Below are positions 1 through 64,000 of a DNA stretch of 64,000 nt, in pieces (positions within the stretch are counted from its first letter, which is position 1; each line of letters opens with the position of its first letter). The notes under the pieces are model-generated. The model worked only from the letters and a program-made list of their open reading frames with translations. It was not told the DNA's origin and searched no databases. The position numbers and the translations under genes are program-made. The DNA is taken from the IMG/VR virus record IMGVR_UViG_3300032232_001064, positions 8,860 through 72,859 of that record; one strand, written 5' to 3'. Source of the DNA: a virus (lineage: Duplodnaviria > Caudoviricetes).

Positions 1-492
1 GTCCTGATGCGGCCACACGTACTCGTAGGTTGCCGGCGCGGTGCCGCTGTCCTCGGCCCATCCGAACTGGCTGTACCAGTCGTAGTTTTTGCACAGCAAC
101 GCTGTCCGATGCGACGAACACAGCGTCTCGAAGTACGCTTTGTCAGTCATCCACGGCGGGAGAACCATTGCCGAGTCGATGCGGCCAAGCTGCACAGCAG
201 TGTCGTAGGTATGCAAGATTTTTGGCAACATGGTCGACTTGTAGCCGCGCGACTTCCATTCGACGTACGTTGCTGCCATGTACGCGACAAACGCGGATTC
301 GTAGCCTCGCCACATTCGAACGACAGGATGCGTCGTCCAGCCTTTTGGCGTCCGGTGATTTCCATCGGGATCTAGCTCGGTGATCGTCAGCAGACACTGC
401 CACGCTTCGAGCGTTTGCTTGTGCAAGCGTTTGTTGTCGAGCACTGATGCTGTCTCGACAAACGAGTCGGTAGAGATGAGAAAAGACTGCAA
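1..492 (-). CDS. MSMEG_6728-like / T4 endonuclease V-like pyrimidine-dimer DNA glycosylase family protein (3'-partial, runs off window)
   Basis: Not in the ORF track; translated by hand from TTG at 492 (AAGGAG RBS upstream): MQSFLISTDSFVETASVLDNKRLHKQTLEAWQCL...GWTTHPVVRMWRGYE...EWKSRGY...PPWM...SSHRTALLCKNYDWY...YVWP. The frame is open to base 1 and matches the LDxKRL.KQ / HP.V.MWRGYE / PPW / SHR pattern of this family. Confidence 0.8.
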   Translation of the reverse strand, partial: MQSFLISTDSFVETASVLDNKRLHKQTLEAWQCLLTITELDPDGNHRTPKGWTTHPVVRMWRGYESAFVAYMAATYVEWKSRGYKSTMLPKILHTYDTAVQLGRIDSAMVLPPWMTDKAYFETLCSSHRTALLCKNYDWYSQFGWAEDSGTAPATYEYVWPHQD

Positions 493-532
493 GCGTCACT
501 CCTTGTTTGCGTCGTTGCGTTGAAACTATATA

Positions 533-1780
533 TTACTTAGTTTCAAAGTACGTTTTACGCACGAAGGATCGACTGAATCCTTTGTCCGTTTCAAGCAGGT
601 ACTCGCGATCGCCGATCAACTGTCCTTGTGGCCCGTTGGGTTGGCCGTCAAGTGCGGCAACAGTTGCCTCGCCGATCCACGTAGCGGCCTGCACAGCAAC
701 GGCCTTACCCCATGTCGCGCCGAGGGCGGAGTAGTTCTTTGCCTCGACAAATGACCAATCGTCAGGAAGTCCTTGAATTCTTGCAGCCTCACGATGCGTG
801 ATGCGGCGTGGTAGCGTCGGATGGACGATATGGTCCATGGCTCCACCGGTTAGCACGTGACAGAATGAATCAGCATCCCAGCGAACAGCTGTCGAGAATC
901 CAAGATAGAAATCCTTTCTACGAACTTTCTCTTCTTGACTAAGCCATGACTGCGGGAACTTGTCGCCGTTCTTTTCGACAGCTTGCTTAAGCGCGCCGGC
1001 AAGATCGACCATCGGACCCCACCCGTCATTGCCGATGATCTCAAAGATCTCGTCAATTCGTCTGGTGTCCATGCTGATCTTGTTCATGTGGCCGTCGACG
1101 ATACCCGTTTTAGTCCGAAGGCCGGCAACAAATGGACTAGGCTCTGACTGGCCATAGCTTTGCGGCTCCCACTGGACTTCGAGGTTCTCGAGGTCGCCGA
1201 TGATGTCTCTCATTCGAGGAATCTCGGTGGGATTCGTCACTGATGCGCCAAACGGCATTCCTTGCTCGACAGCTACCCAAAAATAGCGCATCCGGTATGA
1301 GAATCCACCGACCTGCAGGTTGTTGTGCTTTACGTGGTACAGGTCATACTTCTTACCTGACAGTTCTTCAAGCATGTTGCGATATTGAAGCATCACGGCG
1401 CGACCTTGCGTATACGCCTGCTGCACACACTCGAACACTACGATCTTTGGCTTTACGCGAGCTGCGTAGCGCATGAATGCGCGCGTGTGCTCGTGCGCAG
1501 CCGAGTCAGGTCCGCGCTTATCAGCGCCTGACCACACAGACCAGCCAGAACATGGTGGACATCCGATGACAGCGTCTACGTTTGCTGTGGGCCAGTCGTT
1601 CGGATCGTCACCAAACGCGGCACTCCAGTTGTCGCCCAGATGATGTCTGTTCAACTCGGCGACAGGGTTGCCAAAGTTCAATGTCCCAGTGCGGAGCTGC
1701 ATCTCCATGCCGGACTTGACAAAGCCAAGACTCATGAACGCAGCTAGTCCATTGCAGTCGATAAATGTGTGATCGCTCAT
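533..1780 (-). CDS. C5-cytosine DNA methyltransferase homologue (atypical motif I)
   Basis: Catalytic GCPPCSGWS (motif IV), VFECV (motif VI ENV-like), YRMRYFWVA (motif VIII), HREAARIQGLPDDW (IX) and WGKAV (X). Motif I reads IDCNGLAAFMSLGF instead of FxGxGG. Start trimmed to ATG 1780 (MSDHTFID). Confidence 0.85.
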   Translation of the reverse strand: MSDHTFIDCNGLAAFMSLGFVKSGMEMQLRTGTLNFGNPVAELNRHHLGDNWSAAFGDDPNDWPTANVDAVIGCPPCSGWSVWSGADKRGPDSAAHEHTRAFMRYAARVKPKIVVFECVQQAYTQGRAVMLQYRNMLEELSGKKYDLYHVKHNNLQVGGFSYRMRYFWVAVEQGMPFGASVTNPTEIPRMRDIIGDLENLEVQWEPQSYGQSEPSPFVAGLRTKTGIVDGHMNKISMDTRRIDEIFEIIGNDGWGPMVDLAGALKQAVEKNGDKFPQSWLSQEEKVRRKDFYLGFSTAVRWDADSFCHVLTGGAMDHIVHPTLPRRITHREAARIQGLPDDWSFVEAKNYSALGATWGKAVAVQAATWIGEATVAALDGQPNGPQGQLIGDREYLLETDKGFSRSFVRKTYFETK

Positions 1781-1838
1781 TGCGTGCTCCGTATGCGGAC
1801 GATGATACTTACAACCTATCATGGCCCGGGGGAGAACA

Positions 1839-2150
1839 TTACATGAGCAGGCTGTTTTCCTTGATACCGACCTCGTAGCCGCACGCGGCGTATCCCGCAA
1901 TGTCTGTCCAAGTGTCTGGCTGGAATCCAGCGCCCGCGGCGTATCTAGCCATCTTCACTCCGACCATCGCCATCGCAACATCTTCACGTGAAAACTTGCG
2001 ATCGAATAGCACTGTCCAGATCCTGGCGATCTTTTCGAAGTTGTCCTCTGGCCCGCCGTACTGCTCATCACGTTGGCCAGAGATGATACGTGCAACTTCG
2101 AGTAGCATTTCCTCACGCGCACTTTTCTTGCTGACGGCTGGCTTTGTCAT
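1839..2150 (-). CDS. DUF6378-like phage protein
   Basis: Pattern ISGQRDEQYGGPEDNFEKIARIW...DVAMAMVGVKMAR...DTWTDIAGYAAC is typical of this small helical phage family, often found in nucleotide-metabolism clusters. Confidence 0.7.
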   Translation of the reverse strand: MTKPAVSKKSAREEMLLEVARIISGQRDEQYGGPEDNFEKIARIWTVLFDRKFSREDVAMAMVGVKMARYAAGAGFQPDTWTDIAGYAACGYEVGIKENSLLM

Positions 2151-2368
2151 ACTGGCCGCACCTTTGGGTCAACCTTAATTCGTGCTACATACGAGATCCT
2201 GTACATCGGCGGATCGTATTTTGAAGATTCGCGTGTGAGGTGCATTTCAGCGTCAGTTGGCAGCATCGCGGTTTCATCATCTACGATTACGCGCCACTCT
2301 TCAACGAGAGCCTTGATCGCTTCGTCCATAGTCGCGCCCGTTTCTTCGATTGTCACCGTGACTCTCAT
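2147..2368 (-). CDS. hypothetical protein
   Basis: 73-aa ORF with 4-nt overlaps to both neighbours (translational coupling). Confidence 0.65.
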   Translation of the reverse strand: MRVTVTIEETGATMDEAIKALVEEWRVIVDDETAMLPTDAEMHLTRESSKYDPPMYRISYVARIKVDPKVRPV

Positions 2369-2583
2369 GATCCGCTTTCCTCTTCGTATTCCGCTAGATC
2401 TTTGAACATGGCGCTGTCCCCAAATCCAAGGCGCCGGTAGTCAAGGCCGCCGTCGACAAACACCCGTGTCTGCGAATCTGGCGGGCAACTGCACGTGACG
2501 AAATCGTGAACATGCTTGGATTCGATCGTTGTGTTGCAGTGAGCACAGTGAACTGCGTTGCGCTTTAGACGGCGACTACTCAT
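2365..2583 (-). CDS. small Zn-ribbon phage protein
   Basis: RNAVHCAHCNTTIESKHVHDFVTCSC...VDGGLDYRR: CxxC...CxC pattern common in phages; coupled overlaps. Confidence 0.75.
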   Translation of the reverse strand: MSSRRLKRNAVHCAHCNTTIESKHVHDFVTCSCPPDSQTRVFVDGGLDYRRLGFGDSAMFKDLAEYEEESGS

Positions 2584-2825
2584 AGTTCTGCTACTTTCTT
2601 TTCAAGCCGGTACGGAGCATGTCGCGCACCGGATACGTAGGGAAGTCTTAGGTCAATTGTCGTGACGTGTACATCGCCGTCTTTTACGTCGATCACTCGG
2701 ACAAGCCGCCCGTTGTGTATCTTTCCGGCCGCGGTTTTATAAGCATCGAACTTTACGCGGAGAACGTCACCGGTTTTAAGGTCACTGGCCGAAACATCAG
2801 CCCACAAGGAGTTCACAGCGCTCAT
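2580..2825 (-). CDS. hypothetical protein (SH3-like beta pattern)
   Basis: Start at ATG 2825 gives an ATGA overlap with the upstream stop; LKTGDVLRV...GRLVRVIDVKDGDVHV is a beta-barrel-like pattern. Confidence 0.6.
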   Translation of the reverse strand: MSAVNSLWADVSASDLKTGDVLRVKFDAYKTAAGKIHNGRLVRVIDVKDGDVHVTTIDLRLPYVSGARHAPYRLEKKVAEL

Positions 2826-3295
2826 CGCTGAGGACACTGCACTTCAGTGCACGCTGACGTGTCATAGTCGTCGAGAGCCCGAGCGCACTGTGCGCACTTC
2901 ATTCCTGTATCAAGAACTCGGTATCCCTTTTTCTGTCGATCAGCGTTGAGCTGCATCTTGTTCAAGTATGCGAGGTCAAGTTCGTCGTCTGTTGCGCCAG
3001 CTGCGCACAGAATGTTCGCGACAAAGTGCAGAACATCGACGCATTCTTTGAGGATTTCACGACGATCGGCGTACGGGTCGTCGTGCTGCCACGGCTTCCA
3101 AGAAATTGCCTTACGCACCTCGGCAAGTTCGTCGTCAATGGCAAGCATGTTCCAACGAATATACTCGATGAGTGCGCGAAGATTTTCTGGTTCGTCGCTG
3201 TGAAAGACTGTGTAATCGACTCCGTAGGCTGTTTGCTGCAACTTTCGCGTAGCGTCTAGCCACTTGTGAAACAGGTAGTTGTTTGTCTCGCTCAA
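2822..3295 (-). CDS. all-alpha NTP pyrophosphatase, dimeric dUTPase / T4 gp56-like dCTPase
   Basis: AIDDELAEV...SWKPWQ...KECVDVLHFVAN gives the acidic metal-binding ExxE/ExxD pairs and the WKPW motif of the dUTPase_2/gp56 family. Confidence 0.8.
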   Translation of the reverse strand: MSETNNYLFHKWLDATRKLQQTAYGVDYTVFHSDEPENLRALIEYIRWNMLAIDDELAEVRKAISWKPWQHDDPYADRREILKECVDVLHFVANILCAAGATDDELDLAYLNKMQLNADRQKKGYRVLDTGMKCAQCARALDDYDTSACTEVQCPQR

Positions 3296-4302
3296 AACCC
3301 TAGCTCCTTGATCAATGCTTCGACAGAGTCATCGACCTTAGGCGTCGATGATAGAAAATCTTTTCGTTGCGCCATGGCGATCTCGAACCTGTCGATCTGT
3401 GACATGTCCTCGATGGTTGACGGTAAGCACGTCCATGATTCGCCAAGCCAGCTCGCCGACCGCCAGTCGGTCGCTACGACAGTGCCGGTGTTTACAGCTT
3501 GGATCATGCGAGGATTCCACCATAAAAGCCCTCCGTCGCTCGGAGCAATCATAACACCAGAGCACGTCAAAAGCCGTGCCTCAATGGCGTCATCAATCTC
3601 ACCTTTGTGTTCTTTGGCCGGCATCCAATTCCAAGTGAGCCCGTGTTTCACAGTCTCGAACCACTTTGACTTCGGCGTGTCGACGCACCAGAATGGACTT
3701 CTACCTCCTGGCAAAAAGCCACCGCCGACCTTGACTAACGCGGCGTCGACGTTGATAGCAACCACGGACGACGGGTCAGCATCAATACGTCTAGCGACAT
3801 CAGTGTTGCTTACGCCAACAGACGCCGGAAAGATTGTTCGCGGCGTCCAACCAGTAAGCATTCGCGCGGCTGTCCAGTCGAGTCGCGCGCGTAGCTCGGT
3901 ATCATCGAGAACGGCGCCATAGCCCTTTCTAGCGCGGTAGAGAGGCTTGACAAGATTGTCTGGCACACGATTTATCGCGCGAAAACTGGCCGGGATTTTG
4001 TCTGGGTCCGGTGCGTCAATCAGTAGCCGCAACTTCTCGCTATAGAAAAGAGAGTCTATTACGCTAAGTGCACCGTAGGCGTTGTTTGCACTAAGACTCA
4101 GGACTGGCGATACTCCAACAATGACAGAGTCGTACTCGTCGAATTCCGTAGCGTCTTTTGCAATCCACGGTTCACGATGATCGACTTCAATGTCTGCTTT
4201 TTGAAGTAACTTGGCGACAGCACCAGAGAATGTAGCATTCCTCTTTGCCAAACGTGCAGATGTCTGAGGAGCTGCCATTCCGGTGATAAGAACTTTTTTC
4301 AT
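3292..4302 (-). CDS. putative glycosyltransferase-like (GT-B) DNA-modification protein
   Basis: N-terminal Rossmann-like KKVLITG; C-terminal LLWWNPRMIQAVNTGTVVATDW resembles the GT-B donor-binding segment; coupled to the nucleotidyltransferase gene. Family assignment is tentative. Confidence 0.5.
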   Translation of the reverse strand: MKKVLITGMAAPQTSARLAKRNATFSGAVAKLLQKADIEVDHREPWIAKDATEFDEYDSVIVGVSPVLSLSANNAYGALSVIDSLFYSEKLRLLIDAPDPDKIPASFRAINRVPDNLVKPLYRARKGYGAVLDDTELRARLDWTAARMLTGWTPRTIFPASVGVSNTDVARRIDADPSSVVAINVDAALVKVGGGFLPGGRSPFWCVDTPKSKWFETVKHGLTWNWMPAKEHKGEIDDAIEARLLTCSGVMIAPSDGGLLWWNPRMIQAVNTGTVVATDWRSASWLGESWTCLPSTIEDMSQIDRFEIAMAQRKDFLSSTPKVDDSVEALIKELGF

Positions 4303-5042
4303 TACGCGTTGTCATTCTGTTGTTGGATATAGACAGACGGGATTCCTACATCAAATGCCTCAACGTCAAACAGTGACGTGTCGACGCTCATGATTTGGTC
4401 AAGGTGCGGACCGATCTTAATTTCTGCACCGTCATTTGTGATGTGACTATTCAGAAACGCGCGAGAAAGCACACTCGAGGCGACCTCAGTGTCGAATACG
4501 AGTGGTCCGCACCAGACTACAGATTCGCGAGTGAGTGGCCAGACATCTTCTTGGTTGATTTCAACGCCTTCAACGTATGAGTACAGTCCGCTAGGACGCA
4601 GCCTGACTCTCGTGAACCTAGCTGCCTTGTCAAGCTCGACATACCTGATCCCGACGGCGTCACAGTCCGTTCTTCTTACAGTGTCGGCCATTTCTACAAT
4701 GGTGTCGGTATTCATGATGTTGTCGCTCATCAAAAGCATCGTCTTTTTCGAAAGAACTTGTTCAATCCCGAGCATCGCTGCATGGCCAGGGCCAAATGGA
4801 TGCTCTTGAACTATGGTCGAAACCCAGGGACCGTATTCTGCAGTGATCTGCTCAATGTCGTCGGCGTTGCTCGGCGAAACAACAATGGTCACATGGTCTA
4901 CTTGCGCGGCGTCAGCGTATTGAATTGCGTATTTCAGTAGCGGAATGCCGTTCAATTCAAGAAGTGGCTTAAAGAATGGCTTTGCTAGTCCTTCCATCCG
5001 TTGACCACGACCTGCCGCAAGTATTACTGCTTCCAATGCCAT
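4302..5042 (-). CDS. sugar-phosphate nucleotidyltransferase (NTP_transferase family)
   Basis: VILAAGRGQRM...KPLLELNGIPLLKY signature, EHPFGPGHAA, LLMSDN, and C-terminal DVG. Confidence 0.9.
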   Translation of the reverse strand: MALEAVILAAGRGQRMEGLAKPFFKPLLELNGIPLLKYAIQYADAAQVDHVTIVVSPSNADDIEQITAEYGPWVSTIVQEHPFGPGHAAMLGIEQVLSKKTMLLMSDNIMNTDTIVEMADTVRRTDCDAVGIRYVELDKAARFTRVRLRPSGLYSYVEGVEINQEDVWPLTRESVVWCGPLVFDTEVASSVLSRAFLNSHITNDGAEIKIGPHLDQIMSVDTSLFDVEAFDVGIPSVYIQQQNDNA

Positions 5043-5542
5043 TCCTGCTTTGCCCAGATAAAGTCCCAGCCTGCAAGCATTGCAGGCCTGTGACCCTCGA
5101 TCCTGTCGTCGACGTACGTTCCAGTGTCGCTGATGTTTTGCATGATCATGAGCCGGTCGTCTGTCGAGATGCTCGACGCGAGTAGCGCATGGTGGTCTAA
5201 TCCCAGTTCCGACAGGATGGTCTTAGCGACCTCCTGGGTTGCACCAGTCACATAAAAGACCTGAGTGTCGTTGCGCTGTTCGAGCGCGGCCATGATCTGC
5301 GCGAAAGGAAGAGCATTTCGCTTGACTGCGCCGCTCTTCAGTACCTTTACGTACTCGCGTGTCTTTGTCGCATGGAGTTGCTCAGCGAGTTCATACGAGC
5401 CAACCGCACCTGGCAGCCACGTGTTCCACGGATGACCCCAAGCTTCGAGCGGCATGTCAACGCCGATGTGCTTGTACGATTCGCGCACAAGTTCACGTGA
5501 GTCAATGAGAACGCCGTCAATGTCTGAACACCAATACTTCAT
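5024..5542 (-). CDS. HAD-superfamily phosphatase
   Basis: Motif I DIDGVLIDS, motif II VTG, motif IV YVDD. Confidence 0.85.
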   Translation of the reverse strand: MKYWCSDIDGVLIDSRELVRESYKHIGVDMPLEAWGHPWNTWLPGAVGSYELAEQLHATKTREYVKVLKSGAVKRNALPFAQIMAALEQRNDTQVFYVTGATQEVAKTILSELGLDHHALLASSISTDDRLMIMQNISDTGTYVDDRIEGHRPAMLAGWDFIWAKQEWHWKQ

Positions 5543-5544
5543 TT

Positions 5545-6312
5545 TTATCTCCGTTCAATCGCTCTATCGAGAACAGAAAGCACAGATTTTACCGAGTTCG
5601 GCATGTTCTGAATGACGTATGGAAGAGCACGAACCACGTGGATAGTCGCCCACGCTTCGCCGACTGCGAAAAGCTCATCATCGGCTATCGCCTTTTTGAG
5701 ATCTCGCCTTGTAAAGGCTGAAAAACCGGTTGCGTACTTGGCGTGCTCCCAACCGCACGCGCTTTGCAGCATTTTTCCGATGTCGACAGCCGGTGAATCC
5801 GGGACTACCTCAGTTGCTTGGATTGGATCAATGAGAACTTTACCAAAGCCTGGTCTGTACATCACGTTTTCAGCTGTCGGATCGCCGTGCGTCAATGCGT
5901 GGTGCATCTCAAATGCGCCGGCGGCTGCTGTCTCTGCGTCACTCAGTATCTGACTTTTTGTTGTGTCTGAAATTATACCACTTAGCCACGTATCTATCGT
6001 GATCTGCATCTTCTCGAGAAGTAGACCAAGAGTCGACTGTGTAGGTGGTGCGACCGGAGGTTGAATCCAAACGTAGCTACGAAGCATCTCGACCATCTCG
6101 CTCGGATCAACTTCCCAGTAGTCGATGAACTCTAGCTTTTCCATGATGTATCCATCGGAAAGAAGAGCATAGACATGGGGAAACATTGAACCGACGCTAT
6201 GTATGACGATCCACTCGCCCTGCGCGCGCGTTCTTGCGCCGTCGCCGCCTTGCTTGGTGACGGTGTGTCCGTCGCCGTTATTGGTGACTACCGCGCCGGA
6301 CAATCCTCTCAT
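5545..6312 (-). CDS. APH/choline-kinase-fold phosphotransferase (putative sugar kinase)
   Basis: G-loop-like RGLSGA, VTK lysine, Brenner motif HGDPTAENVM, metal-binding LIDP, and DIGKMLQS. Confidence 0.85.
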   Translation of the reverse strand: MRGLSGAVVTNNGDGHTVTKQGGDGARTRAQGEWIVIHSVGSMFPHVYALLSDGYIMEKLEFIDYWEVDPSEMVEMLRSYVWIQPPVAPPTQSTLGLLLEKMQITIDTWLSGIISDTTKSQILSDAETAAAGAFEMHHALTHGDPTAENVMYRPGFGKVLIDPIQATEVVPDSPAVDIGKMLQSACGWEHAKYATGFSAFTRRDLKKAIADDELFAVGEAWATIHVVRALPYVIQNMPNSVKSVLSVLDRAIERR

Positions 6313-7550
6313 GAGAACGCACTCTCGATCATCACCTCAGCGGTCTTTCGAGGATCGTTTCTTGTGCGAAGAACTTCGCGGTTGTGCTGCGCGATTGCGA
6401 TGTGGTCAGCTTCTGGGATTTCAAGGCATGTCTGAAATGCGTCAGCGCACTTCTTGATTACCTCTATTCCTTCGTCTTTTACAAGACGACCCTGCGTCGG
6501 GGAACCTTTATACCAGTCGAGCACCATCATACGGAACTGAGAATCTGAAAGGTGGCCGGGCACGATACAGAGTGCGCCGGCATCTGCGGCCTCAAGCGTC
6601 GAGTATTCGACAAGCCCGCGCGCGAAATTGTGCGCGGTCAAATTCATGTGAACGCGGAACCGCTGAGCGATCTTTGACGAATCAACATAGTTCCCGAGGT
6701 ACCGAACAAGCGCGTGACCTTCGACACGCGCATCCCACGGATACGGCGTGATGATATTGCCGTCGGTTCGTTCAGTCTCTGTATCGAGATTCTTGTGATA
6801 ACGAAGCACCTTCGCGCCAAAGTGTTCTCTAAGAAGTTCATAGACGATGAACGTCGGCGACGGGCCAAGTCCGACAGAGCATGATCCCCAGACCTCAACG
6901 GTGACGTCTGGGTCTAGGAACACGCCGGTCATAGCGACAACAGGCTGCCCCTTGTTGTAGATAAACCGGCCTGACGTGCCAACGATCTTTTCGCGCTGGA
7001 CCGGGGCGTCGATCTCGAACTTCGGGATATAGGGCATAGGACCCTTAATCCAATCGACAGCCTTGAAAATGTCATTGCTATAGAGCGCAGAATCTTCGCT
7101 CATCGTGACAAGCTTGGTCCCACGCGATGGCGACTCAAGAAGCTTCGCAACGAACGGCACATCTTTGTCCGGGTAGAACGAACCGTGCAGCGACGTTGTC
7201 CACGGGGTCTTGGTCCGTAGGAGCGCGTCGACGTACTCAGGCAACGCGCCGCCACCTGCCTTTATCGCGGTCTTGTCGTGAAGCGGGATCTTAATTTCTG
7301 GAAGTACAACCATGTCATAGGTGTCAAGGCATTGAACAATGTCGACTGTTTTGACTGTGACGTCGGGAGCTTCACTCCACCACCGTCCACCAGGCTGTGG
7401 CTTTCCCCACGACGAACGCGCACGACCACTCTTCGTGTACGACACGACATCTGCTTCGTGACCAAGTGCCTTGAATCCGTAACGCAGACGAAACGCCCAC
7501 GCCGTCGGTCCCTTTACTCCAGGCTCTGGCTCAAGAATAGCGACTTTCAT
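6309..7550 (-). CDS. GT-B (GT4-like) glycosyltransferase
   Basis: LGHEADVV N-terminal motif, GTSGRFIYNKG (GR...KG), and GLVEYSTLEAADAGALCIV matching the GT4 Ex7E-region pattern (LEA..AG). Confidence 0.75.
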   Translation of the reverse strand: MKVAILEPEPGVKGPTAWAFRLRYGFKALGHEADVVSYTKSGRARSSWGKPQPGGRWWSEAPDVTVKTVDIVQCLDTYDMVVLPEIKIPLHDKTAIKAGGGALPEYVDALLRTKTPWTTSLHGSFYPDKDVPFVAKLLESPSRGTKLVTMSEDSALYSNDIFKAVDWIKGPMPYIPKFEIDAPVQREKIVGTSGRFIYNKGQPVVAMTGVFLDPDVTVEVWGSCSVGLGPSPTFIVYELLREHFGAKVLRYHKNLDTETERTDGNIITPYPWDARVEGHALVRYLGNYVDSSKIAQRFRVHMNLTAHNFARGLVEYSTLEAADAGALCIVPGHLSDSQFRMMVLDWYKGSPTQGRLVKDEGIEVIKKCADAFQTCLEIPEADHIAIAQHNREVLRTRNDPRKTAEVMIESAFS

Positions 7551-7632
7551 TCCATCTCCAAAACGTCTTTATCTCTTCAGTGTGTAAGCTATCACGGATT
7601 GATTGGCGAATCATGCAAAGCTCGCCAAAATG

Positions 7633-7680
7633 CAACGTGGAGGGCGTACTCGTTTGCACGAGCAGAGGCCCTCCACGTTG
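7633..7680 (-). terminator. stem-loop downstream of the SSB gene (probable intrinsic terminator)
   Basis: 13-bp perfect inverted repeat CAACGTGGAGGGC/GCCCTCCACGTTG plus inner CTCGT/ACGAG stem with a GCAA loop, followed by CATTTT on the minus strand. Confidence 0.7.
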
Positions 7681-7696
7681 ACTGGGTGTTCTTGGC

Positions 7697-8275
7697 TCAG
7701 AACGGAGCGCTGGGCGGAGTGTCGCCTGCAGCCGCCGGCTGCTCGGCAACTGCCTCAACGACAGGTGCAGGGGCCGGTGCAGGGGCCGGTGCGGGTGCCG
7801 GTGCAGGGGCCGGTGCGGGTGCCGGTGCAGGCGCAGGAGCGGGTGCCGCTGCAGCCACAGTGCCGGCTGCCGTTGTGGCGTAGTACGCCTTGACCTCGTT
7901 CTTCTTCTGTCCCTGCCACACACGGCTGCCGACCTGTGCGCGGAACGAGCGTCCCTTGAGCGCCTGCTCGATCTGAGCGTTGGTCGGGTTGGTCGAGAAG
8001 AATTCACGACCCAGGCCGAGTGCGCCCATCTTGCGGAAGAAAATGCCGAGCGCGTTGGGGTTGTCGGTCGAGACGACCAGGTTGTCCCACACGAGGCGCT
8101 TGGCGTGCGCGCCGGTGAGGACCTGCGCCTTGATGGCGAACATCGTCTTGCCGGTCTGTGTCTGCTTGGCGGTTGCCTCCATGATTGTGAGGTCGTAGTC
8201 GCCGTCGGGCAGCGGATCATAGCTGCCGACGTCGCCTGCGTCCTTGATGAGGTCGCCCCAGTTGAGTGTGCTCAT
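7697..8275 (-). CDS. DUF669-like phage ssDNA-binding protein
   Basis: YDPLPDGDYDLTI...KTMFAIKAQVLTG...RLVWDNL core, (PA)n linker and acidic/aromatic C-terminal tip (..SAPF); lies next to AAA_24 and the exonuclease. Confidence 0.75.
   Translation of the reverse strand: MSTLNWGDLIKDAGDVGSYDPLPDGDYDLTIMEATAKQTQTGKTMFAIKAQVLTGAHAKRLVWDNLVVSTDNPNALGIFFRKMGALGLGREFFSTNPTNAQIEQALKGRSFRAQVGSRVWQGQKKNEVKAYYATTAAGTVAAAAPAPAPAPAPAPAPAPAPAPAPAPAPAPVVEAVAEQPAAAGDTPPSAPF
7764..7847 (-). repeat. low-complexity hexamer repeat encoding a (Pro-Ala)n linker
   Basis: Tandem GCACCG/GCCCCT-type units, in frame with APAPAPAP... Confidence 0.9.
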
Positions 8276-8299
8276 TGGAATGTGTCTTTCTCTTGTTGC

Positions 8300-9070
8300 T
8301 TACTTGGACTTTGCTGTGGACGTGGGCGCCGCTGCGCGGGGCCCGAAGACGATGTCGAGCATGTTTTCGACACCGAGATTTTGCTGCTCTACGATCTTAC
8401 CGAGCCTGCCTTGAACGCGCTCACCGGCTTCATACTGCGCAGTGCGCTCGACGTACATGCGTCGTGCCTTGTACGGCGGTTGCGTCGGGTCCTGGCTCGG
8501 AAATTCCTCGACGGACAGAGCGCCAAGGATATCATAGAAGTAGGGCGCCTGGATCGCAAGCTGTCCCTGAAGATACGGACGATACCGACCGTCCTGGCCT
8601 TGACGCGCCATGGCTGTTAGCACGACTGCCTCGAGCGGGTTGACAGGGTGCATCGTGAGGTCACGAAGATCGCGAAGAAGAGCACCCATGTGACGAAGAA
8701 GTTCGCCCCACTGCTGCATCTGCATCTGATTCTTGCCGGCGATGTTGTCAACGCACTTGACCTGAAGCTCTGACACTGAGTCGATGATCAACGACTTGAA
8801 CTGATGCTTGCCCAGCTGCAGCCACTGGTACGCCTTGAGCACCGTGTCATACTGCGTGACGTTCACGACGCAAGTGTCCCAGGTGCCGTCAGCGACGGGC
8901 GGTTCCTCGCGAAGCGGGTCCCAGTACTTGACGTTGATCGGCAAGAACCGGTGTCCACCTTCCACGTCGAGCATCAGCCGAGGATACGGAGCTGTGACCG
9001 CAAATGTCGACTTACCGACCTTGGATTCACCGTAGACCATGATGGTCAACGATCTCTGTACTTCTGCCAT
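8300..9070 (-). CDS. AAA_24 / Sak4-like P-loop recombination ATPase
   Basis: Walker A YGESKVGKST, LDVEGG, Walker B LIIDSVS; next to the SSB and exonuclease. Confidence 0.85.
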   Translation of the reverse strand: MAEVQRSLTIMVYGESKVGKSTFAVTAPYPRLMLDVEGGHRFLPINVKYWDPLREEPPVADGTWDTCVVNVTQYDTVLKAYQWLQLGKHQFKSLIIDSVSELQVKCVDNIAGKNQMQMQQWGELLRHMGALLRDLRDLTMHPVNPLEAVVLTAMARQGQDGRYRPYLQGQLAIQAPYFYDILGALSVEEFPSQDPTQPPYKARRMYVERTAQYEAGERVQGRLGKIVEQQNLGVENMLDIVFGPRAAAPTSTAKSK

Positions 9071-10029
9071 TATTCACTTCCTTTCATCTCTGGGGTCTTG
9101 TAGTAGTCATACGGATCGCCGGCCGAGTACAGCTCGACAATCGCGTGCTCCGCCGCACTGCCGTCGTCAAACAACGGGCACACAGCAAAGAAATTGCACT
9201 TCCACTTGCAGTCTCGACTCGGACGCGGATACGCCACATAGTGGTGATCGCCTCCTTCGTCAAGCGCCTTGCGTACGGCCATCATGTCTCGGACTTCTCC
9301 ATGAAGCCGGTTCCAGAATGCACGCAATGCGAACGTGTTGTGTCGAACTTCGATCTGATCATAGAACGGCGGCTTTGCGTTTGCGGTACGCTTGACCTTT
9401 TTGAGCATCGTGAAGATGCCGCCATCGCAACGTTCGCCCTCGGGATTATTCGCTGCTTCAAGGATCATGTACGTGAGGATCTGCTCGTTCATGTGTGCCA
9501 TGGAACCGAATTCAGCGAACGAACCGCCAACGGTCTTGAAGTCACGGAAGAGTCGAACACCGTCAGCCTTGCGACGAACACGCATGTCGAGCTTGCCTTG
9601 CAGCTCGACTTGGCCACCGAACATCGGCATCGCAATGATTTCCTCTGTCGAGATCATCTCGAGCTCGGCGTCAATCCCGTCTTCGTCAACCCACTGGAGG
9701 TATCCTTCGAGCATGATGCGTCCAAGTTCGGCCTCAGTGTCGAGTTCGTTTGTGTCACGAAATGACTGGCGAAGAAGGTCGCGATCGTTTTCCACGTGAG
9801 CCGCGTACGCATCCAAGAGTGGAATATTCTTGGAGTAGTAGTCATCCAACGCGGCGTGTACCCGTGAACCGAGTGCGAGCGCGCCGGTGAAATTCTGCTG
9901 GAGAGGCTTTAGGTTGCGGTAGTAGTTCAACCACCACTTCCGTCGGCAATCCTTAAATGTCTGGATTTCACTGTTCGAGATGCGGATAGGCCCGCGAACC
10001 TCGACAGGTGTTTCGATGATGTCTGTCAC
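9070..10029 (-). CDS. PD-(D/E)xK Cas4/RecB-like exonuclease
   Basis: ISNSEIQTFKDCRRKWW, GSRVH, LQGKLD...DFKT, and C-terminal CKWKC...C (4-Cys Fe-S staple). Confidence 0.85.
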   Translation of the reverse strand: MTDIIETPVEVRGPIRISNSEIQTFKDCRRKWWLNYYRNLKPLQQNFTGALALGSRVHAALDDYYSKNIPLLDAYAAHVENDRDLLRQSFRDTNELDTEAELGRIMLEGYLQWVDEDGIDAELEMISTEEIIAMPMFGGQVELQGKLDMRVRRKADGVRLFRDFKTVGGSFAEFGSMAHMNEQILTYMILEAANNPEGERCDGGIFTMLKKVKRTANAKPPFYDQIEVRHNTFALRAFWNRLHGEVRDMMAVRKALDEGGDHHYVAYPRPSRDCKWKCNFFAVCPLFDDGSAAEHAIVELYSAGDPYDYYKTPEMKGSE

Positions 10030-11822
10030 TTGCGACCTTTCTCGTCCTTGAGCATGTCAAGAAGCCTTGCCTTGTCTTTCACGATCTGTTCGAAGTTATC
10101 GGCCTTCGTGTCGAGCACTTGAATCACGCGCTCCTCGATTGTGCCCTCAGTGACATAGTCGATGATGAGAACAGAATCGTGAATTTCGCTACCGATGCGG
10201 TGCACGCGATCGAGCGCCTGCTTGTAATCAACAAGCGACCAAGGGCGCTGAAGCATCACCATCTGCCGTGCGGCCGTAAGCGTCACGCCGACGCCTCCAG
10301 CCTGTGCCGTAAACAGAATCCACTTGATGCGGCCGTTTTGGAAATCGTCGATCGCCTGTTGACGTTCGTCCTCGGACTGCGCGCCGGTGATCAACCCATG
10401 CGGAATCTTTGCCTTTGTCATTTCATCGCTAAGCAACTCGATAAGCTGGCGTGACACGGCGCAGACCGCAACAGAATCATCGCCAAAGTCGCCATTCTTG
10501 ATGTCGTCCATCAGCGCGTCGACCTTGCATGACGGTGCGGTTAGCTGCACCTCTGTGGTGCCATCAAACTCGTCGACGGAAATCTCGGCGTATGAACTAG
10601 CGAACTGCAGCAACCGGATAGTCTGCGTCAATGGACTAGGAGCAGTAAGTGCGTCCCCACCTTCAAGTTCTGCAATCATGAGATCGCGCATCTGCTGATA
10701 CGCTTTCTTTTGCTTTGTCGACATCTCGACATCGCGGCGTTCCTTGATGACAGGCGGCAGCCACGGCAACACACGTGCTTTCAACATGCGCCGCATACGT
10801 GGATTGATTGACGAGTAGAACTCGGATTCCATGTGAGGCTTGACACCGATGACCATGAGACCGCCAAAGGCGTTCATCATGGTGTCGACCATGCGATCAA
10901 TCCATCGAGTCTTGCTCGGCCAATCTTCCGGCGAAATCCAGTGCAAGATCGCCCAGAGGTCGAGAACGTTGTTCGCAATTGGCGTACCTGTGAGAGCAAA
11001 TCGAATGTCAGCGTCACCGGTTGCAGCCCAAAGCGCACGCGTCTGCTTGCTCTTCGGTTCCTTTGACCGGTGAATCTCATCAGCTACGACCGCTTTGAAG
11101 TCAATGCAGTTCAACTCACGACGATGAACTTCGCAGCGGTTTTCAGTGACCTTGTCGTCGTGCCCGCCGCAGGCAACGCAGCGCGCAAGCGCGACGGATC
11201 CGTAGGATGCGAGCTTCGAGTGAGCGCGAAGAGATTCCCAGTTGATAACGAACACGTCAGCGTTCTCTTCGAATTGCTTACGCCGAGCAGTAGCAGAACC
11301 GCTGATCACCTGCACGTTAGTGCCAGGCCACCACATCTCGAATTCGCGCTTCCAGTTCTTCTTCAGCGTGTTTGGGCAGACGACTAGCGCGGGGAAGACT
11401 TCTCCGCCTCGGTCTTGAATCTCTTTCAAGGCGCGGATTGTCTGCGCGGTCTTTCCCAGACCCGGCTCGTCGGCCAGAAGTGCCCGACGCGCCGTAGCCA
11501 GAAACTGGACGCCTGCGCGTTGGTGCGGGAACAGTTTCTCATCGCCCTCTGCATCTTCTAGATCACGCAACTCGTTGCACGGGTTGATTCTTGTTGTAAC
11601 TTCGTTCGAAGCCCAGGCCGTGAGCCGTGGACCGATCTGAAGTTCTGTCTTGAAGACTGAACGAAGCGCCAAGCATGTCGACCACGCGAGTGGGGCACTC
11701 CAGTGCTTGTCAGTCGCTGACCATGTCGCGCCTGGAATGCTCTTGCAGAGCTCCTTGTAGCGCCACTCTGTGTCGATCTTGATCTTCGTCCCTGCGTCAT
11801 TCAGTTCTACGTCAACCGGCAT
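10026..11822 (-). CDS. SNF2-family (SF2) helicase
   Basis: LLADEPGLGKT, VVADEIH, ALTGTPIAN, AGGVGVTLTAA, QALDRVHRIG. Confidence 0.95.
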   Translation of the reverse strand: MPVDVELNDAGTKIKIDTEWRYKELCKSIPGATWSATDKHWSAPLAWSTCLALRSVFKTELQIGPRLTAWASNEVTTRINPCNELRDLEDAEGDEKLFPHQRAGVQFLATARRALLADEPGLGKTAQTIRALKEIQDRGGEVFPALVVCPNTLKKNWKREFEMWWPGTNVQVISGSATARRKQFEENADVFVINWESLRAHSKLASYGSVALARCVACGGHDDKVTENRCEVHRRELNCIDFKAVVADEIHRSKEPKSKQTRALWAATGDADIRFALTGTPIANNVLDLWAILHWISPEDWPSKTRWIDRMVDTMMNAFGGLMVIGVKPHMESEFYSSINPRMRRMLKARVLPWLPPVIKERRDVEMSTKQKKAYQQMRDLMIAELEGGDALTAPSPLTQTIRLLQFASSYAEISVDEFDGTTEVQLTAPSCKVDALMDDIKNGDFGDDSVAVCAVSRQLIELLSDEMTKAKIPHGLITGAQSEDERQQAIDDFQNGRIKWILFTAQAGGVGVTLTAARQMVMLQRPWSLVDYKQALDRVHRIGSEIHDSVLIIDYVTEGTIEERVIQVLDTKADNFEQIVKDKARLLDMLKDEKGRK

Positions 11823-11852
11823 TCATGTCACCTCTTCTCGTTAGCGAGGATG

Positions 11853-11861
11853 ACTATACCA
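11853..11861 (-). promoter_or_regulatory. extended -10 promoter (TGGTATAGT) upstream of the helicase operon
   Basis: TG-N-TATAGT in an AT-rich intergenic gap about 30 nt before the helicase start. Confidence 0.6.
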
Positions 11862-11909
11862 CATACTAAGTCAAATGTATGACGCTTGCAAAATTTTTCT
11901 TAGTATCTT

Positions 11910-12380
11910 TTACTGAAGTAGTCTGCGAGGCGTCCAACCGTGCTTTGCCAGATACAGCAAGGCGTGGCGAATCGCGTCAAGTGCGTGTCCTTCGCCTCCA
12001 CGGTGCCAGTACTCAAGCTTTTTAAGCGCTTCGTTTGGAAACATGCGCTTTGCGTCTGCAGGTGACTGCAGCACAATGCAGTCCGGGTCGATTCCGTTGC
12101 TCAAAAGCAGATACTTCAAGATGCCGATCTGCTCAAGGCTGAACGGCGCCTGCGAATTCTTGACCGTCTGCGCGTTGATCGTGAATCGCTCGCAGACTAT
12201 TTCGAGGTCGGCGCCAAGCACCATAGCGTCGGTGATCGCGCGCAAGATTGGCACGTGGTACTCGCGCATCATGTACTCACCAGAGTACAAAAGCTCAGGC
12301 TCTCCGTCTGCAAACTTAAACACGCAGATACCGCTCTTCTTGCCCGGGTCTACTGAAAGTACTAGTCTGTTCACGTCCAT
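11910..12380 (-). CDS. RuvC-like Holliday junction resolvase
   Basis: LSVDPGKKSG, IVCERF, and C-terminal HALDAIRH: RNase H-fold acidic residues typical of actinophage resolvases. Confidence 0.75.
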   Translation of the reverse strand: MDVNRLVLSVDPGKKSGICVFKFADGEPELLYSGEYMMREYHVPILRAITDAMVLGADLEIVCERFTINAQTVKNSQAPFSLEQIGILKYLLLSNGIDPDCIVLQSPADAKRMFPNEALKKLEYWHRGGEGHALDAIRHALLYLAKHGWTPRRLLQ

Positions 12381-12697
12381 ACCACCCTAGCTACTCCAGC
12401 TCGAACGAGCATGCTCTCACACTTCTTGCATGGCTTTGACGGTGCTGGTTCGCCGTCCGCGCCAACTCTCGCAATGTAGACGTGCGCGCCGGTCGCACGC
12501 GAACCGGCAGCAATGATAGCGCCAAATTCCGCGTGGATGTGCGACACACGCCAAGCGGTGCTTGGGTCACCGACCTTCTTATTTGTCGCCATCGCGATGA
12601 TACGACCGTTCTTGGCGACGACACATCCATGACGATGTCTACACTTGCTCTTAGCTGCAAGCTGCAGCGCCTTTGTCATGTACTTACTTACCGCCAT
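12371..12697 (-). CDS. small cytidine/dCMP deaminase-fold protein
   Basis: HAE and PCxxC zinc motifs (HAEFGAI...SKPCKKC); ATG 12697 overlaps the polA stop. Confidence 0.85.
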   Translation of the reverse strand: MAVSKYMTKALQLAAKSKCRHRHGCVVAKNGRIIAMATNKKVGDPSTAWRVSHIHAEFGAIIAAGSRATGAHVYIARVGADGEPAPSKPCKKCESMLVRAGVARVVWT

Positions 12698-14520
12698 CAG
12701 TATTTGTCTCCCCACGTCTCAAGCGGACCGTCGACGTCAGCAGTTAGCGGCACAGCCCAACCTTCACGCGTTGTCATGCATTCACGAACAACTTGCATGA
12801 TCTCGCGGGCGTCCTTGCGCGGCGCCTGTAGCACGATTTCGTCGTGCACTGGAACGATCAGCATCTCAGTCAGATCTGCTTGGTCGAGCTTTACGAGGTT
12901 CGCCTTGAAAACCTCCGCGGCACCACCTTGAATGAGATAGTTGACAAGCGTGTACACGCGACCTTCGTCGCAAGGAAGTCGCCGACCTGTCCAAGTATAG
13001 ACGTAGCCTTGGCCTTCCTCGCGAACACGACGCATCCCAATGTCTTCAATCTGTCGCTGGAAGTACGCCATTCCAGGGAATCGACGATCAAACTCGTCTG
13101 ACGTGTGCTTCATTGCGGATTCGTGGACGCCGGCGGTAAGCGCCTGTTTCGCAACGCCGGCACCGTAAAGACGGCCATAGATCATGCTCTTGATAAGGCC
13201 ACGGCGCTTATCGGATTTCTGCATGTCTGGCTCGCTGTACACTTCACGGCCGATCTCGGTGAACGGATCAGAGCCGGTGCTATCTGCGACGTTGAACAGC
13301 GAGATCAGGTTTTCGTCGTTAGAGAGACTCGCAAACATTCTGAACTCGACCTGGTCAAGGTCAGAGGTGATGATGACGTGATCGTCGTCCTTCGGAATGA
13401 AGGCACGACGAACCGTTGCGTCACCCTTTGGCAGTGTTTGAAGCGCCGGGTTCGTAATCGACATGCGACTTGTTCGAGCGCCGAGCGTCTTTACAGACGG
13501 ATGCACAAAGCCGTCAACAGATTCAGTCAAGAAGTTGCTGAAGTACGTGTTCGCAAGCTTGTCAGCCTTGCGCTGCTTAAGAACAGTGTCGGCAAGTGTC
13601 TTGACTTCGTCGTTGCCGTCGCGAAGAAGAATCTTCAGCTGATCTTTAGTGCATGACTTTTGCCCAGTCGGCGTTGTTTCCGTAATCTCTGCACCAAGGC
13701 GCTCGAAAAGCCGAACGAGCTGGACGTTGCTCGTGATCGACACACCTTCATACTTTTGCTTGGCCCACGTCTTTACGCTATTAGTGTATGCGCTCAGCTC
13801 ATCATACTTCTGGCGTGAGTAGCCAAGGTCAACGCGTGCGCCGTTGATTTCCATGCGTGTGACGATTCGCCGCGCGGCCATTTCCAGCTCGTACGGACGG
13901 CTATACGCGCCGCTAGGGCCGCACTTGTCCCAGAACATTTCCCACAGTCTGGTCGTCAGCACGCAGTCGAGAGCGCCATATGACCAGTACGGTTGAAAGT
14001 TTGTCGGAACTGTTCCCCACGTCCAACCGTTCTTTACGAGCTCGGTATCGAGCGTCTCTTGAAGAGCCACAGCGCGACTATCGACGTGCAACGCCGCAAG
14101 ACGCTTTAGCGCGCCGGAACCAAGAGGATCTACGACATGCGCCATGATCATTGTGTCATGCGCTCTATGCCACGGAATATCCCACCGAGACTGGACATCG
14201 AACCATCGCGCCTCAAAGGCGATGTTGTGGCAGATCAACGGACCATCGAACTTGTTCATGGCCTCATAGAACACACCTGACCATTCGTCCCACGGAATCG
14301 ACCAGCCCTGCTCACCGTCACCGACTTGCACAAGTCGAAGCCGGCCGTGCCATGGAGAAAACGCATGGTCTCGAGGGTTGCCGGGCAGTTCTCCGGTTTC
14401 AGTGTCGACAGCCAGCGCGTTGTGCGGCCGTCTTTGCCCAATCCAGTGGATGAACTCCGCAGCCTTTTCGACATTGTCGACCAGATGAAGCTGGACGTTG
14501 GAAAGATCAGTCGTTGTCAT
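12697..14520 (-). CDS. polA: family A DNA polymerase with 3'-5' exonuclease
   Basis: Exo I AVDTETG, Exo II HNIAFE, Exo III YGALDC; motif A SDLDQVEFR, motif B KSMIYGRLYG, motif C VHDEI. Start trimmed to ATG 14520. Confidence 0.95.
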   Translation of the reverse strand: MTTTDLSNVQLHLVDNVEKAAEFIHWIGQRRPHNALAVDTETGELPGNPRDHAFSPWHGRLRLVQVGDGEQGWSIPWDEWSGVFYEAMNKFDGPLICHNIAFEARWFDVQSRWDIPWHRAHDTMIMAHVVDPLGSGALKRLAALHVDSRAVALQETLDTELVKNGWTWGTVPTNFQPYWSYGALDCVLTTRLWEMFWDKCGPSGAYSRPYELEMAARRIVTRMEINGARVDLGYSRQKYDELSAYTNSVKTWAKQKYEGVSITSNVQLVRLFERLGAEITETTPTGQKSCTKDQLKILLRDGNDEVKTLADTVLKQRKADKLANTYFSNFLTESVDGFVHPSVKTLGARTSRMSITNPALQTLPKGDATVRRAFIPKDDDHVIITSDLDQVEFRMFASLSNDENLISLFNVADSTGSDPFTEIGREVYSEPDMQKSDKRRGLIKSMIYGRLYGAGVAKQALTAGVHESAMKHTSDEFDRRFPGMAYFQRQIEDIGMRRVREEGQGYVYTWTGRRLPCDEGRVYTLVNYLIQGGAAEVFKANLVKLDQADLTEMLIVPVHDEIVLQAPRKDAREIMQVVRECMTTREGWAVPLTADVDGPLETWGDKY

Positions 14521-15016
14521 TGTTGTCGTCCCTATCCCAGAAAATAGTGTAGTCGATGCCAGTCTCTTTGAGATACGCAAACACTAGTTCAGGTCGTCTA
14601 TGAGCGTCATTCTCACTCGCGCGGCAGACGACACGGCGTATTCCAGAGTTGCTGATGAGCTTGGCGCACTGCATGCAAGGAACGCCAGTGACGTACAACG
14701 TACCACCATCGATGCTCGATCGGTCGACATACAGCAAAGCGTTCGCCTCCGCGTGGATGGCGGGGCACAGGTCATACGTGTTGTCGAGTGTCCCCTCGCC
14801 TCTCGCTCGAGGGCACCACCCAGAACACATGCCGTCGTGAGGCCACGAAGCAGCAGGCCCGTTGTAGCCTGTTGCTGCGATCCGCTGGTTTCCTGAAACG
14901 ATGACGGCGCCGATTCGGGCGCGAGAGCAGCGTGACTTTTTTGCTACGACGTCAGCTACAGCTATCCAGGTATCGTCCCACGAAGGAATGTCATCATTCG
15001 TCGTCTTCTGTGTCAT
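14507..15016 (-). CDS. dCMP deaminase
   Basis: SRCSRARIGAVIV...ATGYNGP...HAEANALL...PCMQCAKLI. Confidence 0.9.
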   Translation of the reverse strand: MTQKTTNDDIPSWDDTWIAVADVVAKKSRCSRARIGAVIVSGNQRIAATGYNGPAASWPHDGMCSGWCPRARGEGTLDNTYDLCPAIHAEANALLYVDRSSIDGGTLYVTGVPCMQCAKLISNSGIRRVVCRASENDAHRRPELVFAYLKETGIDYTIFWDRDDNNDND

Positions 15017-15194
15017 ATTGTTCCTCGTCCGACACCTCGTTCATTCCCATGACGAGCATTCTCGCTACGAGTTCCAGGGCGTCTCTTCGTGTAAATCCGG
15101 CTCGGCGCAGTGTCACATACATCTCATGCATGCTGATTGCCGCCTCTTCCATCGGCGATGCGTACTCGTAATCGTCATCGCCGTTGTTGCTCAT
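14994..15194 (-). CDS. hypothetical protein
   Basis: 66-aa coupled ORF (MHEMYVTLRRAGFTRRDALELV) resembling small actinophage proteins. Confidence 0.65.
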   Translation of the reverse strand: MSNNGDDDYEYASPMEEAAISMHEMYVTLRRAGFTRRDALELVARMLVMGMNEVSDEEQYDTEDDE

Positions 15195-16054
15195 GTCGCG
15201 TTCTTTTGACTGTTCTTATAGAACGCAGAGATCATCGAATCTGCGTACCAAGCTTCGGCATTGCCAAGAGACTCGTACGCTCTTTGCGAGTAGACAGCTG
15301 CAAGTGCGGTCTGCGCCATAGTCTTAATATTATCCCACGATGAACCAACGATCGGTGGAGGCGGTGACACAATCTCAGTCTTTTGAAGCTGCGTCGCCGC
15401 TTCGAAATTCGTCTCGTAGATGTGAAGCGAACCGACGTGGTGAGCATACTGACCAGGCTCAATCCCGAGGACACTGGCCATTGCGATCTGCACTCGCGTG
15501 AACTGAAAGAAATCATACGCGGCGCCAAGCCACACGTCGTTCGACCGCATGTACACGCTCATGTTGAGCTTTCCATTGCGTATCCGAAACTGATGCATGA
15601 CGGTGCACGGGTAGTCTCGCTTATGCGGAGTGTTGTCCTTAGACGGATCCCAAAGCGTGACGACCGCCTGCCGCGAATCAGTGTCATTTTTGAGCTTTTC
15701 GATCACAGCTTCATACTGTCCGCTGGTTCGCGTACCGTACGACCCGTGAAACTTGCCGTCTTCTTCTGCGTAGTTCTTAAACTGCGGACCGATCGCGATC
15801 ACGGTTTCCGGTACCGCAACTCCGCCGAGAAGTTGGCACGCTTCGACGGCACCAATGCCTGCGACCGGGTTGCGCTTGACGCCGACGGGCAATGTCGCAA
15901 AGACGTTGTCGATGTAGACAACCGCGTCTTCAATCTCAAGAGTGCCGAGCCCTCGAGGAGCTACTCGGTCGCCGTAGATAAGGACATGGTTGACAAGATC
16001 AACATAGCCGTTGACGCCGTCTTCGATTTCAATGGACTTTATGGAAGCTCCCAA
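15191..16054 (-). CDS. thymidylate-synthase-fold enzyme, probable dCMP hydroxymethylase-type
   Basis: DSRQAV, catalytic YPCT, MRSNDVWLGAAYD (Asp at the position of the E. coli TS Asn177 specificity residue, as in T4 gp42), HVGSLHIYE. Confidence 0.85.
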   Translation of the reverse strand: MGASIKSIEIEDGVNGYVDLVNHVLIYGDRVAPRGLGTLEIEDAVVYIDNVFATLPVGVKRNPVAGIGAVEACQLLGGVAVPETVIAIGPQFKNYAEEDGKFHGSYGTRTSGQYEAVIEKLKNDTDSRQAVVTLWDPSKDNTPHKRDYPCTVMHQFRIRNGKLNMSVYMRSNDVWLGAAYDFFQFTRVQIAMASVLGIEPGQYAHHVGSLHIYETNFEAATQLQKTEIVSPPPPIVGSSWDNIKTMAQTALAAVYSQRAYESLGNAEAWYADSMISAFYKNSQKNAT

Positions 16055-17043
16055 TGCGCAAACCTTTCACTGTGAATCTTGTCGTTGAGTGCGAAACTTT
16101 CAATCGCTAGACCGTACTCGAACTTATCTCGATGATGAAAGCGTCGTACGTATTGCGGATGAGGCAGCACGCTATAGCCGTGAGCATGCAGTCCACACGA
16201 ACGAACTTCTCGCTCGGCCATCCGACCAAGAGCGACGATTTGTGGACAGCCTAGCGCACCCCACAGCTCTACGAGACGCGCGTCATGAACGTCGCCTGCA
16301 TTGACAATTCCAACGCTGCGCCACAGACTTTCGGGAAGCGCGCTCAAAAGAAAGTCGCCAGAGTTTCCGTCAACTGGCATAAATGGAAGGCATGTTACCG
16401 ACGGGTCATTTCGCTTGTCGCCGACAAGAAGAACTGTAGGCATTGCAGATCCGATGTATTCAGGAAATTGAGCAAGAGGCTTCGTAAACTCTGAAACGAT
16501 CGACGCCACGTGAACAATGTCGGCGGCAAGTGCGCTGAGGTTGTCTAGTCCTTCTGGTGGAACTACCTCTTGTGCGTTGAATGAACTCATTGTCGCGGCT
16601 GACTCGTATCTTGAGAGAATCCCACGAAGGTCTGACGATGACACAAAGTCGTCACCGCGAGACGCCAACCTACTCACGATAACATCAAGCGGCTGATGAA
16701 CCCAGAACTGTGCCACACCACGTGACGCAAGAAACAGCTCTACCCAACGCCAACCTGCGACCCCGAGCAGGCCATAGCCGTCTTTGTTTGTTTCTGGCCG
16801 CTTTGTCGGCGCGTATGTAATCTCGCCCCAGTGCCACCTATCGGCGATCGCGTCCTCGCGCCACGTGTCGAGGTTTTCAATCGAGATGGCGTACTCAGTG
16901 AGCGCCCAACGCCTCGTAAGCTCGTCAGGGCGTCCTTTATGGAACTCTAGAACCTTACTCGACGACGCGTCGAGCAGCTTCTTGATCTCAAGAGCAAGCG
17001 AGGACTTACCAGATGCGTCGGTACCCTCAAGTACAATGAACAT
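16039..17043 (-). CDS. dNMP (thymidylate-type) kinase fused to a UDG-like domain
   Basis: N-terminal P-loop LEGTDASGKS and DRWHWGE; C-terminal VLLVGD...PF...SGDFL...IVALGRMA...LPHPQY resembles the uracil-DNA glycosylase superfamily layout. Confidence 0.7.
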   Translation of the reverse strand: MFIVLEGTDASGKSSLALEIKKLLDASSSKVLEFHKGRPDELTRRWALTEYAISIENLDTWREDAIADRWHWGEITYAPTKRPETNKDGYGLLGVAGWRWVELFLASRGVAQFWVHQPLDVIVSRLASRGDDFVSSSDLRGILSRYESAATMSSFNAQEVVPPEGLDNLSALAADIVHVASIVSEFTKPLAQFPEYIGSAMPTVLLVGDKRNDPSVTCLPFMPVDGNSGDFLLSALPESLWRSVGIVNAGDVHDARLVELWGALGCPQIVALGRMAEREVRSCGLHAHGYSVLPHPQYVRRFHHRDKFEYGLAIESFALNDKIHSERFAHWELP

Positions 17044-17070
17044 TCGTCTCTCCGTTATAGGTCTGAAGCC

Positions 17071-17079
17071 AGTATAACA
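17071..17079 (-). promoter_or_regulatory. extended -10 promoter (TGTTATACT)
   Basis: TG-N-TATACT 28 nt upstream of the kinase start; GGAGAG RBS follows. Confidence 0.55.
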
Positions 17080-17102
17080 CAGGTGCGGTTTGGGTTGATG
17101 AT

Positions 17103-17579
17103 CTACGGGATCACTTCGACACGGTAGGCAGCTTCAATCGCTTTGTCGAGCTTCGACGCATCGGCCATAAGTCGTTGCGCAACATGCGTCAGGTATCGCG
17201 CGCCGCTGTCGTCGTACTTGTAGAGTGCTTCGAGAACGGCATTTGGGTCATCGCTCACCTGAGCCCAGTTACGGTCTTTCTCTGGAAATATTACACCTGC
17301 CGCGAGTGAAGGACTGCAGACTTCGCACGGTACTAAATCGCGAGGGTTGTTGATGTTTCCAACAGGAATTTCCGTGAGGTTGTAGCGCTTTACGAGGTGA
17401 CACGCGCCGGCATGGTACACCACAGAGACGCCAACTCGAGAAAGCACATATGACCCATTCTCGGTCTTGTACAGCTCAAACTCGATCCATCGAAGTGAGT
17501 CACGGCGCCAAGACGACGATTTACCGAGTAGCTTGCCGTTGAACTGTAATGTTCTGTCGCCGTCTTTGACCTGAATCAT
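17103..17579 (-). CDS. hypothetical protein
   Basis: 158-aa ORF with GGAAGG RBS; no recognised family. Confidence 0.7.
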   Translation of the reverse strand: MIQVKDGDRTLQFNGKLLGKSSSWRRDSLRWIEFELYKTENGSYVLSRVGVSVVYHAGACHLVKRYNLTEIPVGNINNPRDLVPCEVCSPSLAAGVIFPEKDRNWAQVSDDPNAVLEALYKYDDSGARYLTHVAQRLMADASKLDKAIEAAYRVEVIP

Positions 17580-17643
17580 TGTCTGTTGTCATCCTTCCAG
17601 AGATCTATCCACATTGTAATCTATTCACGACGCGCTGTGCGCA

Positions 17644-18552
17644 TTAACTCGCTGGAAAGCAGCGCTCGTACAGCACGTCAATGTTTTCGTGGAAAGTATT
17701 CTGAGCAACCCAGCTTCGAGCAACATTTGTTATGAGTGCTACTTCAGAGATGTCCGGCCTTGCTCGCGCGTTTGGATTGTTTTTAAGGTACCGAGCGATC
17801 TGCATATCGCATTGATTCGCAAGCGCATCGTCAATGACAGCCTGGGTCATCTTTGTTTCTGAGAAAAACTGATTGACAACCGTGGCAATTTCGTCGATGC
17901 TGTTGTCCCACGGTGAATCAGCGACGAGCTTCCACTCGATGAGAAGTCGCAGTAGTTCAAAGAATGTTCTTGCCGTTTTCGGCATGTTGTTCTCGTTGAC
18001 GTCAAAATCTTCTTTACTCGGGTCAGCAAGTATTGCGTAGAAAAGATGACCAACATTGTCAACAGAAATGATCGGAGCGTACGTCTTAATGTCTCCCATT
18101 GACCCTACTAGTGTGCTGTTGAAGATATCGGAGACTGCAGAGTCAGTTGCTCTTGTAAAAACGTATGGCCCTTTCATTGACGTGTCGCAGCGGCCCGATG
18201 ACAGGTCCTGTGTAGATCGTGAGCCAGTAAACGTAAATATTCCTGTTGAAGAACTTGGTGGTATTGCCAAGTATCTTGAAGCATCTGCGTGATCAATGCT
18301 ATTTATCGAATAGGTTGTGCCGTTGTAGTCCAGCGTGTACGTATAGGTCTTCACCAACCCGCTAAGGCCAAGAAAGATGTTTCCTCTATCGTCGACAAAA
18401 AGACCGCTAGGCTTGTCATAAGTAGGACGAGGGCCACGGTTAACTGTGATCGAGTATTCGCTCGGATCTATAGCCGTGTATGTCGTCGCCGGTGTTGATA
18501 GCCCGTCATGTTGAACGACAAAGATACTTGCATAGTCGTTTAGAGCCGTCAT
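17644..18552 (-). CDS. hypothetical protein (downstream of tail fibre)
   Basis: 302-aa ORF with ATGA-type overlap to the tail fibre stop. Confidence 0.75.
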   Translation of the reverse strand: MTALNDYASIFVVQHDGLSTPATTYTAIDPSEYSITVNRGPRPTYDKPSGLFVDDRGNIFLGLSGLVKTYTYTLDYNGTTYSINSIDHADASRYLAIPPSSSTGIFTFTGSRSTQDLSSGRCDTSMKGPYVFTRATDSAVSDIFNSTLVGSMGDIKTYAPIISVDNVGHLFYAILADPSKEDFDVNENNMPKTARTFFELLRLLIEWKLVADSPWDNSIDEIATVVNQFFSETKMTQAVIDDALANQCDMQIARYLKNNPNARARPDISEVALITNVARSWVAQNTFHENIDVLYERCFPAS

Positions 18553-20780
18553 AACATCGCCACCTTTTGCTTAAGTTCTTCTATCTCTTTGTACAGGTCT
18601 TGGATCAATGCAAGCATCGGTGGAATCATGATCGGCGCACTCCAACCCTCTGCTTCGCCGTCATCATTTATGTCGCACGCGATAGGGTATTTGTCAATAA
18701 GAGTGTCAGCGATAAATCCAGGAATATCCATTCCTTTTCGCTTATCGCCTTCAATTAAGATCTCGTCTTTGTACTTGAATTGGACAACTTCGATGTCCAG
18801 AAGTCTTTTAGGATCAAGATCACTATTTGTAAGCGGAATAATGTCTCGTTTGTACCTTGCCGCGCTGCTAAATCTGCAAAGCGTTCCGCCTGTTGTTGCA
18901 TTGCCCCAATAGGCCGCGGCCGCAGCACTAGTCGACAACGTCGATGTATTAAAGAATGAGGCAGCAGCAAGCTGACCAGAGCACGTGTCGCCTACGTCGC
19001 TTCGAAGAAACGAACTTGCGTGCAAGGTGTCTAGCTTGTCGGCGTCAAGCCCTGTACCAGCGCCGTCATTCTCAGATGTCCAAATTTTAGCGCCTACACC
19101 CGTTGAAGACCAAAACGGTGACACGCCGTCTGTGTAAAAGCCGTCATTGGTCGCCGCAAACCTATAGGCTGGCGCTGCTGCGCTGCCGTTACCTGTTGCT
19201 CTAACCGCAGCCCCTGTTGCGAGACCAGTCACTGTGACCGTGGCCCCTGTCACGGCACCAGTCGCAGCGACAGAGGCACCTGATATAGCGCCAGTCGTTG
19301 CGATCGGCAGTCCTACAAGGCTAATGCCGGCCGGGCCGACGGTGATATTCGGCGTTCCTGTATCGACTCTGCCGACAAATCCAGTCGAAGCACTCAACGA
19401 AAAGTTGATGCCCGTATTTCTGTTAGCTCCTGCGCTTCCATAGATGATGTTAGCACCCATGTATATCGCGTCATTGAGGTTGAGGCACGTACCAGTTATA
19501 CCTACGACAACCGACGATCCAGTGACCACACCAACTCTAATTGCTCCAGTGTTTGGAGTCAGTAGAAATGGTGCAGTAGCTTGACTGCCTTTTGCGACAC
19601 CAGAGTAGACTTGACCTGTATTGCTAATGTGAAGCGACGTAATGTCATTACCGCCAACATCAAGCGATCCGTCATTGCTGATTTTAAGAGGCGCTGCATC
19701 AAAGCCGGATACACCGGCGCCGGCCCAAATGTTCCCAAGCGGTGAAATATGCAATGACTCCGCATCGTTGCCGCCAATGTCGATCTGGCCTGTCGGAGAA
19801 ACTTTAAACTCGCCAGTGCCGGCGGCTGTGCCGATCGTAATGCCGCCGCTATTGGTTATGAAAAGCGCGGTACTCTCGATTGTTCCGACTGCGTCAGTTA
19901 CCGCTCCGGTTTCTGTATTGGCTACTCGGATCGTGTTCGATGTCACAGCTGTGACAACAAATGTGCCGTTATAGCCAGCAGGCGCGAGGCCAGAGATGGT
20001 TACAGCATCGCCGGCGACAAGTGCGTGAGTCGCAGTTGTCGTATACGTAACACTTCCTGCAGCCGGGCTACTCGGCGTGACGGCGCTCGTCGTGTAGTCA
20101 CGTCGCGGTCCGATTCGCACATCGCCCGTCGTGTCAATACGGAATTCTGCATCAGCGAATGAAACACCGCCGGTCCACACTTGACCAGCGTTGTTGACTC
20201 GTAGCCAGTTCGGAGACGTGCCGACAGACAGTTCACCAGTTGCCGACACTTGAAACGGAGCGGTCGAGTATGTAGCTGAGCCGAAGTAGATACCAGTGTC
20301 TTTTACGAAGAATGTCGCCGCACCGGAACCAGCCTGCAACGTTCCTGTGATCGTGACAATTGCAGAAAGCGTTCCTGTCGTGATCTTTCCTGCATTGAGG
20401 TTAGCGATGGCCGCGTTGCCGAGGCCGAATGCCGTCCACTGCTCGGTCGCACCGACAAGTTCCCATCGTGAGATCGCGTTGTCGTTGTCGGTGTCAAACC
20501 ATAGGTCGCCGATGACGTAAGCGCCGCCGACAGGTTCGGTTGCTTGTCTATAGATCGCATTTTTGCCGTCAGCTGTTGCTTGAATGAAGTTGTTGACCTC
20601 ATTGCTCAGCTCGCCAAAGTCGACTTGATTCGGCGCAATCATCGTTCCGATGATTACACGTTGACCAATACTTCTCGGCGCCGGCCGACGCCGAACGGTG
20701 CTGAGGTTTGCCTCTGCTGTAAGAAAGCGCTGCGTGAACGTGCGGCGACTGCGGCGTAAGTTACTGGCCAACTGCGTCAA
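18549..20780 (-). CDS. tail fibre with C-terminal intramolecular chaperone (peptidase S74-like)
   Basis: Gly/Thr-rich beta repeats, LDADKLD motif, then SSAARYKRDI...FKYK...GFIAD...coiled coil LIQDLYKEIEELK. Confidence 0.85.
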   Translation of the reverse strand: MTQLASNLRRSRRTFTQRFLTAEANLSTVRRRPAPRSIGQRVIIGTMIAPNQVDFGELSNEVNNFIQATADGKNAIYRQATEPVGGAYVIGDLWFDTDNDNAISRWELVGATEQWTAFGLGNAAIANLNAGKITTGTLSAIVTITGTLQAGSGAATFFVKDTGIYFGSATYSTAPFQVSATGELSVGTSPNWLRVNNAGQVWTGGVSFADAEFRIDTTGDVRIGPRRDYTTSAVTPSSPAAGSVTYTTTATHALVAGDAVTISGLAPAGYNGTFVVTAVTSNTIRVANTETGAVTDAVGTIESTALFITNSGGITIGTAAGTGEFKVSPTGQIDIGGNDAESLHISPLGNIWAGAGVSGFDAAPLKISNDGSLDVGGNDITSLHISNTGQVYSGVAKGSQATAPFLLTPNTGAIRVGVVTGSSVVVGITGTCLNLNDAIYMGANIIYGSAGANRNTGINFSLSASTGFVGRVDTGTPNITVGPAGISLVGLPIATTGAISGASVAATGAVTGATVTVTGLATGAAVRATGNGSAAAPAYRFAATNDGFYTDGVSPFWSSTGVGAKIWTSENDGAGTGLDADKLDTLHASSFLRSDVGDTCSGQLAAASFFNTSTLSTSAAAAAYWGNATTGGTLCRFSSAARYKRDIIPLTNSDLDPKRLLDIEVVQFKYKDEILIEGDKRKGMDIPGFIADTLIDKYPIACDINDDGEAEGWSAPIMIPPMLALIQDLYKEIEELKQKVAML

Positions 20781-22980
20781 CCTTCCACTCTGGAATCAGA
20801 AGAACCTCGACGCCTTCAGGAAATGCAACACCGTCTGGCACCGAAACTTTTACGTTCTCGATCTTGCGGACGATCAACGTGTCGCGAATCTCGAGGTCGC
20901 TCGCAAGACGCATTTTCACAAATGCATCGTCAACGATGACAGCGCACCAGTCACCAGGTTTGTATGTTCCTACGATCGGTGAGATCGAACCGTTGATCGA
21001 GATCTTTATGTCAGACACTGGAGGGCGAAATTCGTCTAAGTACCGCTGCGCTTGGCTATACAGCACGGCCTCGTCCGCCTCATCTTGCTTTGTCTCGTCG
21101 AGGTCAAGAAGTGGCCAACCAGAGAGCAGAAGATCTGTAGCTGTCGCCGCCGCATACGGTTGGCTAATGTCATCGCCGAGGTCGCTGACGTTGCCGACAA
21201 CAAAGAATCGAGTAGCCGCGTTTTCAGCAGACTCGTCAATCGTCACCTCATTGACATTGCCTGGGTACTCGAACACGAACTTGTCAGCACCGTATCGGCT
21301 AAGTGGTGCAACCTCGCCAGCGGCCGGCGGGTTTGGAAAGTTGATCGGTAGAAACACGAACGTGCGCGTAAATGACCCAGTGACCGGATCATAGTCGCAG
21401 TCAACACGGTACTCAAAGCCGTCGATGACGTCAGAGTATTGGTCAAGTTCTTCGCCGATTGACCGAAGTTCATAGCCACGGTATGTCTTATTGTCGACCT
21501 TGACCGTGCTGTAGTCGCTCGTTGAGTAGTCAAACCCGATGTCTGAATATCCGGGATATGCACCGTACGTGCCACTTATTGCTTGTGGGTACACCGTTCC
21601 GGATCCGGAGACAGTCGTCAACGCAATGTCTGGAGACACGACGTACGGATAGTACGTAAACTTTCTCGATGCCTGTGCCGAGCCTGTTGCTGTAGTAACA
21701 GCCGTCGTAGTAGCATTTGTCACGCTAAATGTGTACGGCGCGACATCGACGTGAATGTCCGTCACGGTGAATGACCCGTTGTATCCAGCCGGGGCGGTGC
21801 CAGAGACAACGACCGTGTCGCCAACGATCAGCGAATGCGGTGCGTCTACTGTATACGTGACCTTACCAGCCGTAGGCGAGCTAGGAGTGACGGCAGTGAC
21901 ATTGAATGTCGGAATTGACACGATCTGATGCGAACCGTTGAATACGACATACGTGTCAGTAGAACCATCGACTCCACTTATCTCGATGCGCTGGCCGGCG
22001 GTGAATCCATGAGCAACAGACGTTGTCAACGTTGCGACATTGCTAGTAAGCTGCTTTTTAGTGATCGTTCTTGTCACGCCTGTGACAGCAGTGCTCGCGA
22101 CGTCTGTTGCAGTTTTAGCGTACGAGATCGTGTTTTCGGTTACTGATTGAATCTCAAAGTCGCCGTTGAACGTGGCGTCTAGGTTTTGTACCGAGACAGA
22201 CTGCCCTGGGATCAGCTCGTGATCTAGTAGCGTCGTAATCGTTGCGACGTTGCCAGTCAACTGCTTATTTGTGATCGAGTACGAATATCCAGCACTTGGT
22301 TGAATATCGCCGTTCGGGAACGAGATATCAGAAAAGTCGATGCCCATCTCGTCGATCAACGCTCGAATATACTCGTACGTGTCGACGCGCACTTTGACTG
22401 TTGTGTTCGAGTGAATTCCGTCAGGAAGCCCAGGCACGGTGACTGTAAATGTCGTACTACTTAGACCTGGAGAAAGAATCGTGTAGTAGCCGTTGAATTG
22501 AAAGTTTCCGACCTCGTAAAACTCAAGCTTGACAGGTCCACCAGCTGAAAACGGAAATGACGCGAAGTCCAAACCGACCGCCGTAAGACCAGAGCCGCCG
22601 GTTGTTACTGCTGTTGCACTGAAGTCGTGACTATACGTCTTCCAGATATTTCTATGGTGAAGGTAGCTTGTGAACTCGGACGCGTTGACGCTCAGAGTCT
22701 TCGAAGACGCCGCGTATGACCGACTCCATATGATTCCGCCCCAAACGCACGCATCGTTTCTTACAACATACAATGCAGTCCTTCCTGGCATTGTGTTGTT
22801 GTAGAGACTCAGTGCCGCGGTATCATCGAATACACCGATGCTTCCTGAAAAAGAACCAGCGCTTTTCAACGCTCTTTCATACGAAACACCGATAAAAGGA
22901 ATCTCTGCAAGAACGGTATTTGTCATCAGATCAACTGTGAAATACCGATATGTTGGAACTATCGAATCAAATGTCGACAT
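20761..22980 (-). CDS. minor tail / baseplate hub protein with inserted beta modules
   Basis: YRYFTVDLMTNTVLAEIP...ALYVVRNDACVWGGIIWSR N-terminus typical of actinophage minor tail proteins; position after Dit. Confidence 0.8.
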   Translation of the reverse strand: MSTFDSIVPTYRYFTVDLMTNTVLAEIPFIGVSYERALKSAGSFSGSIGVFDDTAALSLYNNTMPGRTALYVVRNDACVWGGIIWSRSYAASSKTLSVNASEFTSYLHHRNIWKTYSHDFSATAVTTGGSGLTAVGLDFASFPFSAGGPVKLEFYEVGNFQFNGYYTILSPGLSSTTFTVTVPGLPDGIHSNTTVKVRVDTYEYIRALIDEMGIDFSDISFPNGDIQPSAGYSYSITNKQLTGNVATITTLLDHELIPGQSVSVQNLDATFNGDFEIQSVTENTISYAKTATDVASTAVTGVTRTITKKQLTSNVATLTTSVAHGFTAGQRIEISGVDGSTDTYVVFNGSHQIVSIPTFNVTAVTPSSPTAGKVTYTVDAPHSLIVGDTVVVSGTAPAGYNGSFTVTDIHVDVAPYTFSVTNATTTAVTTATGSAQASRKFTYYPYVVSPDIALTTVSGSGTVYPQAISGTYGAYPGYSDIGFDYSTSDYSTVKVDNKTYRGYELRSIGEELDQYSDVIDGFEYRVDCDYDPVTGSFTRTFVFLPINFPNPPAAGEVAPLSRYGADKFVFEYPGNVNEVTIDESAENAATRFFVVGNVSDLGDDISQPYAAATATDLLLSGWPLLDLDETKQDEADEAVLYSQAQRYLDEFRPPVSDIKISINGSISPIVGTYKPGDWCAVIVDDAFVKMRLASDLEIRDTLIVRKIENVKVSVPDGVAFPEGVEVLLIPEWKVDAVGQ

Positions 22981-23001
22981 GTTCGTCTCTCCATGATGTC
23001 G

Positions 23002-24198
23002 CTAACCTATCCAGCCGGACCTATAGAAAATCCTAAGTGTTGCAGTAGAATTCACTGCGCCTTGATCTACAAACTTTATCTCATTCACGCCTGAACTAAG
23101 TGTTATCCAGTCGGTCAGTGTGTCGACATACGTACGCGCGCCAAGTGTTACTCCATTGAGCGCTACTTCTTTAGTGTACGTGTCGATCTCGAGAATGTCC
23201 TTATCTCGTGACACTAAGCCAGTGACTGCTGAAGGACCAAAGTTTGTCGCCGTGACGCTGTACTTGAATGTTGTTGTTGTTGGCGTATCAGTTACTTCAA
23301 AGACACCGTTTGCAGATGATCCAACGTTTTCTACAACAACTATGTCACCTGGAACCAGCCCGTGAGCTGTGGATGTTGTCAATGTTGCGACATTAGCGAC
23401 GATTTGTGCTGTAGTTACTGACCAGGATCCAGCTTCTCGAAGAGGTGAAACTATTGTCAGCACGGTACTTGTTGTTGTGTTTTTTATTGTTGCCGGCGCT
23501 GTGATCGGCCCAGCGACCTCAAGGAACATAGTGACGGCTGTATTTCCAAGATTTTGGATCTGCACGGCGCCTGTCGCAGACGTCGAATTGTTGAAGCACG
23601 GCAAAGTGACGATGTCATAGCCGTCAACATCTGCGTTGTTCCAAGAATATTTGACAGGATCGGCGGCTCGTAGTCCAACTGAAAACTCCGTACGGCCTTT
23701 CGCGTTGACTGTTTGAAGCTCTGGACGTCCGCTAAGCCGTACGTACGACGCGCGCGTGGGATTCTCGTTTGTCTTCAGCCAAGCGCCACGACGAACAAGA
23801 TCCAGTTCACGAATAAACGTGTCTCGAGCGGCCGGAAGATACTGCGGTTCTGGTGGAAGAATCACACCCTTTAGAGTTATCTGCCGCGCAGCCCATCTTC
23901 CTGATGCATCATATGAACCGTCGCCCCAGCCTCTTGGCACGTCTGGAAGTTCCGGATCAGGATGCTGCCACCAGCCCTCGATGTCAGTGCAAACCCAGAT
24001 GACGTTGTTACTGTCAATCTTGTTGAGCACAAGGCTGCCGATTGAAACGTCCTGCTGGAGCTTCATGCCGGTGAACACCGGCGGAGGTAGCGGAGTCAGT
24101 GACTTATTGACTACGGCCGTTTCTCTACCCTGCTCAGTAAACGCAGGATACGCGCCGTCGCCATACCCTCCTGCACCGTACGCGGGATACGTAGCCAT
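23002..24198 (-). CDS. distal tail protein (Dit-like)
   Basis: DIEGWW...ARQITLKG...FSVGLRAADPVKY...NLGN...GPITAP...W+.L.SG.NEI...YRSGW pattern; position after the tape measure. Confidence 0.8.
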   Translation of the reverse strand: MATYPAYGAGGYGDGAYPAFTEQGRETAVVNKSLTPLPPPVFTGMKLQQDVSIGSLVLNKIDSNNVIWVCTDIEGWWQHPDPELPDVPRGWGDGSYDASGRWAARQITLKGVILPPEPQYLPAARDTFIRELDLVRRGAWLKTNENPTRASYVRLSGRPELQTVNAKGRTEFSVGLRAADPVKYSWNNADVDGYDIVTLPCFNNSTSATGAVQIQNLGNTAVTMFLEVAGPITAPATIKNTTTSTVLTIVSPLREAGSWSVTTAQIVANVATLTTSTAHGLVPGDIVVVENVGSSANGVFEVTDTPTTTTFKYSVTATNFGPSAVTGLVSRDKDILEIDTYTKEVALNGVTLGARTYVDTLTDWITLSSGVNEIKFVDQGAVNSTATLRIFYRSGWIG

Positions 24199-24214
24199 CT
24201 AAGTACCTTCGCGC

Positions 24215-24835
24215 TTACGCCACGTCGCCGTGGGTAATGTTTGTTGTTCCGCCTGTGGACAGCCCGAGGTCAGTAAACTGAAGCCAGCTTCCAGCCTTCG
24301 GTGTTAGTGTTCCAGAAGCTACAGAAACTTGAAGAGGTAGGCGACCTGTGGCCGTGCCTTTTAAGATCATCCCTTTAGCACGTATGACATAAATTGCTGC
24401 CGTGTTTCCACCAGTAATCGCCTTGTTTGTTGTCGAGTTGAACTCGTTAACGCCAGTGTACGATGTCGACGTTCCAACGACTGTTTCAAGTGAAACCTGC
24501 ACGTTTGCTTGAAAGAGTGTTGCCGCTGTTGCAGCCCAGCCAAGTGTGATCGCGCCGGTAGCAGAGTTTGCCACGCGCAAGAAGTACTCGAAGGCGTAAA
24601 GACGATTCAAAGTCAAGTTCGGAGAAACGCCATATGCGTTTGTCGCAACAGTTGTGATCGCTGCGCCGTCAGTTGCTCTGTAGAAAAATTGAGTGTTTGC
24701 AAGTTGATAACTCGTTGCAGCACTTGAATACTTGAATCGGCCATCCAGCGCGTTGATGACTGCGTTGAGAGTAGTTCCCCAAGTGAGGTCACCGTTGTTC
24801 GGGATCGGTGTCACACCGTCAATGAGATTTGCCAT
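24215..24835 (-). CDS. putative minor tail protein
   Basis: Thr/Ala-rich ORF between TMP and Dit; WGTTLN..I..LD N-terminus is seen in tail proteins. Confidence 0.6.
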   Translation of the reverse strand: MANLIDGVTPIPNNGDLTWGTTLNAVINALDGRFKYSSAATSYQLANTQFFYRATDGAAITTVATNAYGVSPNLTLNRLYAFEYFLRVANSATGAITLGWAATAATLFQANVQVSLETVVGTSTSYTGVNEFNSTTNKAITGGNTAAIYVIRAKGMILKGTATGRLPLQVSVASGTLTPKAGSWLQFTDLGLSTGGTTNITHGDVA

Positions 24836-24869
24836 GTTCGCTCCGTTTCAGCGTTGAAGTAATCATAAC

Positions 24870-27800
24870 CTACGCAGCTCCTCGACGAAGCTGGAAGGCA
24901 AGTTGTCGCGACACCATCGCCGCAAGTTCAGCCTCGTCCATGCCCTTAGACGGATAGACATTCAAGTGGATTATGGTGCCACCGGAACGGTCTCTATTTA
25001 GCGGATCATTTTTAACCATCTCTGCTAGACCACTTTGTTTCATGATCTGCATCGCGCGCGCTTGGTTCGTCAATGGAATTATGGCCTCACGACCTGCTTC
25101 ACCTATAAGAGCCAGAGTCGCTTTATTGACAATTCCACCATCAGCAAAAAGAGGGATATCTGGCACATCAAAGCCTTTGCCGCCAATGAGCGGCACCCAG
25201 TCTGGAATGTGGAACGACAACTTTCCGACCGTGTTGTTCCACACGCTTGCTACAGCGTTGAACGCGGATTTGGCCGCGTTTTTTATTCCGTCAAAGAGTC
25301 CAGATGCGAATTTACTTATTCTGTCGGGTATGCCTTTGACAAAGTTGACAATGTTGTCGATTCGATCGCTGACCCAGTCTTTTGCCTCTGTCATTTTGTC
25401 TTTGATCCAATAGAAGCCTCTCGCAAAGCCCGTGGCTATTCTTCCAGTAAGTCCAGAGACAAAACCAACAATGTCGCCGATTCTGTCACTGACCCAATTT
25501 TTTGCCTCGGTCATCTTGGTCTTTATCCAAGAAAACCCATCGGCGAACGCTGAACCGATGCGCCCTGGAAGGTTAATGAAAAAGTTGACTACATCAGTGA
25601 TTCGAAGCGCAATCCAGTCTTTCACTGCTGTGAACTTTGTACGTAGCCACATGAAGCCATCTGCGAATGCTTCTCCAAGTCGACTGGGCAGCCCTCTATA
25701 AAACGCGATGATGTCAAGAATGCGTTGCCAGAGCCAATCTTTTACTTCAGTGAACTTGTCACGTAGCCACATGAAGCCATCTGCGAATGCCGCACCGATC
25801 TTGCCTGGAAGACCGGTAAAGAAGTCGATGACGTCAAGAATCCGTGCCCAAAGCCAGTTTTTTACGGCGATAAACTTATCGCGTAGCCACATGAAGCCAT
25901 CAGCAAAGGCTGCGCCAATCTTGCTAGGTAGGTTCTTGAAGAAGTCAATGACCGCAACAAACGCATTGACAATAAAGTCTTTACCGGCGCTAAAGGCTTT
26001 TTTAATGTATTCCCAGACTTTGGAAAATGCTCCACTTATTTTATTCCAGATGTCAATAAAGAATGTCTTTATGGCACCCCATACCAAGAAGAACGCGTCT
26101 TTAATAGCTCTCCAAGCGGCTGAAAAGTGTTTCTTGACACCGTCCATGTCGCCTCTAAAAAGAGAAAAGATCCCTTGAACGACTTCCCACATGGCTGAAA
26201 AGATTTTTATGACAGCAGCGACGATTGGGATGAAAAACTTTATTGCAGCTTTCAGTCGATCGATGACAATCAACAGTCCAAACTTGATGATCGGAACTAC
26301 ATATTTACCGAGCACGTCGCCGATAGTCTTAAATATGCTATTAAGACTCTTCATAGCGCCTTCGGTTCCACCGAATTTGCTAAGAACGTCGTCAAGCACC
26401 GCCTTTATTTCGTTGAATGCGTCAACAAGTGCGCCCCAAACGACGTCTACAAGATCTTTAATCGCCTTCCTAAAGACCTCGCTCTTTTTGTACGCCATGA
26501 CAAGGATAGCAACCACCGCAGCTATAGCTGCTACGACCGCTAGGCCGATACCGGCGCCTCCACCGAACAGCATTCCAATACCCTCAAACGCCTTAATGAG
26601 GAAGCCCACTATCTTTACAGCTTTGAGTATGTATCCGCCGATAACTCTAAATACGAATCCCACTGCCTTGCTCATGAGACGAAAAGCTTTAACGCCTCCC
26701 ATGATTCCTGCTGCAAACAAAAGAACCTTTTGCACAGACTCATTGCCAAAGACTTTATTGACAACACCTAGTGCTTTTGTCAAGATGCCAAAGAAAACTT
26801 CTAGTGACTTTGTCTCAGTGAATTGCTTAAAGAAAATAACTGCTTGATCTGCAAAATCGGCCAAGTACGGCGATCCTGATGTAAGCGTGTCGATGATCGT
26901 CCCAACGTCTGGAACAACGTCCTTGATCTTGTCGGCAAACGTGCCGATACTTTGGTTATCACCGAGCTTGAGAAATTCCTTGACAACAGTTGTCGCAAGT
27001 GATCCAAGCTTCTCGGTGTTCTTTGAAGTGTCGAGGAAGAACTTTTCAAGTCGACCGTCTTTAAGAAGTTTGTCCGTGAACTCGCTGAATTTCTTTGTAG
27101 CGCCCTCAAACGAGTCCATGAGCAACTGGCCACCGCTACCTGGGCCGGCGGCAGCTTCGCCGATATCCTTAAGGCCTTCCCAGATATTTCTAAAAATTCT
27201 TCCAAGTTGCTTGGCTACGTCGCCGGCCTTCATGAACATGTCACGAAGTTCGCCAGTCTTATTCTTAGTTTCTAGTGTCTCTTTCCAGCCCGTTGTTAGG
27301 GTCGCAATCCATCCTGAAAATTCAGTGATCAGCGGGCCGGCTGCTGTAAGCAGCGAAAGCATCATGTCGTACAGGTTGCCGAAAGCTGTACCCAGATCTT
27401 TAATGACTACATTGTTCGTTTCGCCGATTTCTTCAAGCTCGCTCAGGTTCGACGACTCGGTGACTACGTCAGCAAGGTTGACGGCAACTTCACCGATTGC
27501 CTTGCCCGTCTCTTGGAACATAGGCACAAGAACGGGAAAAAGCTTATCAACAAGCGTCTGCATCGCCTGCGTCAATAGCGGAAATAGATCCTTACCGGCA
27601 GCAGCACGAAGTTCTTTAAACTTGCCTTTGATAGAAACTATGTACTTTACGAAGTCTTGAGCTTCTTTTGAAAGATCGGCAAGCGGATCTGCGCCTCCGC
27701 CGGCTGCGGCAGTTCCCTTTTTAGCGTCTGCTAGCGCTTCTTCAGCATCGACCTGCGAGCGTAGCGCATCGCGCTCAGCCCTGGCTTTCGCATCCGTTGC

Positions 27801-28679
27801 TTCTTCTACGGCCTCGGTTGCGGCGACGACTTCTTTTGAACCTTCAACACCAGCCGCATTGGCTGCGGCGGTTTCCTTTGCAAGATCCGAATTGCGATCC
27901 TTGGCTCGACGAAGGTTTAGATCGGCCTCTGCATACGCGAGTTCTGCCTCACGACGCGCTCTTGAGTTCGGCGGAAGATCTTGTACTCTTGCAAGCCGCT
28001 CACGAGCTTTCTCGAGTTCGATCGCTGCTTTCTTTTCGCTGATCGCAGCGTCTTCAGCGTCAAAGTTGAGTTGTTGGAGACTTTCAGCAGCGCTCTTTCG
28101 CGCTTCAGTTAGCCGATCTTCAGCGTCCGCAAGGTTCTCATCTGCCCGTGCGAGCGCCTCTCTATTCGATTCAAGAACTCTTGCTAGATTCTTTTCAGCT
28201 GTTTCAATTTGTTTTTGTTGATTAGCTCCACCGCCGCCGCTCTTTTGTTTTCCAAGCGCTTTTATTGCAGCGCCGACACCGCCAAAAGCAACCTTGGCGA
28301 CAATTGCCGCCTGTGCTATTGAAGCTAGAACGCCTGGTATGACAATAAGAGCAGGAATTGCCGCGCCTGCCTGGGCGACCAAAGCAACAAAACCAGATAC
28401 CAAGCTCGAGATTCCACTGATAGCAACACTGATTGCTGGCCCGAGAAAGTACCCGGTGGTCACCATCTTAGAAAAGGCGTCGTTGGCTGCTAGAGCTTCT
28501 TTCTTAAAACTAGAAAGTCCGCCAGAACCCTGACTTAACCCTCGCGTAAAAGAACTACCAGCTTTATTGCCAGACTCAGCGAACTTCCCGTCCATGCCGC
28601 TAAGACTTTTGTCGACGCTGTCTTTAAAGCCTTTCGTCAACGCACGGACGACAATAAACGCGTCACCGATTATCGCCAC
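24870..28679 (-). CDS. tape measure protein
   Basis: 1269 aa, helical, Trp/Phe-periodic repeats, C-terminal FADGGIV...IGEAGREAIIPL; GTG start with AGGAGG RBS; follows the tail chaperones. Confidence 0.95.
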   Translation of the reverse strand: MAIIGDAFIVVRALTKGFKDSVDKSLSGMDGKFAESGNKAGSSFTRGLSQGSGGLSSFKKEALAANDAFSKMVTTGYFLGPAISVAISGISSLVSGFVALVAQAGAAIPALIVIPGVLASIAQAAIVAKVAFGGVGAAIKALGKQKSGGGGANQQKQIETAEKNLARVLESNREALARADENLADAEDRLTEARKSAAESLQQLNFDAEDAAISEKKAAIELEKARERLARVQDLPPNSRARREAELAYAEADLNLRRAKDRNSDLAKETAAANAAGVEGSKEVVAATEAVEEATDAKARAERDALRSQVDAEEALADAKKGTAAAGGGADPLADLSKEAQDFVKYIVSIKGKFKELRAAAGKDLFPLLTQAMQTLVDKLFPVLVPMFQETGKAIGEVAVNLADVVTESSNLSELEEIGETNNVVIKDLGTAFGNLYDMMLSLLTAAGPLITEFSGWIATLTTGWKETLETKNKTGELRDMFMKAGDVAKQLGRIFRNIWEGLKDIGEAAAGPGSGGQLLMDSFEGATKKFSEFTDKLLKDGRLEKFFLDTSKNTEKLGSLATTVVKEFLKLGDNQSIGTFADKIKDVVPDVGTIIDTLTSGSPYLADFADQAVIFFKQFTETKSLEVFFGILTKALGVVNKVFGNESVQKVLLFAAGIMGGVKAFRLMSKAVGFVFRVIGGYILKAVKIVGFLIKAFEGIGMLFGGGAGIGLAVVAAIAAVVAILVMAYKKSEVFRKAIKDLVDVVWGALVDAFNEIKAVLDDVLSKFGGTEGAMKSLNSIFKTIGDVLGKYVVPIIKFGLLIVIDRLKAAIKFFIPIVAAVIKIFSAMWEVVQGIFSLFRGDMDGVKKHFSAAWRAIKDAFFLVWGAIKTFFIDIWNKISGAFSKVWEYIKKAFSAGKDFIVNAFVAVIDFFKNLPSKIGAAFADGFMWLRDKFIAVKNWLWARILDVIDFFTGLPGKIGAAFADGFMWLRDKFTEVKDWLWQRILDIIAFYRGLPSRLGEAFADGFMWLRTKFTAVKDWIALRITDVVNFFINLPGRIGSAFADGFSWIKTKMTEAKNWVSDRIGDIVGFVSGLTGRIATGFARGFYWIKDKMTEAKDWVSDRIDNIVNFVKGIPDRISKFASGLFDGIKNAAKSAFNAVASVWNNTVGKLSFHIPDWVPLIGGKGFDVPDIPLFADGGIVNKATLALIGEAGREAIIPLTNQARAMQIMKQSGLAEMVKNDPLNRDRSGGTIIHLNVYPSKGMDEAELAAMVSRQLAFQLRRGAA
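25340..25950 (-). repeat. about five tandem 120-nt (40-aa) repeats in the tape measure gene
   Basis: CGTAGCCACATGAAGCCATC recurs at about 25642, 25762 and 25882; protein unit IDFFxxLPxKIGAAFADGFMWLRDKFxxVKxWLWxRIxDV. Confidence 0.9.
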
Positions 28680-28730
28680 GTGTACTCGCCTCCTTGCGTT
28701 ACGTCAAACAGAATTCTACAACGAATTAGA

Positions 28731-29180
28731 CTACCCTAGTGGAGCGTCAATTCCGGCGCCAAAAGGTAGTCTAGATGCGGTATTCGGTGTCGTTGCGGGG
28801 ATAAAGCGTTTTGGAGGAATGGCAAATGCCTTGTCCTCCATCTCGACAGGCACCGGCACGTCGCCGATGTCGTCGTCGTGGCTGAGTTCGTCGCCGATCT
28901 CTGACGGATCAAAACCTGAAGTAGACGCGCTCTTTCCATAGTCATAGTTGCGACCATACATTTCTTGATACAGAGTTGTACGGACGTTTTCTTTGACGTC
29001 CAAAGCTTCTTTAGTAGAAGACGACGTCACATCTTCTTCGAAAATGAAATGAATAACGTCAAGCATGTCGCTTAGAAGAAGTTCTGCTAGTCGAACATTT
29101 GACATTATCGCTTTGCCGTTAACATACGGCCAGAGGTCTATTGCCCAGCGGGTGAGACCTCTGACCGTGTCGTAGGGCGC
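28731..29180 (-). CDS. tail assembly chaperone, frameshift (GT-like) portion
   Basis: The ORF annotated from 29105 stays open upstream in the -1 frame to about 29180 (PYDTVRGLTRWAIDLWPYVNGKAIM...), overlapping the end of the G-like gene. Confidence 0.7.
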   Translation of the reverse strand, partial: APYDTVRGLTRWAIDLWPYVNGKAIMSNVRLAELLLSDMLDVIHFIFEEDVTSSSTKEALDVKENVRTTLYQEMYGRNYDYGKSASTSGFDPSEIGDELSHDDDIGDVPVPVEMEDKAFAIPPKRFIPATTPNTASRLPFGAGIDAPLG

Positions 29181-29491
29181 TCACCGTACGTCTCCATCAA
29201 CCATGACACGATCTCCATGAGCTGCTCGATCGTGACGATTCGATCGGGATCCATGCACAGTGTTGAAAAGCGAGCAGCACTCTCAGGAAGAAGAACAAAG
29301 TCAAAGAAATCAGTGATGACCTGCGCGTTTGCCGCGGCATCATTTTCATCTGCAGACCGTGTAGCAAGGTCAAGCATGACCTTGCCCGGAATCTGCGCGC
29401 GGCACTGGAAGTCTTCGCCGTACAGCTTAAATGAAATTGCCTCACTGTTGTCAGCTGTTACAGGTGAGCCAAAGTCTCTAAACTTTGTCAT
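29138..29491 (-). CDS. tail assembly chaperone (G-like)
   Basis: ATG 29491 with GGAG RBS; ISFKLYGEDF..., ends YGERPT..; located two genes before TMP. Confidence 0.8.
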   Translation of the reverse strand: MTKFRDFGSPVTADNSEAISFKLYGEDFQCRAQIPGKVMLDLATRSADENDAAANAQVITDFFDFVLLPESAARFSTLCMDPDRIVTIEQLMEIVSWLMETYGERPTTRSEVSPAGQ

Positions 29492-29600
29492 TTTCACATC
29501 TCCATGTGTGTCGTGGTATGTCGTGTAGACATCCGTCTGCTGGTAATTGTATACTGTCGTCTTCTTTGTAGTTGAAAAACTACACGTCACTCAGCGATGA

Positions 29601-29987
29601 CTATATTAGAGCCAGCGGCAGGTTATCTGTAAGATACTTGTTCCCGCGGGTGCCAGGGTGCATAACTACGTGAGTGTATACCATTCCACCGCGGCCACGA
29701 AACTTCAGCATGTGTGGCGGCTTTGAAACGATCACGTGTGGCTTTGTGCCTTCGTGCGCCATTAGTGCATAACTCAAAGGTGAGCCGACGCGGACTCCAG
29801 GTCCTATGGCGCTTCGATCAAAGTTCTTATTTATAGAAATCTTCAACGCGCCTGTTCTGGAGCCGGCCTGCGCCTTGGCCGCCATCATAACTTTATTCGC
29901 GCGAGATTCCATGTTGCGTCCGACCATACCTGATCTGCTATTTAGCATATGATCAAGTTCTGCATAGCGCCAAACTATTACTGTCAC
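29601..29987 (-). CDS. neck / tail-completion protein (HK97 gp10-like)
   Basis: RTGALKISI...VGSPLSYALMAHEGTKPH...VMHPGT.GNKYL. Confidence 0.75.
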   Translation of the reverse strand: MTVIVWRYAELDHMLNSRSGMVGRNMESRANKVMMAAKAQAGSRTGALKISINKNFDRSAIGPGVRVGSPLSYALMAHEGTKPHVIVSKPPHMLKFRGRGGMVYTHVVMHPGTRGNKYLTDNLPLALI

Positions 29988-30496
29988 GGCACTGCCATCG
30001 TCAACTGCAACGTGACTAGTTGAAATCCACCTTCTGGAGGAGGAAGTTCCAGTGTCCCGATGGTTCCAATAGAAAAACCGAGTGACTCATCCCACATATC
30101 AAGTTCGTTGATTGACTGAAGCAAGATCCACGAGTCGATCGCACTGATCCGTGACGCGTCCTCGATAGCTGTTGCGGCAGGAGGACGACCGCCGGCGCCA
30201 ACCGTGGGAATCTGTCTTGCAACAGTGATCAGCACAACAACTGTGCGTGGCATGTTGCATTTTTGCGGCATCGACTCCTGTGACCCAGGTGGACCAAGAT
30301 ACCCCTGCACAAGCGTCACCGTGAGTTGCTCGCAGTCAATCGCGGACTGTCCTGTTGCCCAATAACGTCGTGACGGCAGCGGCATCGAATACGACGCGTA
30401 CGTGTTTATCACGCGCTCGAGGATACCGTCCATCATGTCGGCGATGTTCATTGCGTCGGGTGAGACGCCTGAGATGTCGATGAGCGCCACGATCAC
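29984..30496 (-). CDS. putative tail terminator / neck protein
   Basis: Position between adaptor and gp10-like gene; IDCEQLTV and GG...V.L pattern. Confidence 0.6.
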   Translation of the reverse strand: MIVALIDISGVSPDAMNIADMMDGILERVINTYASYSMPLPSRRYWATGQSAIDCEQLTVTLVQGYLGPPGSQESMPQKCNMPRTVVVLITVARQIPTVGAGGRPPAATAIEDASRISAIDSWILLQSINELDMWDESLGFSIGTIGTLELPPPEGGFQLVTLQLTMAVP

Positions 30497-31869
30497 ACCA
30501 CCGAGTACGCGTTGATTGCCGAACCAGACAGCGCCACGCGGAGGTTTCCAGAGCAGACGTAAGTGTAGTCTTGGCCACCTGAAATGTTCGGTCGGACAGC
30601 GTAAAGATCCCAGGTACCTGGGTCGATCATGCCGAGCACGGCAAGTGTCTCGCTATAGCCGATCGTGATCGCGATTCTGTTATCGCTACTTGTCGAAGTC
30701 ACGGTTCCAGATGCGGACGTTTCTGCGACATTGGCTGCAGTTTTTTGGTACTGAACAGTTGTTGGAGAAGGCACATTGTGAACCACGTATGAACCGTTGA
30801 ATGTCGCATCGACGCCAGCGACAGTTATCTGCACTCCCGGATACAGCCCGTGCGCCGTTGACGTTGTGAGAATTGCCATGTTGCTGGTCAACTCTTTGCG
30901 TGCAACAGTCGATGAGGACGTTGTCGGGTCGCTGATGATAGCGGCCGCGGCTGCTAAAACCGCTGTCGTGGTTTCAGAGTAGTTATTGATGCGGACCTCA
31001 GGAGTCCATCCGCTACCGTCTATGAAGAATGATGCGTTGATGTCAGACAACGCAACGTCAATTCCACCTGTTCCGCTTGTTGCAGCTGTGACATTGATAT
31101 CGAGGTCGCTCGTTGCGAGCTTTCGATCCTTAGGAGTGTTCCGTCGTGCGCGAGGAACGTCAGGAGAAAATACCCGGGCCTTTGCTCGCGCCTTGTCGGG
31201 ATTTACTGACTTAAGAAACATGTCGACAACGTACAGACCAGTGCGAAGGTCTTCGACAAAGTCCTGTGAATCGAGCAGCGTGTATGAGACACCCTGTCGA
31301 GCGATTGATGTAACGCGTTGCGGAAGTTCGCAGACATCACCTGACCACAACTTAGCGAACTCGATCGCAAGCGTGCGTGCGGCCATCTTTCCAAGTGTCG
31401 GCGGTTCAATGCCGTACGAGTATGTGATCTCAATGTTGCACGGGGTCCACGGAACGCCGACCGCCGCCTGCATCGTCGAGTGGTCGACAAGATAATACTT
31501 ATTCGGACTGATGATCTTGCCGGACCGGTCGCGCACTGTGTGAATCTTAGTCACAGGCCGTCCACGCAGTCGAATTCGCGACGATGACGTTGTGCCATCG
31601 GCAGTTATGCCTTCATAGAAGTCGAGGTTGTCGCTGTAGAAGTTAGCGACGTCTCCGTCAACAAGCACGGCCTGGGTATTATTGGTCGACGGGCCATAGC
31701 GATACACGCGACCGGCGCAGATATAGCGCTCAGTGACAGTGGTGATGCCGCTGTACTTGCGACCGGACAGCGCCCACATAAGGTTCGACGCAGCTTTTGC
31801 CGCCTCGTATGAAAATTCGGTTTCTGCGTACGCCCCGAGTTCCTCAGGAGTGACCCACAGGTTCGACAT
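30493..31869 (-). CDS. head-to-tail adaptor with C-terminal extension
   Basis: AASNLMWALSGRKY...ITYSYGIEPP...LAIEFAK...LPQRVTSIARQGVS...GLYVVDMFL is the actinophage adaptor pattern. Confidence 0.8.
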   Translation of the reverse strand: MSNLWVTPEELGAYAETEFSYEAAKAASNLMWALSGRKYSGITTVTERYICAGRVYRYGPSTNNTQAVLVDGDVANFYSDNLDFYEGITADGTTSSSRIRLRGRPVTKIHTVRDRSGKIISPNKYYLVDHSTMQAAVGVPWTPCNIEITYSYGIEPPTLGKMAARTLAIEFAKLWSGDVCELPQRVTSIARQGVSYTLLDSQDFVEDLRTGLYVVDMFLKSVNPDKARAKARVFSPDVPRARRNTPKDRKLATSDLDINVTAATSGTGGIDVALSDINASFFIDGSGWTPEVRINNYSETTTAVLAAAAAIISDPTTSSSTVARKELTSNMAILTTSTAHGLYPGVQITVAGVDATFNGSYVVHNVPSPTTVQYQKTAANVAETSASGTVTSTSSDNRIAITIGYSETLAVLGMIDPGTWDLYAVRPNISGGQDYTYVCSGNLRVALSGSAINAYSVV

Positions 31870-31899
31870 CTTTCCTCGTCTTTCTCAGTGCAGACTGAA

Positions 31900-31938
31900 A
31901 CGGCGCGTCCTATGTATTCTATACACAGAACGCGCCGT
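31900..31938 (-). terminator. intrinsic terminator after the major tail gene
   Basis: ACGGCGCGT/ACGCGCCGT outer stem extended by 9 inner pairs (2 G-U) around an AGA loop, followed by TTC. Confidence 0.75.
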
Positions 31939-31956
31939 CTACAGTTAGGTGCTTGA

Positions 31957-33015
31957 TTAGACTGTCGGATCGAGCGCCGATGCGATGATGAAGTCGATCG
32001 GCAGATCAGCGTTGTAGTTGACGTTACCAGGCGTGTTGTACGCTGTGGTCGAAATTTGCGTAGCAGCAGCGAAGTCATTGACGTCGCGGCTACCGGCCGT
32101 GCAAGTCGCCGTACCAGTGGCGGCACCGGCAGCGATTGTGCCGGTTGCTGCTGTGTTGTACGTGAACGTTGTCGTTGTCGGTGCGGCGACAATCGTGAAC
32201 GTGCCGTTCAACGGAGCAAACGTCGTGGTAAGTCCGGAAACCACAACAGTGTCGCCAGCCACGAAGCCGTGGGCAGCTGCCGTCGTGATTGTGGCGAGCG
32301 TACCTGTACGACCGGCGTTGTTGATCGTCGCAATGATGTCCGGGTGCCAGGTGTAGAAGCCCTTGCGACCGGTGGGAGCCCAGCTTGCACGAGCGTACGA
32401 GTACGGACGCTCCACTGCTGTCGGGAATTCCCAGCGATCATCGAGGCCGTTGGCAAACGCGGTATTTCCAAGAGCGTAGCCTTCGAATGTTGTGGCGATC
32501 ATGCCGTTTTCGATCACACGGTCACCGGACAGGCGGAGGCGGCAGTACGGGAACACCCAGTAGAAGTAGGGGTTGCTTGCCGCGCGCTTGCCGCTCGCTA
32601 CCGCGAACGACCACACCTCAATCGCAACACCGAGACCAGCCGGGTCGTCGCCTACGGCAGGAGATGCCCAGCCGATGCTCTTGCGGTTGGGAACGGAGAA
32701 CGTTCCGTAGTTCTTACGAAGTAGCAGACCACCAGAGATAAGGTTGGTAAGCTCGGGATCGGGTTCGCAGATGGCGAGTTCCATGGTCACGCGCTTCAGC
32801 GTGTCAGGCGACTGATACGAAACGCAGATTGTGCCGTTAGCGGACTTCTCTACGATTTCATCGCCTTGTTCGTACTCAGGCGTAAACGACAGACGCATGA
32901 ACGCGCTGGTCGTGTAGCTATCGCCATCGTTGTTCAGCAAGTTACCAGCGGCATCAAGACGCGTGACGCGAATTGATACGCCCTGAATACTCGCGGCATA
33001 GTCTTGAGTTGCCAT
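31957..33015 (-). CDS. major tail (tube) protein with C-terminal beta module
   Basis: IRVTRLDAAG...YEQGDEIVEKSANGTICV...LAICEPDPEL...YFYWVFP pattern; highly expressed codon usage. Confidence 0.85.
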   Translation of the reverse strand: MATQDYAASIQGVSIRVTRLDAAGNLLNNDGDSYTTSAFMRLSFTPEYEQGDEIVEKSANGTICVSYQSPDTLKRVTMELAICEPDPELTNLISGGLLLRKNYGTFSVPNRKSIGWASPAVGDDPAGLGVAIEVWSFAVASGKRAASNPYFYWVFPYCRLRLSGDRVIENGMIATTFEGYALGNTAFANGLDDRWEFPTAVERPYSYARASWAPTGRKGFYTWHPDIIATINNAGRTGTLATITTAAAHGFVAGDTVVVSGLTTTFAPLNGTFTIVAAPTTTTFTYNTAATGTIAAGAATGTATCTAGSRDVNDFAAATQISTTAYNTPGNVNYNADLPIDFIIASALDPTV

Positions 33016-33039
33016 CTGATTCTCCTCAGTAAAGGTGTG

Positions 33040-34134
33040 TTACGCAGTCAAGTTGACTTTGACAGCGAGGTGGATCGAAGGATCGAAGTACGCCGCGGCT
33101 GGCCGCATCGCCTTGATCTTCATGTCGTTCTTGTTACCTGATACATCATATCCCTGTGCCAGACTGTCGTTTGTGACGGTGATCTCGCCCAGGAATGCGT
33201 GTACAGCTCCTGTTGCGTAGATCCACTTTGCCGTGTCGCTACCTTGCATCTGCGCTGTCGCGTAGCCGGTAGGCGCAGTTGCTGTGAAGTTAGACGTGGT
33301 CTTGGCAAATGTAAACGTCGTGCTGTTTACAACTGTCACAGTGTAGATACCACCAAAGTCGACTGCACCGACAATAGCGTCGATGTCGACCGATTCGCCG
33401 GTAACTAGGTAGTGCGGCGTCGCGGTCACGACCGTAACCAGGTTTCCACCTGATACAGCGACTGTAGAGATATTTGTGTGCGGGCCGTCACCGGTATAGC
33501 CGGAGCCGATAACACACGGCGTGCCTGTTGCGGTTTGAATGTGCTCTTTACCCTCACTATGGATAAACACACCGCTGTTTGTAGCGATCAAAAAGAAAGC
33601 GTCACGGGTGAGGTGAATCACTCCGTGCTCGCCTGCAGGCGACATTTCGCCGGCGTAGTGCTCAAGAAGCGACATCGCGCGGGTCGGCGAAAACGCGGCA
33701 CCTGCACCGATAACTGTGACTGTCGACTTCGATAGATAGACGTTAGGAAGCGACTTCGCGAGAATGATCTCGCCGTTCCAGAGTTCGTATTCGAGCGCCT
33801 TCTGAGTACAACCCTCAAGTTGTTTTGTGACGCGGTCGAAGCGATCTTCACCAGGAATATCAAATGTCGAACGCTGATCTTCTACTTCAATAAAGATAGG
33901 CTCGACGCGCTCGTAAATTGCCACGCCGGGGTTTGAAGAAATGACGAATGACACATTCGAGGTTTCGTCCCAGTTGCGGACGTAGTTCGGTCGTGTGAGG
34001 TATTCTTGCGAAAACCCACGAACCCAGCGGTTGCCTGTGTCGCTGTCGTCAGTAAGTGTAGGCTTGGCATAGGCAAATAGGCCAAATTCAGTGGGCTCAA
34101 TTTTCGGAGCTTTTTGGATTCCATTGAATGCCAT
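33040..34134 (-). CDS. capsid-associated minor/decoration protein
   Basis: Immediately after the MCP; RWVRGF, LEYELWNG, GTPCVIGSGY, WIYATG pattern seen in actinophage post-capsid genes; carries one inserted beta module. Confidence 0.6.
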   Translation of the reverse strand: MAFNGIQKAPKIEPTEFGLFAYAKPTLTDDSDTGNRWVRGFSQEYLTRPNYVRNWDETSNVSFVISSNPGVAIYERVEPIFIEVEDQRSTFDIPGEDRFDRVTKQLEGCTQKALEYELWNGEIILAKSLPNVYLSKSTVTVIGAGAAFSPTRAMSLLEHYAGEMSPAGEHGVIHLTRDAFFLIATNSGVFIHSEGKEHIQTATGTPCVIGSGYTGDGPHTNISTVAVSGGNLVTVVTATPHYLVTGESVDIDAIVGAVDFGGIYTVTVVNSTTFTFAKTTSNFTATAPTGYATAQMQGSDTAKWIYATGAVHAFLGEITVTNDSLAQGYDVSGNKNDMKIKAMRPAAAYFDPSIHLAVKVNLTA

Positions 34135-34177
34135 GATCCCTGGTCCTTACTTATTCGTTCGAGTAACAAATTCGTCT

Positions 34178-34209
34178 TGGGGAGGTGCCCCTTGCGGAGC
34201 ACCTCCCCA
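34178..34209 (-). terminator. GC-rich hairpin after the major capsid gene
   Basis: TGGGGAGGTGCTCC-GCAA-GGGGCACCTCCCCA on the minus strand: 14-bp stem with GNRA loop, no long U tract. Confidence 0.7.
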
Positions 34210-34229
34210 GCGACGATAGTTGCTTTGGA

Positions 34230-36071
34230 TCAGTACTCGATCGCGGCGGCTGTGGCGCCACCAGTGGTGTCACGGAGGGCGGCAGCCACACCGTTGACGC
34301 TCACTGTCGAGGTGATCTTCAGGGACTCGACGCCGACCTTGGCGACACCTTCGAAGGTCTCAACGAACATGCGGTAGTCGTTGGTTCCGAGGAGGGTAGA
34401 GTCGCGGACGATGCCCAGGTCGAGAGTACCGCCGTCGAGGAACAGGAACGTGCCCTCGGCGAAGATGTACCAGTCGAACGAGTCCGGGAACTCGAGCATC
34501 GCGCCAGCGCTCTGTGCACCGAACACTGTCATGTCAGGCGACCAAGTGATGTCCACGCCGCGAACCGCGAGGTAGCCCTCGATCTCCGCGTCGGTCGCCG
34601 CGATGCTATTGTCACCGGGCATCGCGAGCGCGAGGTCAGCACGCATGGCGTTCTTTACCCAGGCGGGAGCGACTACGGTGAGCTGCATGTTGGGATCGAG
34701 ACGGTGACGGCTGCGGTACGCAGCAGCTGCACGGCCGATCTGCACGAGGTAGTCGCGAGCAACGCCGATGAGGCTCGTCGACGTCACAGCTGTCGAGCCA
34801 GCGTCGAGCTTCGACACTAGATACTGCTCAGCTTCGCGAGCGTGCTGGATAAGAGCAAGCTCGTTGTGACGGGCGATGAGTTCCGGGTACGCACGTGTCA
34901 TGAGGTTGCCGAACTTGAGCTGTAGGGTCACAGCGTCGGTCGCGACAGTGGTCTCAGTAGCAGCCGAGACGCTGAGGCTGTTCTTCACGGTGGTGCCGGG
35001 GCTGGTATCAACCACGTTCGTCCACACGCCGATGGCCGAGTCGTAGTCGCTGAGCACGGGCGGGACGATGTAGCGGATACCGCCACGGTCGGCCTGGAAG
35101 CGGGGAAGCGAGTCGCGGATCGGACGCTCGTTCGTACCGAAACCGAAGATGTCGTACTTGACCTCGAACGGTGTGCTGTGGCCACCTGAAGCGACTAGGG
35201 CCTCGGGGCTAGCAACTGCCTTGATCTTGCTGACGTTGGTGTCGGTGTCTTGGTTGAGGATCCGGGCTTCCGGATACTTGGTCGTGAGTGACGCCACGAT
35301 GTGCTGTTCGCCGTCGCCGCCCTTTACACGGCGAAGACCGTGTAGACGTGCGGCCATGGCCTCGGCGACTTCAGTGGCTGAGCTCATCTGCGAGCCGGCG
35401 GTGTATCCAGGAATGTCAGCGCCTGCGGTGATGACCACCGGAGCCGTTGCCTTCTGGATCGGACGACGGTCAGCAGGAGCCTGGATCTCTACTTCGAGAG
35501 CTCCGTCTTCGGCTGCGGCAGTCATTGGTGCCTCCTGATCTTTCTGCTCTTCCTGAGCTACTTCAGTGTTGGTGAGTTCGGCCACTTCGGCCACTTCGAC
35601 AGCAGCTTCCGCTACGGCCGGTGTTTCTGTACTTGCTACTTCTTCGGTCGAAAGCTCAGATGCTTCCACAGTCTCAGTTGACGCCATAGCAGGAGCAGCC
35701 GGAGCTGTCTTCTTCTCCTCTTCCTCTGACGCAGGAGTCTCAGCGGCGGGCATCTCTTCAGCTGCCGGCTTCTCCTCTTCGCCTTCGCCTTCGTAGGCTT
35801 CAGGCATATCTTCCTCGACGGCTGCATGTACACGGCTGGCTGCCTCGGCTGCACGAGCTGTAAGCTCCTGAGCCTGGGCCTCGCGACGCTTTGCCTCGCC
35901 GCGCACCGTGTCAAGCATGTCGGCAAGAGTCGTCATGGTCTCAACTGTTTCTGGGGTAGGATCTTCGCCCTCGACCGTATCGAACTCGGTCACAATCGCG
36001 GTTTGCAGCTCGACGATTTGGTCGTCGGTCAGCGTGTCAATCGTGTCGAGCATCTGCTTGATACGGTCCAC
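34230..36071 (-). CDS. major capsid protein (HK97 fold) with N-terminal scaffold/delta region
   Basis: GTG with GGAGG RBS; acidic helical N-terminal ~200 aa; ALVASGGH, LPRFQADRGGIRY, FLFLDGGTLDLGIVRDSTL..TNDY..FVETFEG C-terminal pattern. Confidence 0.92.
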   Translation of the reverse strand: MDRIKQMLDTIDTLTDDQIVELQTAIVTEFDTVEGEDPTPETVETMTTLADMLDTVRGEAKRREAQAQELTARAAEAASRVHAAVEEDMPEAYEGEGEEEKPAAEEMPAAETPASEEEEKKTAPAAPAMASTETVEASELSTEEVASTETPAVAEAAVEVAEVAELTNTEVAQEEQKDQEAPMTAAAEDGALEVEIQAPADRRPIQKATAPVVITAGADIPGYTAGSQMSSATEVAEAMAARLHGLRRVKGGDGEQHIVASLTTKYPEARILNQDTDTNVSKIKAVASPEALVASGGHSTPFEVKYDIFGFGTNERPIRDSLPRFQADRGGIRYIVPPVLSDYDSAIGVWTNVVDTSPGTTVKNSLSVSAATETTVATDAVTLQLKFGNLMTRAYPELIARHNELALIQHAREAEQYLVSKLDAGSTAVTSTSLIGVARDYLVQIGRAAAAYRSRHRLDPNMQLTVVAPAWVKNAMRADLALAMPGDNSIAATDAEIEGYLAVRGVDITWSPDMTVFGAQSAGAMLEFPDSFDWYIFAEGTFLFLDGGTLDLGIVRDSTLLGTNDYRMFVETFEGVAKVGVESLKITSTVSVNGVAAALRDTTGGATAAAIEY

Positions 36072-36180
36072 TGTCCCTCCTCCGGGCCAGTCAGGACAGC
36101 GCAGGTTTGCGCTGTCTCGGGGTTCTGTCCAAGGGAGGGACTCTCATACACTGACGCATGGAGGCACTCACCTGTTGAAT

Positions 36181-36189
36181 ACAATAACA
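36181..36189 (-). promoter_or_regulatory. candidate extended -10 promoter for the capsid gene (TGTTATTGT)
   Basis: TG-N-TAnnnT about 110 nt upstream of the MCP start. Confidence 0.4.
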
Positions 36190-36195
36190 TAAGTT

Positions 36196-36768
36196 CTATG
36201 TAAGCAATCTTAAAAGTGTGCTCATCTCGGACGACACCTCTCTTTGAGAAAAGAGGTCGCTGCCGCCCTGGTAGCCGCGAAGCTTGCCGGTTGCTTCGTC
36301 CGCGTCTTCTTTGCCGATCTTTGCTTCGACGCGCTTTGTCATCTCTTCAATGAGATCTTTCAGCACTGGCGGCAGGTCGGAAAACTTTACTTTGGCGGTG
36401 TCTTGACCAAAAGGCAGCGGAAGGTTGGCCATCACTTGGCCTAAAAGCCTTGCAGATTCACGCACATTCTCAAGAGATTGCGAGTTTAGTGCGCCAGTAT
36501 CGAGTCTTTCAAGCAACGACTTAAGCTGTTGCGCCGACGAAGCAGCTTGCTTATAGTTGCCGGCGTTCAGCATGATGTCAAGTTCTTCAGCGCGTTCAAG
36601 AGATCGTTGTAGCCCAGACACGCCAAGGTTTTCCTTGATACGCGCAAGGACCACACGGAATTTGCCCTTAGCGTCTCGGGGTTGATCCTTGCCAGACGTG
36701 TAGATCGTGTTCTCACGATCGTATTTTGCCGCAGCTAAAACTGCATCTGGACTAAAAGCCTCAGTCAT
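36196..36768 (-). CDS. hypothetical head-module protein
   Basis: 190 aa, coupled to the protease gene; carries QPRDAKGKF motif. Confidence 0.75.
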   Translation of the reverse strand: MTEAFSPDAVLAAAKYDRENTIYTSGKDQPRDAKGKFRVVLARIKENLGVSGLQRSLERAEELDIMLNAGNYKQAASSAQQLKSLLERLDTGALNSQSLENVRESARLLGQVMANLPLPFGQDTAKVKFSDLPPVLKDLIEEMTKRVEAKIGKEDADEATGKLRGYQGGSDLFSQREVSSEMSTLLRLLT

Positions 36769-39700
36769 TTCTTGCCTACCAGTCCATCAGGAATCAGAGC
36801 AAATCTGCAGGTTCCAAGAGGTTCGACAGGCATTGCAAGAATCTTGCACTCAGAGCCACCGGCGTACAAGATGCAGTTGCTGCAATTTACGCCTATCTCT
36901 GAATTTTTGTTCTCGCTTGCTGGAGTGTATCCAGCCCAAACGCCGGTGTCGTCCTCGTTAAACTTGCCGTATTTGCCGGCAATGTCAATCAGCGCCTTAG
37001 CGAGATCGCTTTCTTCAGCGATGACTGTTCCAGAACCAGCAACTAGTGCTTGATCAGCTAACGCCTTGGGGATATCGACTTCATCAGTTGCCGCTGCAGC
37101 CGACTTCTTGTCTTTCTTAGCAGCGTTGATGTTGTCGATCATGTTCGGATACGGCCTACCGGCTTTCTTAGCAGCTGCCTTTGCTGCGGCCTTTTGCGCC
37201 GGCGTTAGCGGAGTGCTTTCATCTTTTGGATTATCTTTTTCCCAAACCTTCTTGTCATCACTCTTGTTCGCAAGTTCAGCCCGCGCAGCCGCGACTCGCG
37301 CCTTCAACACAGCGACCTCCGGCGTGCTCGTCGCTGTTTCGACAGTCGAACGAGCTGAAGCAACACGAGCCTGCAGGTCGTCAACGACATTGTCGTCGAT
37401 GAGCCCAGCAGTCTTCCACCCCTCGGGGATCAAATCGGCCTTCTTAAGCGCGCGCGCACGCTTCATGATGTGACGCCGAACAGCTGCACGCTTGCTAGGC
37501 TTGGAGCGACCGTACGCTTGAATTGCGTCTTTTAGCTCAGCAACATCGCGGATCGGGTAAGAACCGTCGGGAAGTGCTTTTCCTTCGCCAGCAAGCTTTT
37601 CACGGGTCTTGGTCGAGATGTACCCAAGCTCATCATACGGAATACCTGCACGCATCTTGATCGCTAGTGCCTCGGCCTTAGCTGAAAGATCTGCAACGTG
37701 CGGAGTATCTTTTGATCCGTTGCGCAGCGCGCGGATCTGGTCAAGTGTCGAAAGCCCGGCGTGCTCCTCGAGCTTTTCGAGACGCTTTGACAGTTCCTGC
37801 AGCGGATCCGTCTTCATCTTTGCAAGCGTCATAGCGCCGGCCGCAACGAGCGCGTACACCTGGCCACTCGCAACACGAGCGCGAGCGATTGGGAATCCGG
37901 GAACGTTGACTTGACAGACTGCCACAAGTTCAAGAGAACCCTTGATCGGGCGCCAGTCACCAGAAGGGGCTGAAGCGCGTAGCGCTCGAACCTGCTCTGG
38001 TCCAGCACCAGGCCGCAAGCTTCCAGCAACCCAGATGCCGTGCGCATCTTCTCCGGCGTGTACATCTGCGATCGCTGAGCCGGTGTCGTCGTAGTGGCGA
38101 GCCGCCTCGACAGCACTTGCCTCCAACGACGCATGCCCGCCGCTTAGAGTGAGTTGACCGACAGGGTAGTCCTTGCCGTTGTCGGCGCGGACTACGCCTG
38201 TGTGAAAGTACGCGTAGTTACTCTTGCTACGCGGAGGTTTGGTGCCGAACGCCATACCGATGTGGTCAACGTGCCAAGCAGCGATATGACCGAAGACGCG
38301 ACCGGTGTCGTCTACAGTTAGCGGAGTCGGTCCTGTGAGCTTGGGGTTTTCAAACCATTCGGCAGGTGGAACGACAGGAATCGCATCAGCGATCATGCCG
38401 CACGCTACCAAGGCGTTTGCATCGAGTTCGTCGACCGAATCGACGTATACTCCGTCTGGAACATTTGCCATTTCGGCCTCCTGTGGACCTTGATTGCCGG
38501 CATCTTCGGCGATATAAATCTTGCATTCTTCGAATGCTGGCTTGGGAACGATAGTAACCGCCATCACTCGTGCCTTATCGACACTGATCTTCGAGTTGCT
38601 GATCTTCTTACTCGAAGCCTCGTCGTTTTCGTCCTCGTCTTTGTCTTCACTCGCCTCGAACTTGTCGAGGTCTGCAGAGACACCGCTGATGAATTTTTCA
38701 CGGACTAGTCTTTCGGCTTCGCGACCGTACGCTCCGTAGTCAAACACACCGTGCGCGTTTCCAATGCCGCCGTCAATTCGCTCCATGTGATCAATGCGGC
38801 CGACAACGACTGAGCCGTCGTGCCCGTCACCGGTCTTGATCTGCCACAGTAGAGGCAGCGGAAGCGTGCGCGTGTTGATCGAACCCTTTCTAAAGATTCG
38901 ACCATCGCCTGTCTCAGTATCTTCTGGAATTACAAGAGGAATGACAAACTTTGCTCCGTACATCGGAGTCTCGATCCCGTTGCCGCTAGCGACGACTACA
39001 CGATTCTTCGCATCTGCAATAGCGGCTCTGAGTCTTGCTTGCTCGATCACTTGAGCTTCGTCTGCGACATCAAATGCAGTAAACGCACTTGAACGGATAT
39101 TCCGCTTGCCGACGTTGAACTTACTACCAGTCCACACGCCGGTTGCTTCCTTGTGGCGAAGTGCGCAGTAGCCTTTTGCGCGAACGCCCATGTACTTAAT
39201 GAGGTGATGATAGCAACGCGTCCAGTCGCCAGGAGTGTTCCAGCGGATCTTCAACGCGCCGCGGCCATAGAGCCAGTAGTGACGTAGCTTTTCGGCATTG
39301 CCTCTGTTGCGATCAGCTCCACCTTCTGCAAGAAGAGGATTGATCTCAGCAGTCTGCAGTTCGAGAAGTCTTTTTCCAATGCTGCTAAGTTCAAGGTGTG
39401 CCGACGCTGTGACTACACTGTCGACCTGCTGAAGAACGTCTTGGTAGACCTCTTCGTTCAATGCAACGACAGGCGGTGGCGTCGCTGACTTGAGGTCAGA
39501 CATGATCTGCTCATCCTGAACCCACTTGCCGTCAACACGCTTAAATGTTGTCGGTACCGTCGAGTTCGTCGACGCCGGAATTACAGCGACGAGATCCATG
39601 ACAGCGGCGGGGTCATCAGGCGAAACAACTGCAATGTGAAGAGGCTGCACATCGCTTGTTTCAGGCGTCAGCGGCTCACCAAGGCCTTCAACAGGCTTTT

Positions 39701-41441
39701 GCTCAGCATCTACTTCAGGCTTTTCAGTCGTCGCAGCTGAAGTGATCGGGCTGTACCAGAGACTATTTCCAGGTTTCTTGAGCCAATTCTGAAGAAGAGG
39801 ATGGTCGTATGCACTGTCGTATAGACGATGACCAGACGACTTTTCAAGACCCTTAAGGTAGTCGCTGCGCTCATGTTTCGGAGCATTGTCGCCAGGAGCT
39901 TGAACCGTCTTTGGCCCGTTTGCTGTGCTTCCTGCTGGCGTGGCGGGCGCGTTGGCTGGTTGAACTTTTCCACGCTGCGACGCGACCCACGCAGGGAAGT
40001 CAGAAATGATCTGCTGAAGATCAGCCGGACCAAGAGCCGGTAGTCCGCCAGGAATAGTGGCATTCGGTCGATCAATTGGCGCTCGCGGCTGGCCAAGAAT
40101 TCCAGACGTATCGAGTGGCGCTTGATCTGTCTTCGGGTCCTCAGGTTGTTGCACCATTGTCGGAACGTTTTCAGGAGCGTACGCCTCTGTCTGCGTGGCC
40201 GGAACTTCCTGAGTCGAACCGTCGTCCATTTTCACGGTCACGGTGCCGGTCTGCTGGTTGATTCTCGTGATGCTACCGGTCTTTGTCGGATCACCGCCGA
40301 CAGAAACACGACCGCCCATCTTCGCGAACTTGCCGCCCTTATCGCGGACTTGGCGCTTAGCGTTTGCTGCACGCTCTTTCGGAGTGTAGCCGTCAGGTGT
40401 AGCACTAGTCGGAGGAGCGGGAGGAAGCACTTCACCGGCCGCTATGATTGTCGAATCGACAAGTACCCAGTCAATTTCATCAGCGGCAGCGGCAACAAGT
40501 TCGGCCTCATAGTCGTCGAGGTCTTCGACCTGCACAGACGTGAACGGTCGCTCCTGAAGTCGTGCAGAAATGATCAAGGCAGATTCAGGATCAATAAGTA
40601 TGTGATGCTTTTCGCACGTATCGTGTGGATGATCCAGCGACCGGTCGAAGGTCGCAATGTCGGAACCTGAATGTCCTAGATCGTCCCAGCCGGCTCCGTC
40701 CCAAACGAACGCTTGGCCTTCTTGGTTGATCATATATAGACGATCAATTCCGGCGCCGTCAAGTCGAACTCGTGCCGCAAACTCAGGCGCGTTTGGTTGG
40801 CCCTCGTATGCGCGACCCATCTCGAACATGTCGATATCTGTGCCGTAGTTTTCGTAGATATCTTCATTGTTCTTGGATACGAAGCCGCCTGCAGATACGG
40901 CCTTATTCTCGCGCTCGACGATCTGCTTAGCCCACTTCCACGCCGCGTCGCCGCCCCAAAGAGCCCACGCAATCCGTCCGTTCGAGGGATAGTTCTTATG
41001 ACCGGGTCTGTACCCAGGTGCCTTCTTGTCGACCTCGTGTCGCGGGAAGTACTTCGCAATGTGACGTACCTTATTGAGTCCGATCTGGCCACCGTTTGCA
41101 AGTATGCGTGCGGTGTTCAGTCCGACAGGAGTCCCGCCGCGATGATGCTCCTTGTGCCATTCAAGGGCCTTTTTAGCCTCTTCCTGAGCACCCTTAGGAA
41201 TTGTGTACATCCTAGCAGAAGCGGTAATTGTCTGCACTGAAAGATCAGAAAGTGCGCCGGCAGCTAGCTCAGAATGAATATCATCTGCTTGCTGAACATC
41301 TTGGTTCCACGGCTGTAGCACGAGAAGGTCAGACAGCAGTCCGACCTCTTCAACCATATTCATTAGCTTGTCGATAACGACGGCGTTAGACCCATCAGCA
41401 AAAAGCGCGTAGCGCTCTGCTTCTCCGTAGAGCTCGATCAT
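36765..41441 (-). CDS. capsid maturation protease polyprotein (multi-domain)
   Basis: Contains RIAWALWGGD domain, GNAEKLRHYW...GDWTRC domain, protease core (ETGDGRIF...GHDGSVVVGRID...GVSADLD), GRVFGHIAAW...SGDWR..LELVAV region, ALPDGSYPIRDVAELKDAI domain and a C-terminal Cys4 motif. Confidence 0.8.
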   Translation of the reverse strand: MIELYGEAERYALFADGSNAVVIDKLMNMVEEVGLLSDLLVLQPWNQDVQQADDIHSELAAGALSDLSVQTITASARMYTIPKGAQEEAKKALEWHKEHHRGGTPVGLNTARILANGGQIGLNKVRHIAKYFPRHEVDKKAPGYRPGHKNYPSNGRIAWALWGGDAAWKWAKQIVERENKAVSAGGFVSKNNEDIYENYGTDIDMFEMGRAYEGQPNAPEFAARVRLDGAGIDRLYMINQEGQAFVWDGAGWDDLGHSGSDIATFDRSLDHPHDTCEKHHILIDPESALIISARLQERPFTSVQVEDLDDYEAELVAAAADEIDWVLVDSTIIAAGEVLPPAPPTSATPDGYTPKERAANAKRQVRDKGGKFAKMGGRVSVGGDPTKTGSITRINQQTGTVTVKMDDGSTQEVPATQTEAYAPENVPTMVQQPEDPKTDQAPLDTSGILGQPRAPIDRPNATIPGGLPALGPADLQQIISDFPAWVASQRGKVQPANAPATPAGSTANGPKTVQAPGDNAPKHERSDYLKGLEKSSGHRLYDSAYDHPLLQNWLKKPGNSLWYSPITSAATTEKPEVDAEQKPVEGLGEPLTPETSDVQPLHIAVVSPDDPAAVMDLVAVIPASTNSTVPTTFKRVDGKWVQDEQIMSDLKSATPPPVVALNEEVYQDVLQQVDSVVTASAHLELSSIGKRLLELQTAEINPLLAEGGADRNRGNAEKLRHYWLYGRGALKIRWNTPGDWTRCYHHLIKYMGVRAKGYCALRHKEATGVWTGSKFNVGKRNIRSSAFTAFDVADEAQVIEQARLRAAIADAKNRVVVASGNGIETPMYGAKFVIPLVIPEDTETGDGRIFRKGSINTRTLPLPLLWQIKTGDGHDGSVVVGRIDHMERIDGGIGNAHGVFDYGAYGREAERLVREKFISGVSADLDKFEASEDKDEDENDEASSKKISNSKISVDKARVMAVTIVPKPAFEECKIYIAEDAGNQGPQEAEMANVPDGVYVDSVDELDANALVACGMIADAIPVVPPAEWFENPKLTGPTPLTVDDTGRVFGHIAAWHVDHIGMAFGTKPPRSKSNYAYFHTGVVRADNGKDYPVGQLTLSGGHASLEASAVEAARHYDDTGSAIADVHAGEDAHGIWVAGSLRPGAGPEQVRALRASAPSGDWRPIKGSLELVAVCQVNVPGFPIARARVASGQVYALVAAGAMTLAKMKTDPLQELSKRLEKLEEHAGLSTLDQIRALRNGSKDTPHVADLSAKAEALAIKMRAGIPYDELGYISTKTREKLAGEGKALPDGSYPIRDVAELKDAIQAYGRSKPSKRAAVRRHIMKRARALKKADLIPEGWKTAGLIDDNVVDDLQARVASARSTVETATSTPEVAVLKARVAAARAELANKSDDKKVWEKDNPKDESTPLTPAQKAAAKAAAKKAGRPYPNMIDNINAAKKDKKSAAAATDEVDIPKALADQALVAGSGTVIAEESDLAKALIDIAGKYGKFNEDDTGVWAGYTPASENKNSEIGVNCSNCILYAGGSECKILAMPVEPLGTCRFALIPDGLVGKK

Positions 41442-42166
41442 TGTTCAGCACCCTCGCTCTTAGTAGATTCATCAGTGATCGGGCCACCAACGGCCCACGC
41501 GTCACATGTGCGGCTTGCCGCGCACTTGAAATCGAATGCCTCACAGTAGCCAAGTTCGGCCGCATCAATTGCGTCCCACGCATTCTGCCTACTGGAGTCG
41601 CCTTGCTCGAGCCCGCTCGCGATGCAGTCTCTCATCTTCGTAGTGACCACAAAAAAGACGCAATTACCGCAGAGACTCTTTTTTGCTTCGTCAGGAGTTA
41701 CCGACCAGTTGTCAGCTTTTTGCTGCCAAAATTCGTCGTTGTCTTCGTTCGGATTTAGAGGACCGTACGCAGCGGCTTTTATTGCGCGTTTGCGATTCTT
41801 TAGGTTGACTGTGATGTCCGATGTTGCGACAGGGCACTTGTCGTCGGCAGCCGCCGTGACAGCGCTTTTCGCAGGCTTCTGTTGAATTCGATCAACAGGG
41901 ATTGACATCTGCATTTTGTCATATTGATCAATGAACTCAGCATCGACAAAGTCTAGAGAGTACTTTGGATCGTCAATGTCATTGATGAACTCCGCATCAA
42001 CCTTTATCCAACCACCGCGCTCGCGGACAAATGTCGCGCGCTTTTCAATGCTTGAAAAAACTAGGTATTCGACCTCGCCAGTGTCTGTATCTTCTACTGC
42101 ATACAGGTCATCGCCTTGTTGCAATTGCTGTGGCCACCTAAGTTTTTGACCGGTATCTGTAGTCAC
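41438..42166 (-). CDS. hypothetical head-module protein with Cys-rich C-terminal domain
   Basis: NLKNRKRAI...YGPLNP...CGNC...GYC...KCAASRTCDAW. Confidence 0.75.
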   Translation of the reverse strand: MTTDTGQKLRWPQQLQQGDDLYAVEDTDTGEVEYLVFSSIEKRATFVRERGGWIKVDAEFINDIDDPKYSLDFVDAEFIDQYDKMQMSIPVDRIQQKPAKSAVTAAADDKCPVATSDITVNLKNRKRAIKAAAYGPLNPNEDNDEFWQQKADNWSVTPDEAKKSLCGNCVFFVVTTKMRDCIASGLEQGDSSRQNAWDAIDAAELGYCEAFDFKCAASRTCDAWAVGGPITDESTKSEGAEQ

Positions 42167-42534
42167 TTTTCGGTGTCCTTACTTGAATCATCAGCGATTT
42201 TGACGCCAGGAATGTCGTCATCCTCGATTGCTCTAATCATATACTCAACGCCACCGCTCGAGAATTTAAAGAGACCCTGTTCTTCGCTAAAGACAAACTT
42301 TGAGTTTTTGTCTAGAGGATACTGTCCTTGCCCTGTTGGACTGACGATCATTACAGCGCCGTTCGGGCCGTACATTAAAGAATTAGGCGATTTGCTTAGA
42401 TCATATGCAGCGTAGATGACACGTTTTCTACCGTCATACGCGCCAGACAGGCACTCGAAAATTGCTACTTCAGAAAGTTCATTTCTGTCAGCATTCGGCC
42501 CAGACGTGTCGAGTAGCTTTAGTTTACGAGTCAT
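42163..42534 (-). CDS. hypothetical protein
   Basis: 123-aa coupled ORF with GGGAG RBS. Confidence 0.7.
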   Translation of the reverse strand: MTRKLKLLDTSGPNADRNELSEVAIFECLSGAYDGRKRVIYAAYDLSKSPNSLMYGPNGAVMIVSPTGQGQYPLDKNSKFVFSEEQGLFKFSSGGVEYMIRAIEDDDIPGVKIADDSSKDTEK

Positions 42535-42552
42535 GCTTAGATTCTCCCACGA

Positions 42553-45500
42553 CTAGCGGTAAGCTGGACCGAATTTCTTCAATCCACCGGAGCTTCCATA
42601 TAGGTAATTAACAATCATTGTTCTGACATCGTCTGGGAGATCAAGACGAAGCATTACTAGAAGAGCGTCGTACACATCCTCTCCACTCATTTGACCGCCC
42701 CTAAACGCGTACATAATCGCATCGACTGTTTTAAGACGATCTTGAGCTAGGTCAAATCCTGCTAGTTCCTCACCTGAATGTCCGTATTTTCCAAACTTTA
42801 CCCATTTAGGACTGTCAGGATCTAAAGCTTGTACTTCTTGAAGACCAAGTATTGCAAGTCTTCTTGGCTCAGTACTGTTGAAACTCTCTATGCGAAAGAC
42901 TAATGGAGTGCCGTTGCCTGTTGTTTTGTACGCAATAATTTGACCTGTCTTTGGATTGTAGAGTGCGATCTTTGGGACGCCTGTTACGCCACCCAAATTA
43001 TCCATGCCCCAAAGGTCGTAGTTATTAGAAAGAGGGCCGTTTCGATCGTCTCTTGCCGATTCAATAAAGTCACGAGCGTTCGGCGCGTCCTCTACTAAGC
43101 GCTCTCCAAATTTTTCAAGTTCTGCTTTCTCAAAACGGCCTCTTTCAGTTACTGGTCCTCGTCCTGCGATTCCAATGAAATCTTCAATTGGGATTCCGTT
43201 GATTTCGGAGACGTTTCTTTGTCTAAGAAGATCAAGGACCACAGTTCTTTGGTCTTCACTGACAACGATGGCTGTTGCGTCCAACAGCGACGCGTGGTTC
43301 TTGAGCATAAACTCGTAGTATCCAGTGCCAATGTTAGCAAGATAGTCGTCATGTGCTGCGGTAGCGCCAAATAGATCATCGCTGTTGGCCCACGTGTCAA
43401 CTCTACGAAGCACTTTGTGATCATCGAAGATCACTGTAGCTGTTCCAGAATATGTTAGGTGCTCGTCTATGAGATGCGGACTCTGCATCTCTCCTTTTTG
43501 AGAAAGAAACACGTAGTCACCTGCACCTGACTTAAGGTCGTCAGACGTGCTAAGACCTTCGTAAATGAGTCCAAGTTGGAATCGCTGAGCCGCTGACATC
43601 AAAGCTCCCGGGCTGTTGTCCCCGTTCAAAATGATGTTTACAAGATATTCGGCTTTTCTTTCAGCTGTTACGCCATGCAGACTAAAGTCGTGAGTTAGAC
43701 CGCTTAATTTAGTTTTTTCAATGATCTTGTCAGCTAACTCTTGTGGACCGAGAACGTCGATAAAACCAGATGAGTTGGTTCTGACTGTAAAGTCTTCAGG
43801 TGCTACGCCAAAATCTTTTTTAATCTGAGCAAGGTAGTATTCTGCATCAGTTGGATTTCGAACTCCAGAAAGTGATCGTATGAGTTTTTTTCCAACAGCA
43901 AGATGAAGATCAGCCGGCGCGGCCTGACGTGGTTCTTTGACCCCTAACACAGCAAGCGCGTCTTGGACTGCCTCGTCTGACGGATACGTTTCACTAAACT
44001 CTATGTTGACAGCGTTAGCCGTCACACTAGGTTTCTGGCCATGCAGTTGCGAAAAATCTCTTGGCATCGCAACGATACGAAATCGCTTGTCAGGATCGAG
44101 ATACTCAAATGCTTCTGTATTTGCGCCGTACACGTAATCAGACCAAGACATTTTGCTTGGGTCTGAACTAAATGTTCCTGATACAGGATCGAATGTTCTG
44201 TATTCGATTCCTGAACCTTCTTTATGCTGTTTCCATCCGTCTTTTTTGCCACGCGCCTTGTTGTAGAGCTTAAATCCAGTAGCTTCAGTAAGCTTTAATG
44301 TCATTACGTGGCGAAGTTCCTGTCCACCGAGGTCGTCCGACTTTGAGCCGAACCTCTCAAGTACGCTGACTTTTACCACAAGGTCCTCAATGTCATCGCC
44401 GTCGACAAGTGACGCCATGATCGCTTGCGGCGTCCCTGACGTCTTACTCATTGCCTCTTGAAGCGACCCAGAACCTTCAATGTGCGATGAACTAAAGTCA
44501 CCGATAGGAAGCACGTTTGGATCGACTTCAGGTGCTTCTACGGGCTCGGGCGCGACAGGTTCTGGAGTTTCAGTAGCGGGTGGCTTGTCTATTGATTCAA
44601 GACGAATTCTTGTTGTTGGAAGAAACTCTGTGATCTCGCCGTATTCTTCGTCAACAGAGAGTGGCATCATGTACGGCTCAACCGAAACGACGCGGTATTT
44701 GCCGTTTGACACGACAGACTCGACTTCGTAGGGGAGTGCTGACGTTCCAGAAATATTAAATGCTTGAACACCATCAACTACGAGTACGACATCTCCAGTG
44801 TCCAAAAGCTGTGACTTAGCATAGTCAGACGGCGATCCTTGAAAAGCGCCATTGTCAAATTCTCTGACTACGTTTCCTAGGTTGTTCTCGAAAGTCCACG
44901 AAGACGGACGAAGATCGAACTCTTGGCCGACGTACGACAACTGATGCAGCGGGTGCGATTCATCATTGAGCGGCACGTCAAACTTGACCCAACGGGCGTA
45001 TGACGTGTTCTCTTTTACGCCAGCCGAACGCATTGCCCGCAGGAATGCTGACGCCGGCGTCATCTCTTTGTCAATCAGCGATGGATCGTCGTAGTACCGA
45101 GCAAGGTCAGTGTAGAACGACTCAGGCGTGAGCTTTCCTTTACCGATCATGGTCATGTAGACGTAATCTTCAACGCCCGTTATCGGCTTGTCTTTTGGAG
45201 TTCTTTTGAATGTTGAAGTCTCCTTCATTGCTTCTTGCGGACCAGCCTCTGTGAATATTGCTATTCCAGCGCGTAGGTTCTGCAGCAACGCGAATTCTTC
45301 TGATGCGGCATAGAGTGCGTCAGAATCTCCAAGCATTTCAATCATCTCTATCGCATTTGTAGCTTCTTGATCAACTACTCCAGAATCTCTAAACTCAGCG
45401 AGGTGATTGACCCAATTTGCGGTGAACTCTGATCCAACGGCGTTCGGTCCCTCGGCGATCATCTTTTCGAGCAACTCTTTGTCGCGCGGTGTGTGATCTG

Positions 45501-48500
45501 GAGCGGCGTTCGAACCCTCCTGCGTGAGGTCGGGTGTCGCGACGTGCGTACCGAGCTTTGTTGTCATTTCAGGCGTGTTGACTGGGGCGCCTGACGGAGG
45601 AGCGAAAGCTGGTTTTGGCTTCTCTTCAGCTTTTTTTATTGATTCGATTTGGTCGTTATAGCCCCAAAATTCTGTTCCATCGCTATTGCGGATTACAAAA
45701 CCCGGTTCGCCATTTTTGACATCATCTTGGATCTCGACAACGGTGCCTGTTCTTAGATCACCACCTGTGGCACGATATGTGAGAGTGTCGCCGACGCTAA
45801 ATCCGTACTTGCCGTCGTTTGGCGACGGCTTTAGCGGTCCAGGCTCGGCATCAGTCGCTGGTACTTGCTGAATTCCATTGCTTGGCGCCGGCTTGCGTTC
45901 CTCTTCGCCGCCGGCCCAAGCCTCTTCCTTTTTCTGCTCTTCGACATTCTCACGTAGAGCTTCTGTTGTACCGGCTTCAGGCTCTCCAGCCTCTCCTCCG
46001 CCTCCACTATCAGGCGCGGGGCCGGGTTCAACAACACCGACGGGACCCTCGCCGTCATCACGGCCATTCATTTCTTCGAGCAGTCGTAGTTGCTCTTCGA
46101 GGTTCTTAGGCTTCTTACTTTCGGGAACCTTGCCAGTGTCCAGCCACGGAGAATTGTCGTCGCCTTCCTTGATCACAGTCAAGGTCTTTGTGTTCTTTGA
46201 AGTGGTGTTGGCCTTCGGGCCCCACTTACCTTTCTTGACCTTGTCCGGATCACGAGGATCGACGTCTTGAATGATGTAGACGTTGATGTAGTCTGCTTCA
46301 TTGTAGCGAATAACGGTTCCAGCAAATCCCCACTTGTCTCGGACACGCATGCCGGGAGTGATGAAGATTCCTTCCTTGCTATAGCCGAGGCCGCTGCCGT
46401 CAGGAGGAAGACCCTTTCCGATCGGACGGTCAGCGAAGAGACGATGCAAGTTAGTGATGCTCGCACGAGTGAATATAGTGTTTGGTCCCTTTTCAGGCAA
46501 CCCGTCGAGCTTGGCGCTGAGATCTTGAAGCTCGCTTGCGGCCTCTTCGAACGTGATGTCGCCCTTTGTATAGCGATCAGCGATGTCAAGTGCTTCGTTA
46601 AGAAGGTCCTTGAACTGCTTCGTTTGGCTTGGCATTCCCTTTAGAGCATCGAGTGTGTCATTGAGATCTGCAACGATCTCTGACATTTGCTCGTCGAATT
46701 CGGGAGTGTTGACAGGCGGCAGACTACCAGTCGGCTCTACACCGTCCGGCGTCTCAGGGGTACCGGTTTCGCCGGCAGAAACTTCCTCATGAGGAACTTC
46801 AGGTGTGGCGGCATTTCGCTCTTCTGTAGACTGCAGCTCTGCGTTGAGCTTCGCGTCGACAGCCTCAGCGACTTTTTCGTTGTAGAACGCCTGTGCCTCT
46901 TCGAGAGTCTTCTTGTTTCCAACATTGACGTTGTCAACTGTGACGTCCCAATTGCCGTAGTAGTCTTCGCGCAGGTAGCTTGATTCGTTGCCCTTAGCGT
47001 CCCACTCACCGTCACCATTGTCAACAAGTTCGTACTTGTCGAGCTCAGCTTTACGAACAGCTGGGTCAATGGCGGCAGGCGCCTCAGGAGCTTGCGGAGT
47101 CTCTACAACTTCAGGCGCATTAGGCGCTTCAGATACCTCAGGTACCTCAGGCGCTTCAGGTGCCTGCGGAGTTTCTGGAACCTCCGGCGCGTTAGGTGCC
47201 TCGGGTGCGCCAGGTGGCGGAAGGTCAACGGCGGGACCTGTCGGCGGAGCCATGAAATCAACGGGCTCGCCTGTCGGCGGCGCGAATCCTTCAGGCACGT
47301 TCTTGCCCGGAACATTCGGCAACTCGTCGTCATTCGATGTGTAGCCATAGACCCAGTCCAGCGCACCAGGATCGAGACGCTTCTTAGCGCGAGTTACAGC
47401 GACATACGCGAGACGCATTTCTTCGGGAGACGGCATGATCGTCTCGCCAGTGTTCTTGTCAATGCGCGGGCCCCAGAAGTCGTCATAGATCTTGACATTG
47501 TCCCATTCAAGACCCTTTGAGCGGTGTGCTGTCGTGACAACAACATCGATGCCTTCATCTCCACCTGAAAGCGATTTCTTCAGCTTGTTGACTGCATCCG
47601 CTCGGCCTTCAGGGGACGAAACGCTGCGAACCCAGGTCTTGTTGTCCTTATTCCAAGCAAATCCAGCAGCTTTGATCTGATCTTTTACGTCAAACGTGGC
47701 GCCACCAAGAGCGATGGTGTCGCCAGTTACAGAGTAGTTCAACGGGCCCTTTGGCGTATCAACGACAAGGCCACTCATGCCGCTGCTCATGTCTACAGCA
47801 TCGACAAGATCGACTGGCTTTGCTTTACCGTCTTCACCGCCCTTATGGACTTTGACCCGGCTAAGCATGTCGTTTAGACCGTCGATACCAATCTCGTCGA
47901 TCAGGTCTACGAACAGTTTGAGGCGGCGATTTTCGCCGTCTTTCGCATCCTTGAGAACCTCATCCCAGGAACGGTACTGCGCCAATTCATCGCTTATATT
48001 CTTTGGCTTTTCAGCAGGGAAGGCACCGTCCATCAGCCAACGAGCTGTGTCGCTGAAGTCCTCAAGGCTGTTCTTGTAGTTAGCAGAAACGCCAACCGTA
48101 CGACCAAGTTCGAGTTGATCAAAGATCGCCTTTATGGCACCGGCGTTTGAACGCACGAGCACGGCATCTGCGTTGTCCATCGATCCACGGTCAACTATTT
48201 CGCCATCAGGCCCAGCACCCTCGATGCGGTACTTTGAACCTAGAAGCGACAAGAACCTGTTGCCGATTCCAGCGACTTGAGGACCAAATCTCCAAGACTT
48301 CGTCAGTGGTAGATCGTGAGTTGCCTCGACCTTTTGAAGTTCGTCTTCCGCTCCACGGAATGCGTAAATCGCTTGATTGCCGTCGCCGACATACACCTTT
48401 TGGATGCTCTGGTCGGCGATAACCTTACCGATGACGGGGTTGATGTCTTGTGCTTCGTCGAAGAAGATTGTATTGGCAGGAGTCTTAAGCCCGGCGCCCT

Positions 48501-51500
48501 GCTTTGACAGATCGGGACGAGAAAGAGCCCACATCTTAGTGACGTGCGTGTTTGTGACTGGTAGCCAACCTTTGGGATCGTTTAGGTCGTCCCACATCAT
48601 GTTTGCCCAGTCGACGAGCTCCTGTGGCGGATCGACTAGATCGAAGTGGCGCGGACTAATTTCATCATCGGCACTGATTCCAAAGTTGTTGATCCCTTTC
48701 TTTACGAGAGCGACGGTCTCGCGAGGGGTCAGTGTCTGCTCTTCGTCAGTGCCACGATTTATCGTGATACTTGTGATACCAAAGCGCTTTGCAACTTCAG
48801 ACGGAAAGACATTTGACTTATTATTTTTACGCTTGTCAGTGATATCTTTGCCGACAGCAGCCCAAGCAATTGAGTCAGCGGTACGCGCTTCAACGTTGTC
48901 TGGGAACTTTCCAGCAGCTTCTTCTTGGATTCCCTTGTTGAATGCTACGTAGATGATTCGATCTTTTGGCTTTTCCTTCTTGAATCGACGCGCAATAAGC
49001 TGAAGCGTGCTTGTCTTTCCAGTTCCAGCAAGTGCACGAACAACCGTGTCTTCGCCTGTCATCACAGCATCGATGATCTCGCGCTGCTGTTCTGTCGGCG
49101 GGAACTTTTCATCAGCGTACGGATCGCGTACATCAACGCCGTCACCGCTATGGTGGTCAATGTTTTGCGATCCAGCAAGGCTAGACGGCAAGCCGTCAGG
49201 GTCCACGCCGTCGTCCGGCTGCGGCGTCGCAGCTTTGATGAGATCGTCGGGGTCAGGCGTCGAGCACGGGCCGTTTGATCCGATGGAGGCGGTTAGTCCG
49301 GCAGTGCCGCAGTTCCAAGCGGCGGCGACAGCCTTGTCCATCTCGTACTGAGCAAGATCGTCTTTGTACTGCTCAAGTGCTGCGTCATACTCGGCCTTAT
49401 CGAGCTTTCTTGCTTCGAATCTGCCGTCAGCGTCCAGTAGATCTGTAGGCGTGTCCGGCTTATCAATAGCACGTGTAAGCATCGCGTCGATGATGTTCCA
49501 AGACGCTTCGGCATCGACATCAGCACTGTGCCAGCCAGAGATGCCGACATTTAGGTAGTCAGCAACCGGGCCAAGAGACTTACTTGCGCGGATCTGACCA
49601 GAAGATGTCTCAATGAAAGGCCCGTCTGGATTGGCCTTTGTCCACTTTGGAAGCGTAGAACCTGCCATGTCCATCGAGTCGATGGTGCCGGCGATGTTCA
49701 TCTCTAGACCCTGCTCACTCAGCGTTCGCTGAAGAACCTCAAGATCAAATGGCACGTTTTGGCCACCGAGAATTGGGCTTTCGCCTGCGAACTCAATGAA
49801 CTGCCTGTGAGCTTCGGCCATGCTCATTTGCTGTGCCAAGAACTCGTCTGTAACAGGCTGTCCATCACCTTGGAAAAGGTTGTCTCTTGACCAACCAGAA
49901 AGGCGGAACTCAGGATTCATGTAGACGTTGAATCGCTCGACAACCTTTCCGTCGCGGACGCGAACAGCGCCAAGTTGCACAGGTCGATTCAGCTCGTCCG
50001 GAGTGTCTGCTGTGCGGATTCCTGTAGTCTCATAATCAAAGAAAACCATTTCTGTGCCACGAATGACATCAGCTGCTTCTTGCCAGTTGTCGACACCTGT
50101 CAGCATTTCTTCCATCTGACCAGTGAAGCCACCTTGCTTTGGCTTCTTTGGCGCAGACGGACGGTGAAGTGCAGGCTTATCGCCCTTTGGCGGCAAAGTG
50201 CTGCCACGAGCAGCGTCGATTGTTGTCGACTCGTTCCACTCTTTGCGTTGTGATTCGTGCCCGGGGTAATAGCCCTGAACGCTTACCTTGCCCTTAGGAG
50301 TGGACTCGTCGCGGAAGACTTTTTCAATGACGAAAGAATCTCCGGCTGTGATGTCTCCAGGCTGAAGGTCCTGCGCCTCAAAGCCCATGGACTCCGTGAG
50401 CGGTACGGGTTCGGGGAAGAGGTTCGGATCTTCATTTCCTTCAGGAAGGTTGAACCGATCGATGATGTCTTGACGGCGAGACTTCAACTTATCTTTGATC
50501 AGCGCCGCTTGCTCTGGATCGCTGATCATCTGATCAACCATCTCGTCAATGCGAGACGGTGCGATGTCTCTGACCTTCATCGCACCGATGCGAAGCTGCT
50601 CGTCTGTCGCGCCTTCGAACACCCGGGCCGCTTGCGGATACGTATCAGGATCACGCATGATGTCGAGGTGGTTCGCGTTACGAGCGAAGAGCCCACCCTT
50701 AGGCTTTCCTGTTGCCGACCAAATAAGAGTGCCGCCCTGGTCAACGCGAACGGGCTCTCCATTCTTGTCGAGAACGATGTTTGTTGAACCATCGGCAACA
50801 TAGCCAATAACGTCGTAGTTTCCTAGCCACGCGTCAACAACAAAGTCCTCGCGAACTGCATCAAGAATCTTCGAATCATTGACGTCCATCGCGTCGATAA
50901 AGCCGCTAGTGTCAGCATTTGGAACTAGAGGAGAGACGATTCTAAGTTCGCCGTTCTTGTCTCCTAGTCCGGTGCCTGCAACGTTGACGCCGAGTTCTTC
51001 ATAGAATGACGCGGCAAGCGCCTCTACCTCAGCGTGCGATTGCGACCTAGGAACCTTTACATAGTACTCATTGCCTTGCGGATCCCTAAAGAACCCACCT
51101 TGGTTGCTACCAGTTCCAGCTGCAAACTGTTTCCAGTTTTCCATCCCAGTGTACGCAATTTTGCTGGGAGCTTTTTGTTCTTGAGCACTCGGCGCGTTAG
51201 GAGTTTCTTCTGGAACAGCAGTTTCTACAACCTCTTGTGCAGAAGGCTGTTTCGGCGTGCGGCGAACTTGCACGACGTATTCATCGCCGGTTTTCCCATA
51301 GGCTAGAGGTTGCTTGCGCACAGAAACTACTTCAAGATCGCCATATCCGAAGTGCTCATTTTCAGGGAACCACGAGAATTTTTTAGCCTCGATCGAATCA
51401 AGTTCTCCAGGTAGCGCTTCAAAAACTACACGAGAGCCTGGACGACCAGCGTGGATCATCTGCGAATCCCATGATCCATCTGTAAGATCGCGGTCTCCCC

Positions 51501-54500
51501 AGGACCTAGGCTCAAACCCGAACCTTGAACCTTCAGTCGTATATAGATCAAGAAGATCTGAATCATTGTTATCTACATAGACAACGCGATACAGAGGTAC
51601 TTCATTTGGCTTTGCTGCAGCCTTCGTCAAACGGAAGAAGTGGCCGACGGTATCGCCGCGTTCGAACGGAAGGTAGCCATTAAGAATGTCATTACGCTCT
51701 CGATTGAAGTGGTCGAAGCCACCGTAGTCTGCGCCTATTTGATCGTAAAGTTGCTTTGCTTCGTTGACAAGATTCTCGTCAACATTAGTATCGTCGCCGC
51801 CAATATGCCTAAAGATCGCATTGAAAATTTGATCAGTACTCTCTTCAGAGCCGGGTCTTGGCCACGGCGTCTTGAGGTGCTCTTCAATGCCTGAATCGCC
51901 GCCGTCGAGAGAAAGCAACATTCCCCAGAAGCCAGCGAATGCCGCATTCTCTTCTGAATTTTTACTTAGAGCGTACGGTAGAAGTTTTTCAAGAGTATTC
52001 TCAAGATCTCTTCCAATATTCCAACTCGTAGGCTCTTTAGTTAGGTCTTGCAGATCTTGTAGAACCTTGCCTATTTCGGCGTATTTGTCGTTTGTCTCGA
52101 CAAAATCCATGATTTCATGAGTCACGCGATCGACGTTCGCGGCAAATGGCGTCATCTTTGGCTGCTGACGAATCTCCGGCTCGCGAAGTCGCTCCAGCGT
52201 TTCGTTCGTTACCGGAATTTCATTGCGGAACGGGTTTGACTCAGGCTTATCAAGCATGCCGGTGACTTCGGCATTGATCCGCTCAACGTTGGTCATTTCG
52301 CGGTTTGGATCGAGCTTTGAGTCATATATTGCCGCGACAATCAAGTCACCGTCATGGCCTTGGTTGTTGATCGCCTCGAACAGGGCCTCGGCTTTTACAG
52401 ATTCTGGACCATCTCTGAACTCAAGTGTTCCTGATCCTGAAGCCGGTTCTCCGTTACTTGAAGGAAGAATAGCCTCTTTAAGAGCCTGGGCCAGTTCGTC
52501 GACTTCAAACATAGAGGAAAGTACGACGGGGTCGTCTGTAAAGTCTGCACTCTTCTCGTTTGTGCGTCCCTGCGGTTGGTACTCTCTAAAGATATCTACC
52601 TTGTACGCGCCAGGAGGCGTGTCCATGATGCTGTCAAATGCAGCGTCAAACGCTGATTTATCCATGGTGTCGTCCACTGACGCATCGTTTACCTCTACAG
52701 GTAGCGCGTCAATCTTGTCAACGATAAATGTACGATCTTCTCCGTCACCATGGCTAAATCCAACAACATTAGTAGTTCCAGTGTTTGGATTGGTGTAGAT
52801 GCGTTCCGGAGTGAACACACGTTCTTTTCCGTTATAGTCAAACCGAATTGGTGACTTGCTTCCTATAGCATCTTCAATTTGCGAACGAAGATTGCCGACT
52901 GTTTCGCCGATAAGAGGCGATGCGTCTTCCGGGATTTCTGGAGCGGTCTTCTTTTCGACCATCTTTTCGACAGTAAACGTTCGCTTTTCGCCGCTATCAT
53001 CAATGCCGATGACATTGGTGTTTCCGGTCTGATTGTTGACCCACGAGCCAGTCGGCGTGAATGTGCGCTCTTTACCGTTGTAGTCGAATCGAACCTGAGT
53101 GCCGTCGGCGATTGCTTGTTCGATCTGCGCGATCTTGTCCTGTGGCGACTTCCCGGTAATATCTCTTGGGCTACCTGTCGGCAGCGCAGCAGCAGCAGGT
53201 TCAGCGGCCTCCGGAGCGTTTACTTCTGGAGCGACCTGTTCGGGAGCGCCGGCTTCAGCCTGCTTTAGAATATCGTCAATCGTGTCCGCGACCGCAGGGT
53301 GCAGCTCACCGCGATCGCGCATGGCGAGAATCTCATCGGCTGTGAAGTATCCAGCGTCAGTTGTTTCATAGCCGTCGATCTTGTACTTGTCTTTGTCCTC
53401 AGGCTTGATATCAGCGATGACAGTGCTGTATCCCCAACCGGGCTCGACTTGGTTTACATGCACACCCTTTACTTCAGGTGTGTAGTCGAGGTTCATGTTC
53501 AGCTCTTCGCTGAGTTCCTCGAGTGCAGTTCCTACGGGATCATTCGCAGAGTCGCGGTCCTTGTACGCGCCGCCTGGGAAGCCCCACTTGCCGCCGCCAC
53601 CGGACACCCACGTCGCACGCTTGCCAAGCATGTAGCGGGGGACACCGTCTTCGCCTACGGTGCGAGGAAGAATGCCGGCGCCACCGTACTTACCCCAGTA
53701 GCGCTTTCCGTTTTCAGCGAAGTAGTAACCTTCGCCGTTTTCGTCTGACTTTGTGTCGCCTTCAAGTGGAATGAACAGCGGCAATACGGGAGGCGTCAAA
53801 CTTCCATCACGAATTTGATCGGCTGTGCCCCATGAGTAGCCGTAGCCAACCGCGATCCCGTCCTTGTCGGCGCGGATCGTTCCACCGTTCCAAGAGATCG
53901 GCTTAGCCGGCTCGGGCTCGGGTGTCGGCGCGGTCTCTGCAGGCTTTTCGAGCTCTGGAATATCAGCAGCAGGGGCATCACGCAGTGACGGATCAAGACC
54001 GGCGCTTTCCACCTGATCTTGCGTCAGAGGATCGCCGCTCGGGTCGGTGTACTCGCCCTTTGTAGCGTCCCAGCGCACTTCATCGCGATCAATTTTTGCA
54101 GCGCTCGGCGCTTCGGCAGCCGGAGGTAGCGTGGGCGGAGGAAGCGGTTGCTTTTGCTCGCCGGGCGTGGGCGGAGGAAGTACCTGACGCTCGGCTACGC
54201 TAGGCGGAGGAAGTTGTTCTTTCTTCTGATCTTTGCCTTCGGGCGGGTAGATCTTCGTTTCAGGAAGAACGTCTACTTCTTTTGCGTTACGGACAGCTTC
54301 AATGTCTGCAACTAGATTTTCGTGCCCTGTACGATCCTCAGGCTTTGCGCGTGTACCATCGAGGACGCGACCGATGAGATCGCTCCACGTCTGTGCTCTT
54401 GAAAGCATGAATTCACGGAACTTAGACCCAAGCGGCGCATCGTCAGCGGCGTCAAGGGCGTCATCAGCCTTGTCCATGGCTCCTGAAACCATTGACGGTT

Positions 54501-56388
54501 CGTAGTCCGGCAGATCAACGCCAGCAAAGTCCTGCATCACATAGGGGCTTTTGGCTTCACCAGAGATGTAGCCGGCACCATTTGGCGTAACTGAACTTGT
54601 TGTCTTGCCGTAAGGCGTGTCAAGTGCACGCTTAGCGTCGGCCATCCGATACCAAGTGTTCGTGCTGATGTAGTCGCCATCTGACATCGCCTGCACGAAG
54701 TTGCTTATATTCGTTGCAACGCTCAGAGAGATGCCGTTCGAGATGATCTGGTTGCTGTCCGTTGAGAAGTACGGACGATCAATTGTTCCACCGTCGAGAC
54801 CTCCAGCCCATGCGACAAGGTCGGCTTTGCCGGCTTCATCTAGAATGCCAGGCGTGCCGTCAAACGACGCGTACGCAGGATCCTTTGAGACATTCTTAAG
54901 TAGCGCCTTGTACTGCTTAGGCGTAAACATGTCAGACTTGCTGTTGGCGATCTTCTTTCGAAGATCGTCTGTCGGGTTCTGACGAGCAAAGTCAACAGCC
55001 TTTTGCCACTCGGGATTGTCGAACGAAGAAAATGTCGGATTCTTTATCTGCTTCTGAATCCAAGCTTCAGCTTTCTTCTCTGAATAGCTTGGCTTTTCAT
55101 CATAAAGCCGTTTCTTAAATTCTGCCTTAAAGCCGGGAGCATCCTGTGTCCACCCGTCTTCAAACATTCCATCGAGAAGCGCATCGTACGGCTCGCCGGA
55201 GTCGCCTGCTGAGGGCGGCGCTTTCTGCCCAGACTTTTCAATCTTTTCAGCATTTCTCTTTACAGTCTCGTATTTATTCGAGTCGCTCTTCGCTGCTTTC
55301 TGAACATCAGCCCACGACTTGCCACGCTTGACAAGGTCGCCAACAGAGTTGTTATCGAGGTTCGCACGGTGAAGTTCGTACGCAGGCGCGTCGCCAAGCT
55401 GCTTCAGCGCAAAGTAACCGTCGTCTGAGACGTACGTTTCGAGGTTGCCTTCTGTCTTGACTTTTGTCCAACCTGTGGGCTGATCAAGACGAGCAAGTTC
55501 AGATGAATCAACAAAAACCTTGTCGCTACCTGTTGCTCTACTCTTTACGCCGGGAAGTTTATCGAGAAACGGACGTGAAAGAATGGCGCGAGCTGTTTCA
55601 CCTTTTACAGAAGGAAGCGAGTAGATTCCGTCAGGTAGAACACCTGTATCTGTGAGCTCAACTTCAATGGCATCAGTTCCGGACGCGCCGACAACTCGAC
55701 CAGATACAGTGCGGAAACTCATGTCCGGCATGCGCACGTTAAAGATGAACCCGCCGCCCATGAAGGCAAACCGACCGTATCGGTCACGGCGCTGCATGCG
55801 TGCGCGTGCTGAACGCGCGGCGGAAGAGTTTCCACCCATTCCAAATCCGGCAACCGCAATAATTGGATTGAGCTTCAGCGGATCAGCTGTGACGTAGATC
55901 GGCGCGCTCGAGAGAGCAAGACGTGCGAATGCGTGATCACGCTGAGCAGATCCAGGGAGTGCACTAAACGCAGAAGCAACAAGTGGACGAATTGCCGGGT
56001 CAATCGCCGTATCAGCCGCAAGCCACTGCGCGTGCGCGCGGCGAAGAGCCGATGCAGTCATCGCGTGAGGCTTAGTCGACGCAGGGTGCCCGACAGGTAG
56101 CAGGTCGGCGTTGCGAAGAGCGCCTGTTGTCTGCTTATTGCGAATCGAGAGAGCAACATGCGCGTTCACGGCTCGAAGCGCAGAGAACACTCTGGCCTCA
56201 GGCTGCAAACGTGTCGTAAACGCGAGGTCACGGTTGGCCACAGTGATCGCGGCCTTGATCGGCACGCGACGCTCAGGCAACGCCTCGGCATTGGCGGCAT
56301 TTACGCGAAGAACGATCTGTGAACGCAGTCGTGCACCGTGGTAGTGAATGAACTGCGTTTTTGCCGTCTTGTTGCTACTCTTTTTCAT
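42553..56388 (-). CDS. giant 4611-aa polyvalent head/internal protein (NUDIX, 2x WYL-like, ART-like, kinase-like, DEDDh exonuclease, UvrD-like helicase)
   Basis: Single uninterrupted ORF in the head module. Motifs: KWGFPGG...ELSEEL; RFDYNGKER.FTP...RTF x2; YYVK...DAWLGNYD...VDQGG; FFDYETTG...QNVPFD...HSADVD; LAGTGKT...DEAQD...GDGNQAIY.FRG...HRSKGLE...YVAVTRAK. Confidence 0.9.
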   Translation of the reverse strand: MKKSSNKTAKTQFIHYHGARLRSQIVLRVNAANAEALPERRVPIKAAITVANRDLAFTTRLQPEARVFSALRAVNAHVALSIRNKQTTGALRNADLLPVGHPASTKPHAMTASALRRAHAQWLAADTAIDPAIRPLVASAFSALPGSAQRDHAFARLALSSAPIYVTADPLKLNPIIAVAGFGMGGNSSAARSARARMQRRDRYGRFAFMGGGFIFNVRMPDMSFRTVSGRVVGASGTDAIEVELTDTGVLPDGIYSLPSVKGETARAILSRPFLDKLPGVKSRATGSDKVFVDSSELARLDQPTGWTKVKTEGNLETYVSDDGYFALKQLGDAPAYELHRANLDNNSVGDLVKRGKSWADVQKAAKSDSNKYETVKRNAEKIEKSGQKAPPSAGDSGEPYDALLDGMFEDGWTQDAPGFKAEFKKRLYDEKPSYSEKKAEAWIQKQIKNPTFSSFDNPEWQKAVDFARQNPTDDLRKKIANSKSDMFTPKQYKALLKNVSKDPAYASFDGTPGILDEAGKADLVAWAGGLDGGTIDRPYFSTDSNQIISNGISLSVATNISNFVQAMSDGDYISTNTWYRMADAKRALDTPYGKTTSSVTPNGAGYISGEAKSPYVMQDFAGVDLPDYEPSMVSGAMDKADDALDAADDAPLGSKFREFMLSRAQTWSDLIGRVLDGTRAKPEDRTGHENLVADIEAVRNAKEVDVLPETKIYPPEGKDQKKEQLPPPSVAERQVLPPPTPGEQKQPLPPPTLPPAAEAPSAAKIDRDEVRWDATKGEYTDPSGDPLTQDQVESAGLDPSLRDAPAADIPELEKPAETAPTPEPEPAKPISWNGGTIRADKDGIAVGYGYSWGTADQIRDGSLTPPVLPLFIPLEGDTKSDENGEGYYFAENGKRYWGKYGGAGILPRTVGEDGVPRYMLGKRATWVSGGGGKWGFPGGAYKDRDSANDPVGTALEELSEELNMNLDYTPEVKGVHVNQVEPGWGYSTVIADIKPEDKDKYKIDGYETTDAGYFTADEILAMRDRGELHPAVADTIDDILKQAEAGAPEQVAPEVNAPEAAEPAAAALPTGSPRDITGKSPQDKIAQIEQAIADGTQVRFDYNGKERTFTPTGSWVNNQTGNTNVIGIDDSGEKRTFTVEKMVEKKTAPEIPEDASPLIGETVGNLRSQIEDAIGSKSPIRFDYNGKERVFTPERIYTNPNTGTTNVVGFSHGDGEDRTFIVDKIDALPVEVNDASVDDTMDKSAFDAAFDSIMDTPPGAYKVDIFREYQPQGRTNEKSADFTDDPVVLSSMFEVDELAQALKEAILPSSNGEPASGSGTLEFRDGPESVKAEALFEAINNQGHDGDLIVAAIYDSKLDPNREMTNVERINAEVTGMLDKPESNPFRNEIPVTNETLERLREPEIRQQPKMTPFAANVDRVTHEIMDFVETNDKYAEIGKVLQDLQDLTKEPTSWNIGRDLENTLEKLLPYALSKNSEENAAFAGFWGMLLSLDGGDSGIEEHLKTPWPRPGSEESTDQIFNAIFRHIGGDDTNVDENLVNEAKQLYDQIGADYGGFDHFNRERNDILNGYLPFERGDTVGHFFRLTKAAAKPNEVPLYRVVYVDNNDSDLLDLYTTEGSRFGFEPRSWGDRDLTDGSWDSQMIHAGRPGSRVVFEALPGELDSIEAKKFSWFPENEHFGYGDLEVVSVRKQPLAYGKTGDEYVVQVRRTPKQPSAQEVVETAVPEETPNAPSAQEQKAPSKIAYTGMENWKQFAAGTGSNQGGFFRDPQGNEYYVKVPRSQSHAEVEALAASFYEELGVNVAGTGLGDKNGELRIVSPLVPNADTSGFIDAMDVNDSKILDAVREDFVVDAWLGNYDVIGYVADGSTNIVLDKNGEPVRVDQGGTLIWSATGKPKGGLFARNANHLDIMRDPDTYPQAARVFEGATDEQLRIGAMKVRDIAPSRIDEMVDQMISDPEQAALIKDKLKSRRQDIIDRFNLPEGNEDPNLFPEPVPLTESMGFEAQDLQPGDITAGDSFVIEKVFRDESTPKGKVSVQGYYPGHESQRKEWNESTTIDAARGSTLPPKGDKPALHRPSAPKKPKQGGFTGQMEEMLTGVDNWQEAADVIRGTEMVFFDYETTGIRTADTPDELNRPVQLGAVRVRDGKVVERFNVYMNPEFRLSGWSRDNLFQGDGQPVTDEFLAQQMSMAEAHRQFIEFAGESPILGGQNVPFDLEVLQRTLSEQGLEMNIAGTIDSMDMAGSTLPKWTKANPDGPFIETSSGQIRASKSLGPVADYLNVGISGWHSADVDAEASWNIIDAMLTRAIDKPDTPTDLLDADGRFEARKLDKAEYDAALEQYKDDLAQYEMDKAVAAAWNCGTAGLTASIGSNGPCSTPDPDDLIKAATPQPDDGVDPDGLPSSLAGSQNIDHHSGDGVDVRDPYADEKFPPTEQQREIIDAVMTGEDTVVRALAGTGKTSTLQLIARRFKKEKPKDRIIYVAFNKGIQEEAAGKFPDNVEARTADSIAWAAVGKDITDKRKNNKSNVFPSEVAKRFGITSITINRGTDEEQTLTPRETVALVKKGINNFGISADDEISPRHFDLVDPPQELVDWANMMWDDLNDPKGWLPVTNTHVTKMWALSRPDLSKQGAGLKTPANTIFFDEAQDINPVIGKVIADQSIQKVYVGDGNQAIYAFRGAEDELQKVEATHDLPLTKSWRFGPQVAGIGNRFLSLLGSKYRIEGAGPDGEIVDRGSMDNADAVLVRSNAGAIKAIFDQLELGRTVGVSANYKNSLEDFSDTARWLMDGAFPAEKPKNISDELAQYRSWDEVLKDAKDGENRRLKLFVDLIDEIGIDGLNDMLSRVKVHKGGEDGKAKPVDLVDAVDMSSGMSGLVVDTPKGPLNYSVTGDTIALGGATFDVKDQIKAAGFAWNKDNKTWVRSVSSPEGRADAVNKLKKSLSGGDEGIDVVVTTAHRSKGLEWDNVKIYDDFWGPRIDKNTGETIMPSPEEMRLAYVAVTRAKKRLDPGALDWVYGYTSNDDELPNVPGKNVPEGFAPPTGEPVDFMAPPTGPAVDLPPPGAPEAPNAPEVPETPQAPEAPEVPEVSEAPNAPEVVETPQAPEAPAAIDPAVRKAELDKYELVDNGDGEWDAKGNESSYLREDYYGNWDVTVDNVNVGNKKTLEEAQAFYNEKVAEAVDAKLNAELQSTEERNAATPEVPHEEVSAGETGTPETPDGVEPTGSLPPVNTPEFDEQMSEIVADLNDTLDALKGMPSQTKQFKDLLNEALDIADRYTKGDITFEEAASELQDLSAKLDGLPEKGPNTIFTRASITNLHRLFADRPIGKGLPPDGSGLGYSKEGIFITPGMRVRDKWGFAGTVIRYNEADYINVYIIQDVDPRDPDKVKKGKWGPKANTTSKNTKTLTVIKEGDDNSPWLDTGKVPESKKPKNLEEQLRLLEEMNGRDDGEGPVGVVEPGPAPDSGGGGEAGEPEAGTTEALRENVEEQKKEEAWAGGEEERKPAPSNGIQQVPATDAEPGPLKPSPNDGKYGFSVGDTLTYRATGGDLRTGTVVEIQDDVKNGEPGFVIRNSDGTEFWGYNDQIESIKKAEEKPKPAFAPPSGAPVNTPEMTTKLGTHVATPDLTQEGSNAAPDHTPRDKELLEKMIAEGPNAVGSEFTANWVNHLAEFRDSGVVDQEATNAIEMIEMLGDSDALYAASEEFALLQNLRAGIAIFTEAGPQEAMKETSTFKRTPKDKPITGVEDYVYMTMIGKGKLTPESFYTDLARYYDDPSLIDKEMTPASAFLRAMRSAGVKENTSYARWVKFDVPLNDESHPLHQLSYVGQEFDLRPSSWTFENNLGNVVREFDNGAFQGSPSDYAKSQLLDTGDVVLVVDGVQAFNISGTSALPYEVESVVSNGKYRVVSVEPYMMPLSVDEEYGEITEFLPTTRIRLESIDKPPATETPEPVAPEPVEAPEVDPNVLPIGDFSSSHIEGSGSLQEAMSKTSGTPQAIMASLVDGDDIEDLVVKVSVLERFGSKSDDLGGQELRHVMTLKLTEATGFKLYNKARGKKDGWKQHKEGSGIEYRTFDPVSGTFSSDPSKMSWSDYVYGANTEAFEYLDPDKRFRIVAMPRDFSQLHGQKPSVTANAVNIEFSETYPSDEAVQDALAVLGVKEPRQAAPADLHLAVGKKLIRSLSGVRNPTDAEYYLAQIKKDFGVAPEDFTVRTNSSGFIDVLGPQELADKIIEKTKLSGLTHDFSLHGVTAERKAEYLVNIILNGDNSPGALMSAAQRFQLGLIYEGLSTSDDLKSGAGDYVFLSQKGEMQSPHLIDEHLTYSGTATVIFDDHKVLRRVDTWANSDDLFGATAAHDDYLANIGTGYYEFMLKNHASLLDATAIVVSEDQRTVVLDLLRQRNVSEINGIPIEDFIGIAGRGPVTERGRFEKAELEKFGERLVEDAPNARDFIESARDDRNGPLSNNYDLWGMDNLGGVTGVPKIALYNPKTGQIIAYKTTGNGTPLVFRIESFNSTEPRRLAILGLQEVQALDPDSPKWVKFGKYGHSGEELAGFDLAQDRLKTVDAIMYAFRGGQMSGEDVYDALLVMLRLDLPDDVRTMIVNYLYGSSGGLKKFGPAYR

Positions 56389-56403
56389 AACAGCCTGTCT
56401 GTC

Positions 56404-57507
56404 TCAGTCCAAGTTGGGTAGCAGATCACTATCGCGGCTGTCATATAGCCGCGTAGCAAGTTCGTATGCTCTATCGTACGCTTTTTCGCCGTCGTTGACC
56501 GCGCGCTTCCACGTTGCGCGGAGCGCTGGAACGATCTCGTAGCCCTGGCCAGAAAACTCAGCCAGCGCAACGATAGCTTCCTCTGCGCTTGCGTACTCGG
56601 CAGGATCCTTCAGCGTCACTGTAAGACTTGCCTTGACGCTTGCCGACGCTGTCACGCTTGAGGTGTCGGCAAGCGGATGTCCGTTCGGAAGTAGGTCGCG
56701 ATCAAGCGCTCGGTATCCGGACTTGACCTTACCGGTGCGAAGCGCCGACAAGTGTCCATCGACGCGGGCCATCGCCCATTGATCGCGAGACATGTGAGAT
56801 GAAGACGACGTCGAAAAGGACGTTGCGCCTCTGCGATAAACAGCCTTTATGGTCGAAAGTGTCGTGCGCTTGCCAGGCTGAGCCACCTTGTTGTGCGCAT
56901 CGACACGATTGAGCAGCGCCAGTTCGGTTCTTTCCGAGAACCGAACCGGGCGCGTTAGCTCGAATGGCTGATCTTCTACACTCTGCATTGCAGGTGCTGT
57001 TAGAAGAAGATCAGCCTCTAATTTTCCCGGCGCGACCTGGCCGTCAATGTTGAGAATTGACTTCATCTGCCACGCCCACTTCTGATGCTTATCAAGACGA
57101 TCAGCCAAGTAGTTCGCTATCGCCTGTTCATTGCACTCTGCTGCAACGGCGAATGCACTGAAGATCCTGGCGATGATGACGTCGTTAGCAGAAAGCAGCG
57201 CGGCGGTCATGTCCATGGGGTTGCCAGTAAACGACTCATCGCGAATCATCGTGGTTGCGCACATGTCGCTGAGGTTCAACGGTGCATCGAATCCGAGTTT
57301 GCGGATGTTCTCGGCAGTAGGATCGATCGACGACTCGACGTCGCCGTAGATCATTGCAAAGAACTCGTGAAACTGGTGAAAGTCTTCGCCACGAACGTTC
57401 CAGTGGCATGCCTGCGCGCGGAACGACATTGTGAACGAATCTGCTAACAGACTATAAAGTTCGCCGGCAAGCGCTTTCTTGCCGCTATTGTCCATCATGT
57501 CAAACAT
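56404..57507 (-). CDS. dps: Dps/ferritin-like protein fused to a phage head-protein domain
   Basis: HWNVRGEDFHQFHEFF..IY......D.TAENIRKLG and DKHQKWAW are Dps ferroxidase signatures; C-terminal KAVYRRGA...QWAMARV...DRDLLPNGHP module. Confidence 0.88.
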   Translation of the reverse strand: MFDMMDNSGKKALAGELYSLLADSFTMSFRAQACHWNVRGEDFHQFHEFFAMIYGDVESSIDPTAENIRKLGFDAPLNLSDMCATTMIRDESFTGNPMDMTAALLSANDVIIARIFSAFAVAAECNEQAIANYLADRLDKHQKWAWQMKSILNIDGQVAPGKLEADLLLTAPAMQSVEDQPFELTRPVRFSERTELALLNRVDAHNKVAQPGKRTTLSTIKAVYRRGATSFSTSSSSHMSRDQWAMARVDGHLSALRTGKVKSGYRALDRDLLPNGHPLADTSSVTASASVKASLTVTLKDPAEYASAEEAIVALAEFSGQGYEIVPALRATWKRAVNDGEKAYDRAYELATRLYDSRDSDLLPNLD

Positions 57508-57519
57508 TGGTACCTTCTC

Positions 57520-59253
57520 TTACTGTAAAGGCGGCGCTTGCGGCGTGGCCGTGGGGGTCGGTTCAACCGGTGCGGCTGGTGGTTGTTCTGCTGGAGGCGC
57601 TGCCTCAGTAGGCGGGGGTCCACCCTGCAGCATCTGTTGAAGCGCGTCAGGCATCGGCGCAACGCTGTTTGCCTGCTGTGCTGCTCGAGCTGCTGTCAAC
57701 GCCTCAGGCGCGAACGCACCGATCATCGCCTCGGTGAGTTCTGGCGTGATCATGCCCTTTTCGAAGACTAGGCGCATCGCGATCTCGGTCGGACTTGGCG
57801 CGTCAGCGTCGCTAAAGCCGTGTGCGCGACGCCATGTGTCGAGCGACACCGCATGGCGATCGAAGCCGGAATCAGCGTCCATAGCGCGGTCGTTACGCGT
57901 CGCTACCTGGCTCGGGTCGAACCAGATGACAACATTCTCGACCTCTGCTGCGCTGTAGCCTGTCGCAACAAGGTACGGACGCAGGTACACCACGGTCAGC
58001 GCGTCAGCGATCAGCAGCATCAGCGGCTCGATGTGCGCCTTGTATAGCGACTCGTCGATCTGAACGGCGTTGCTGTACTTGACGTTTGCGAGGCCGGTGA
58101 CGATGTCCTTCGGCACGTCGAGGCCCTGCATGATGCGCTCGAGAACGCGATCAGCGCGCTGCGCGAGTGCGGGGTCAAAGCTGCGCTCGAACTTGAACTG
58201 CTTGATCTTGTCGCCAAGTTCAGCAGGTCCACGGATGATCAAGGGAACAACGGCACTGGCGCTGTCCTCGTCACGAATCGGCGTGGTCATCGCGTCGATG
58301 AGCTGGTCTTCAAACTCGTCAGCGACCTCTTCCTGCGTGATGCCGGGCTCGAGGTTTGTCTCATCGTCGTACGGATAATCAGGATCCGGCGACGCGGCGA
58401 CGCTAAGTCCGTCAGGAAGGTACAACGCACCGGCGTTCAGTCGCGAGCGTGCGGTTGCGCGGAACGTGCGGTTCAACAGCAATAGCTCAGCGCAGAGGTC
58501 AAGAAGTCCGCGTAGACTTGAATCTGCCTCTTCTGAAAACCGAGGATGCGCTCGCCAGATTCGACCAACAAACGCGTTCTTCGGAAGTGAGATGACGCCG
58601 TTCGAATCGCTGCCGCCCATGGAAGCTGTGCCACGGTTTGTGAGCAGATCGCGACGCGGTGCGATGCCGTAGTTGCTGCGCTGGTCGACCTGAACCTCGT
58701 CGACAGAGCGAATGTCCCATGACTCAGGAACACCTGTGCCACGACGCTCCGGCAACTGAACCAGATAGCACTCACCTGCAACACTCAGGTTGAGCGCCGC
58801 GTCCTTTAGAAGGCCTGCCTGGCCGCCATACGCGCTGTCGAGGCGCTTTAGGGCTCGTTCTGCCGCTGCAGCCAGTCGCTCGTCGATCTTGCTCGAATTG
58901 CGAACAGAGACCGGTGTCTCAGCAGGGTTGTCCACAACCGCAGCGTAGAGACGAATACGAGAGACGATACTTGCAACCAAGTTAAAGGCATACTTGATCT
59001 CACCGATCGCATCGTAGTACTCCCAGGCCTCACTCTGCCACGCGGCCGAGTATGCCTGTCGGCGAACTCTGAAGTGTTCAGCCTCGCCCTTATCATTGAG
59101 GTTGACCTTGGTCGCTGCGGCCGTCATCGGTCGAGGAGCGGAGTACGCGGCCGGGGACGCCGGGGTGTATCCGAAAGGTGCCAACACCTGTGACGAAGAA
59201 GCTGGTGCCGTTGTCCGGCGCGTTGGCGCTACTTTTCGGCTGAATACGCCCAC
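57520..59253 (-). CDS. portal protein
   Basis: GTG 59253 after AGGAG; WQSEAWEYYDAIGEIKYA...LSVAGECYL...RIWRAHPR..EADSSLRG...RSRLNAG...GLDVPKDIVTG...N...IDES: actinophage portal pattern. Confidence 0.9.
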   Translation of the reverse strand: MGVFSRKVAPTRRTTAPASSSQVLAPFGYTPASPAAYSAPRPMTAAATKVNLNDKGEAEHFRVRRQAYSAAWQSEAWEYYDAIGEIKYAFNLVASIVSRIRLYAAVVDNPAETPVSVRNSSKIDERLAAAAERALKRLDSAYGGQAGLLKDAALNLSVAGECYLVQLPERRGTGVPESWDIRSVDEVQVDQRSNYGIAPRRDLLTNRGTASMGGSDSNGVISLPKNAFVGRIWRAHPRFSEEADSSLRGLLDLCAELLLLNRTFRATARSRLNAGALYLPDGLSVAASPDPDYPYDDETNLEPGITQEEVADEFEDQLIDAMTTPIRDEDSASAVVPLIIRGPAELGDKIKQFKFERSFDPALAQRADRVLERIMQGLDVPKDIVTGLANVKYSNAVQIDESLYKAHIEPLMLLIADALTVVYLRPYLVATGYSAAEVENVVIWFDPSQVATRNDRAMDADSGFDRHAVSLDTWRRAHGFSDADAPSPTEIAMRLVFEKGMITPELTEAMIGAFAPEALTAARAAQQANSVAPMPDALQQMLQGGPPPTEAAPPAEQPPAAPVEPTPTATPQAPPLQ

Positions 59254-59316
59254 AGGTTGTCTCCTCGTCACGTGTAACGGAGTTGGTTAGATCTTACATC
59301 ACGCTACATTACGTGA

Positions 59317-59616
59317 CTAACCAACGCGGTCAAGAATTGCGCCAGCGACCATCGACATCGCAAGAACGCTGGCGCCGACAACCGTGGGGTTCGGGGCTAT
59401 CTTATACATAGCCACGATAAGTGATGCTGCATAGATACTCGTGCACCAGTTACACGTGATGAGATATCCAAGCTTTGACGACCCTGGATCACCGAACTTC
59501 TTCCACACCCACTCTCGAAATCCCTCGAGGATCACGTCAGTCGTGACCAAACGAGTGACACGTGCAACAGCGAGCGTCAGGATGACTAGGTCAAAAAGTT
59601 CACTCGACCGGATCAT
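59317..59616 (-). CDS. DUF1360-like membrane protein
   Basis: LAVARVTRLVTTD.I...R......YLITCNWCTSIY with hydrophobic helices; typical position before an actinophage portal. Confidence 0.75.
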   Translation of the reverse strand: MIRSSELFDLVILTLAVARVTRLVTTDVILEGFREWVWKKFGDPGSSKLGYLITCNWCTSIYAASLIVAMYKIAPNPTVVGASVLAMSMVAGAILDRVG

Positions 59617-59974
59617 TGCTGGATCCTACGATGCGGTACGGGTTCCATGACCGCAGGCGCGAGCCGCAGCCGCAGTTTTCGTCTTTCTCAAAGATGACCT
59701 TCTTGCCGCTGGTCGTCTCAAGAAACGAGACCGTTCTTCCGGTGCGGTCGAGCCGCAACGTCGCCGGGTCGTACTTGTCGCGAAAGATCAGCATCGGACC
59801 GTCGGACGAATCCGCGGCAACAAGGATGCTGTCGTTTGTCAACACAACGCGAACCGCGTCAACGAGGCGCGAGCCCTCATAGCGTGCGGTGAGGCTCGCC
59901 GTCAGCGGGTCGACCACCGTCGTCGCCGGCGCTACGCGGATGCGCGCAGGAAACAGGTCGCACACTACTTTCAT
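59600..59974 (-). CDS. hypothetical protein
   Basis: 124-aa coupled ORF ending CGCGSRLRSWNP. Confidence 0.7.
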   Translation of the reverse strand: MKVVCDLFPARIRVAPATTVVDPLTASLTARYEGSRLVDAVRVVLTNDSILVAADSSDGPMLIFRDKYDPATLRLDRTGRTVSFLETTSGKKVIFEKDENCGCGSRLRSWNPYRIVGSSNDPVE

Positions 59975-60525
59975 GACTTAATCCTCTTCTCGATCGCCTT
60001 GTACGTGACACCGGCGGCGACACTCAACTCTCGAATCGAGACGCCTCGCGCAAACTCTTCCTTGCAGATGCGCGTGAGTGCGTCGTTGGCCTTGGCGTAC
60101 TCGCCGGTCGGGTTCGCGCCTGAGCGATACTGCCGTGCGACGGGTGAGATCGTCGCGAGCCGTGCGGCCGTCACGGGATCGAGCATCGGGTGCTCTGGAT
60201 CATACGGGGCAGCCCGACGACGTCTTCCTGTCGACGAGGTGGCGGCGGGCGAGGAGGTGGGGGAGGGTGCGGGAGGGGACGGGTGCGAGTGCGAATTTTC
60301 CGCGGCGGCTATTAGAGATGAAGACGAAGAGGCGGCGGAGGAAGAAGGTGAAACCCATGACTGCACGGTGGACCTTGAGCGGGGCGGCGCGCACGACTCA
60401 CCGATCGCGGCAAGCGACCAGCCAGCCTCAAACAGCTCACGGGCACGATCACGCAGGGCCTGGCCAGACAATCCCGACAGGTGGTGGACCTCTTCAGGGG
60501 GTAGAGAAACCTTCTTCCTCGGCAT
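59971..60525 (-). CDS. double helix-turn-helix protein
   Basis: ARELFEAGWSLAAIGE and FARGVSIRELSVAAGVTYKAIEKRI, separated by a Ser/Pro-rich linker. Confidence 0.75.
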   Translation of the reverse strand: MPRKKVSLPPEEVHHLSGLSGQALRDRARELFEAGWSLAAIGESCAPPRSRSTVQSWVSPSSSAASSSSSLIAAAENSHSHPSPPAPSPTSSPAATSSTGRRRRAAPYDPEHPMLDPVTAARLATISPVARQYRSGANPTGEYAKANDALTRICKEEFARGVSIRELSVAAGVTYKAIEKRIKS

Positions 60526-60531
60526 AGCAGA

Positions 60532-60545
60532 ACTCTACCATAGCT
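60532..60545 (-). promoter_or_regulatory. extended -10 promoter, probably leaderless (AGCTATGGTAGAGT)
   Basis: TG-G-TAGAGT lies 6 nt before the ATG at 60525; no RBS. Confidence 0.6.
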
Positions 60546-60879
60546 GCAGCGGAATGATGTGAACATTTGTACCTTAAGGTTGGCGACTTCTACGTCGCCG
60601 CGGCGGAGCCGCTGGGCAGACGAAGAAGACGGCGGATTCGACGAAGAGGGGGCAGCAGCGTTTTGTACCGTTCAATTGTACCTTGTGATAATTGCGCTAG
60701 GCGTGTGAGAGGGTTAACGTATAGTTGGCCGCGTTCGTCAAGTGTTCCGGGCACGCATTTGTATGCGGTCGGCATAAATGCTCGCTTGCTGCGTATTTTC
60801 TGTAGCTTAGGTATGCAATGGCCTTAGGTGCCTATGCCTCGTGAAAATTCTCTGGAGCTGGCGAACGAAAAGGTCGATG

Positions 60880-61600
60880 TGTGTCGATGCCTAGGCCTAT
60901 GCCAGCCTGCCAGCCTAGGCGATGACTTACCAGCCTGCCAGCCTAGGTGAATAGCCTGCCTATAGCTATGAGTAGCTATAGGTATGTGAGCTTCGTCTAC
61001 AGACGAAGACTATGGCCTGACTATGAGAGCAATGGTGAGTGTATGTAGCTCGTGCTAGGTGAGTGCCTATGAGTAGACATACAAGCTATGGAGATTCATC
61101 TACCAATAAGCATGAGTCATCTGGTTCTCGACGACAGGCTCCTAGTGCCTGTGCTTTGCTACTCAGGCACCTTTATAGGCAGATTTTCGATACTCTCTAG
61201 AGATGTGCCTGAGTGATGCCTTGGCCTTGTTGGCTAGTGAAAAGTAGCACTATCAGGCACTTGCTCATGAAAAGTCTGGAAGAAACAACAAACAGGTCCA
61301 CTCACACGAATGTGCGACCTATCAGTGCGCATGGCAACTACCTACGACTACTTGAAGCTACTGCGCGTGCATACTCAAGATCCAGAGCAGACCCGCGCGC
61401 TACTGCAGCCCGCATCCCGCAATGGTACGTATGGCCATACCCGCAAGGGTCTAGGACTATGGCTATAACTATGGCTGTGGCCTGCTGCTCACCTCACCCG
61501 CACACCTATCCATGGCTATAACTATGGCACTAGCACCCGCAAGTATCTGTACCCGCATAGCAACGAGGCGCCCGCAATGGGCGCCTCGTCGTCTATAGGA
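60880..61600. repeat. non-coding region with direct and inverted repeats
   Basis: CCAGCCTGCCAGCCTAGG x2 (60902, 60930); CCTATAGCTA-TGAG-TAGCTATAGG (60959-60982); CTTCGTCT-AC-AGACGAAG (60991-61008); ATGGCTATAACTATGGC x2 (61459, 61512); CCCGCA about 7 times in 61405-61580. Confidence 0.85.
61563..61589 (-). terminator. hairpin after the PG-binding gene
   Basis: Perfect 11-bp inverted repeat ACGAGGCGCCC/GGGCGCCTCGT with 5-nt loop, 22 nt after the stop; no U tract. Confidence 0.55.
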
Positions 61601-61610
61601 GAGGTAGCGG

Positions 61611-62036
61611 TCAGTAGTCGATGGCTACGTTGGGGTCGTCAGCGAATAGAGATTCGAGCGTAGCGATGTCCGTAACACCTTCACCCGCAAGACCATTGTC
61701 AGCTTGGTACGCCGCAACGGCCGCCATGGTCAGGTCACCGTACCAACCATCGGCGTCTGAGTACGCATCAGGATACCCGAGCTCAGACAGTCTGCGCTGC
61801 AGGTGATGGACAGATAGCGTCTTGCGGTAGAACTTATTCTTGTAGACGATGCTTGTTAGCCGTACGGGGTCGACGTCCTGCCCGCTCACTGCCTGACCCG
61901 CAGGGGAAGGCTGGCGCTTATTCGACAGCTTCTTCTCTTTAGGTGCAGGCGCAGGCTCTACGACAGCTTCGACTACAGGTTCTACTACGTCACCCGCAAC
62001 GTCTGCTACGGATTCGTCATGGGGTGTATCACTCAT
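61611..62036 (-). CDS. peptidoglycan-binding-domain protein
   Basis: VHHLQRRLSELGY...DGWYGDLTMAAVAAYQADNGL..EG matches the PG_binding_1 pattern; N-terminal low-complexity linker; no catalytic domain. Start trimmed to ATG 62036. Confidence 0.8.
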   Translation of the reverse strand: MSDTPHDESVADVAGDVVEPVVEAVVEPAPAPKEKKLSNKRQPSPAGQAVSGQDVDPVRLTSIVYKNKFYRKTLSVHHLQRRLSELGYPDAYSDADGWYGDLTMAAVAAYQADNGLAGEGVTDIATLESLFADDPNVAIDY

Positions 62037-62043
62037 GGCGGCG

Positions 62044-62057
62044 ACTATACCATAGCT
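62044..62057 (-). promoter_or_regulatory. extended -10 promoter, probably leaderless (AGCTATGGTATAGT)
   Basis: TG-G-TATAGT lies 7 nt before ATG 62036; matches the 60532 site at 13 of 14 positions. Confidence 0.65.
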
Positions 62058-63426
62058 ATAGAAGCTCAGCCGCAAGGTTCGCGACAGCTCCACGCTCGCA
62101 GTTGTTCAGAGTGACGTGGCCAAAGCACGACTGACCACGGAACGCTGCTATGAGTACCGCAAGAGCGTTGTTGCTCTCTCCCATGTACGGCGCGTCGATC
62201 TGGCTGGTGTCACCCGTAAACACTACCTTGGTTCCCTCGCCTACTCTCGTAAGTATGGTCTTCAACGTCGTTGGCTCTAGGTTCTGCGCCTCGTCTACAA
62301 TCACCATCTGTCGATGCAGTGACCTACCGCGAAGGAACGTTACCGACTCTAGCGATAGCTGATCTCGAATAGTCAGCTCTTCGATAAGCCCCTGAGCGTC
62401 ACTCCGCGACTGCCTATCCGTAAGCGCTACGATCGCATCATGAATCGCTGACATCCATGGGTCGAGCTTCTCATCCAGTCCTCCTGGTAGGAACCCTACG
62501 TCTGCTCTACCGACTGGTACCAGTGGACGGTATATCGCTAGGTGCTCGAATAGACGACGCTCGACAACCTGCTCTAGCCCTGCCGCAATGGCAAGCAGCG
62601 TCTTTCCAGTACCAGCTCGACCGTCCAGCGCTACTACACTTACGGTTGGGTCTAGCAGCAGTTCAAGCGCGAACCTCTGCTCTTTCGACCTTGGACGCAG
62701 TCCCCATGCCTCTGGTGTCGCATGCGATAGCAGCTCAAGTATGTCTCCACGTCGGCGCGCCAGTCCTGATTGAGAACCTGCCCGTAGTATAAGAAACTCG
62801 TTCTCATCGACAATCTCATGCTCTTCGAGTTCCTGCGCGTTCACCATGTCATGGTCGTATAGGCGATTCACCATTTCTGAATCGACCTCGAGTGTCGCCC
62901 AACCTGGGTGCCTCGTCTCTCTCGAACGACCTACTGGACGGTGTTCTACCGCTCGCAGACCTAGGTGCGCTGCCTTGATACGTAACGCGGCGTCGTTCGA
63001 CACCACAACAACATCGCTTGCATCTTGTCCGAGCGCTGCGCCTATGATCCTATTATCCGCAATCGCTGGATCCAGTCCATGCTCTACAAGTAGGTGCTTC
63101 TGCACACCGTTCACTGCGATTCGCAGTGTCGCAGCGTTGTCGTCATCACTCAAGTCTACTGGATGCGCAAGCGATCCTCCTGCTGCGATACGCAGTTCTT
63201 CGATCGAACGAAGTGCAGCTCTTGCTGCTCTACCTACATCATCTGGTCTTGTCTTTAGTCCATCGAGTTCTTCAATTACCGTAAGCGGTATTACGACGTC
63301 AATACCGCGAAAGTGCGCCAAGCAGCCAGGATCTGCGACGAGGACGGACGTATCGAGAATCGTTCTCGATCGAACACCTCCTGTCGTCGATACTTCTGTC
63401 AACGTGGAGGTCAGCTCGTCGGACAA
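62056..63426 (-). CDS. phoH: PIN-PhoH (PhoH2/YlaK-like) protein
   Basis: PIN motifs ILDTSVL, VIEELD, DNRII, VSNDAALR; PhoH Walker A GRAGTGKT, RGRSL, IVDEAQNL, TRVGEGTKVVFTGDTSQID. Confidence 0.92.
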   Translation of the reverse strand: MSDELTSTLTEVSTTGGVRSRTILDTSVLVADPGCLAHFRGIDVVIPLTVIEELDGLKTRPDDVGRAARAALRSIEELRIAAGGSLAHPVDLSDDDNAATLRIAVNGVQKHLLVEHGLDPAIADNRIIGAALGQDASDVVVVSNDAALRIKAAHLGLRAVEHRPVGRSRETRHPGWATLEVDSEMVNRLYDHDMVNAQELEEHEIVDENEFLILRAGSQSGLARRRGDILELLSHATPEAWGLRPRSKEQRFALELLLDPTVSVVALDGRAGTGKTLLAIAAGLEQVVERRLFEHLAIYRPLVPVGRADVGFLPGGLDEKLDPWMSAIHDAIVALTDRQSRSDAQGLIEELTIRDQLSLESVTFLRGRSLHRQMVIVDEAQNLEPTTLKTILTRVGEGTKVVFTGDTSQIDAPYMGESNNALAVLIAAFRGQSCFGHVTLNNCERGAVANLAAELL

Positions 63427-63496
63427 TCTCGACTCCTATCCAGCATATGAGAGACGCGTTTGCGCTCTTCAGTAATCTATCTCACCTGCTGAAACG

Positions 63497-64000
63497 TCAT
63501 CGACCGGGGTTAAAGACGCGCGCTCCACGTCCGCTACCACCGCCGCCATTACCTGATGCTCCTCCGCGGAACGACGGCAATCTGCGCGAAGCATGCGACT
63601 TCGCGGTGATCGTCCCTCCTACGAATCCAGGAGGTGGCTTTATCAGTAGGGCTGTCATCGCGTGCACCAGCGCGTCTACTCTGTCAGGCGACTTACCCTC
63701 GCCTGGGATCCATGAGATCATCTGAGATTCTAGATCCGCTAGGTAGTTCACGTGGTGAATACGACCTTGCTCGTACGCCAGTGTTACAGGCTCTGCTCGT
63801 AGCGCCTTACCGTACTTTGAGTGTACCTCAAGTACCTTGATACCTGGGTCGATCGCTAGGATCGCGTTCGTAACCAGCGCTCCACCCTGGTTCACTTCTG
63901 CTACGACAGGACAGCTATACTTACGAGCCATCGCTACTACCGCGTTCGCCCATACTTCTGGCGATCCGTGTACGGTCGCATCTTCAAGTACCCATGCGTG
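63497..64000 (-). CDS. terL: terminase large subunit, C-terminal nuclease domain (5'-partial)
   Basis: Frame is open from base 64000: HAWVLEDATVHGSPEVWA...VAEVNQGG...KALRAEPV..AYEQGRIHH...LESQM..W.PG...SPDRVDALVHA. Confidence 0.9.
   Translation of the reverse strand, partial: HAWVLEDATVHGSPEVWANAVVAMARKYSCPVVAEVNQGGALVTNAILAIDPGIKVLEVHSKYGKALRAEPVTLAYEQGRIHHVNYLADLESQMISWIPGEGKSPDRVDALVHAMTALLIKPPPGFVGGTITAKSHASRRLPSFRGGASGNGGGGSGRGARVFNPGR

Follow-up and report, generated by a model that had tools for sequence, protein, structure and literature searches.

Why would an uncultured freshwater actinobacterial phage carry two glycosyltransferase-like genes wrapped around a kinase, a phosphatase and a nucleotidyltransferase, and what would receive the sugar? 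We addressed this question in a 64,000-nucleotide stretch of DNA (the window) from a 72.9-kb IMG/VR record that is approximately 50% complete. A preliminary description had proposed that the phage builds its own sugar donor and adds one or two sugars to modified cytosine. The core of that proposal was backed by every computational test run: both transferases fold as GT-B enzymes, most like the DNA glucosyltransferases of T4, the genes occupy a position in the replication module beside a dCTPase, a hydroxymethylase signature is encoded, and synteny and gene fusions agree; its heptose analogy and the term 'undescribed' did not stand. With two glycosyltransferases placed around three-enzyme sugar activation, beside T4-style hmC genes, the phage therefore most likely coats its own DNA cytosines with a self-made sugar, escaping host nucleases. 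The genes concerned are as follows (positions in the window):

6309..7550, minus strand: 413-aa GT-B glycosyltransferase, GT4-like and T4 AGT-like (predicted structure, motifs)
5545..6312, minus strand: 255-aa small-molecule kinase of the APH (eukaryotic-like) fold, probably acting on a sugar (sub-cut-off Pfam match, motifs)
5024..5542, minus strand: 172-aa phosphatase (or phosphomutase) of the HAD superfamily, its cap insert ~80 residues long (sub-cut-off Pfam match, motifs)
4302..5042, minus strand: 246-aa sugar-1-phosphate nucleotidylyltransferase (NTase; Pfam match above cut-off)
3292..4302, minus strand: 336-aa GT-B glycosyltransferase, nearest solved structure T4 beta-glucosyltransferase (predicted structure)
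2822..3295, minus strand: 157-aa all-alpha NTP pyrophosphatase, gp56-like dCTPase candidate (Pfam, PHROG, identity to RB69 gp56)
15191..16054, minus strand: 287-aa thymidylate-synthase (ThyA) homologue, predicted 5hm-dCMP synthase (Pfam, signature residues)
16039..17043, minus strand: 334-aa candidate hm-dCMP kinase whose N-terminal domain is thymidylate-kinase-like (PHROG)
533..1900, minus strand: C5-cytosine methyltransferase (MTase) homologue, true start probably near 1780 (Pfam)

Gene order and genomic setting

The cassette had been described as five translationally coupled genes, and all five ORFs were present on the minus strand between 3292 and 7550. Starting from the 413-aa gene, neighbours overlap by 4 nt, stand 2 nt apart, then overlap by 19 nt and finally by 1 nt. 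Upstream, a 229-aa gene overlaps the 413-aa gene by 20 nt, and GGAG precedes the ATG at 7550; promoter-like and terminator-like sites around the cassette occurred at background level. At its other end the cassette was said to run into both the dCTPase-like gene and the MTase homologue, which is true of the former, overlapped by 4 nt by the 336-aa gene, but not of the latter, which lies ~0.9 kb further on beyond four small ORFs. The surrounding replication/nucleotide module reads PolA, SNF2, PD-(D/E)XK, Sak4, cassette and dCTPase, and structural genes end 9-14 kb away. A dCMP deaminase is also encoded in this module, and a separate, ordinary GT4 gene is located on the opposite strand, close to a collagen-like protein.

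Two transferases and their possible acceptors

The family labels originally given to the five proteins hold with uneven strength: the NTase scored above the Pfam cut-off, the kinase and HAD protein scored below it but have invariant motifs, and the transferases were recognized by predicted structure. Neither transferase had a sequence match in Pfam, PHROG, NCBIfam or PDB, nor sequence kinship to the T4 enzymes (GT63/GT72) or any Pfam GT family, and their fold was visible only in predicted structures (pLDDT 94 for the 336-aa protein and 90 for the AlphaFold model of the 413-aa protein). Compared with BGT, AGT and GT4 structures, both adopt GT-B rather than non-GT folds.

For the 413-aa protein, the best Foldseek matches were HepE and T4 AGT (E 2e-11 to 7e-11), with VIA-align returning Z 25-26 for GT4 enzymes and 25.0 for T4 AGT over 330-335 aligned residues. 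The motifs GRFxxNKG and EYSTLEA, invariant among 40 homologues, were set by eye beside the canonical GT4 G-R-x4-K-G and C-terminal E...EA, and a Pfam search that included Glycos_transf_1 gave zero matches at E 0.01. On these models AGT and ordinary GT4 enzymes score alike, and the GT-B fold alone leaves the acceptor unfixed. The enzyme probably uses the donor made by the phage and is probably retaining; in P0055 this transferase occurs naturally fused to the kinase.

For the 336-aa protein, T4 BGT was the first Foldseek match (E 5e-6), with the phage HY126 DNA glycosyltransferase (an arabinosyltransferase) at rank 6. VIA-align gave BGT Z 18.6 over 297 residues against 17.4 for SenB, so that in the predicted structure BGT is ahead of SenB and other GT-B enzymes by ~1 Z unit. 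No Pfam match was found in any of 30 family members, and aligning the family to T4 BGT with hhalign (prob 2%) revealed no sequence-level kinship. In most of the related loci its gene is the neighbour of that for the dCTPase.

Many phages encode GT4-like enzymes, the fold does not fix the acceptor, and virion-protein glycosylation occurs in some actinophages, so that the transferases and trio might instead glycosylate virion proteins or host cell-envelope polymers, as an auxiliary metabolic cassette whose nucleotide-gene neighbourhood is incidental. The authors describing a relative, phage DSL-LC01, took the UDP-galactopyranose mutase that it encodes for an AMG of the cell wall (PMC10611076). 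We nevertheless regard a non-DNA target as unlikely, given that the replication module encloses the cassette, which overlaps the dCTPase gene and is well separated from the structural genes, that a gp42-type synthase, dCTPase and MTase homologue co-occur with it across distant relatives, and that a kinase-MazG-like fusion exists. For glycosylation of something other than DNA, the opposite-strand GT4 gene near the collagen-like protein is a more plausible candidate than the cassette transferases.

A probable sugar-activating trio

The kinase matched Pfam APH under the cut-off (E 5.7e-4), and GLSGA, Lys20 (K20), HGDxTxEN and IDP were invariant in its homologues (12-13 examined for the kinase and HAD protein). 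Its atlas neighbours are viral APH clusters, and its family, comprising 590 representative clusters, includes fusions with NTP_transferase (P0197) and with a PRA-PH/MazG-like domain (P0204). Similarity to the RB69 gp52 kinase domain was weak (hhalign prob 49%, E 1.7e-4, 171 columns). The HAD protein likewise matched Pfam Hydrolase (E 1.2e-4) and HAD_2 (E 1.7e-3) under the cut-offs, and retains invariant DIDGV, YVTGA and YIDDR motifs, the insert falling between motifs I and II; its best PDB profile match was the sugar phosphatase TM_1254 (E 0.011). In the NTase, NTP_transf_3 (59.5 bits, 6e-16) and NTP_transferase (38.5 bits, 1.3e-9) exceeded their curated cut-offs of 27 and 21.2 bits, and LAAGxGQRM, the N-terminal G-x-G-x-R signature, was invariant in 12 homologues. 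Its N-terminal 140-200 residues matched RmlA, GlmU, AglF and, weakly, HddC models; since these matches run solely through the nucleotide-binding half, with no assignment of the sugar-binding half from profile matches, the sugar cannot be named from them.

The same trio had been likened to NDP-heptose synthesis (HddA/GmhB/HddC), which proved a poor analogy. Neither the 72.9-kb record nor five relatives (44-87% complete) yielded a GmhA-type SIS isomerase (PF01380), with matches in all control genomes, an absence that is not proof in incomplete genomes; the kinase is of the APH and not the GHMP type, the HAD protein is capped and not GmhB-like, and the NTase match to HddC is weak. Better analogies for the logic of the trio appear to be MupP/AmgK/MurU salvage or the AfhE/AfhF pathway of phages. 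AmgK itself has the APH fold. In MurNAc recycling, a HAD_2 phosphatase, an anomeric kinase and a uridylyltransferase act in that order; these three classes of enzyme, shared with the window, form a self-sufficient salvage route that does not need an isomerase (PMC5371407). The resemblance is in logic only, and the MurNAc product enters peptidoglycan synthesis, whereas the predicted product here would pass to DNA transferases.

It is also conceivable, but improbable, that the trio makes no NDP-sugar, the kinase instead phosphorylating 5hmC in DNA (as 5-HMUDK does on 5hmU, creating a leaving group) or the NTase activating a phospho-alcohol (choline-P, glycerol-P, ribitol-P or inositol-P), so that the modification would be partly non-glycosidic. 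Choline/ethanolamine kinases also have the APH fold, IspD, LicC and inositol-1-P cytidylyltransferase models also match the NTase, the MazG-like fusion of the kinase is known, and kinase-driven hypermodification is established for hydroxymethyl pyrimidines (PMC5889632). Set against this, the top NTase matches, RmlA, GlmU and AglF, are sugar-1-P enzymes, a GT-B glycosyltransferase requiring NDP-sugar is encoded on either side of the trio, and the kinase-NTP_transferase fusion has the architecture of AfhE, characterized biochemically as a sugar kinase/pyrophosphorylase (PMC13326640).

Target base, precedents and related loci

Genes on the nucleotide side bear on which base would be glycosylated. 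The dCTPase-like protein matched Pfam dUTPase_2 above the cut-off (1.4e-11) and PHROG dUTPase/NTP-PPase, and is 31% identical to RB69 gp56 dCTPase (E 6e-12), making it a gp56-like candidate for pool depletion and dCMP supply. The ThyA homologue (Pfam Thymidylat_synt; best PDB match MilA CMP hydroxymethylase), aligned with T4 gp42 and RB69 gp48, has DYPC (L143D), MRSND (D169 kept, as in T4 gp42, where RB69 has MRSQN) and YD (N177D), and thus shows the catalytic Cys, cytosine-specific N177D, L143D/E and retained D169 of a dCMP hydroxymethylase. This signature recurs in 23 related loci and in Gordonia phages Phendrix and Sixama. It belongs to the single ThyA homologue in the 72.9-kb record (the complete relative DSL-LC01 likewise has one), and the presence of gp42 residues in place of the 5-hydroxycytosine-synthase residue points to 5hmC as the probable target base. 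The adjacent 334-aa protein matched phrog_761 thymidylate kinase (E 1.2e-11, residues 1-152) and had no Pfam match; its gene is always beside the ThyA homologue in relatives.

These residues bear directly on an arabinosyl-5-hydroxycytosine system of the Afh type, known from RB69, DLP3 and HY126 (PMC13326640), in which the ThyA homologue would yield 5ho-dCMP and the trio UDP-arabinose: the overall logic and parts are alike (ThyA homologue, dCTPase, kinase, HAD phosphatase, NTase and several GT-B DNA transferases, for an own NDP-sugar synthesis), the kinase weakly resembles that of RB69 and has NTase-fused family members of AfhE architecture, and the HY126 transferase is among the structural matches, but we consider such a system very improbable here, as the diagnostic D169N is missing (Asp in the window and all 23 related loci), neither the record nor five relatives, the most complete at 87%, yielded an arabinose-5-phosphate isomerase (SIS), and neither the HAD protein nor the NTase has detectable similarity to RB69 gp51 or gp53, respectively. 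The window's kinase and NTase are moreover separate genes where Afh has bifunctional AfhE, its capped HAD protein is unrelated to the capless AfhF/gp51, and its sugar is probably not arabinose.

Replication-module position, GT-B folds, gp42/gp56-type genes, synteny and fusions therefore favour a T-even-type phage DNA hypermodification system with a private sugar supply, a reading that we hold to be probable though far from assured. In the pathway we infer from these folds, motifs and homologies, activities, acceptor, sugar and step order are all predictions. The gp56-like pyrophosphatase would convert dCTP to dCMP, the ThyA homologue would hydroxymethylate dCMP, the neighbouring kinase-like protein together with host NDP kinase would provide hm-dCTP, and the phage family-A polymerase would build 5hmC DNA. 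The trio would convert a host sugar or sugar-phosphate to NDP-sugar without any isomerase, the HAD phosphatase likely acting first to release free sugar from sugar-6-P, followed by the APH-fold anomeric kinase, forming sugar-1-P, and the nucleotidylyltransferase, forming NDP-sugar; in an alternative, Afh-like order, kinase would precede phosphatase and NTase, passing through a bisphosphate. The AGT/GT4-like 413-aa and BGT-like 336-aa enzymes would then transfer sugars onto the hydroxymethyl group of 5hmC in DNA, either at different cytosines, like T4 AGT and BGT, or sequentially to give a disaccharide.

Neither the MTase homologue nor the dCMP deaminase of the same module is accounted for by this explanation. 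The MTase homologue matched Pfam DNA_methylase (4e-21) and is 66% identical to its DSL-LC01 homologue, whose start corresponds to window residue 44; most related loci extending that far carry both it and the dCTPase-like gene. If all cytosine were glycosyl-hmC, a C5-methyltransferase would be left without substrate, which counts against the explanation. Its motif I reads DCNGLAAF, replacing the usual glycine-rich loop. More speculatively, a widespread freshwater actinobacterial phage lineage may convert cytosine to 5hmC bearing a sugar not yet seen on DNA, supplied by a stand-alone phosphatase/anomeric-kinase/nucleotidylyltransferase salvage trio and attached by two transferase families new at sequence level, with a SAM-blind C5-methyltransferase homologue perhaps adding a chemical step.

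The locus thus represents a credible, purely computational DNA-glycosylation system of a kind already known from T4 glucosyl-hmC and the arabinosyl-5hoC Afh pathway. 'Undescribed' was too strong a term, as cytosine glycosylation with phage-encoded NDP-sugar synthesis is in print (PMC13326640); what is new is this combination of parts and the host group. With T-even glucosyl-5hmC (gp56, gp42, gp1 kinase, alpha- and beta-glucosyltransferases) the window shares gp42-type residues, a gp56-like dCTPase, location in an early/replication region and a pair of GT-B transferases for which BGT and AGT are the nearest or equal-nearest structures. It differs in that its transferases have no sequence kinship to GT63/GT72, in its own kinase/HAD/NTase donor pathway where T4 takes host UDP-glucose, and in its actinobacterial host group, family A polymerase and accompanying C5-MTase homologue. 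In Rhizobium phage RL38J1/Pootjesviridae, hexosyl-5hoC is associated with a UDP-galactopyranose mutase (PMC13326640), an enzyme absent from the window but present in DSL-LC01, which has an hmC-type synthase in contrast to the 5hoC of RL38J1.

Five-gene order was kept in ~30 related metagenomic loci (21 complete and ~8 truncated). In other relatives the same slot holds transferases alone, or two BGT-like paralogues flanking a UDP-galactopyranose mutase; in DSL-LC01 the mutase lies between its paralogues exactly where the trio would be, a comparison that shows that the slot swaps sugar-supply modules. More distant phages retain the trio, dCTPase and MTase homologue, with a ThyA homologue that is gp42-like where the locus reaches it (L061), and in these the trio adjoins a different 424-438-aa protein. 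The association of the trio with the clade of the 413-aa transferase is drawn from related sequences and from a tree branch of weak support (50/47), which counts against the explanation. Cultured Gordonia phages Phendrix, GodonK and Sixama, from which the trio is absent, have the transferases, dCTPase, MTase homologue and hmC-type synthase in common.

Gene layout and predicted glycosyltransferases

The IMG/VR record comprises 72,859 bases at a completeness of ~50%, and its closest named relative is DSL-LC01, an Actinomycetia phage assembled from a lake metagenome. The window covers phage genome that runs in a single direction; by descending coordinate, structural genes come first, followed by a nucleotide and replication module, the five-gene cassette and a methyltransferase homologue:

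~60 to 17.6 kb, minus strand: structural genes (head, tail, giant head protein)
16039-17043, minus strand: 334-aa kinase-like protein, start of the nucleotide/replication module
15191-16054, minus strand: ThyA homologue
14507-15016, minus strand: dCMP deaminase
then, minus strand and in this order: PolA, SNF2 helicase, PD-(D/E)XK nuclease, Sak4 and a 229-aa protein
6309-7550, minus strand: GT413, 413-aa glycosyltransferase-like protein, first cassette gene
5545-6312, minus strand: APH-fold kinase
5024-5542, minus strand: HAD phosphatase
4302-5042, minus strand: nucleotidyltransferase (NTase)
3292-4302, minus strand: GT336, second glycosyltransferase-like protein, last cassette gene
2822-3295, minus strand: dUTPase_2/MazG-like gene (dCTPase-like pyrophosphatase)
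then, minus strand: four small ORFs
533-1900, minus strand: C5-cytosine methyltransferase homologue, start probably near 1780

The five ORFs claimed in the preliminary description are present at these positions, joined in order by a 4-nt overlap, a 2-nt gap, a 19-nt overlap and a 1-nt overlap, and the GT336 and pyrophosphatase genes share 4 nt. A scan for promoter-like and terminator-like sites gave no excess over shuffled controls. Between the dCTPase-like gene and the methyltransferase homologue, relatives also retain a small DUF6378-type protein (1839-2150, minus strand in the window), for which the PHROGs label 'phosphofructokinase' is probably a misnomer. Outside the window, a third, ordinary GT4-type glycosyltransferase (Glyco_trans_1_4; phrog_3408) lies at positions 6638-7738 of the record on the plus strand (G000:C1:6638-7738, identical to L011:6638-7738), ~1.1 kb before the first base of the window (record position 8860) and on the strand opposite to the cassette, in a block whose first gene encodes a collagen-repeat protein. 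This gene is a better candidate than the cassette for glycosylation of the virion or host surface.

Neither GT336 nor GT413 matched Pfam, PHROG or NCBIfam, and sequence searches of PDB chains returned noise. Metagenomic homologues were found for both (30 for GT336, 70 for GT413), and AlphaFold models built from these alignments reached pLDDT values of 94 (GT336) and 90 (GT413). The GT336 model has a GT-B fold, with T4 beta-glucosyltransferase (BGT) as the top solved structure (Foldseek E 5e-6; VIA-align Z 18.6, rmsd 3.8, 297 residues aligned), followed by SenB (Z 17.4), other GT-B enzymes (~Z 16) and the HY126 DNA glycosyltransferase (Z 14). Sequence kinship between the GT336 family and T4 BGT was rejected (hhalign probability 2%), and a Pfam scan of all 30 family members detected no glycosyltransferase family. 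The GT413 model aligned with retaining GT4-type enzymes (HepE, PimA, BshA and TarM) at Z 25-26 and with T4 alpha-glucosyltransferase at Z 25.0, the latter over the longest stretch (330-335 residues). Invariant across the GT413 family are the motifs GRFxxNKG and EYSTLEA, judged by eye to be counterparts of the GT4 NDP-phosphate and C-terminal acidic motifs. The modelled folds show GT336 and GT413 as two predicted glycosyltransferases and would be compatible with DNA as acceptor for both, although such compatibility is not proof. The reading we favour, and hold to be reasonably probable, is that 5-hydroxymethylcytosine (5hmC) is formed before replication and then glycosylated by these two GT-B enzymes, at least one of them using an NDP-sugar made by the phage.

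Related loci and exchange of the cassette slot

Scanning IMG/VR with the GT413 family yielded 44 loci, and contigs from ENA and JGI were added by exact look-up; architectures were read by tblastn of the window proteins against all of these. The full order from GT413 through kinase, HAD, NTase, GT336 and dCTPase to the methyltransferase homologue was found in 21 loci, plus ~8 cut by contig ends, while 5-7 loci had GT413 and GT336 but lacked the kinase-HAD-NTase trio, 2-3 had only GT413 and 2 only GT336. In DSL-LC01 (L001:8356-11501) and the related metagenomic locus L005 (8793-11044), two BGT-like paralogues in tandem fill the slot (hhalign probability 99.7%); a 411-aa protein of L005, considered as a GT413-family member, gave no match to that family and is a BGT-like paralogue instead. 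Between the DSL-LC01 paralogues sits a UDP-galactopyranose mutase, an arrangement pointing to a version of the same system based on galactofuranose; the paper describing DSL-LC01 read the mutase as a cell-wall auxiliary metabolic gene and the methyltransferase as an ordinary methylase. Since slot contents differ among relatives, the interval between Sak4/SSB and the dCTPase is a hotspot exchanging transferases and sugar-supply modules, much as glucosyltransferases vary among T-even phages.

In two distant phages (L060 and L061), kinase, HAD and NTase genes are followed by a 424-438-aa protein, the dCTPase-like gene and the methyltransferase homologue; the L061 locus extends to a ThyA homologue that is very like T4 gp42. 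The post-trio proteins (L060:9911-11185; L061:9983-11299) are probably a further transferase type, the 438-aa form giving no hhalign match to either glycosyltransferase family. In a tree of GT413, sequences from trio-bearing loci group together, although these sequences are related and the deciding branch is weak (50/47); the tree is compatible with a single origin of the trio-linked clade. The clustering hints that GT413 uses the product of the trio, and it was not used as evidence of donor specificity.

A profile search with the kinase family across 1.84 billion representatives recovered 590 clusters, including three metagenomic fusions:

P0055, 683 aa: kinase fused to the 413-aa glycosyltransferase
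P0197: kinase fused to an N-terminal NTP_transferase, the AfhE architecture
P0204: kinase fused to a PRA-PH/MazG-like pyrophosphatase domain

That the sugars are destined for an acceptor other than DNA is improbable, though the best placed of the alternatives; the existence of these fusions, the position of the cassette within the replication module and its co-occurrence with the nucleotide genes all argue against it.

Predicted sugar activation and probable modified base

Sequence evidence makes the assignment of the NTase as a sugar-1-phosphate nucleotidylyltransferase secure (NTP_transf_3, 59.5 bits), with RmlA, GlmU, AglF and HddC models matching over the nucleotide-binding half. The trio kinase scores below the Pfam APH cut-off, and it carries the complete eukaryotic-like/APH catalytic set (GLSGA, Lys20, HGDxTxEN and IDP), invariant in 13 sequences. 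It aligned with the kinase domain of RB69 gp52 (hhalign probability 49%, E 1.7e-4), its profile gave one marginal PDB match, to a protein kinase (E 0.0056), and tblastn of 50,697 isolated phage genomes gave none. The HAD protein keeps motifs I, II and IV (DIDGV, YVTGA and YIDDR), is of the capped type because ~80 residues are inserted between motifs I and II, and has the sugar phosphatase TM_1254 as its best PDB profile match (E 0.011). BLASTP detected no similarity of the HAD protein to RB69 gp51, a small HAD, or of the NTase to RB69 gp53, and hhalign with the HAD family likewise found nothing for gp51. A role for the kinase or NTase outside sugar metabolism seems quite unlikely, being the less economical account of these genes.

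Neither the record nor five related ones, the most complete of them at 87%, yielded a SIS isomerase or an NAD-dependent epimerase/dehydratase. The trio is accordingly a self-standing unit that would have to draw on a sugar or sugar-phosphate of the host, and heptose and arabinose routes were dropped for the same reason. The analogy with NDP-heptose pathways drawn in the preliminary description is thus a poorer fit than the phosphatase, anomeric kinase and uridylyltransferase logic of MupP/AmgK/MurU (PMC5371407) or, given a different step order, the AfhE/AfhF route of arabinosyl-5-hydroxycytosine phages (PMC13326640).

Among ThyA-family enzymes, N177D selects dCMP, L143D/E accompanies non-methyl products and D169N marks 5-hydroxy-dCMP synthases (Lee et al., PMC13326640). 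Aligned with T4 gp42 and RB69 gp48, the window homologue reads DYPC, MRSND and YD, corresponding to L143D, retained D169 and N177D; MRSND is common to T4 gp42, whereas RB69 has MRSQN. The gp42-type signature recurs in 23 related loci, and the ThyA homologue is the only one in the record, as in the complete DSL-LC01 genome. The pyrophosphatase adjoining the cassette is 31% identical to RB69 gp56 dCTPase, and the 334-aa protein beside the ThyA homologue has a thymidylate-kinase-like N-terminal domain; together, the three would match the way in which T-even phages make 5hmC before replication. With D169 retained and the isomerase not found, an Afh-type system making arabinosyl-5-hydroxycytosine is very unlikely.

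The dCMP deaminase is a neighbour of this cytosine-specific ThyA homologue in a record where no canonical thymidylate synthase was found; its candidate roles include supplying dUMP to host ThyA/ThyX or deaminating hm-dCMP. The C5-methyltransferase homologue, 66% identical to its DSL-LC01 counterpart, keeps the catalytic PC, an ECV (ENV-like) motif and R-x-R, with a degenerate SAM motif (motif I reads DCNGLAAF in place of the glycine-rich loop). Most related loci that extend to this position, Gordonia phages included, carry it together with the dCTPase-like gene.

Novelty and cultured Gordonia phages

The underlying logic is already known from T4 and from arabinosyl-5-hydroxycytosine phages (PMC13326640). 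The prediction is solid and testable at once, but introduces no new principle. What is new is that an hmC-type synthase is paired with a private donor trio lacking an isomerase, that the two transferase families have no relatives at the sequence level, that the host group is actinobacterial and that the hotspot is modular. If glycosylated 5hmC is confirmed, T4-style cytosine replacement and glycosylation would reach actinobacterial phages abundant in lakes, and the sugar supply would be swappable, one slot holding no module, a UDP-galactopyranose mutase or the trio. A compact three-enzyme path to an NDP-sugar would be added, as would two sequence-novel DNA glycosyltransferase families usable for 5hmC labelling with new donor specificities. 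Restriction-resistant DNA would be predicted in these phages, and modified bases may bias its sequencing or long-read base-calling.

Searches of BFVD and tblastn against isolated phages revealed BGT-like homologues in the Gordonia terrae phages Phendrix, GodonK, Sixama, Forza and others, for which we found no published description of DNA modification. In Phendrix and Sixama, the BGT-like gene neighbours annotated glycosyltransferases, a MazG-like pyrophosphatase, a methyltransferase homologue and WhiB; their ~417-aa glycosyltransferases have a C-terminal domain in common with GT413 (24-26% identity), and each genome encodes one ThyA homologue with hmC-type residues. The analysis predicts glycosylated 5hmC DNA in culturable Gordonia isolates and, as Phendrix, GodonK and Sixama are cultured and carry the core of transferase, dCTPase, methyltransferase homologue and hmC synthase, nucleoside mass spectrometry could put the central claim to the test immediately.

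Follow-up and report, generated by a model that had tools for sequence, protein, structure and literature searches.

Several tailed phages package large enzymes in the head and eject them with the DNA, including P1 DarB, T4 Alt and internal proteins, and the N4 virion RNA polymerase (vRNAP). T4 Alt is an R-S-E ADP-ribosyltransferase (ART), and the N4 enzyme, at 3500 aa, shows that ejection of proteins in this size class is possible. The ART fold is also found on the host side of the conflict, where DarT is known as the anti-phage toxin of DarTG toxin-antitoxin systems. The broader concept of polyvalent proteins, in which 2-15 distinct effector domains are combined in one polypeptide, is that of Iyer, Burroughs, Anand, de Souza, and Aravind 2017 (PMC5512222), a paper whose main text does not contain the word "actinophage", and further precedents are given by Iyer et al. 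2022 (PMC9503650) and by the work of Jamet et al. 2017 on MuF polymorphic toxins (PMC5576092). A gene in the 64,000-nucleotide viral sequence analyzed here (the window, from IMG/VR record IMGVR_UViG_3300032232_001064) is read, with fair but not strong confidence, as encoding a giant polyvalent effector protein of uncultured, mostly freshwater, actinobacterial tailed phages, one of a large and as yet undescribed family.

The gene occupies positions 42553..56388 on the minus strand (as do all features below) and matches exactly the 4611-aa open reading frame described in an earlier note on this DNA; it is a single unbroken frame with an ATG start, and its ~505 kDa product is identical to a protein recorded as P0152. 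The unusual length and an uneven GC content (45-61%) are the only observations in favor of an artefact in which assembly or gene calling falsely joined several genes; the frame is uninterrupted, collinear proteins of 4400-7000 aa are obtained from separate assemblies (ENA, JGI, Logan, and NCBI), and the chance of such an error is negligible. The gene starts 15 nt past the stop of a Dps/ferritin gene with a DUF5824-like C-terminal module (56404..57507; Pfam Ferritin E 3.5e-15; DUF5824 E 2e-3 here, and 1e-9 and 5e-8 in relatives), which adjoins the portal gene (57520..59271; phrog_776 E 1e-104), whose product is 74-80% identical to the portals of relatives. On the other side, two small ORFs separate the giant from a 1558-aa protein that had no Pfam match and no PDB sequence match. 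The earlier placement of the gene between portal/Dps and a protease is thus borne out for the portal and Dps, with the protease assignment resting on PHROG labels. In the four relatives that were fetched (DSL-LC01, L002, L003, and L005), the gene order is identical: TerL, PG-binding, portal, Ferritin/DUF5824, and the giant, followed by proteins of ~120, ~240, ~1400-1580, ~186, and ~630 aa. WhiB is encoded on the same contig as the giant, for which reason the contig is assigned to an actinophage.

The family is defined by an N-terminal domain of ~330 aa (aa 1-340, 55369..56388), in which a helical part is followed by a near-invariant basic motif (GGNSSAARxxRAxxQRRDRxGRFAxMGG) and a beta-rich part. 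No Pfam, PHROG, or NCBIfam family matched this domain, and an ESM Atlas feature search was uninformative (scores 0.75-0.76). Its aa 19-116 (56041..56334) form a DUF5824-like sub-module homologous to that of the neighboring Dps fusion (hhalign 94.3%, E 1e-7), with which it has the motif DLLPxGHP in common; the string DLLP occurs three times in the whole minus-strand translation, always within the giant and Dps-fusion genes. This homology agrees with the head-module domain that had been proposed at the start of the protein. The arrangement resembles that of the MuF (SPP1 gp7/Mu gp30) toxins, which likewise occupy a slot after the portal gene and join a constant N-terminal head domain to variable C-terminal toxins. 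However, the giant contains no Pfam match to Phage_Mu_F (PF04233), a MuF identity of its N-terminal domain was rejected by hhalign of the domain profile against MuF protein P0237 (probability 0.5%), and the giant is ten times longer, with many cargo domains versus one. No immunity gene was recognized next to the giant gene. The N-terminal domain is a new candidate capsid-targeting domain, one that could load cargo into actinophage heads.

A search with the N-terminal domain recovered at least 361 metagenomic cluster representatives (50% identity clusters, E<=1e-3), making the family widespread; the domain is always at the N-terminus of these relatives, nearly all of which measure 2000-7000 aa. 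A further search gave 125 relatives of 2536-7986 aa among the matches listed, and the contigs of relatives reach ~150 kb or more. Among GenBank phages, a megablast of the giant gene gave no match, and tblastn with the N-terminal region, the C-terminal third, and a divergent N-terminal homologue recovered only DSL-LC01, a metagenome-assembled genome. A single-protein locus scan found none, nor did a pattern-based (not exhaustive) search for prophages with the N-terminal domain across 185,579 species genomes. Among 193 large relatives, the N-terminal domain is present in 192, a module near aa 1250 in 152, the kinase in 106, the exonuclease in 84, the first ART (ART1) in 80, WYL in 52, the helicase in 43, Nudix in 31, and the second ART (ART2) in 13, demonstrating a fixed N-terminal domain throughout the family and enzyme modules that are acquired, lost, and reordered. 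Such a naturally shuffled collection of effector modules could be mined for anti-defence or host-shutoff enzymes. The suggestion that the domain combination might be undescribed stands in so far as no description was found in the literature searched; the combination is not unique, however, because nine metagenomic relatives repeat the full domain set of the giant.

Comparison with the polyvalent proteins (PMC5512222) reveals extensive likeness: many effector domains (including ART, kinase, and helicase), a gene among portal/terminase-type packaging genes, and shuffled modules, with relatives contributing MPTase-PolyVal together with ArdC-N (in relative P0103 and in 11 of the 120 relatives listed) and a GNAT domain (in relative P0098). 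The proposal of a polyvalent, head-associated type of effector agrees with this architecture, with the genomic context, with the MPTase-PolyVal and ArdC-N domains of relatives, and with the recurrence of the C-terminal module as cargo of a portal-adjacent MuF protein. The differences are that neither Pfam nor PHROGs contains the N-terminal domain that defines the family, that a UvrD-type SF1 helicase is paired with a DEDDh exonuclease where the polyvalent proteins have a methylase-SNF2 dyad, that the kinase is CtkA/HipA/PI4K-like rather than a truncated Ser/Thr kinase, and that the giant has a DarT-like C-terminal module.

At least ten domains can be recognized in the single polypeptide. Eight of the nine proposed in the earlier note hold up, and the ninth, listed as a possible ART fold, turns out to be specifically DarT-like. 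The Nudix-fold domain (aa 884-1040, homologous core aa 884-995; 53269..53739) is clearly homologous to RenU (PDB 6uuf; E 1.8e-11 with the whole protein and 2.4e-13 with the segment). Its Nudix box departs from GX5EX7REUXEEXGU, with EELSEELNM for REUxEExGU (R to E, G to N) and a longer loop, so the domain may be inactive; Pfam NUDIX is below threshold in the giant, though it is matched in relative P0021. The two WYL-like repeats that had been proposed (aa 1085-1230; 52699..53136) match Pfam WYL at E 5e-8 in two stretches (about aa 1090-1229). The DEDDh 3'-5' exonuclease (aa 2112-2310; 49459..50055) is recognized by Pfam RNase_T (aa 2115-2299, E 4e-12), phrog_192, and the NCBIfam DEDD exonuclease, and its motifs are intact (DYETTG 2118, PFDLE 2213, and HSADVD 2287). 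The UvrD-like SF1 helicase (aa 2423-3006; 47371..49122) matches Pfam UvrD-helicase, UvrD_C, and AAA_19, phrog_1967 (E 2e-84), and FBH1 (E 4e-30), and retains the motifs AGTGKT 2454, DEAQD 2644, and TRAK 2999.

Since exonuclease, UvrD helicase, and Nudix resemble replication and repair enzymes, the giant could alternatively be a cytoplasmic multi-enzyme that is expressed late, alongside the head proteins, yet never packaged, and that acts in the infected cell on DNA ends, in late host shut-off, or in the exclusion of superinfecting phages. This explanation is considered unlikely in view of the head-operon position shared by all four relatives fetched, the conserved N-terminal domain ahead of variable cargo, the polyvalent signature domains in relatives, and the presence of the C-terminal module on a MuF head protein as well.

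ART1 (aa 1444-1712; 51253..52059) was identified from an AF2 model and a conserved R-S-ExE triad; its best structural matches are Tre1 (6dre, Z 10.1), Vis (8.7), and Iota Ia/HopU1 (8.4), and R1601, S1629, E1676, and E1678 are each retained in 10 or all 11 homologues. ART2 (aa 3778-3935; 44584..45057), with R3799, S3829/3830, E3888, and E3890, has only weak structural matches (Z about 5-6.4; Tre1 6.4, SpvB 5.5), and its homology comes from alignment with ART1 (hhalign 94.8%, E 5e-8, with the R/S/ExE residues aligned); its triad is invariant across five sequences. Locus scans for ART2 (in viral contigs once and metagenome contigs twice) found nothing, and Pfam ADPrib_exo_Tox has no match in the giant itself. 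On the basis of the modeled fold and the Arg, Ser, and ExE residues, the two ART-like domains that had been claimed are assigned to the R-S-E class of ADP-ribosyltransferases (C2/C3/VIP2/Tre1-like).

Between the ARTs lies the kinase (aa 1744-1983; 50440..51159), which had been described as PI3/4K-HipA-like and which resembles H. pylori CtkA (Z 14.5 over 213 residues), CotH (12.5), PI4KIIalpha (12.2), and HipT/HipA (10-11.5) in predicted fold, with a Foldseek match at prob 1.00. The Gly-rich loop (GSNxGG 1760), K1778, E1789, the catalytic D/N loop (D1852, N1857, D1859), N1870, and the DxG-type Mg site (D1883) are kept as in these kinases (CtkA, HipA/HipT, CotH, and PI4K; Z 14.5-10), and GSNxGG, K1778, D1852/N1857/D1859, and D1883 are invariant among the homologues compared. 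Identity to the known kinases is only 12-16%, no Pfam kinase family matched the giant, and the Pfam PI3_PI4_kinase domain of relative P0095 gave no BLAST alignment with the giant's kinase. The G-loop, Lys, Asp/Asn, and metal-site Asp nevertheless place it among predicted bilobal HipA/CtkA/PI3-4K-like kinases. The idea of a counter-defence toolkit is not specifically supported by this inventory, as host takeover would be served no less well by two protein-type ARTs, a HipA/CtkA-like kinase, and a DarT-like ART.

ART genes have been reported in 24 freshwater phages, some of them predicted to infect Actinobacteria, and the VIP2-like ARTs were proposed as a "Trojan horse" (Kavagutti et al. 2019; PMC6802176). 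Applied to the giant, that proposal would make it a toxin against eukaryotic grazers, freed when protists digest infected cells, and the presence of ADPrib_exo_Tox in 25 of the 120 relatives listed is in keeping with it. No translocation or receptor-binding component was detected in the giant, its gene is part of the head operon and its N-terminus carries a head-module domain, and the UvrD helicase, DEDDh exonuclease, DarT-like, and WYL domains, along with the ArdC-N of relatives, act on bacterial-type nucleic-acid targets, all of which makes a role against grazers very improbable. The polyvalent-effector reading supplies a bacterial-target alternative for the ART genes of freshwater actinophages.

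Other parts of the protein lie outside these enzyme domains. The region at aa 350-880 (53749..55341) is poorly conserved (kept in 1-11 of 150 relatives) and without family matches. It contains two of the four Pro/Glu/Ala-rich stretches (aa 732-767, 798-835, 1037-1078, and 3036-3117) that correspond to the Pro/Glu linkers noted earlier. The conserved module at aa 1240-1440 (52069..52671; FDxMFxTPxGAYKPxIF...DYTDDP), counted above in 152 relatives, reaches pLDDT 85-94 in the model for the initial ~130 residues, yet has no structural match; no shorter homologues of aa 1240-2000 turned up when searched for, and a profile of aa 1240-2010 gave only chance-level matches to PDB sequences. A second conserved module (aa 3210-3430; 46099..46761), without family match, occurs in 48 of 193 relatives and in DSL-LC01. 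An alpha+beta module ahead of the DarT-like domain (aa 3964-4151; 43936..44499) matched TBP-like, T3SS-chaperone, and triphosphate-tunnel folds at no more than Z 4-5, which is not interpretable.

The large size, the linkers, the two conserved modules without known fold, the deviant Nudix box, and the second very large head-operon protein downstream (1558 aa) would also suit a protein whose function is mainly structural, inside the head or in ejection (as in an inner body or ejectosome), and which the prohead protease cuts into many pieces, with the enzymes as secondary passengers or partly inactive. Against this, ART1, ART2, and the kinase, exonuclease, helicase, and DarT-like domains all have intact, conserved catalytic residues, and the central part varies too much among relatives to serve one fixed structural function, leaving this explanation with a low probability, similar to that of the unpackaged enzyme.

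Under the preferred reading as a polyvalent effector, we infer packaging, processing, and injection from gene position and analogy. The N-terminal domain, through its first ~100 residues homologous to the Dps-fused module, would target or anchor the protein inside the procapsid, and the giant, either whole or cut at the Pro/Glu linkers by the prohead protease, would be ejected with the DNA, so that its enzymes could act ahead of any phage gene expression. Host proteins would be the substrates of the ARTs and kinase, DNA ends may be those of the exonuclease-helicase pair, and nucleotide or ADP-ribose-derived molecules may be handled by the Nudix and WYL parts. The DarT-like domain would arrest replication through ADP-ribosylation of nucleic acid, most probably host ssDNA. 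A protein of ~505 kDa would need prior cleavage or unfolded passage through the tail, which counts against injection. If delivered with the DNA, the proteins of this family would rank with the largest ready-made infection kits known and with those richest in enzymes. Compared with P1 DarB (an N6A methyltransferase plus SF2 DExH helicase), it has no methyltransferase match and its helicase is of the UvrD-type SF1; it has no homology to DarB, to the capsid-targeting sequence of T4 Alt, or to N4 vRNAP.

The DarT-like domain (aa 4216-4411; 43156..43743) is assigned at the level of predicted fold only. In a search of 48,161 PDB representatives, only four chains reached Z>=8, and all were DarT (10.9, 10.4, 9.3, and 9.0; 149-156 residues aligned, rmsd 3.5-4.1); the next match was Tpt1 (Z 6.9). 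The top Foldseek match was DarT1 8baq (prob 1.00 but a weak E 2e-2). H4233, R4269, S4280, D4284, Y4292, and E4359 are conserved, with His, Arg, Tyr, and Glu in an ART-like arrangement. Kinship with ART1 was rejected by hhalign, which shows no relation between the two modules. In contrast to DarT of the DarTG systems, the domain has no sequence-level match (none to Pfam DarT/DUF4433, and chance-level matches only for its profile against PDB sequences) and no DarG macrodomain or NADAR partner (no Macro or NADAR match within the giant), and it is phage-encoded as part of a giant protein rather than a host anti-phage toxin. It would be a first indication that phages also carry the DarT fold, in a head-associated context.

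The module usually closes the proteins of relatives (present in 105 of 193 large relatives) and is also found as cargo at the C-terminus of MuF protein P0237 (blastp E 4e-20; Pfam Phage_Mu_F E 7.5e-15), a point of likeness to the MuF toxins. The P0237 gene directly follows a Portal_Mu gene, with a Peptidase_S78_2 gene shortly downstream after one small ORF, on a contig that carries WhiB. These observations raise the tentative idea, more speculative than the family assignment itself, that phages use a DarT-type enzyme offensively, in a mirror image of the host's own DarTG defence: placed as a rule at the C-terminus of a giant delivered from the capsid, and elsewhere as MuF cargo, it might ADP-ribosylate host ssDNA and halt replication within seconds, with the orphan ~330-aa N-terminal domain as a new capsid-targeting device replacing MuF. 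Either base hypermodification or the helicase, exonuclease, and Nudix activities delivered alongside might spare the phage genome. In the giant itself, the DarT-like module is followed by a C-terminal extension of ~190 aa (aa 4420-4611; 42556..43131), which is modeled with pLDDT <50 and is nearly unique to this protein, occurring in 2 of 193 relatives.

The 4611-aa open reading frame (hereafter the giant) is, as described in the earlier note, a single unbroken frame in the ORF list (42553-56388, minus strand, ATG start). Its start lies 15 nt past the stop of the upstream gene; upstream are the portal gene (phrog_776, E 1e-104) and the gene for a 367-aa Dps/ferritin protein (56404-57507, minus strand; Pfam E 3.5e-15), and 3' on the same strand follow ORFs of 123, 242, and 1558 aa. 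The 72.9 kb linear IMG/VR virus record, most of which is covered by the window, has a CheckV completeness estimate of ~50%. Since it carries a WhiB gene outside the window (8182-8385 of the record's contig G000:C1; Pfam E 4.7e-18), an actinobacterial host is supported for this phage, as judged from gene content.

The proposed head-module domain at the N-terminus is borne out by homology of aa 19-116 to the DUF5824-type C-terminal half of the adjacent Dps fusion (hhalign 94.3%, E 1e-7), and neighbouring genes in relatives match Pfam DUF5824. Across the window's three minus-strand frames, the common motif DLLP has only three occurrences, two of them in the Dps protein and one in the giant. The C-terminal module of the Dps protein is ~190 aa long, with DLLPNGHP in its middle and ...DSDLLPNLD at its end; in relatives, either ferritin carries this module as a fusion or a gene of its own lies between those for ferritin and the giant. 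Ferritin is also encoded in the head module of an unrelated MuF-bearing contig (L032). For aa 1-340, no Pfam, PHROG, or NCBIfam match was found, a feature search of the ESM Atlas yielded nothing informative, and a MuF identity was rejected by profile comparison.

When 1.84 billion representatives were scanned in full by HMMER for aa 1-340, 361 proteins were recovered at E <= 1e-3 (135 at E <= 1e-30), nearly all of 2000-7000 aa and all with the domain at the N-terminus. A second search (ENA, JGI, Logan, and NCBI metagenomes) gave 125 proteins of 2536-7986 aa among the matches listed, on contigs reaching ~150-230 kb. Gene order is identical in DSL-LC01 (a metagenome-assembled phage genome, the only GenBank relative) and three metagenomic contigs: terminase, PG-binding protein, portal, ferritin/DUF5824, giant, then proteins of ~120, ~240, ~1400-1580, ~186, and ~630 aa. 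Independent assemblies give collinear proteins, so that an assembly artefact can practically be dismissed. When the giant's modules were mapped by BLAST onto 193 relatives no shorter than 2000 aa, the N-terminal domain was found in 192, the aa 1250 module in 152, the kinase in 106, the DarT-like module in 105, the exonuclease in 84, ART1 in 80, WYL in 52, the helicase in 43, Nudix in 31, and ART2 in 13 (ART1 and ART2 being the two R-S-ExE ADP-ribosyltransferase domains). Across the family, then, the N-terminal head is retained and the rest of the protein is reshuffled. This anchor-plus-cargo architecture and the invariant slot make it unlikely that the giant is a cytoplasmic enzyme that is never packaged. 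The module most widespread after the N-terminal domain (aa 1240-1440; 52069-52671, minus strand) is marked by the invariant sequence FDxMFxTPxGAYKPxIF...GRT...DYTDDP; its model is confident over the first ~130 residues, and neither family nor structure searches matched it. Nor was a domain assigned to aa 350-880, 3210-3430, 3964-4151, or 4420-4611.

The domain combination, which the earlier note thought possibly undescribed, belongs to a family that appears new within the literature searched; it is not unique, as nine relatives share the full set and the combination is therefore recurrent. The 3289-aa DSL-LC01 orthologue, annotated 'hypothetical protein' and passed over in silence by its paper, lacks the exonuclease-helicase block. 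Among these phages, identity is 74-80% for the portal and ~50% for the giant's N-terminus, as would be expected if the giant evolves faster.

The NUDIX, paired WYL, exonuclease, and helicase assignments were each recovered in sequence libraries (Pfam, PHROGs, NCBIfam, and PDB sequence search): a Nudix-fold domain (aa 884-995; RenU 6uuf, E 1.8e-11 with the whole protein, 2.4e-13 with the segment), two WYL repeats (~aa 1090-1229), a DEDDh exonuclease (aa 2115-2299; RNase_T), and a UvrD-like SF1 helicase (aa 2423-3006; phrog_1967 E 2e-84, FBH1 E 4e-30). Exonuclease (DYETTG, PFDLE, HSADVD) and helicase (AGTGKT, DEAQD, TRAK) motifs are intact. The Nudix box deviates (EELSEELNM, R->E and G->N), and the activity of this domain is therefore uncertain. 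The same libraries gave no match for the ART and kinase domains, for which structural models agree with the earlier reading. In a model of aa 1240-2010 (11 aligned sequences, including fetched homologous loci; mean pLDDT 75.5), the predicted kinase (aa 1744-1983) matches H. pylori CtkA (Z 14.5, 213 residues, rmsd 3.6), followed by CotH (12.5), PI4KIIalpha (12.2), HipT/HipA (10-11.5), and then LepB and PI3Ks, and its motifs (GSNxGG, K1778, E1789, D1852, N1857, D1859, N1870, D1883) are invariant in that alignment. ART1 (aa ~1444-1712) matches Tre1 (6dre, Z 10.1), Vis (8.7), and Iota Ia/HopU1/Plx2a (8.4), with R1601, S1629, E1676, and E1678 each kept in 10 or 11 of 11 sequences. For ART2 (aa ~3778-3935), hhalign shows homology to ART1 (94.8%, E 5e-8; R, S, and ExE aligned); in the moderate-confidence model of ART2 the fold matches are weak yet all ART-type (Z 6.4-5). 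That the giant's catalytic sites are conserved and its middle varies makes a chiefly structural inner-head or ejection protein improbable.

The further possible ART-fold domain is, at the fold level of a moderate-confidence model, DarT-like (aa 4216-4411). Modelling of aa 3590-4611 (17 sequences) gave pLDDT 62 overall and 70-93 for aa 3969-4409. In a Foldseek-independent search of 48,161 PDB representatives, all four chains at Z>=8 were DarT (E. coli DarT1 10.9, Thermosipho 10.4, Thermus 9.3, M. tuberculosis 9.0), the best other match being tRNA 2'-phosphotransferase (6.9); the best Foldseek match was also DarT1 (probability 1.00, E only 2e-2 with the 1022-residue query). H4233, R4269, S4280, D4284, Y4292, and E4359 are conserved in 14 sequences; comparison by sequence found no link to DarT. 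In relatives, the median distance from the end of the module to the C-terminus is 19 residues. The module's only short homologue, P0237 (755 aa), belongs to the MuF proteins (Pfam E 7.5e-15), and its last 290 residues align with giant aa 4136-4405 (blastp E 4e-20), keeping the H/R/S/GGxDY/E/EINGIP motifs. The P0237 gene lies directly 3' of a Portal_Mu gene, with one small ORF before a Peptidase_S78_2 gene, on a contig (L032) with WhiB and ferritin genes; a smaller actinophage therefore has a classical MuF-toxin fusion, a described class (Jamet et al. 2017, PMC5576092), with the same effector in the same slot. This fusion is the best contextual support obtained by this analysis for the proposed capsid delivery. 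On the same contig (8677-10956), the Peptidase_S78_2 prohead protease is fused to Zeta_toxin/AAA_33 kinase domains, a further enzyme on a head-assembly protein.

Signature domains of polyvalent proteins (Iyer et al. 2017) are present in the giant's relatives; MPTase-PolyVal and ArdC-N occur in P0103 and in 11 of 120 listed relatives, several GNAT domains in P0098, ADPrib_exo_Tox in 25 of the 120 (e.g., P0016, E 5e-16), and DRAT, pentapeptide repeats, and KTSC likewise among listed relatives. For phage-encoded polyvalent proteins, capsid packaging and injection have been argued (PMC5512222; also PMC9503650). The concept of polyvalent, head-associated effectors is already known; the orphan N-terminal domain and the presence of a DarT-like module in head-operon proteins of phages appear new within the literature searched. 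DRAT (PF07357) in P0223/P0224, pentapeptide repeats in P0153/P0174, and in P0095 a PI3_PI4_kinase domain that Pfam recognises and BLAST does not relate to the giant's kinase indicate a cargo repertoire wider than the giant's own.

Alongside the demonstrated domain identities with intact motifs, head-operon position, and constant N-terminus with variable cargo, a mechanism can be proposed in which the N-terminal domain would target the giant to the procapsid, as the Dps fusion may be through its related module. The giant would leave with the DNA, intact or cut at linkers, and act ahead of phage transcription. The ARTs and kinase would have host proteins as their substrates, as T4 Alt and HipA/CtkA-type kinases do. 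The exonuclease and helicase would work on DNA ends, and the handling or sensing of nucleotide-derived molecules would fall to the Nudix and WYL parts. For the DarT-like domain, the predicted reaction is ADP-ribosylation of nucleic acid; DarT-type ssDNA modification is reported to stall replication (PMC7003065). The net role may be counter-defence or host takeover, the sequence being compatible with either. For ARTs of freshwater actinophages, a 'Trojan horse' role as toxins against grazers has been proposed (PMC6802176); for the giant it is very unlikely, given that its partner domains are nucleic-acid-directed and that no translocation part was detected.

GC content along the giant's gene ranges from 45% to 61%, which suggests that its modules are mosaic in origin. 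Most of the gene has 52-58%; aa ~730-1130 reach 56-61%, and the last ~2 kb (the DarT-like module and a nearly unique C-terminal extension), with two small downstream genes, have 45-48% (41600-44600). The 1558-aa protein (36765-41441, minus strand; 1366-1580 aa in relatives) is a second very large head-operon product. Pfam and PDB sequence searches gave no match; PHROGs gave portal (phrog_859, positions 387-746), head maturation protease (phrog_18402), and virion structural protein labels, and it may be a protease/scaffold fusion, MuF-like, or another cargo carrier.
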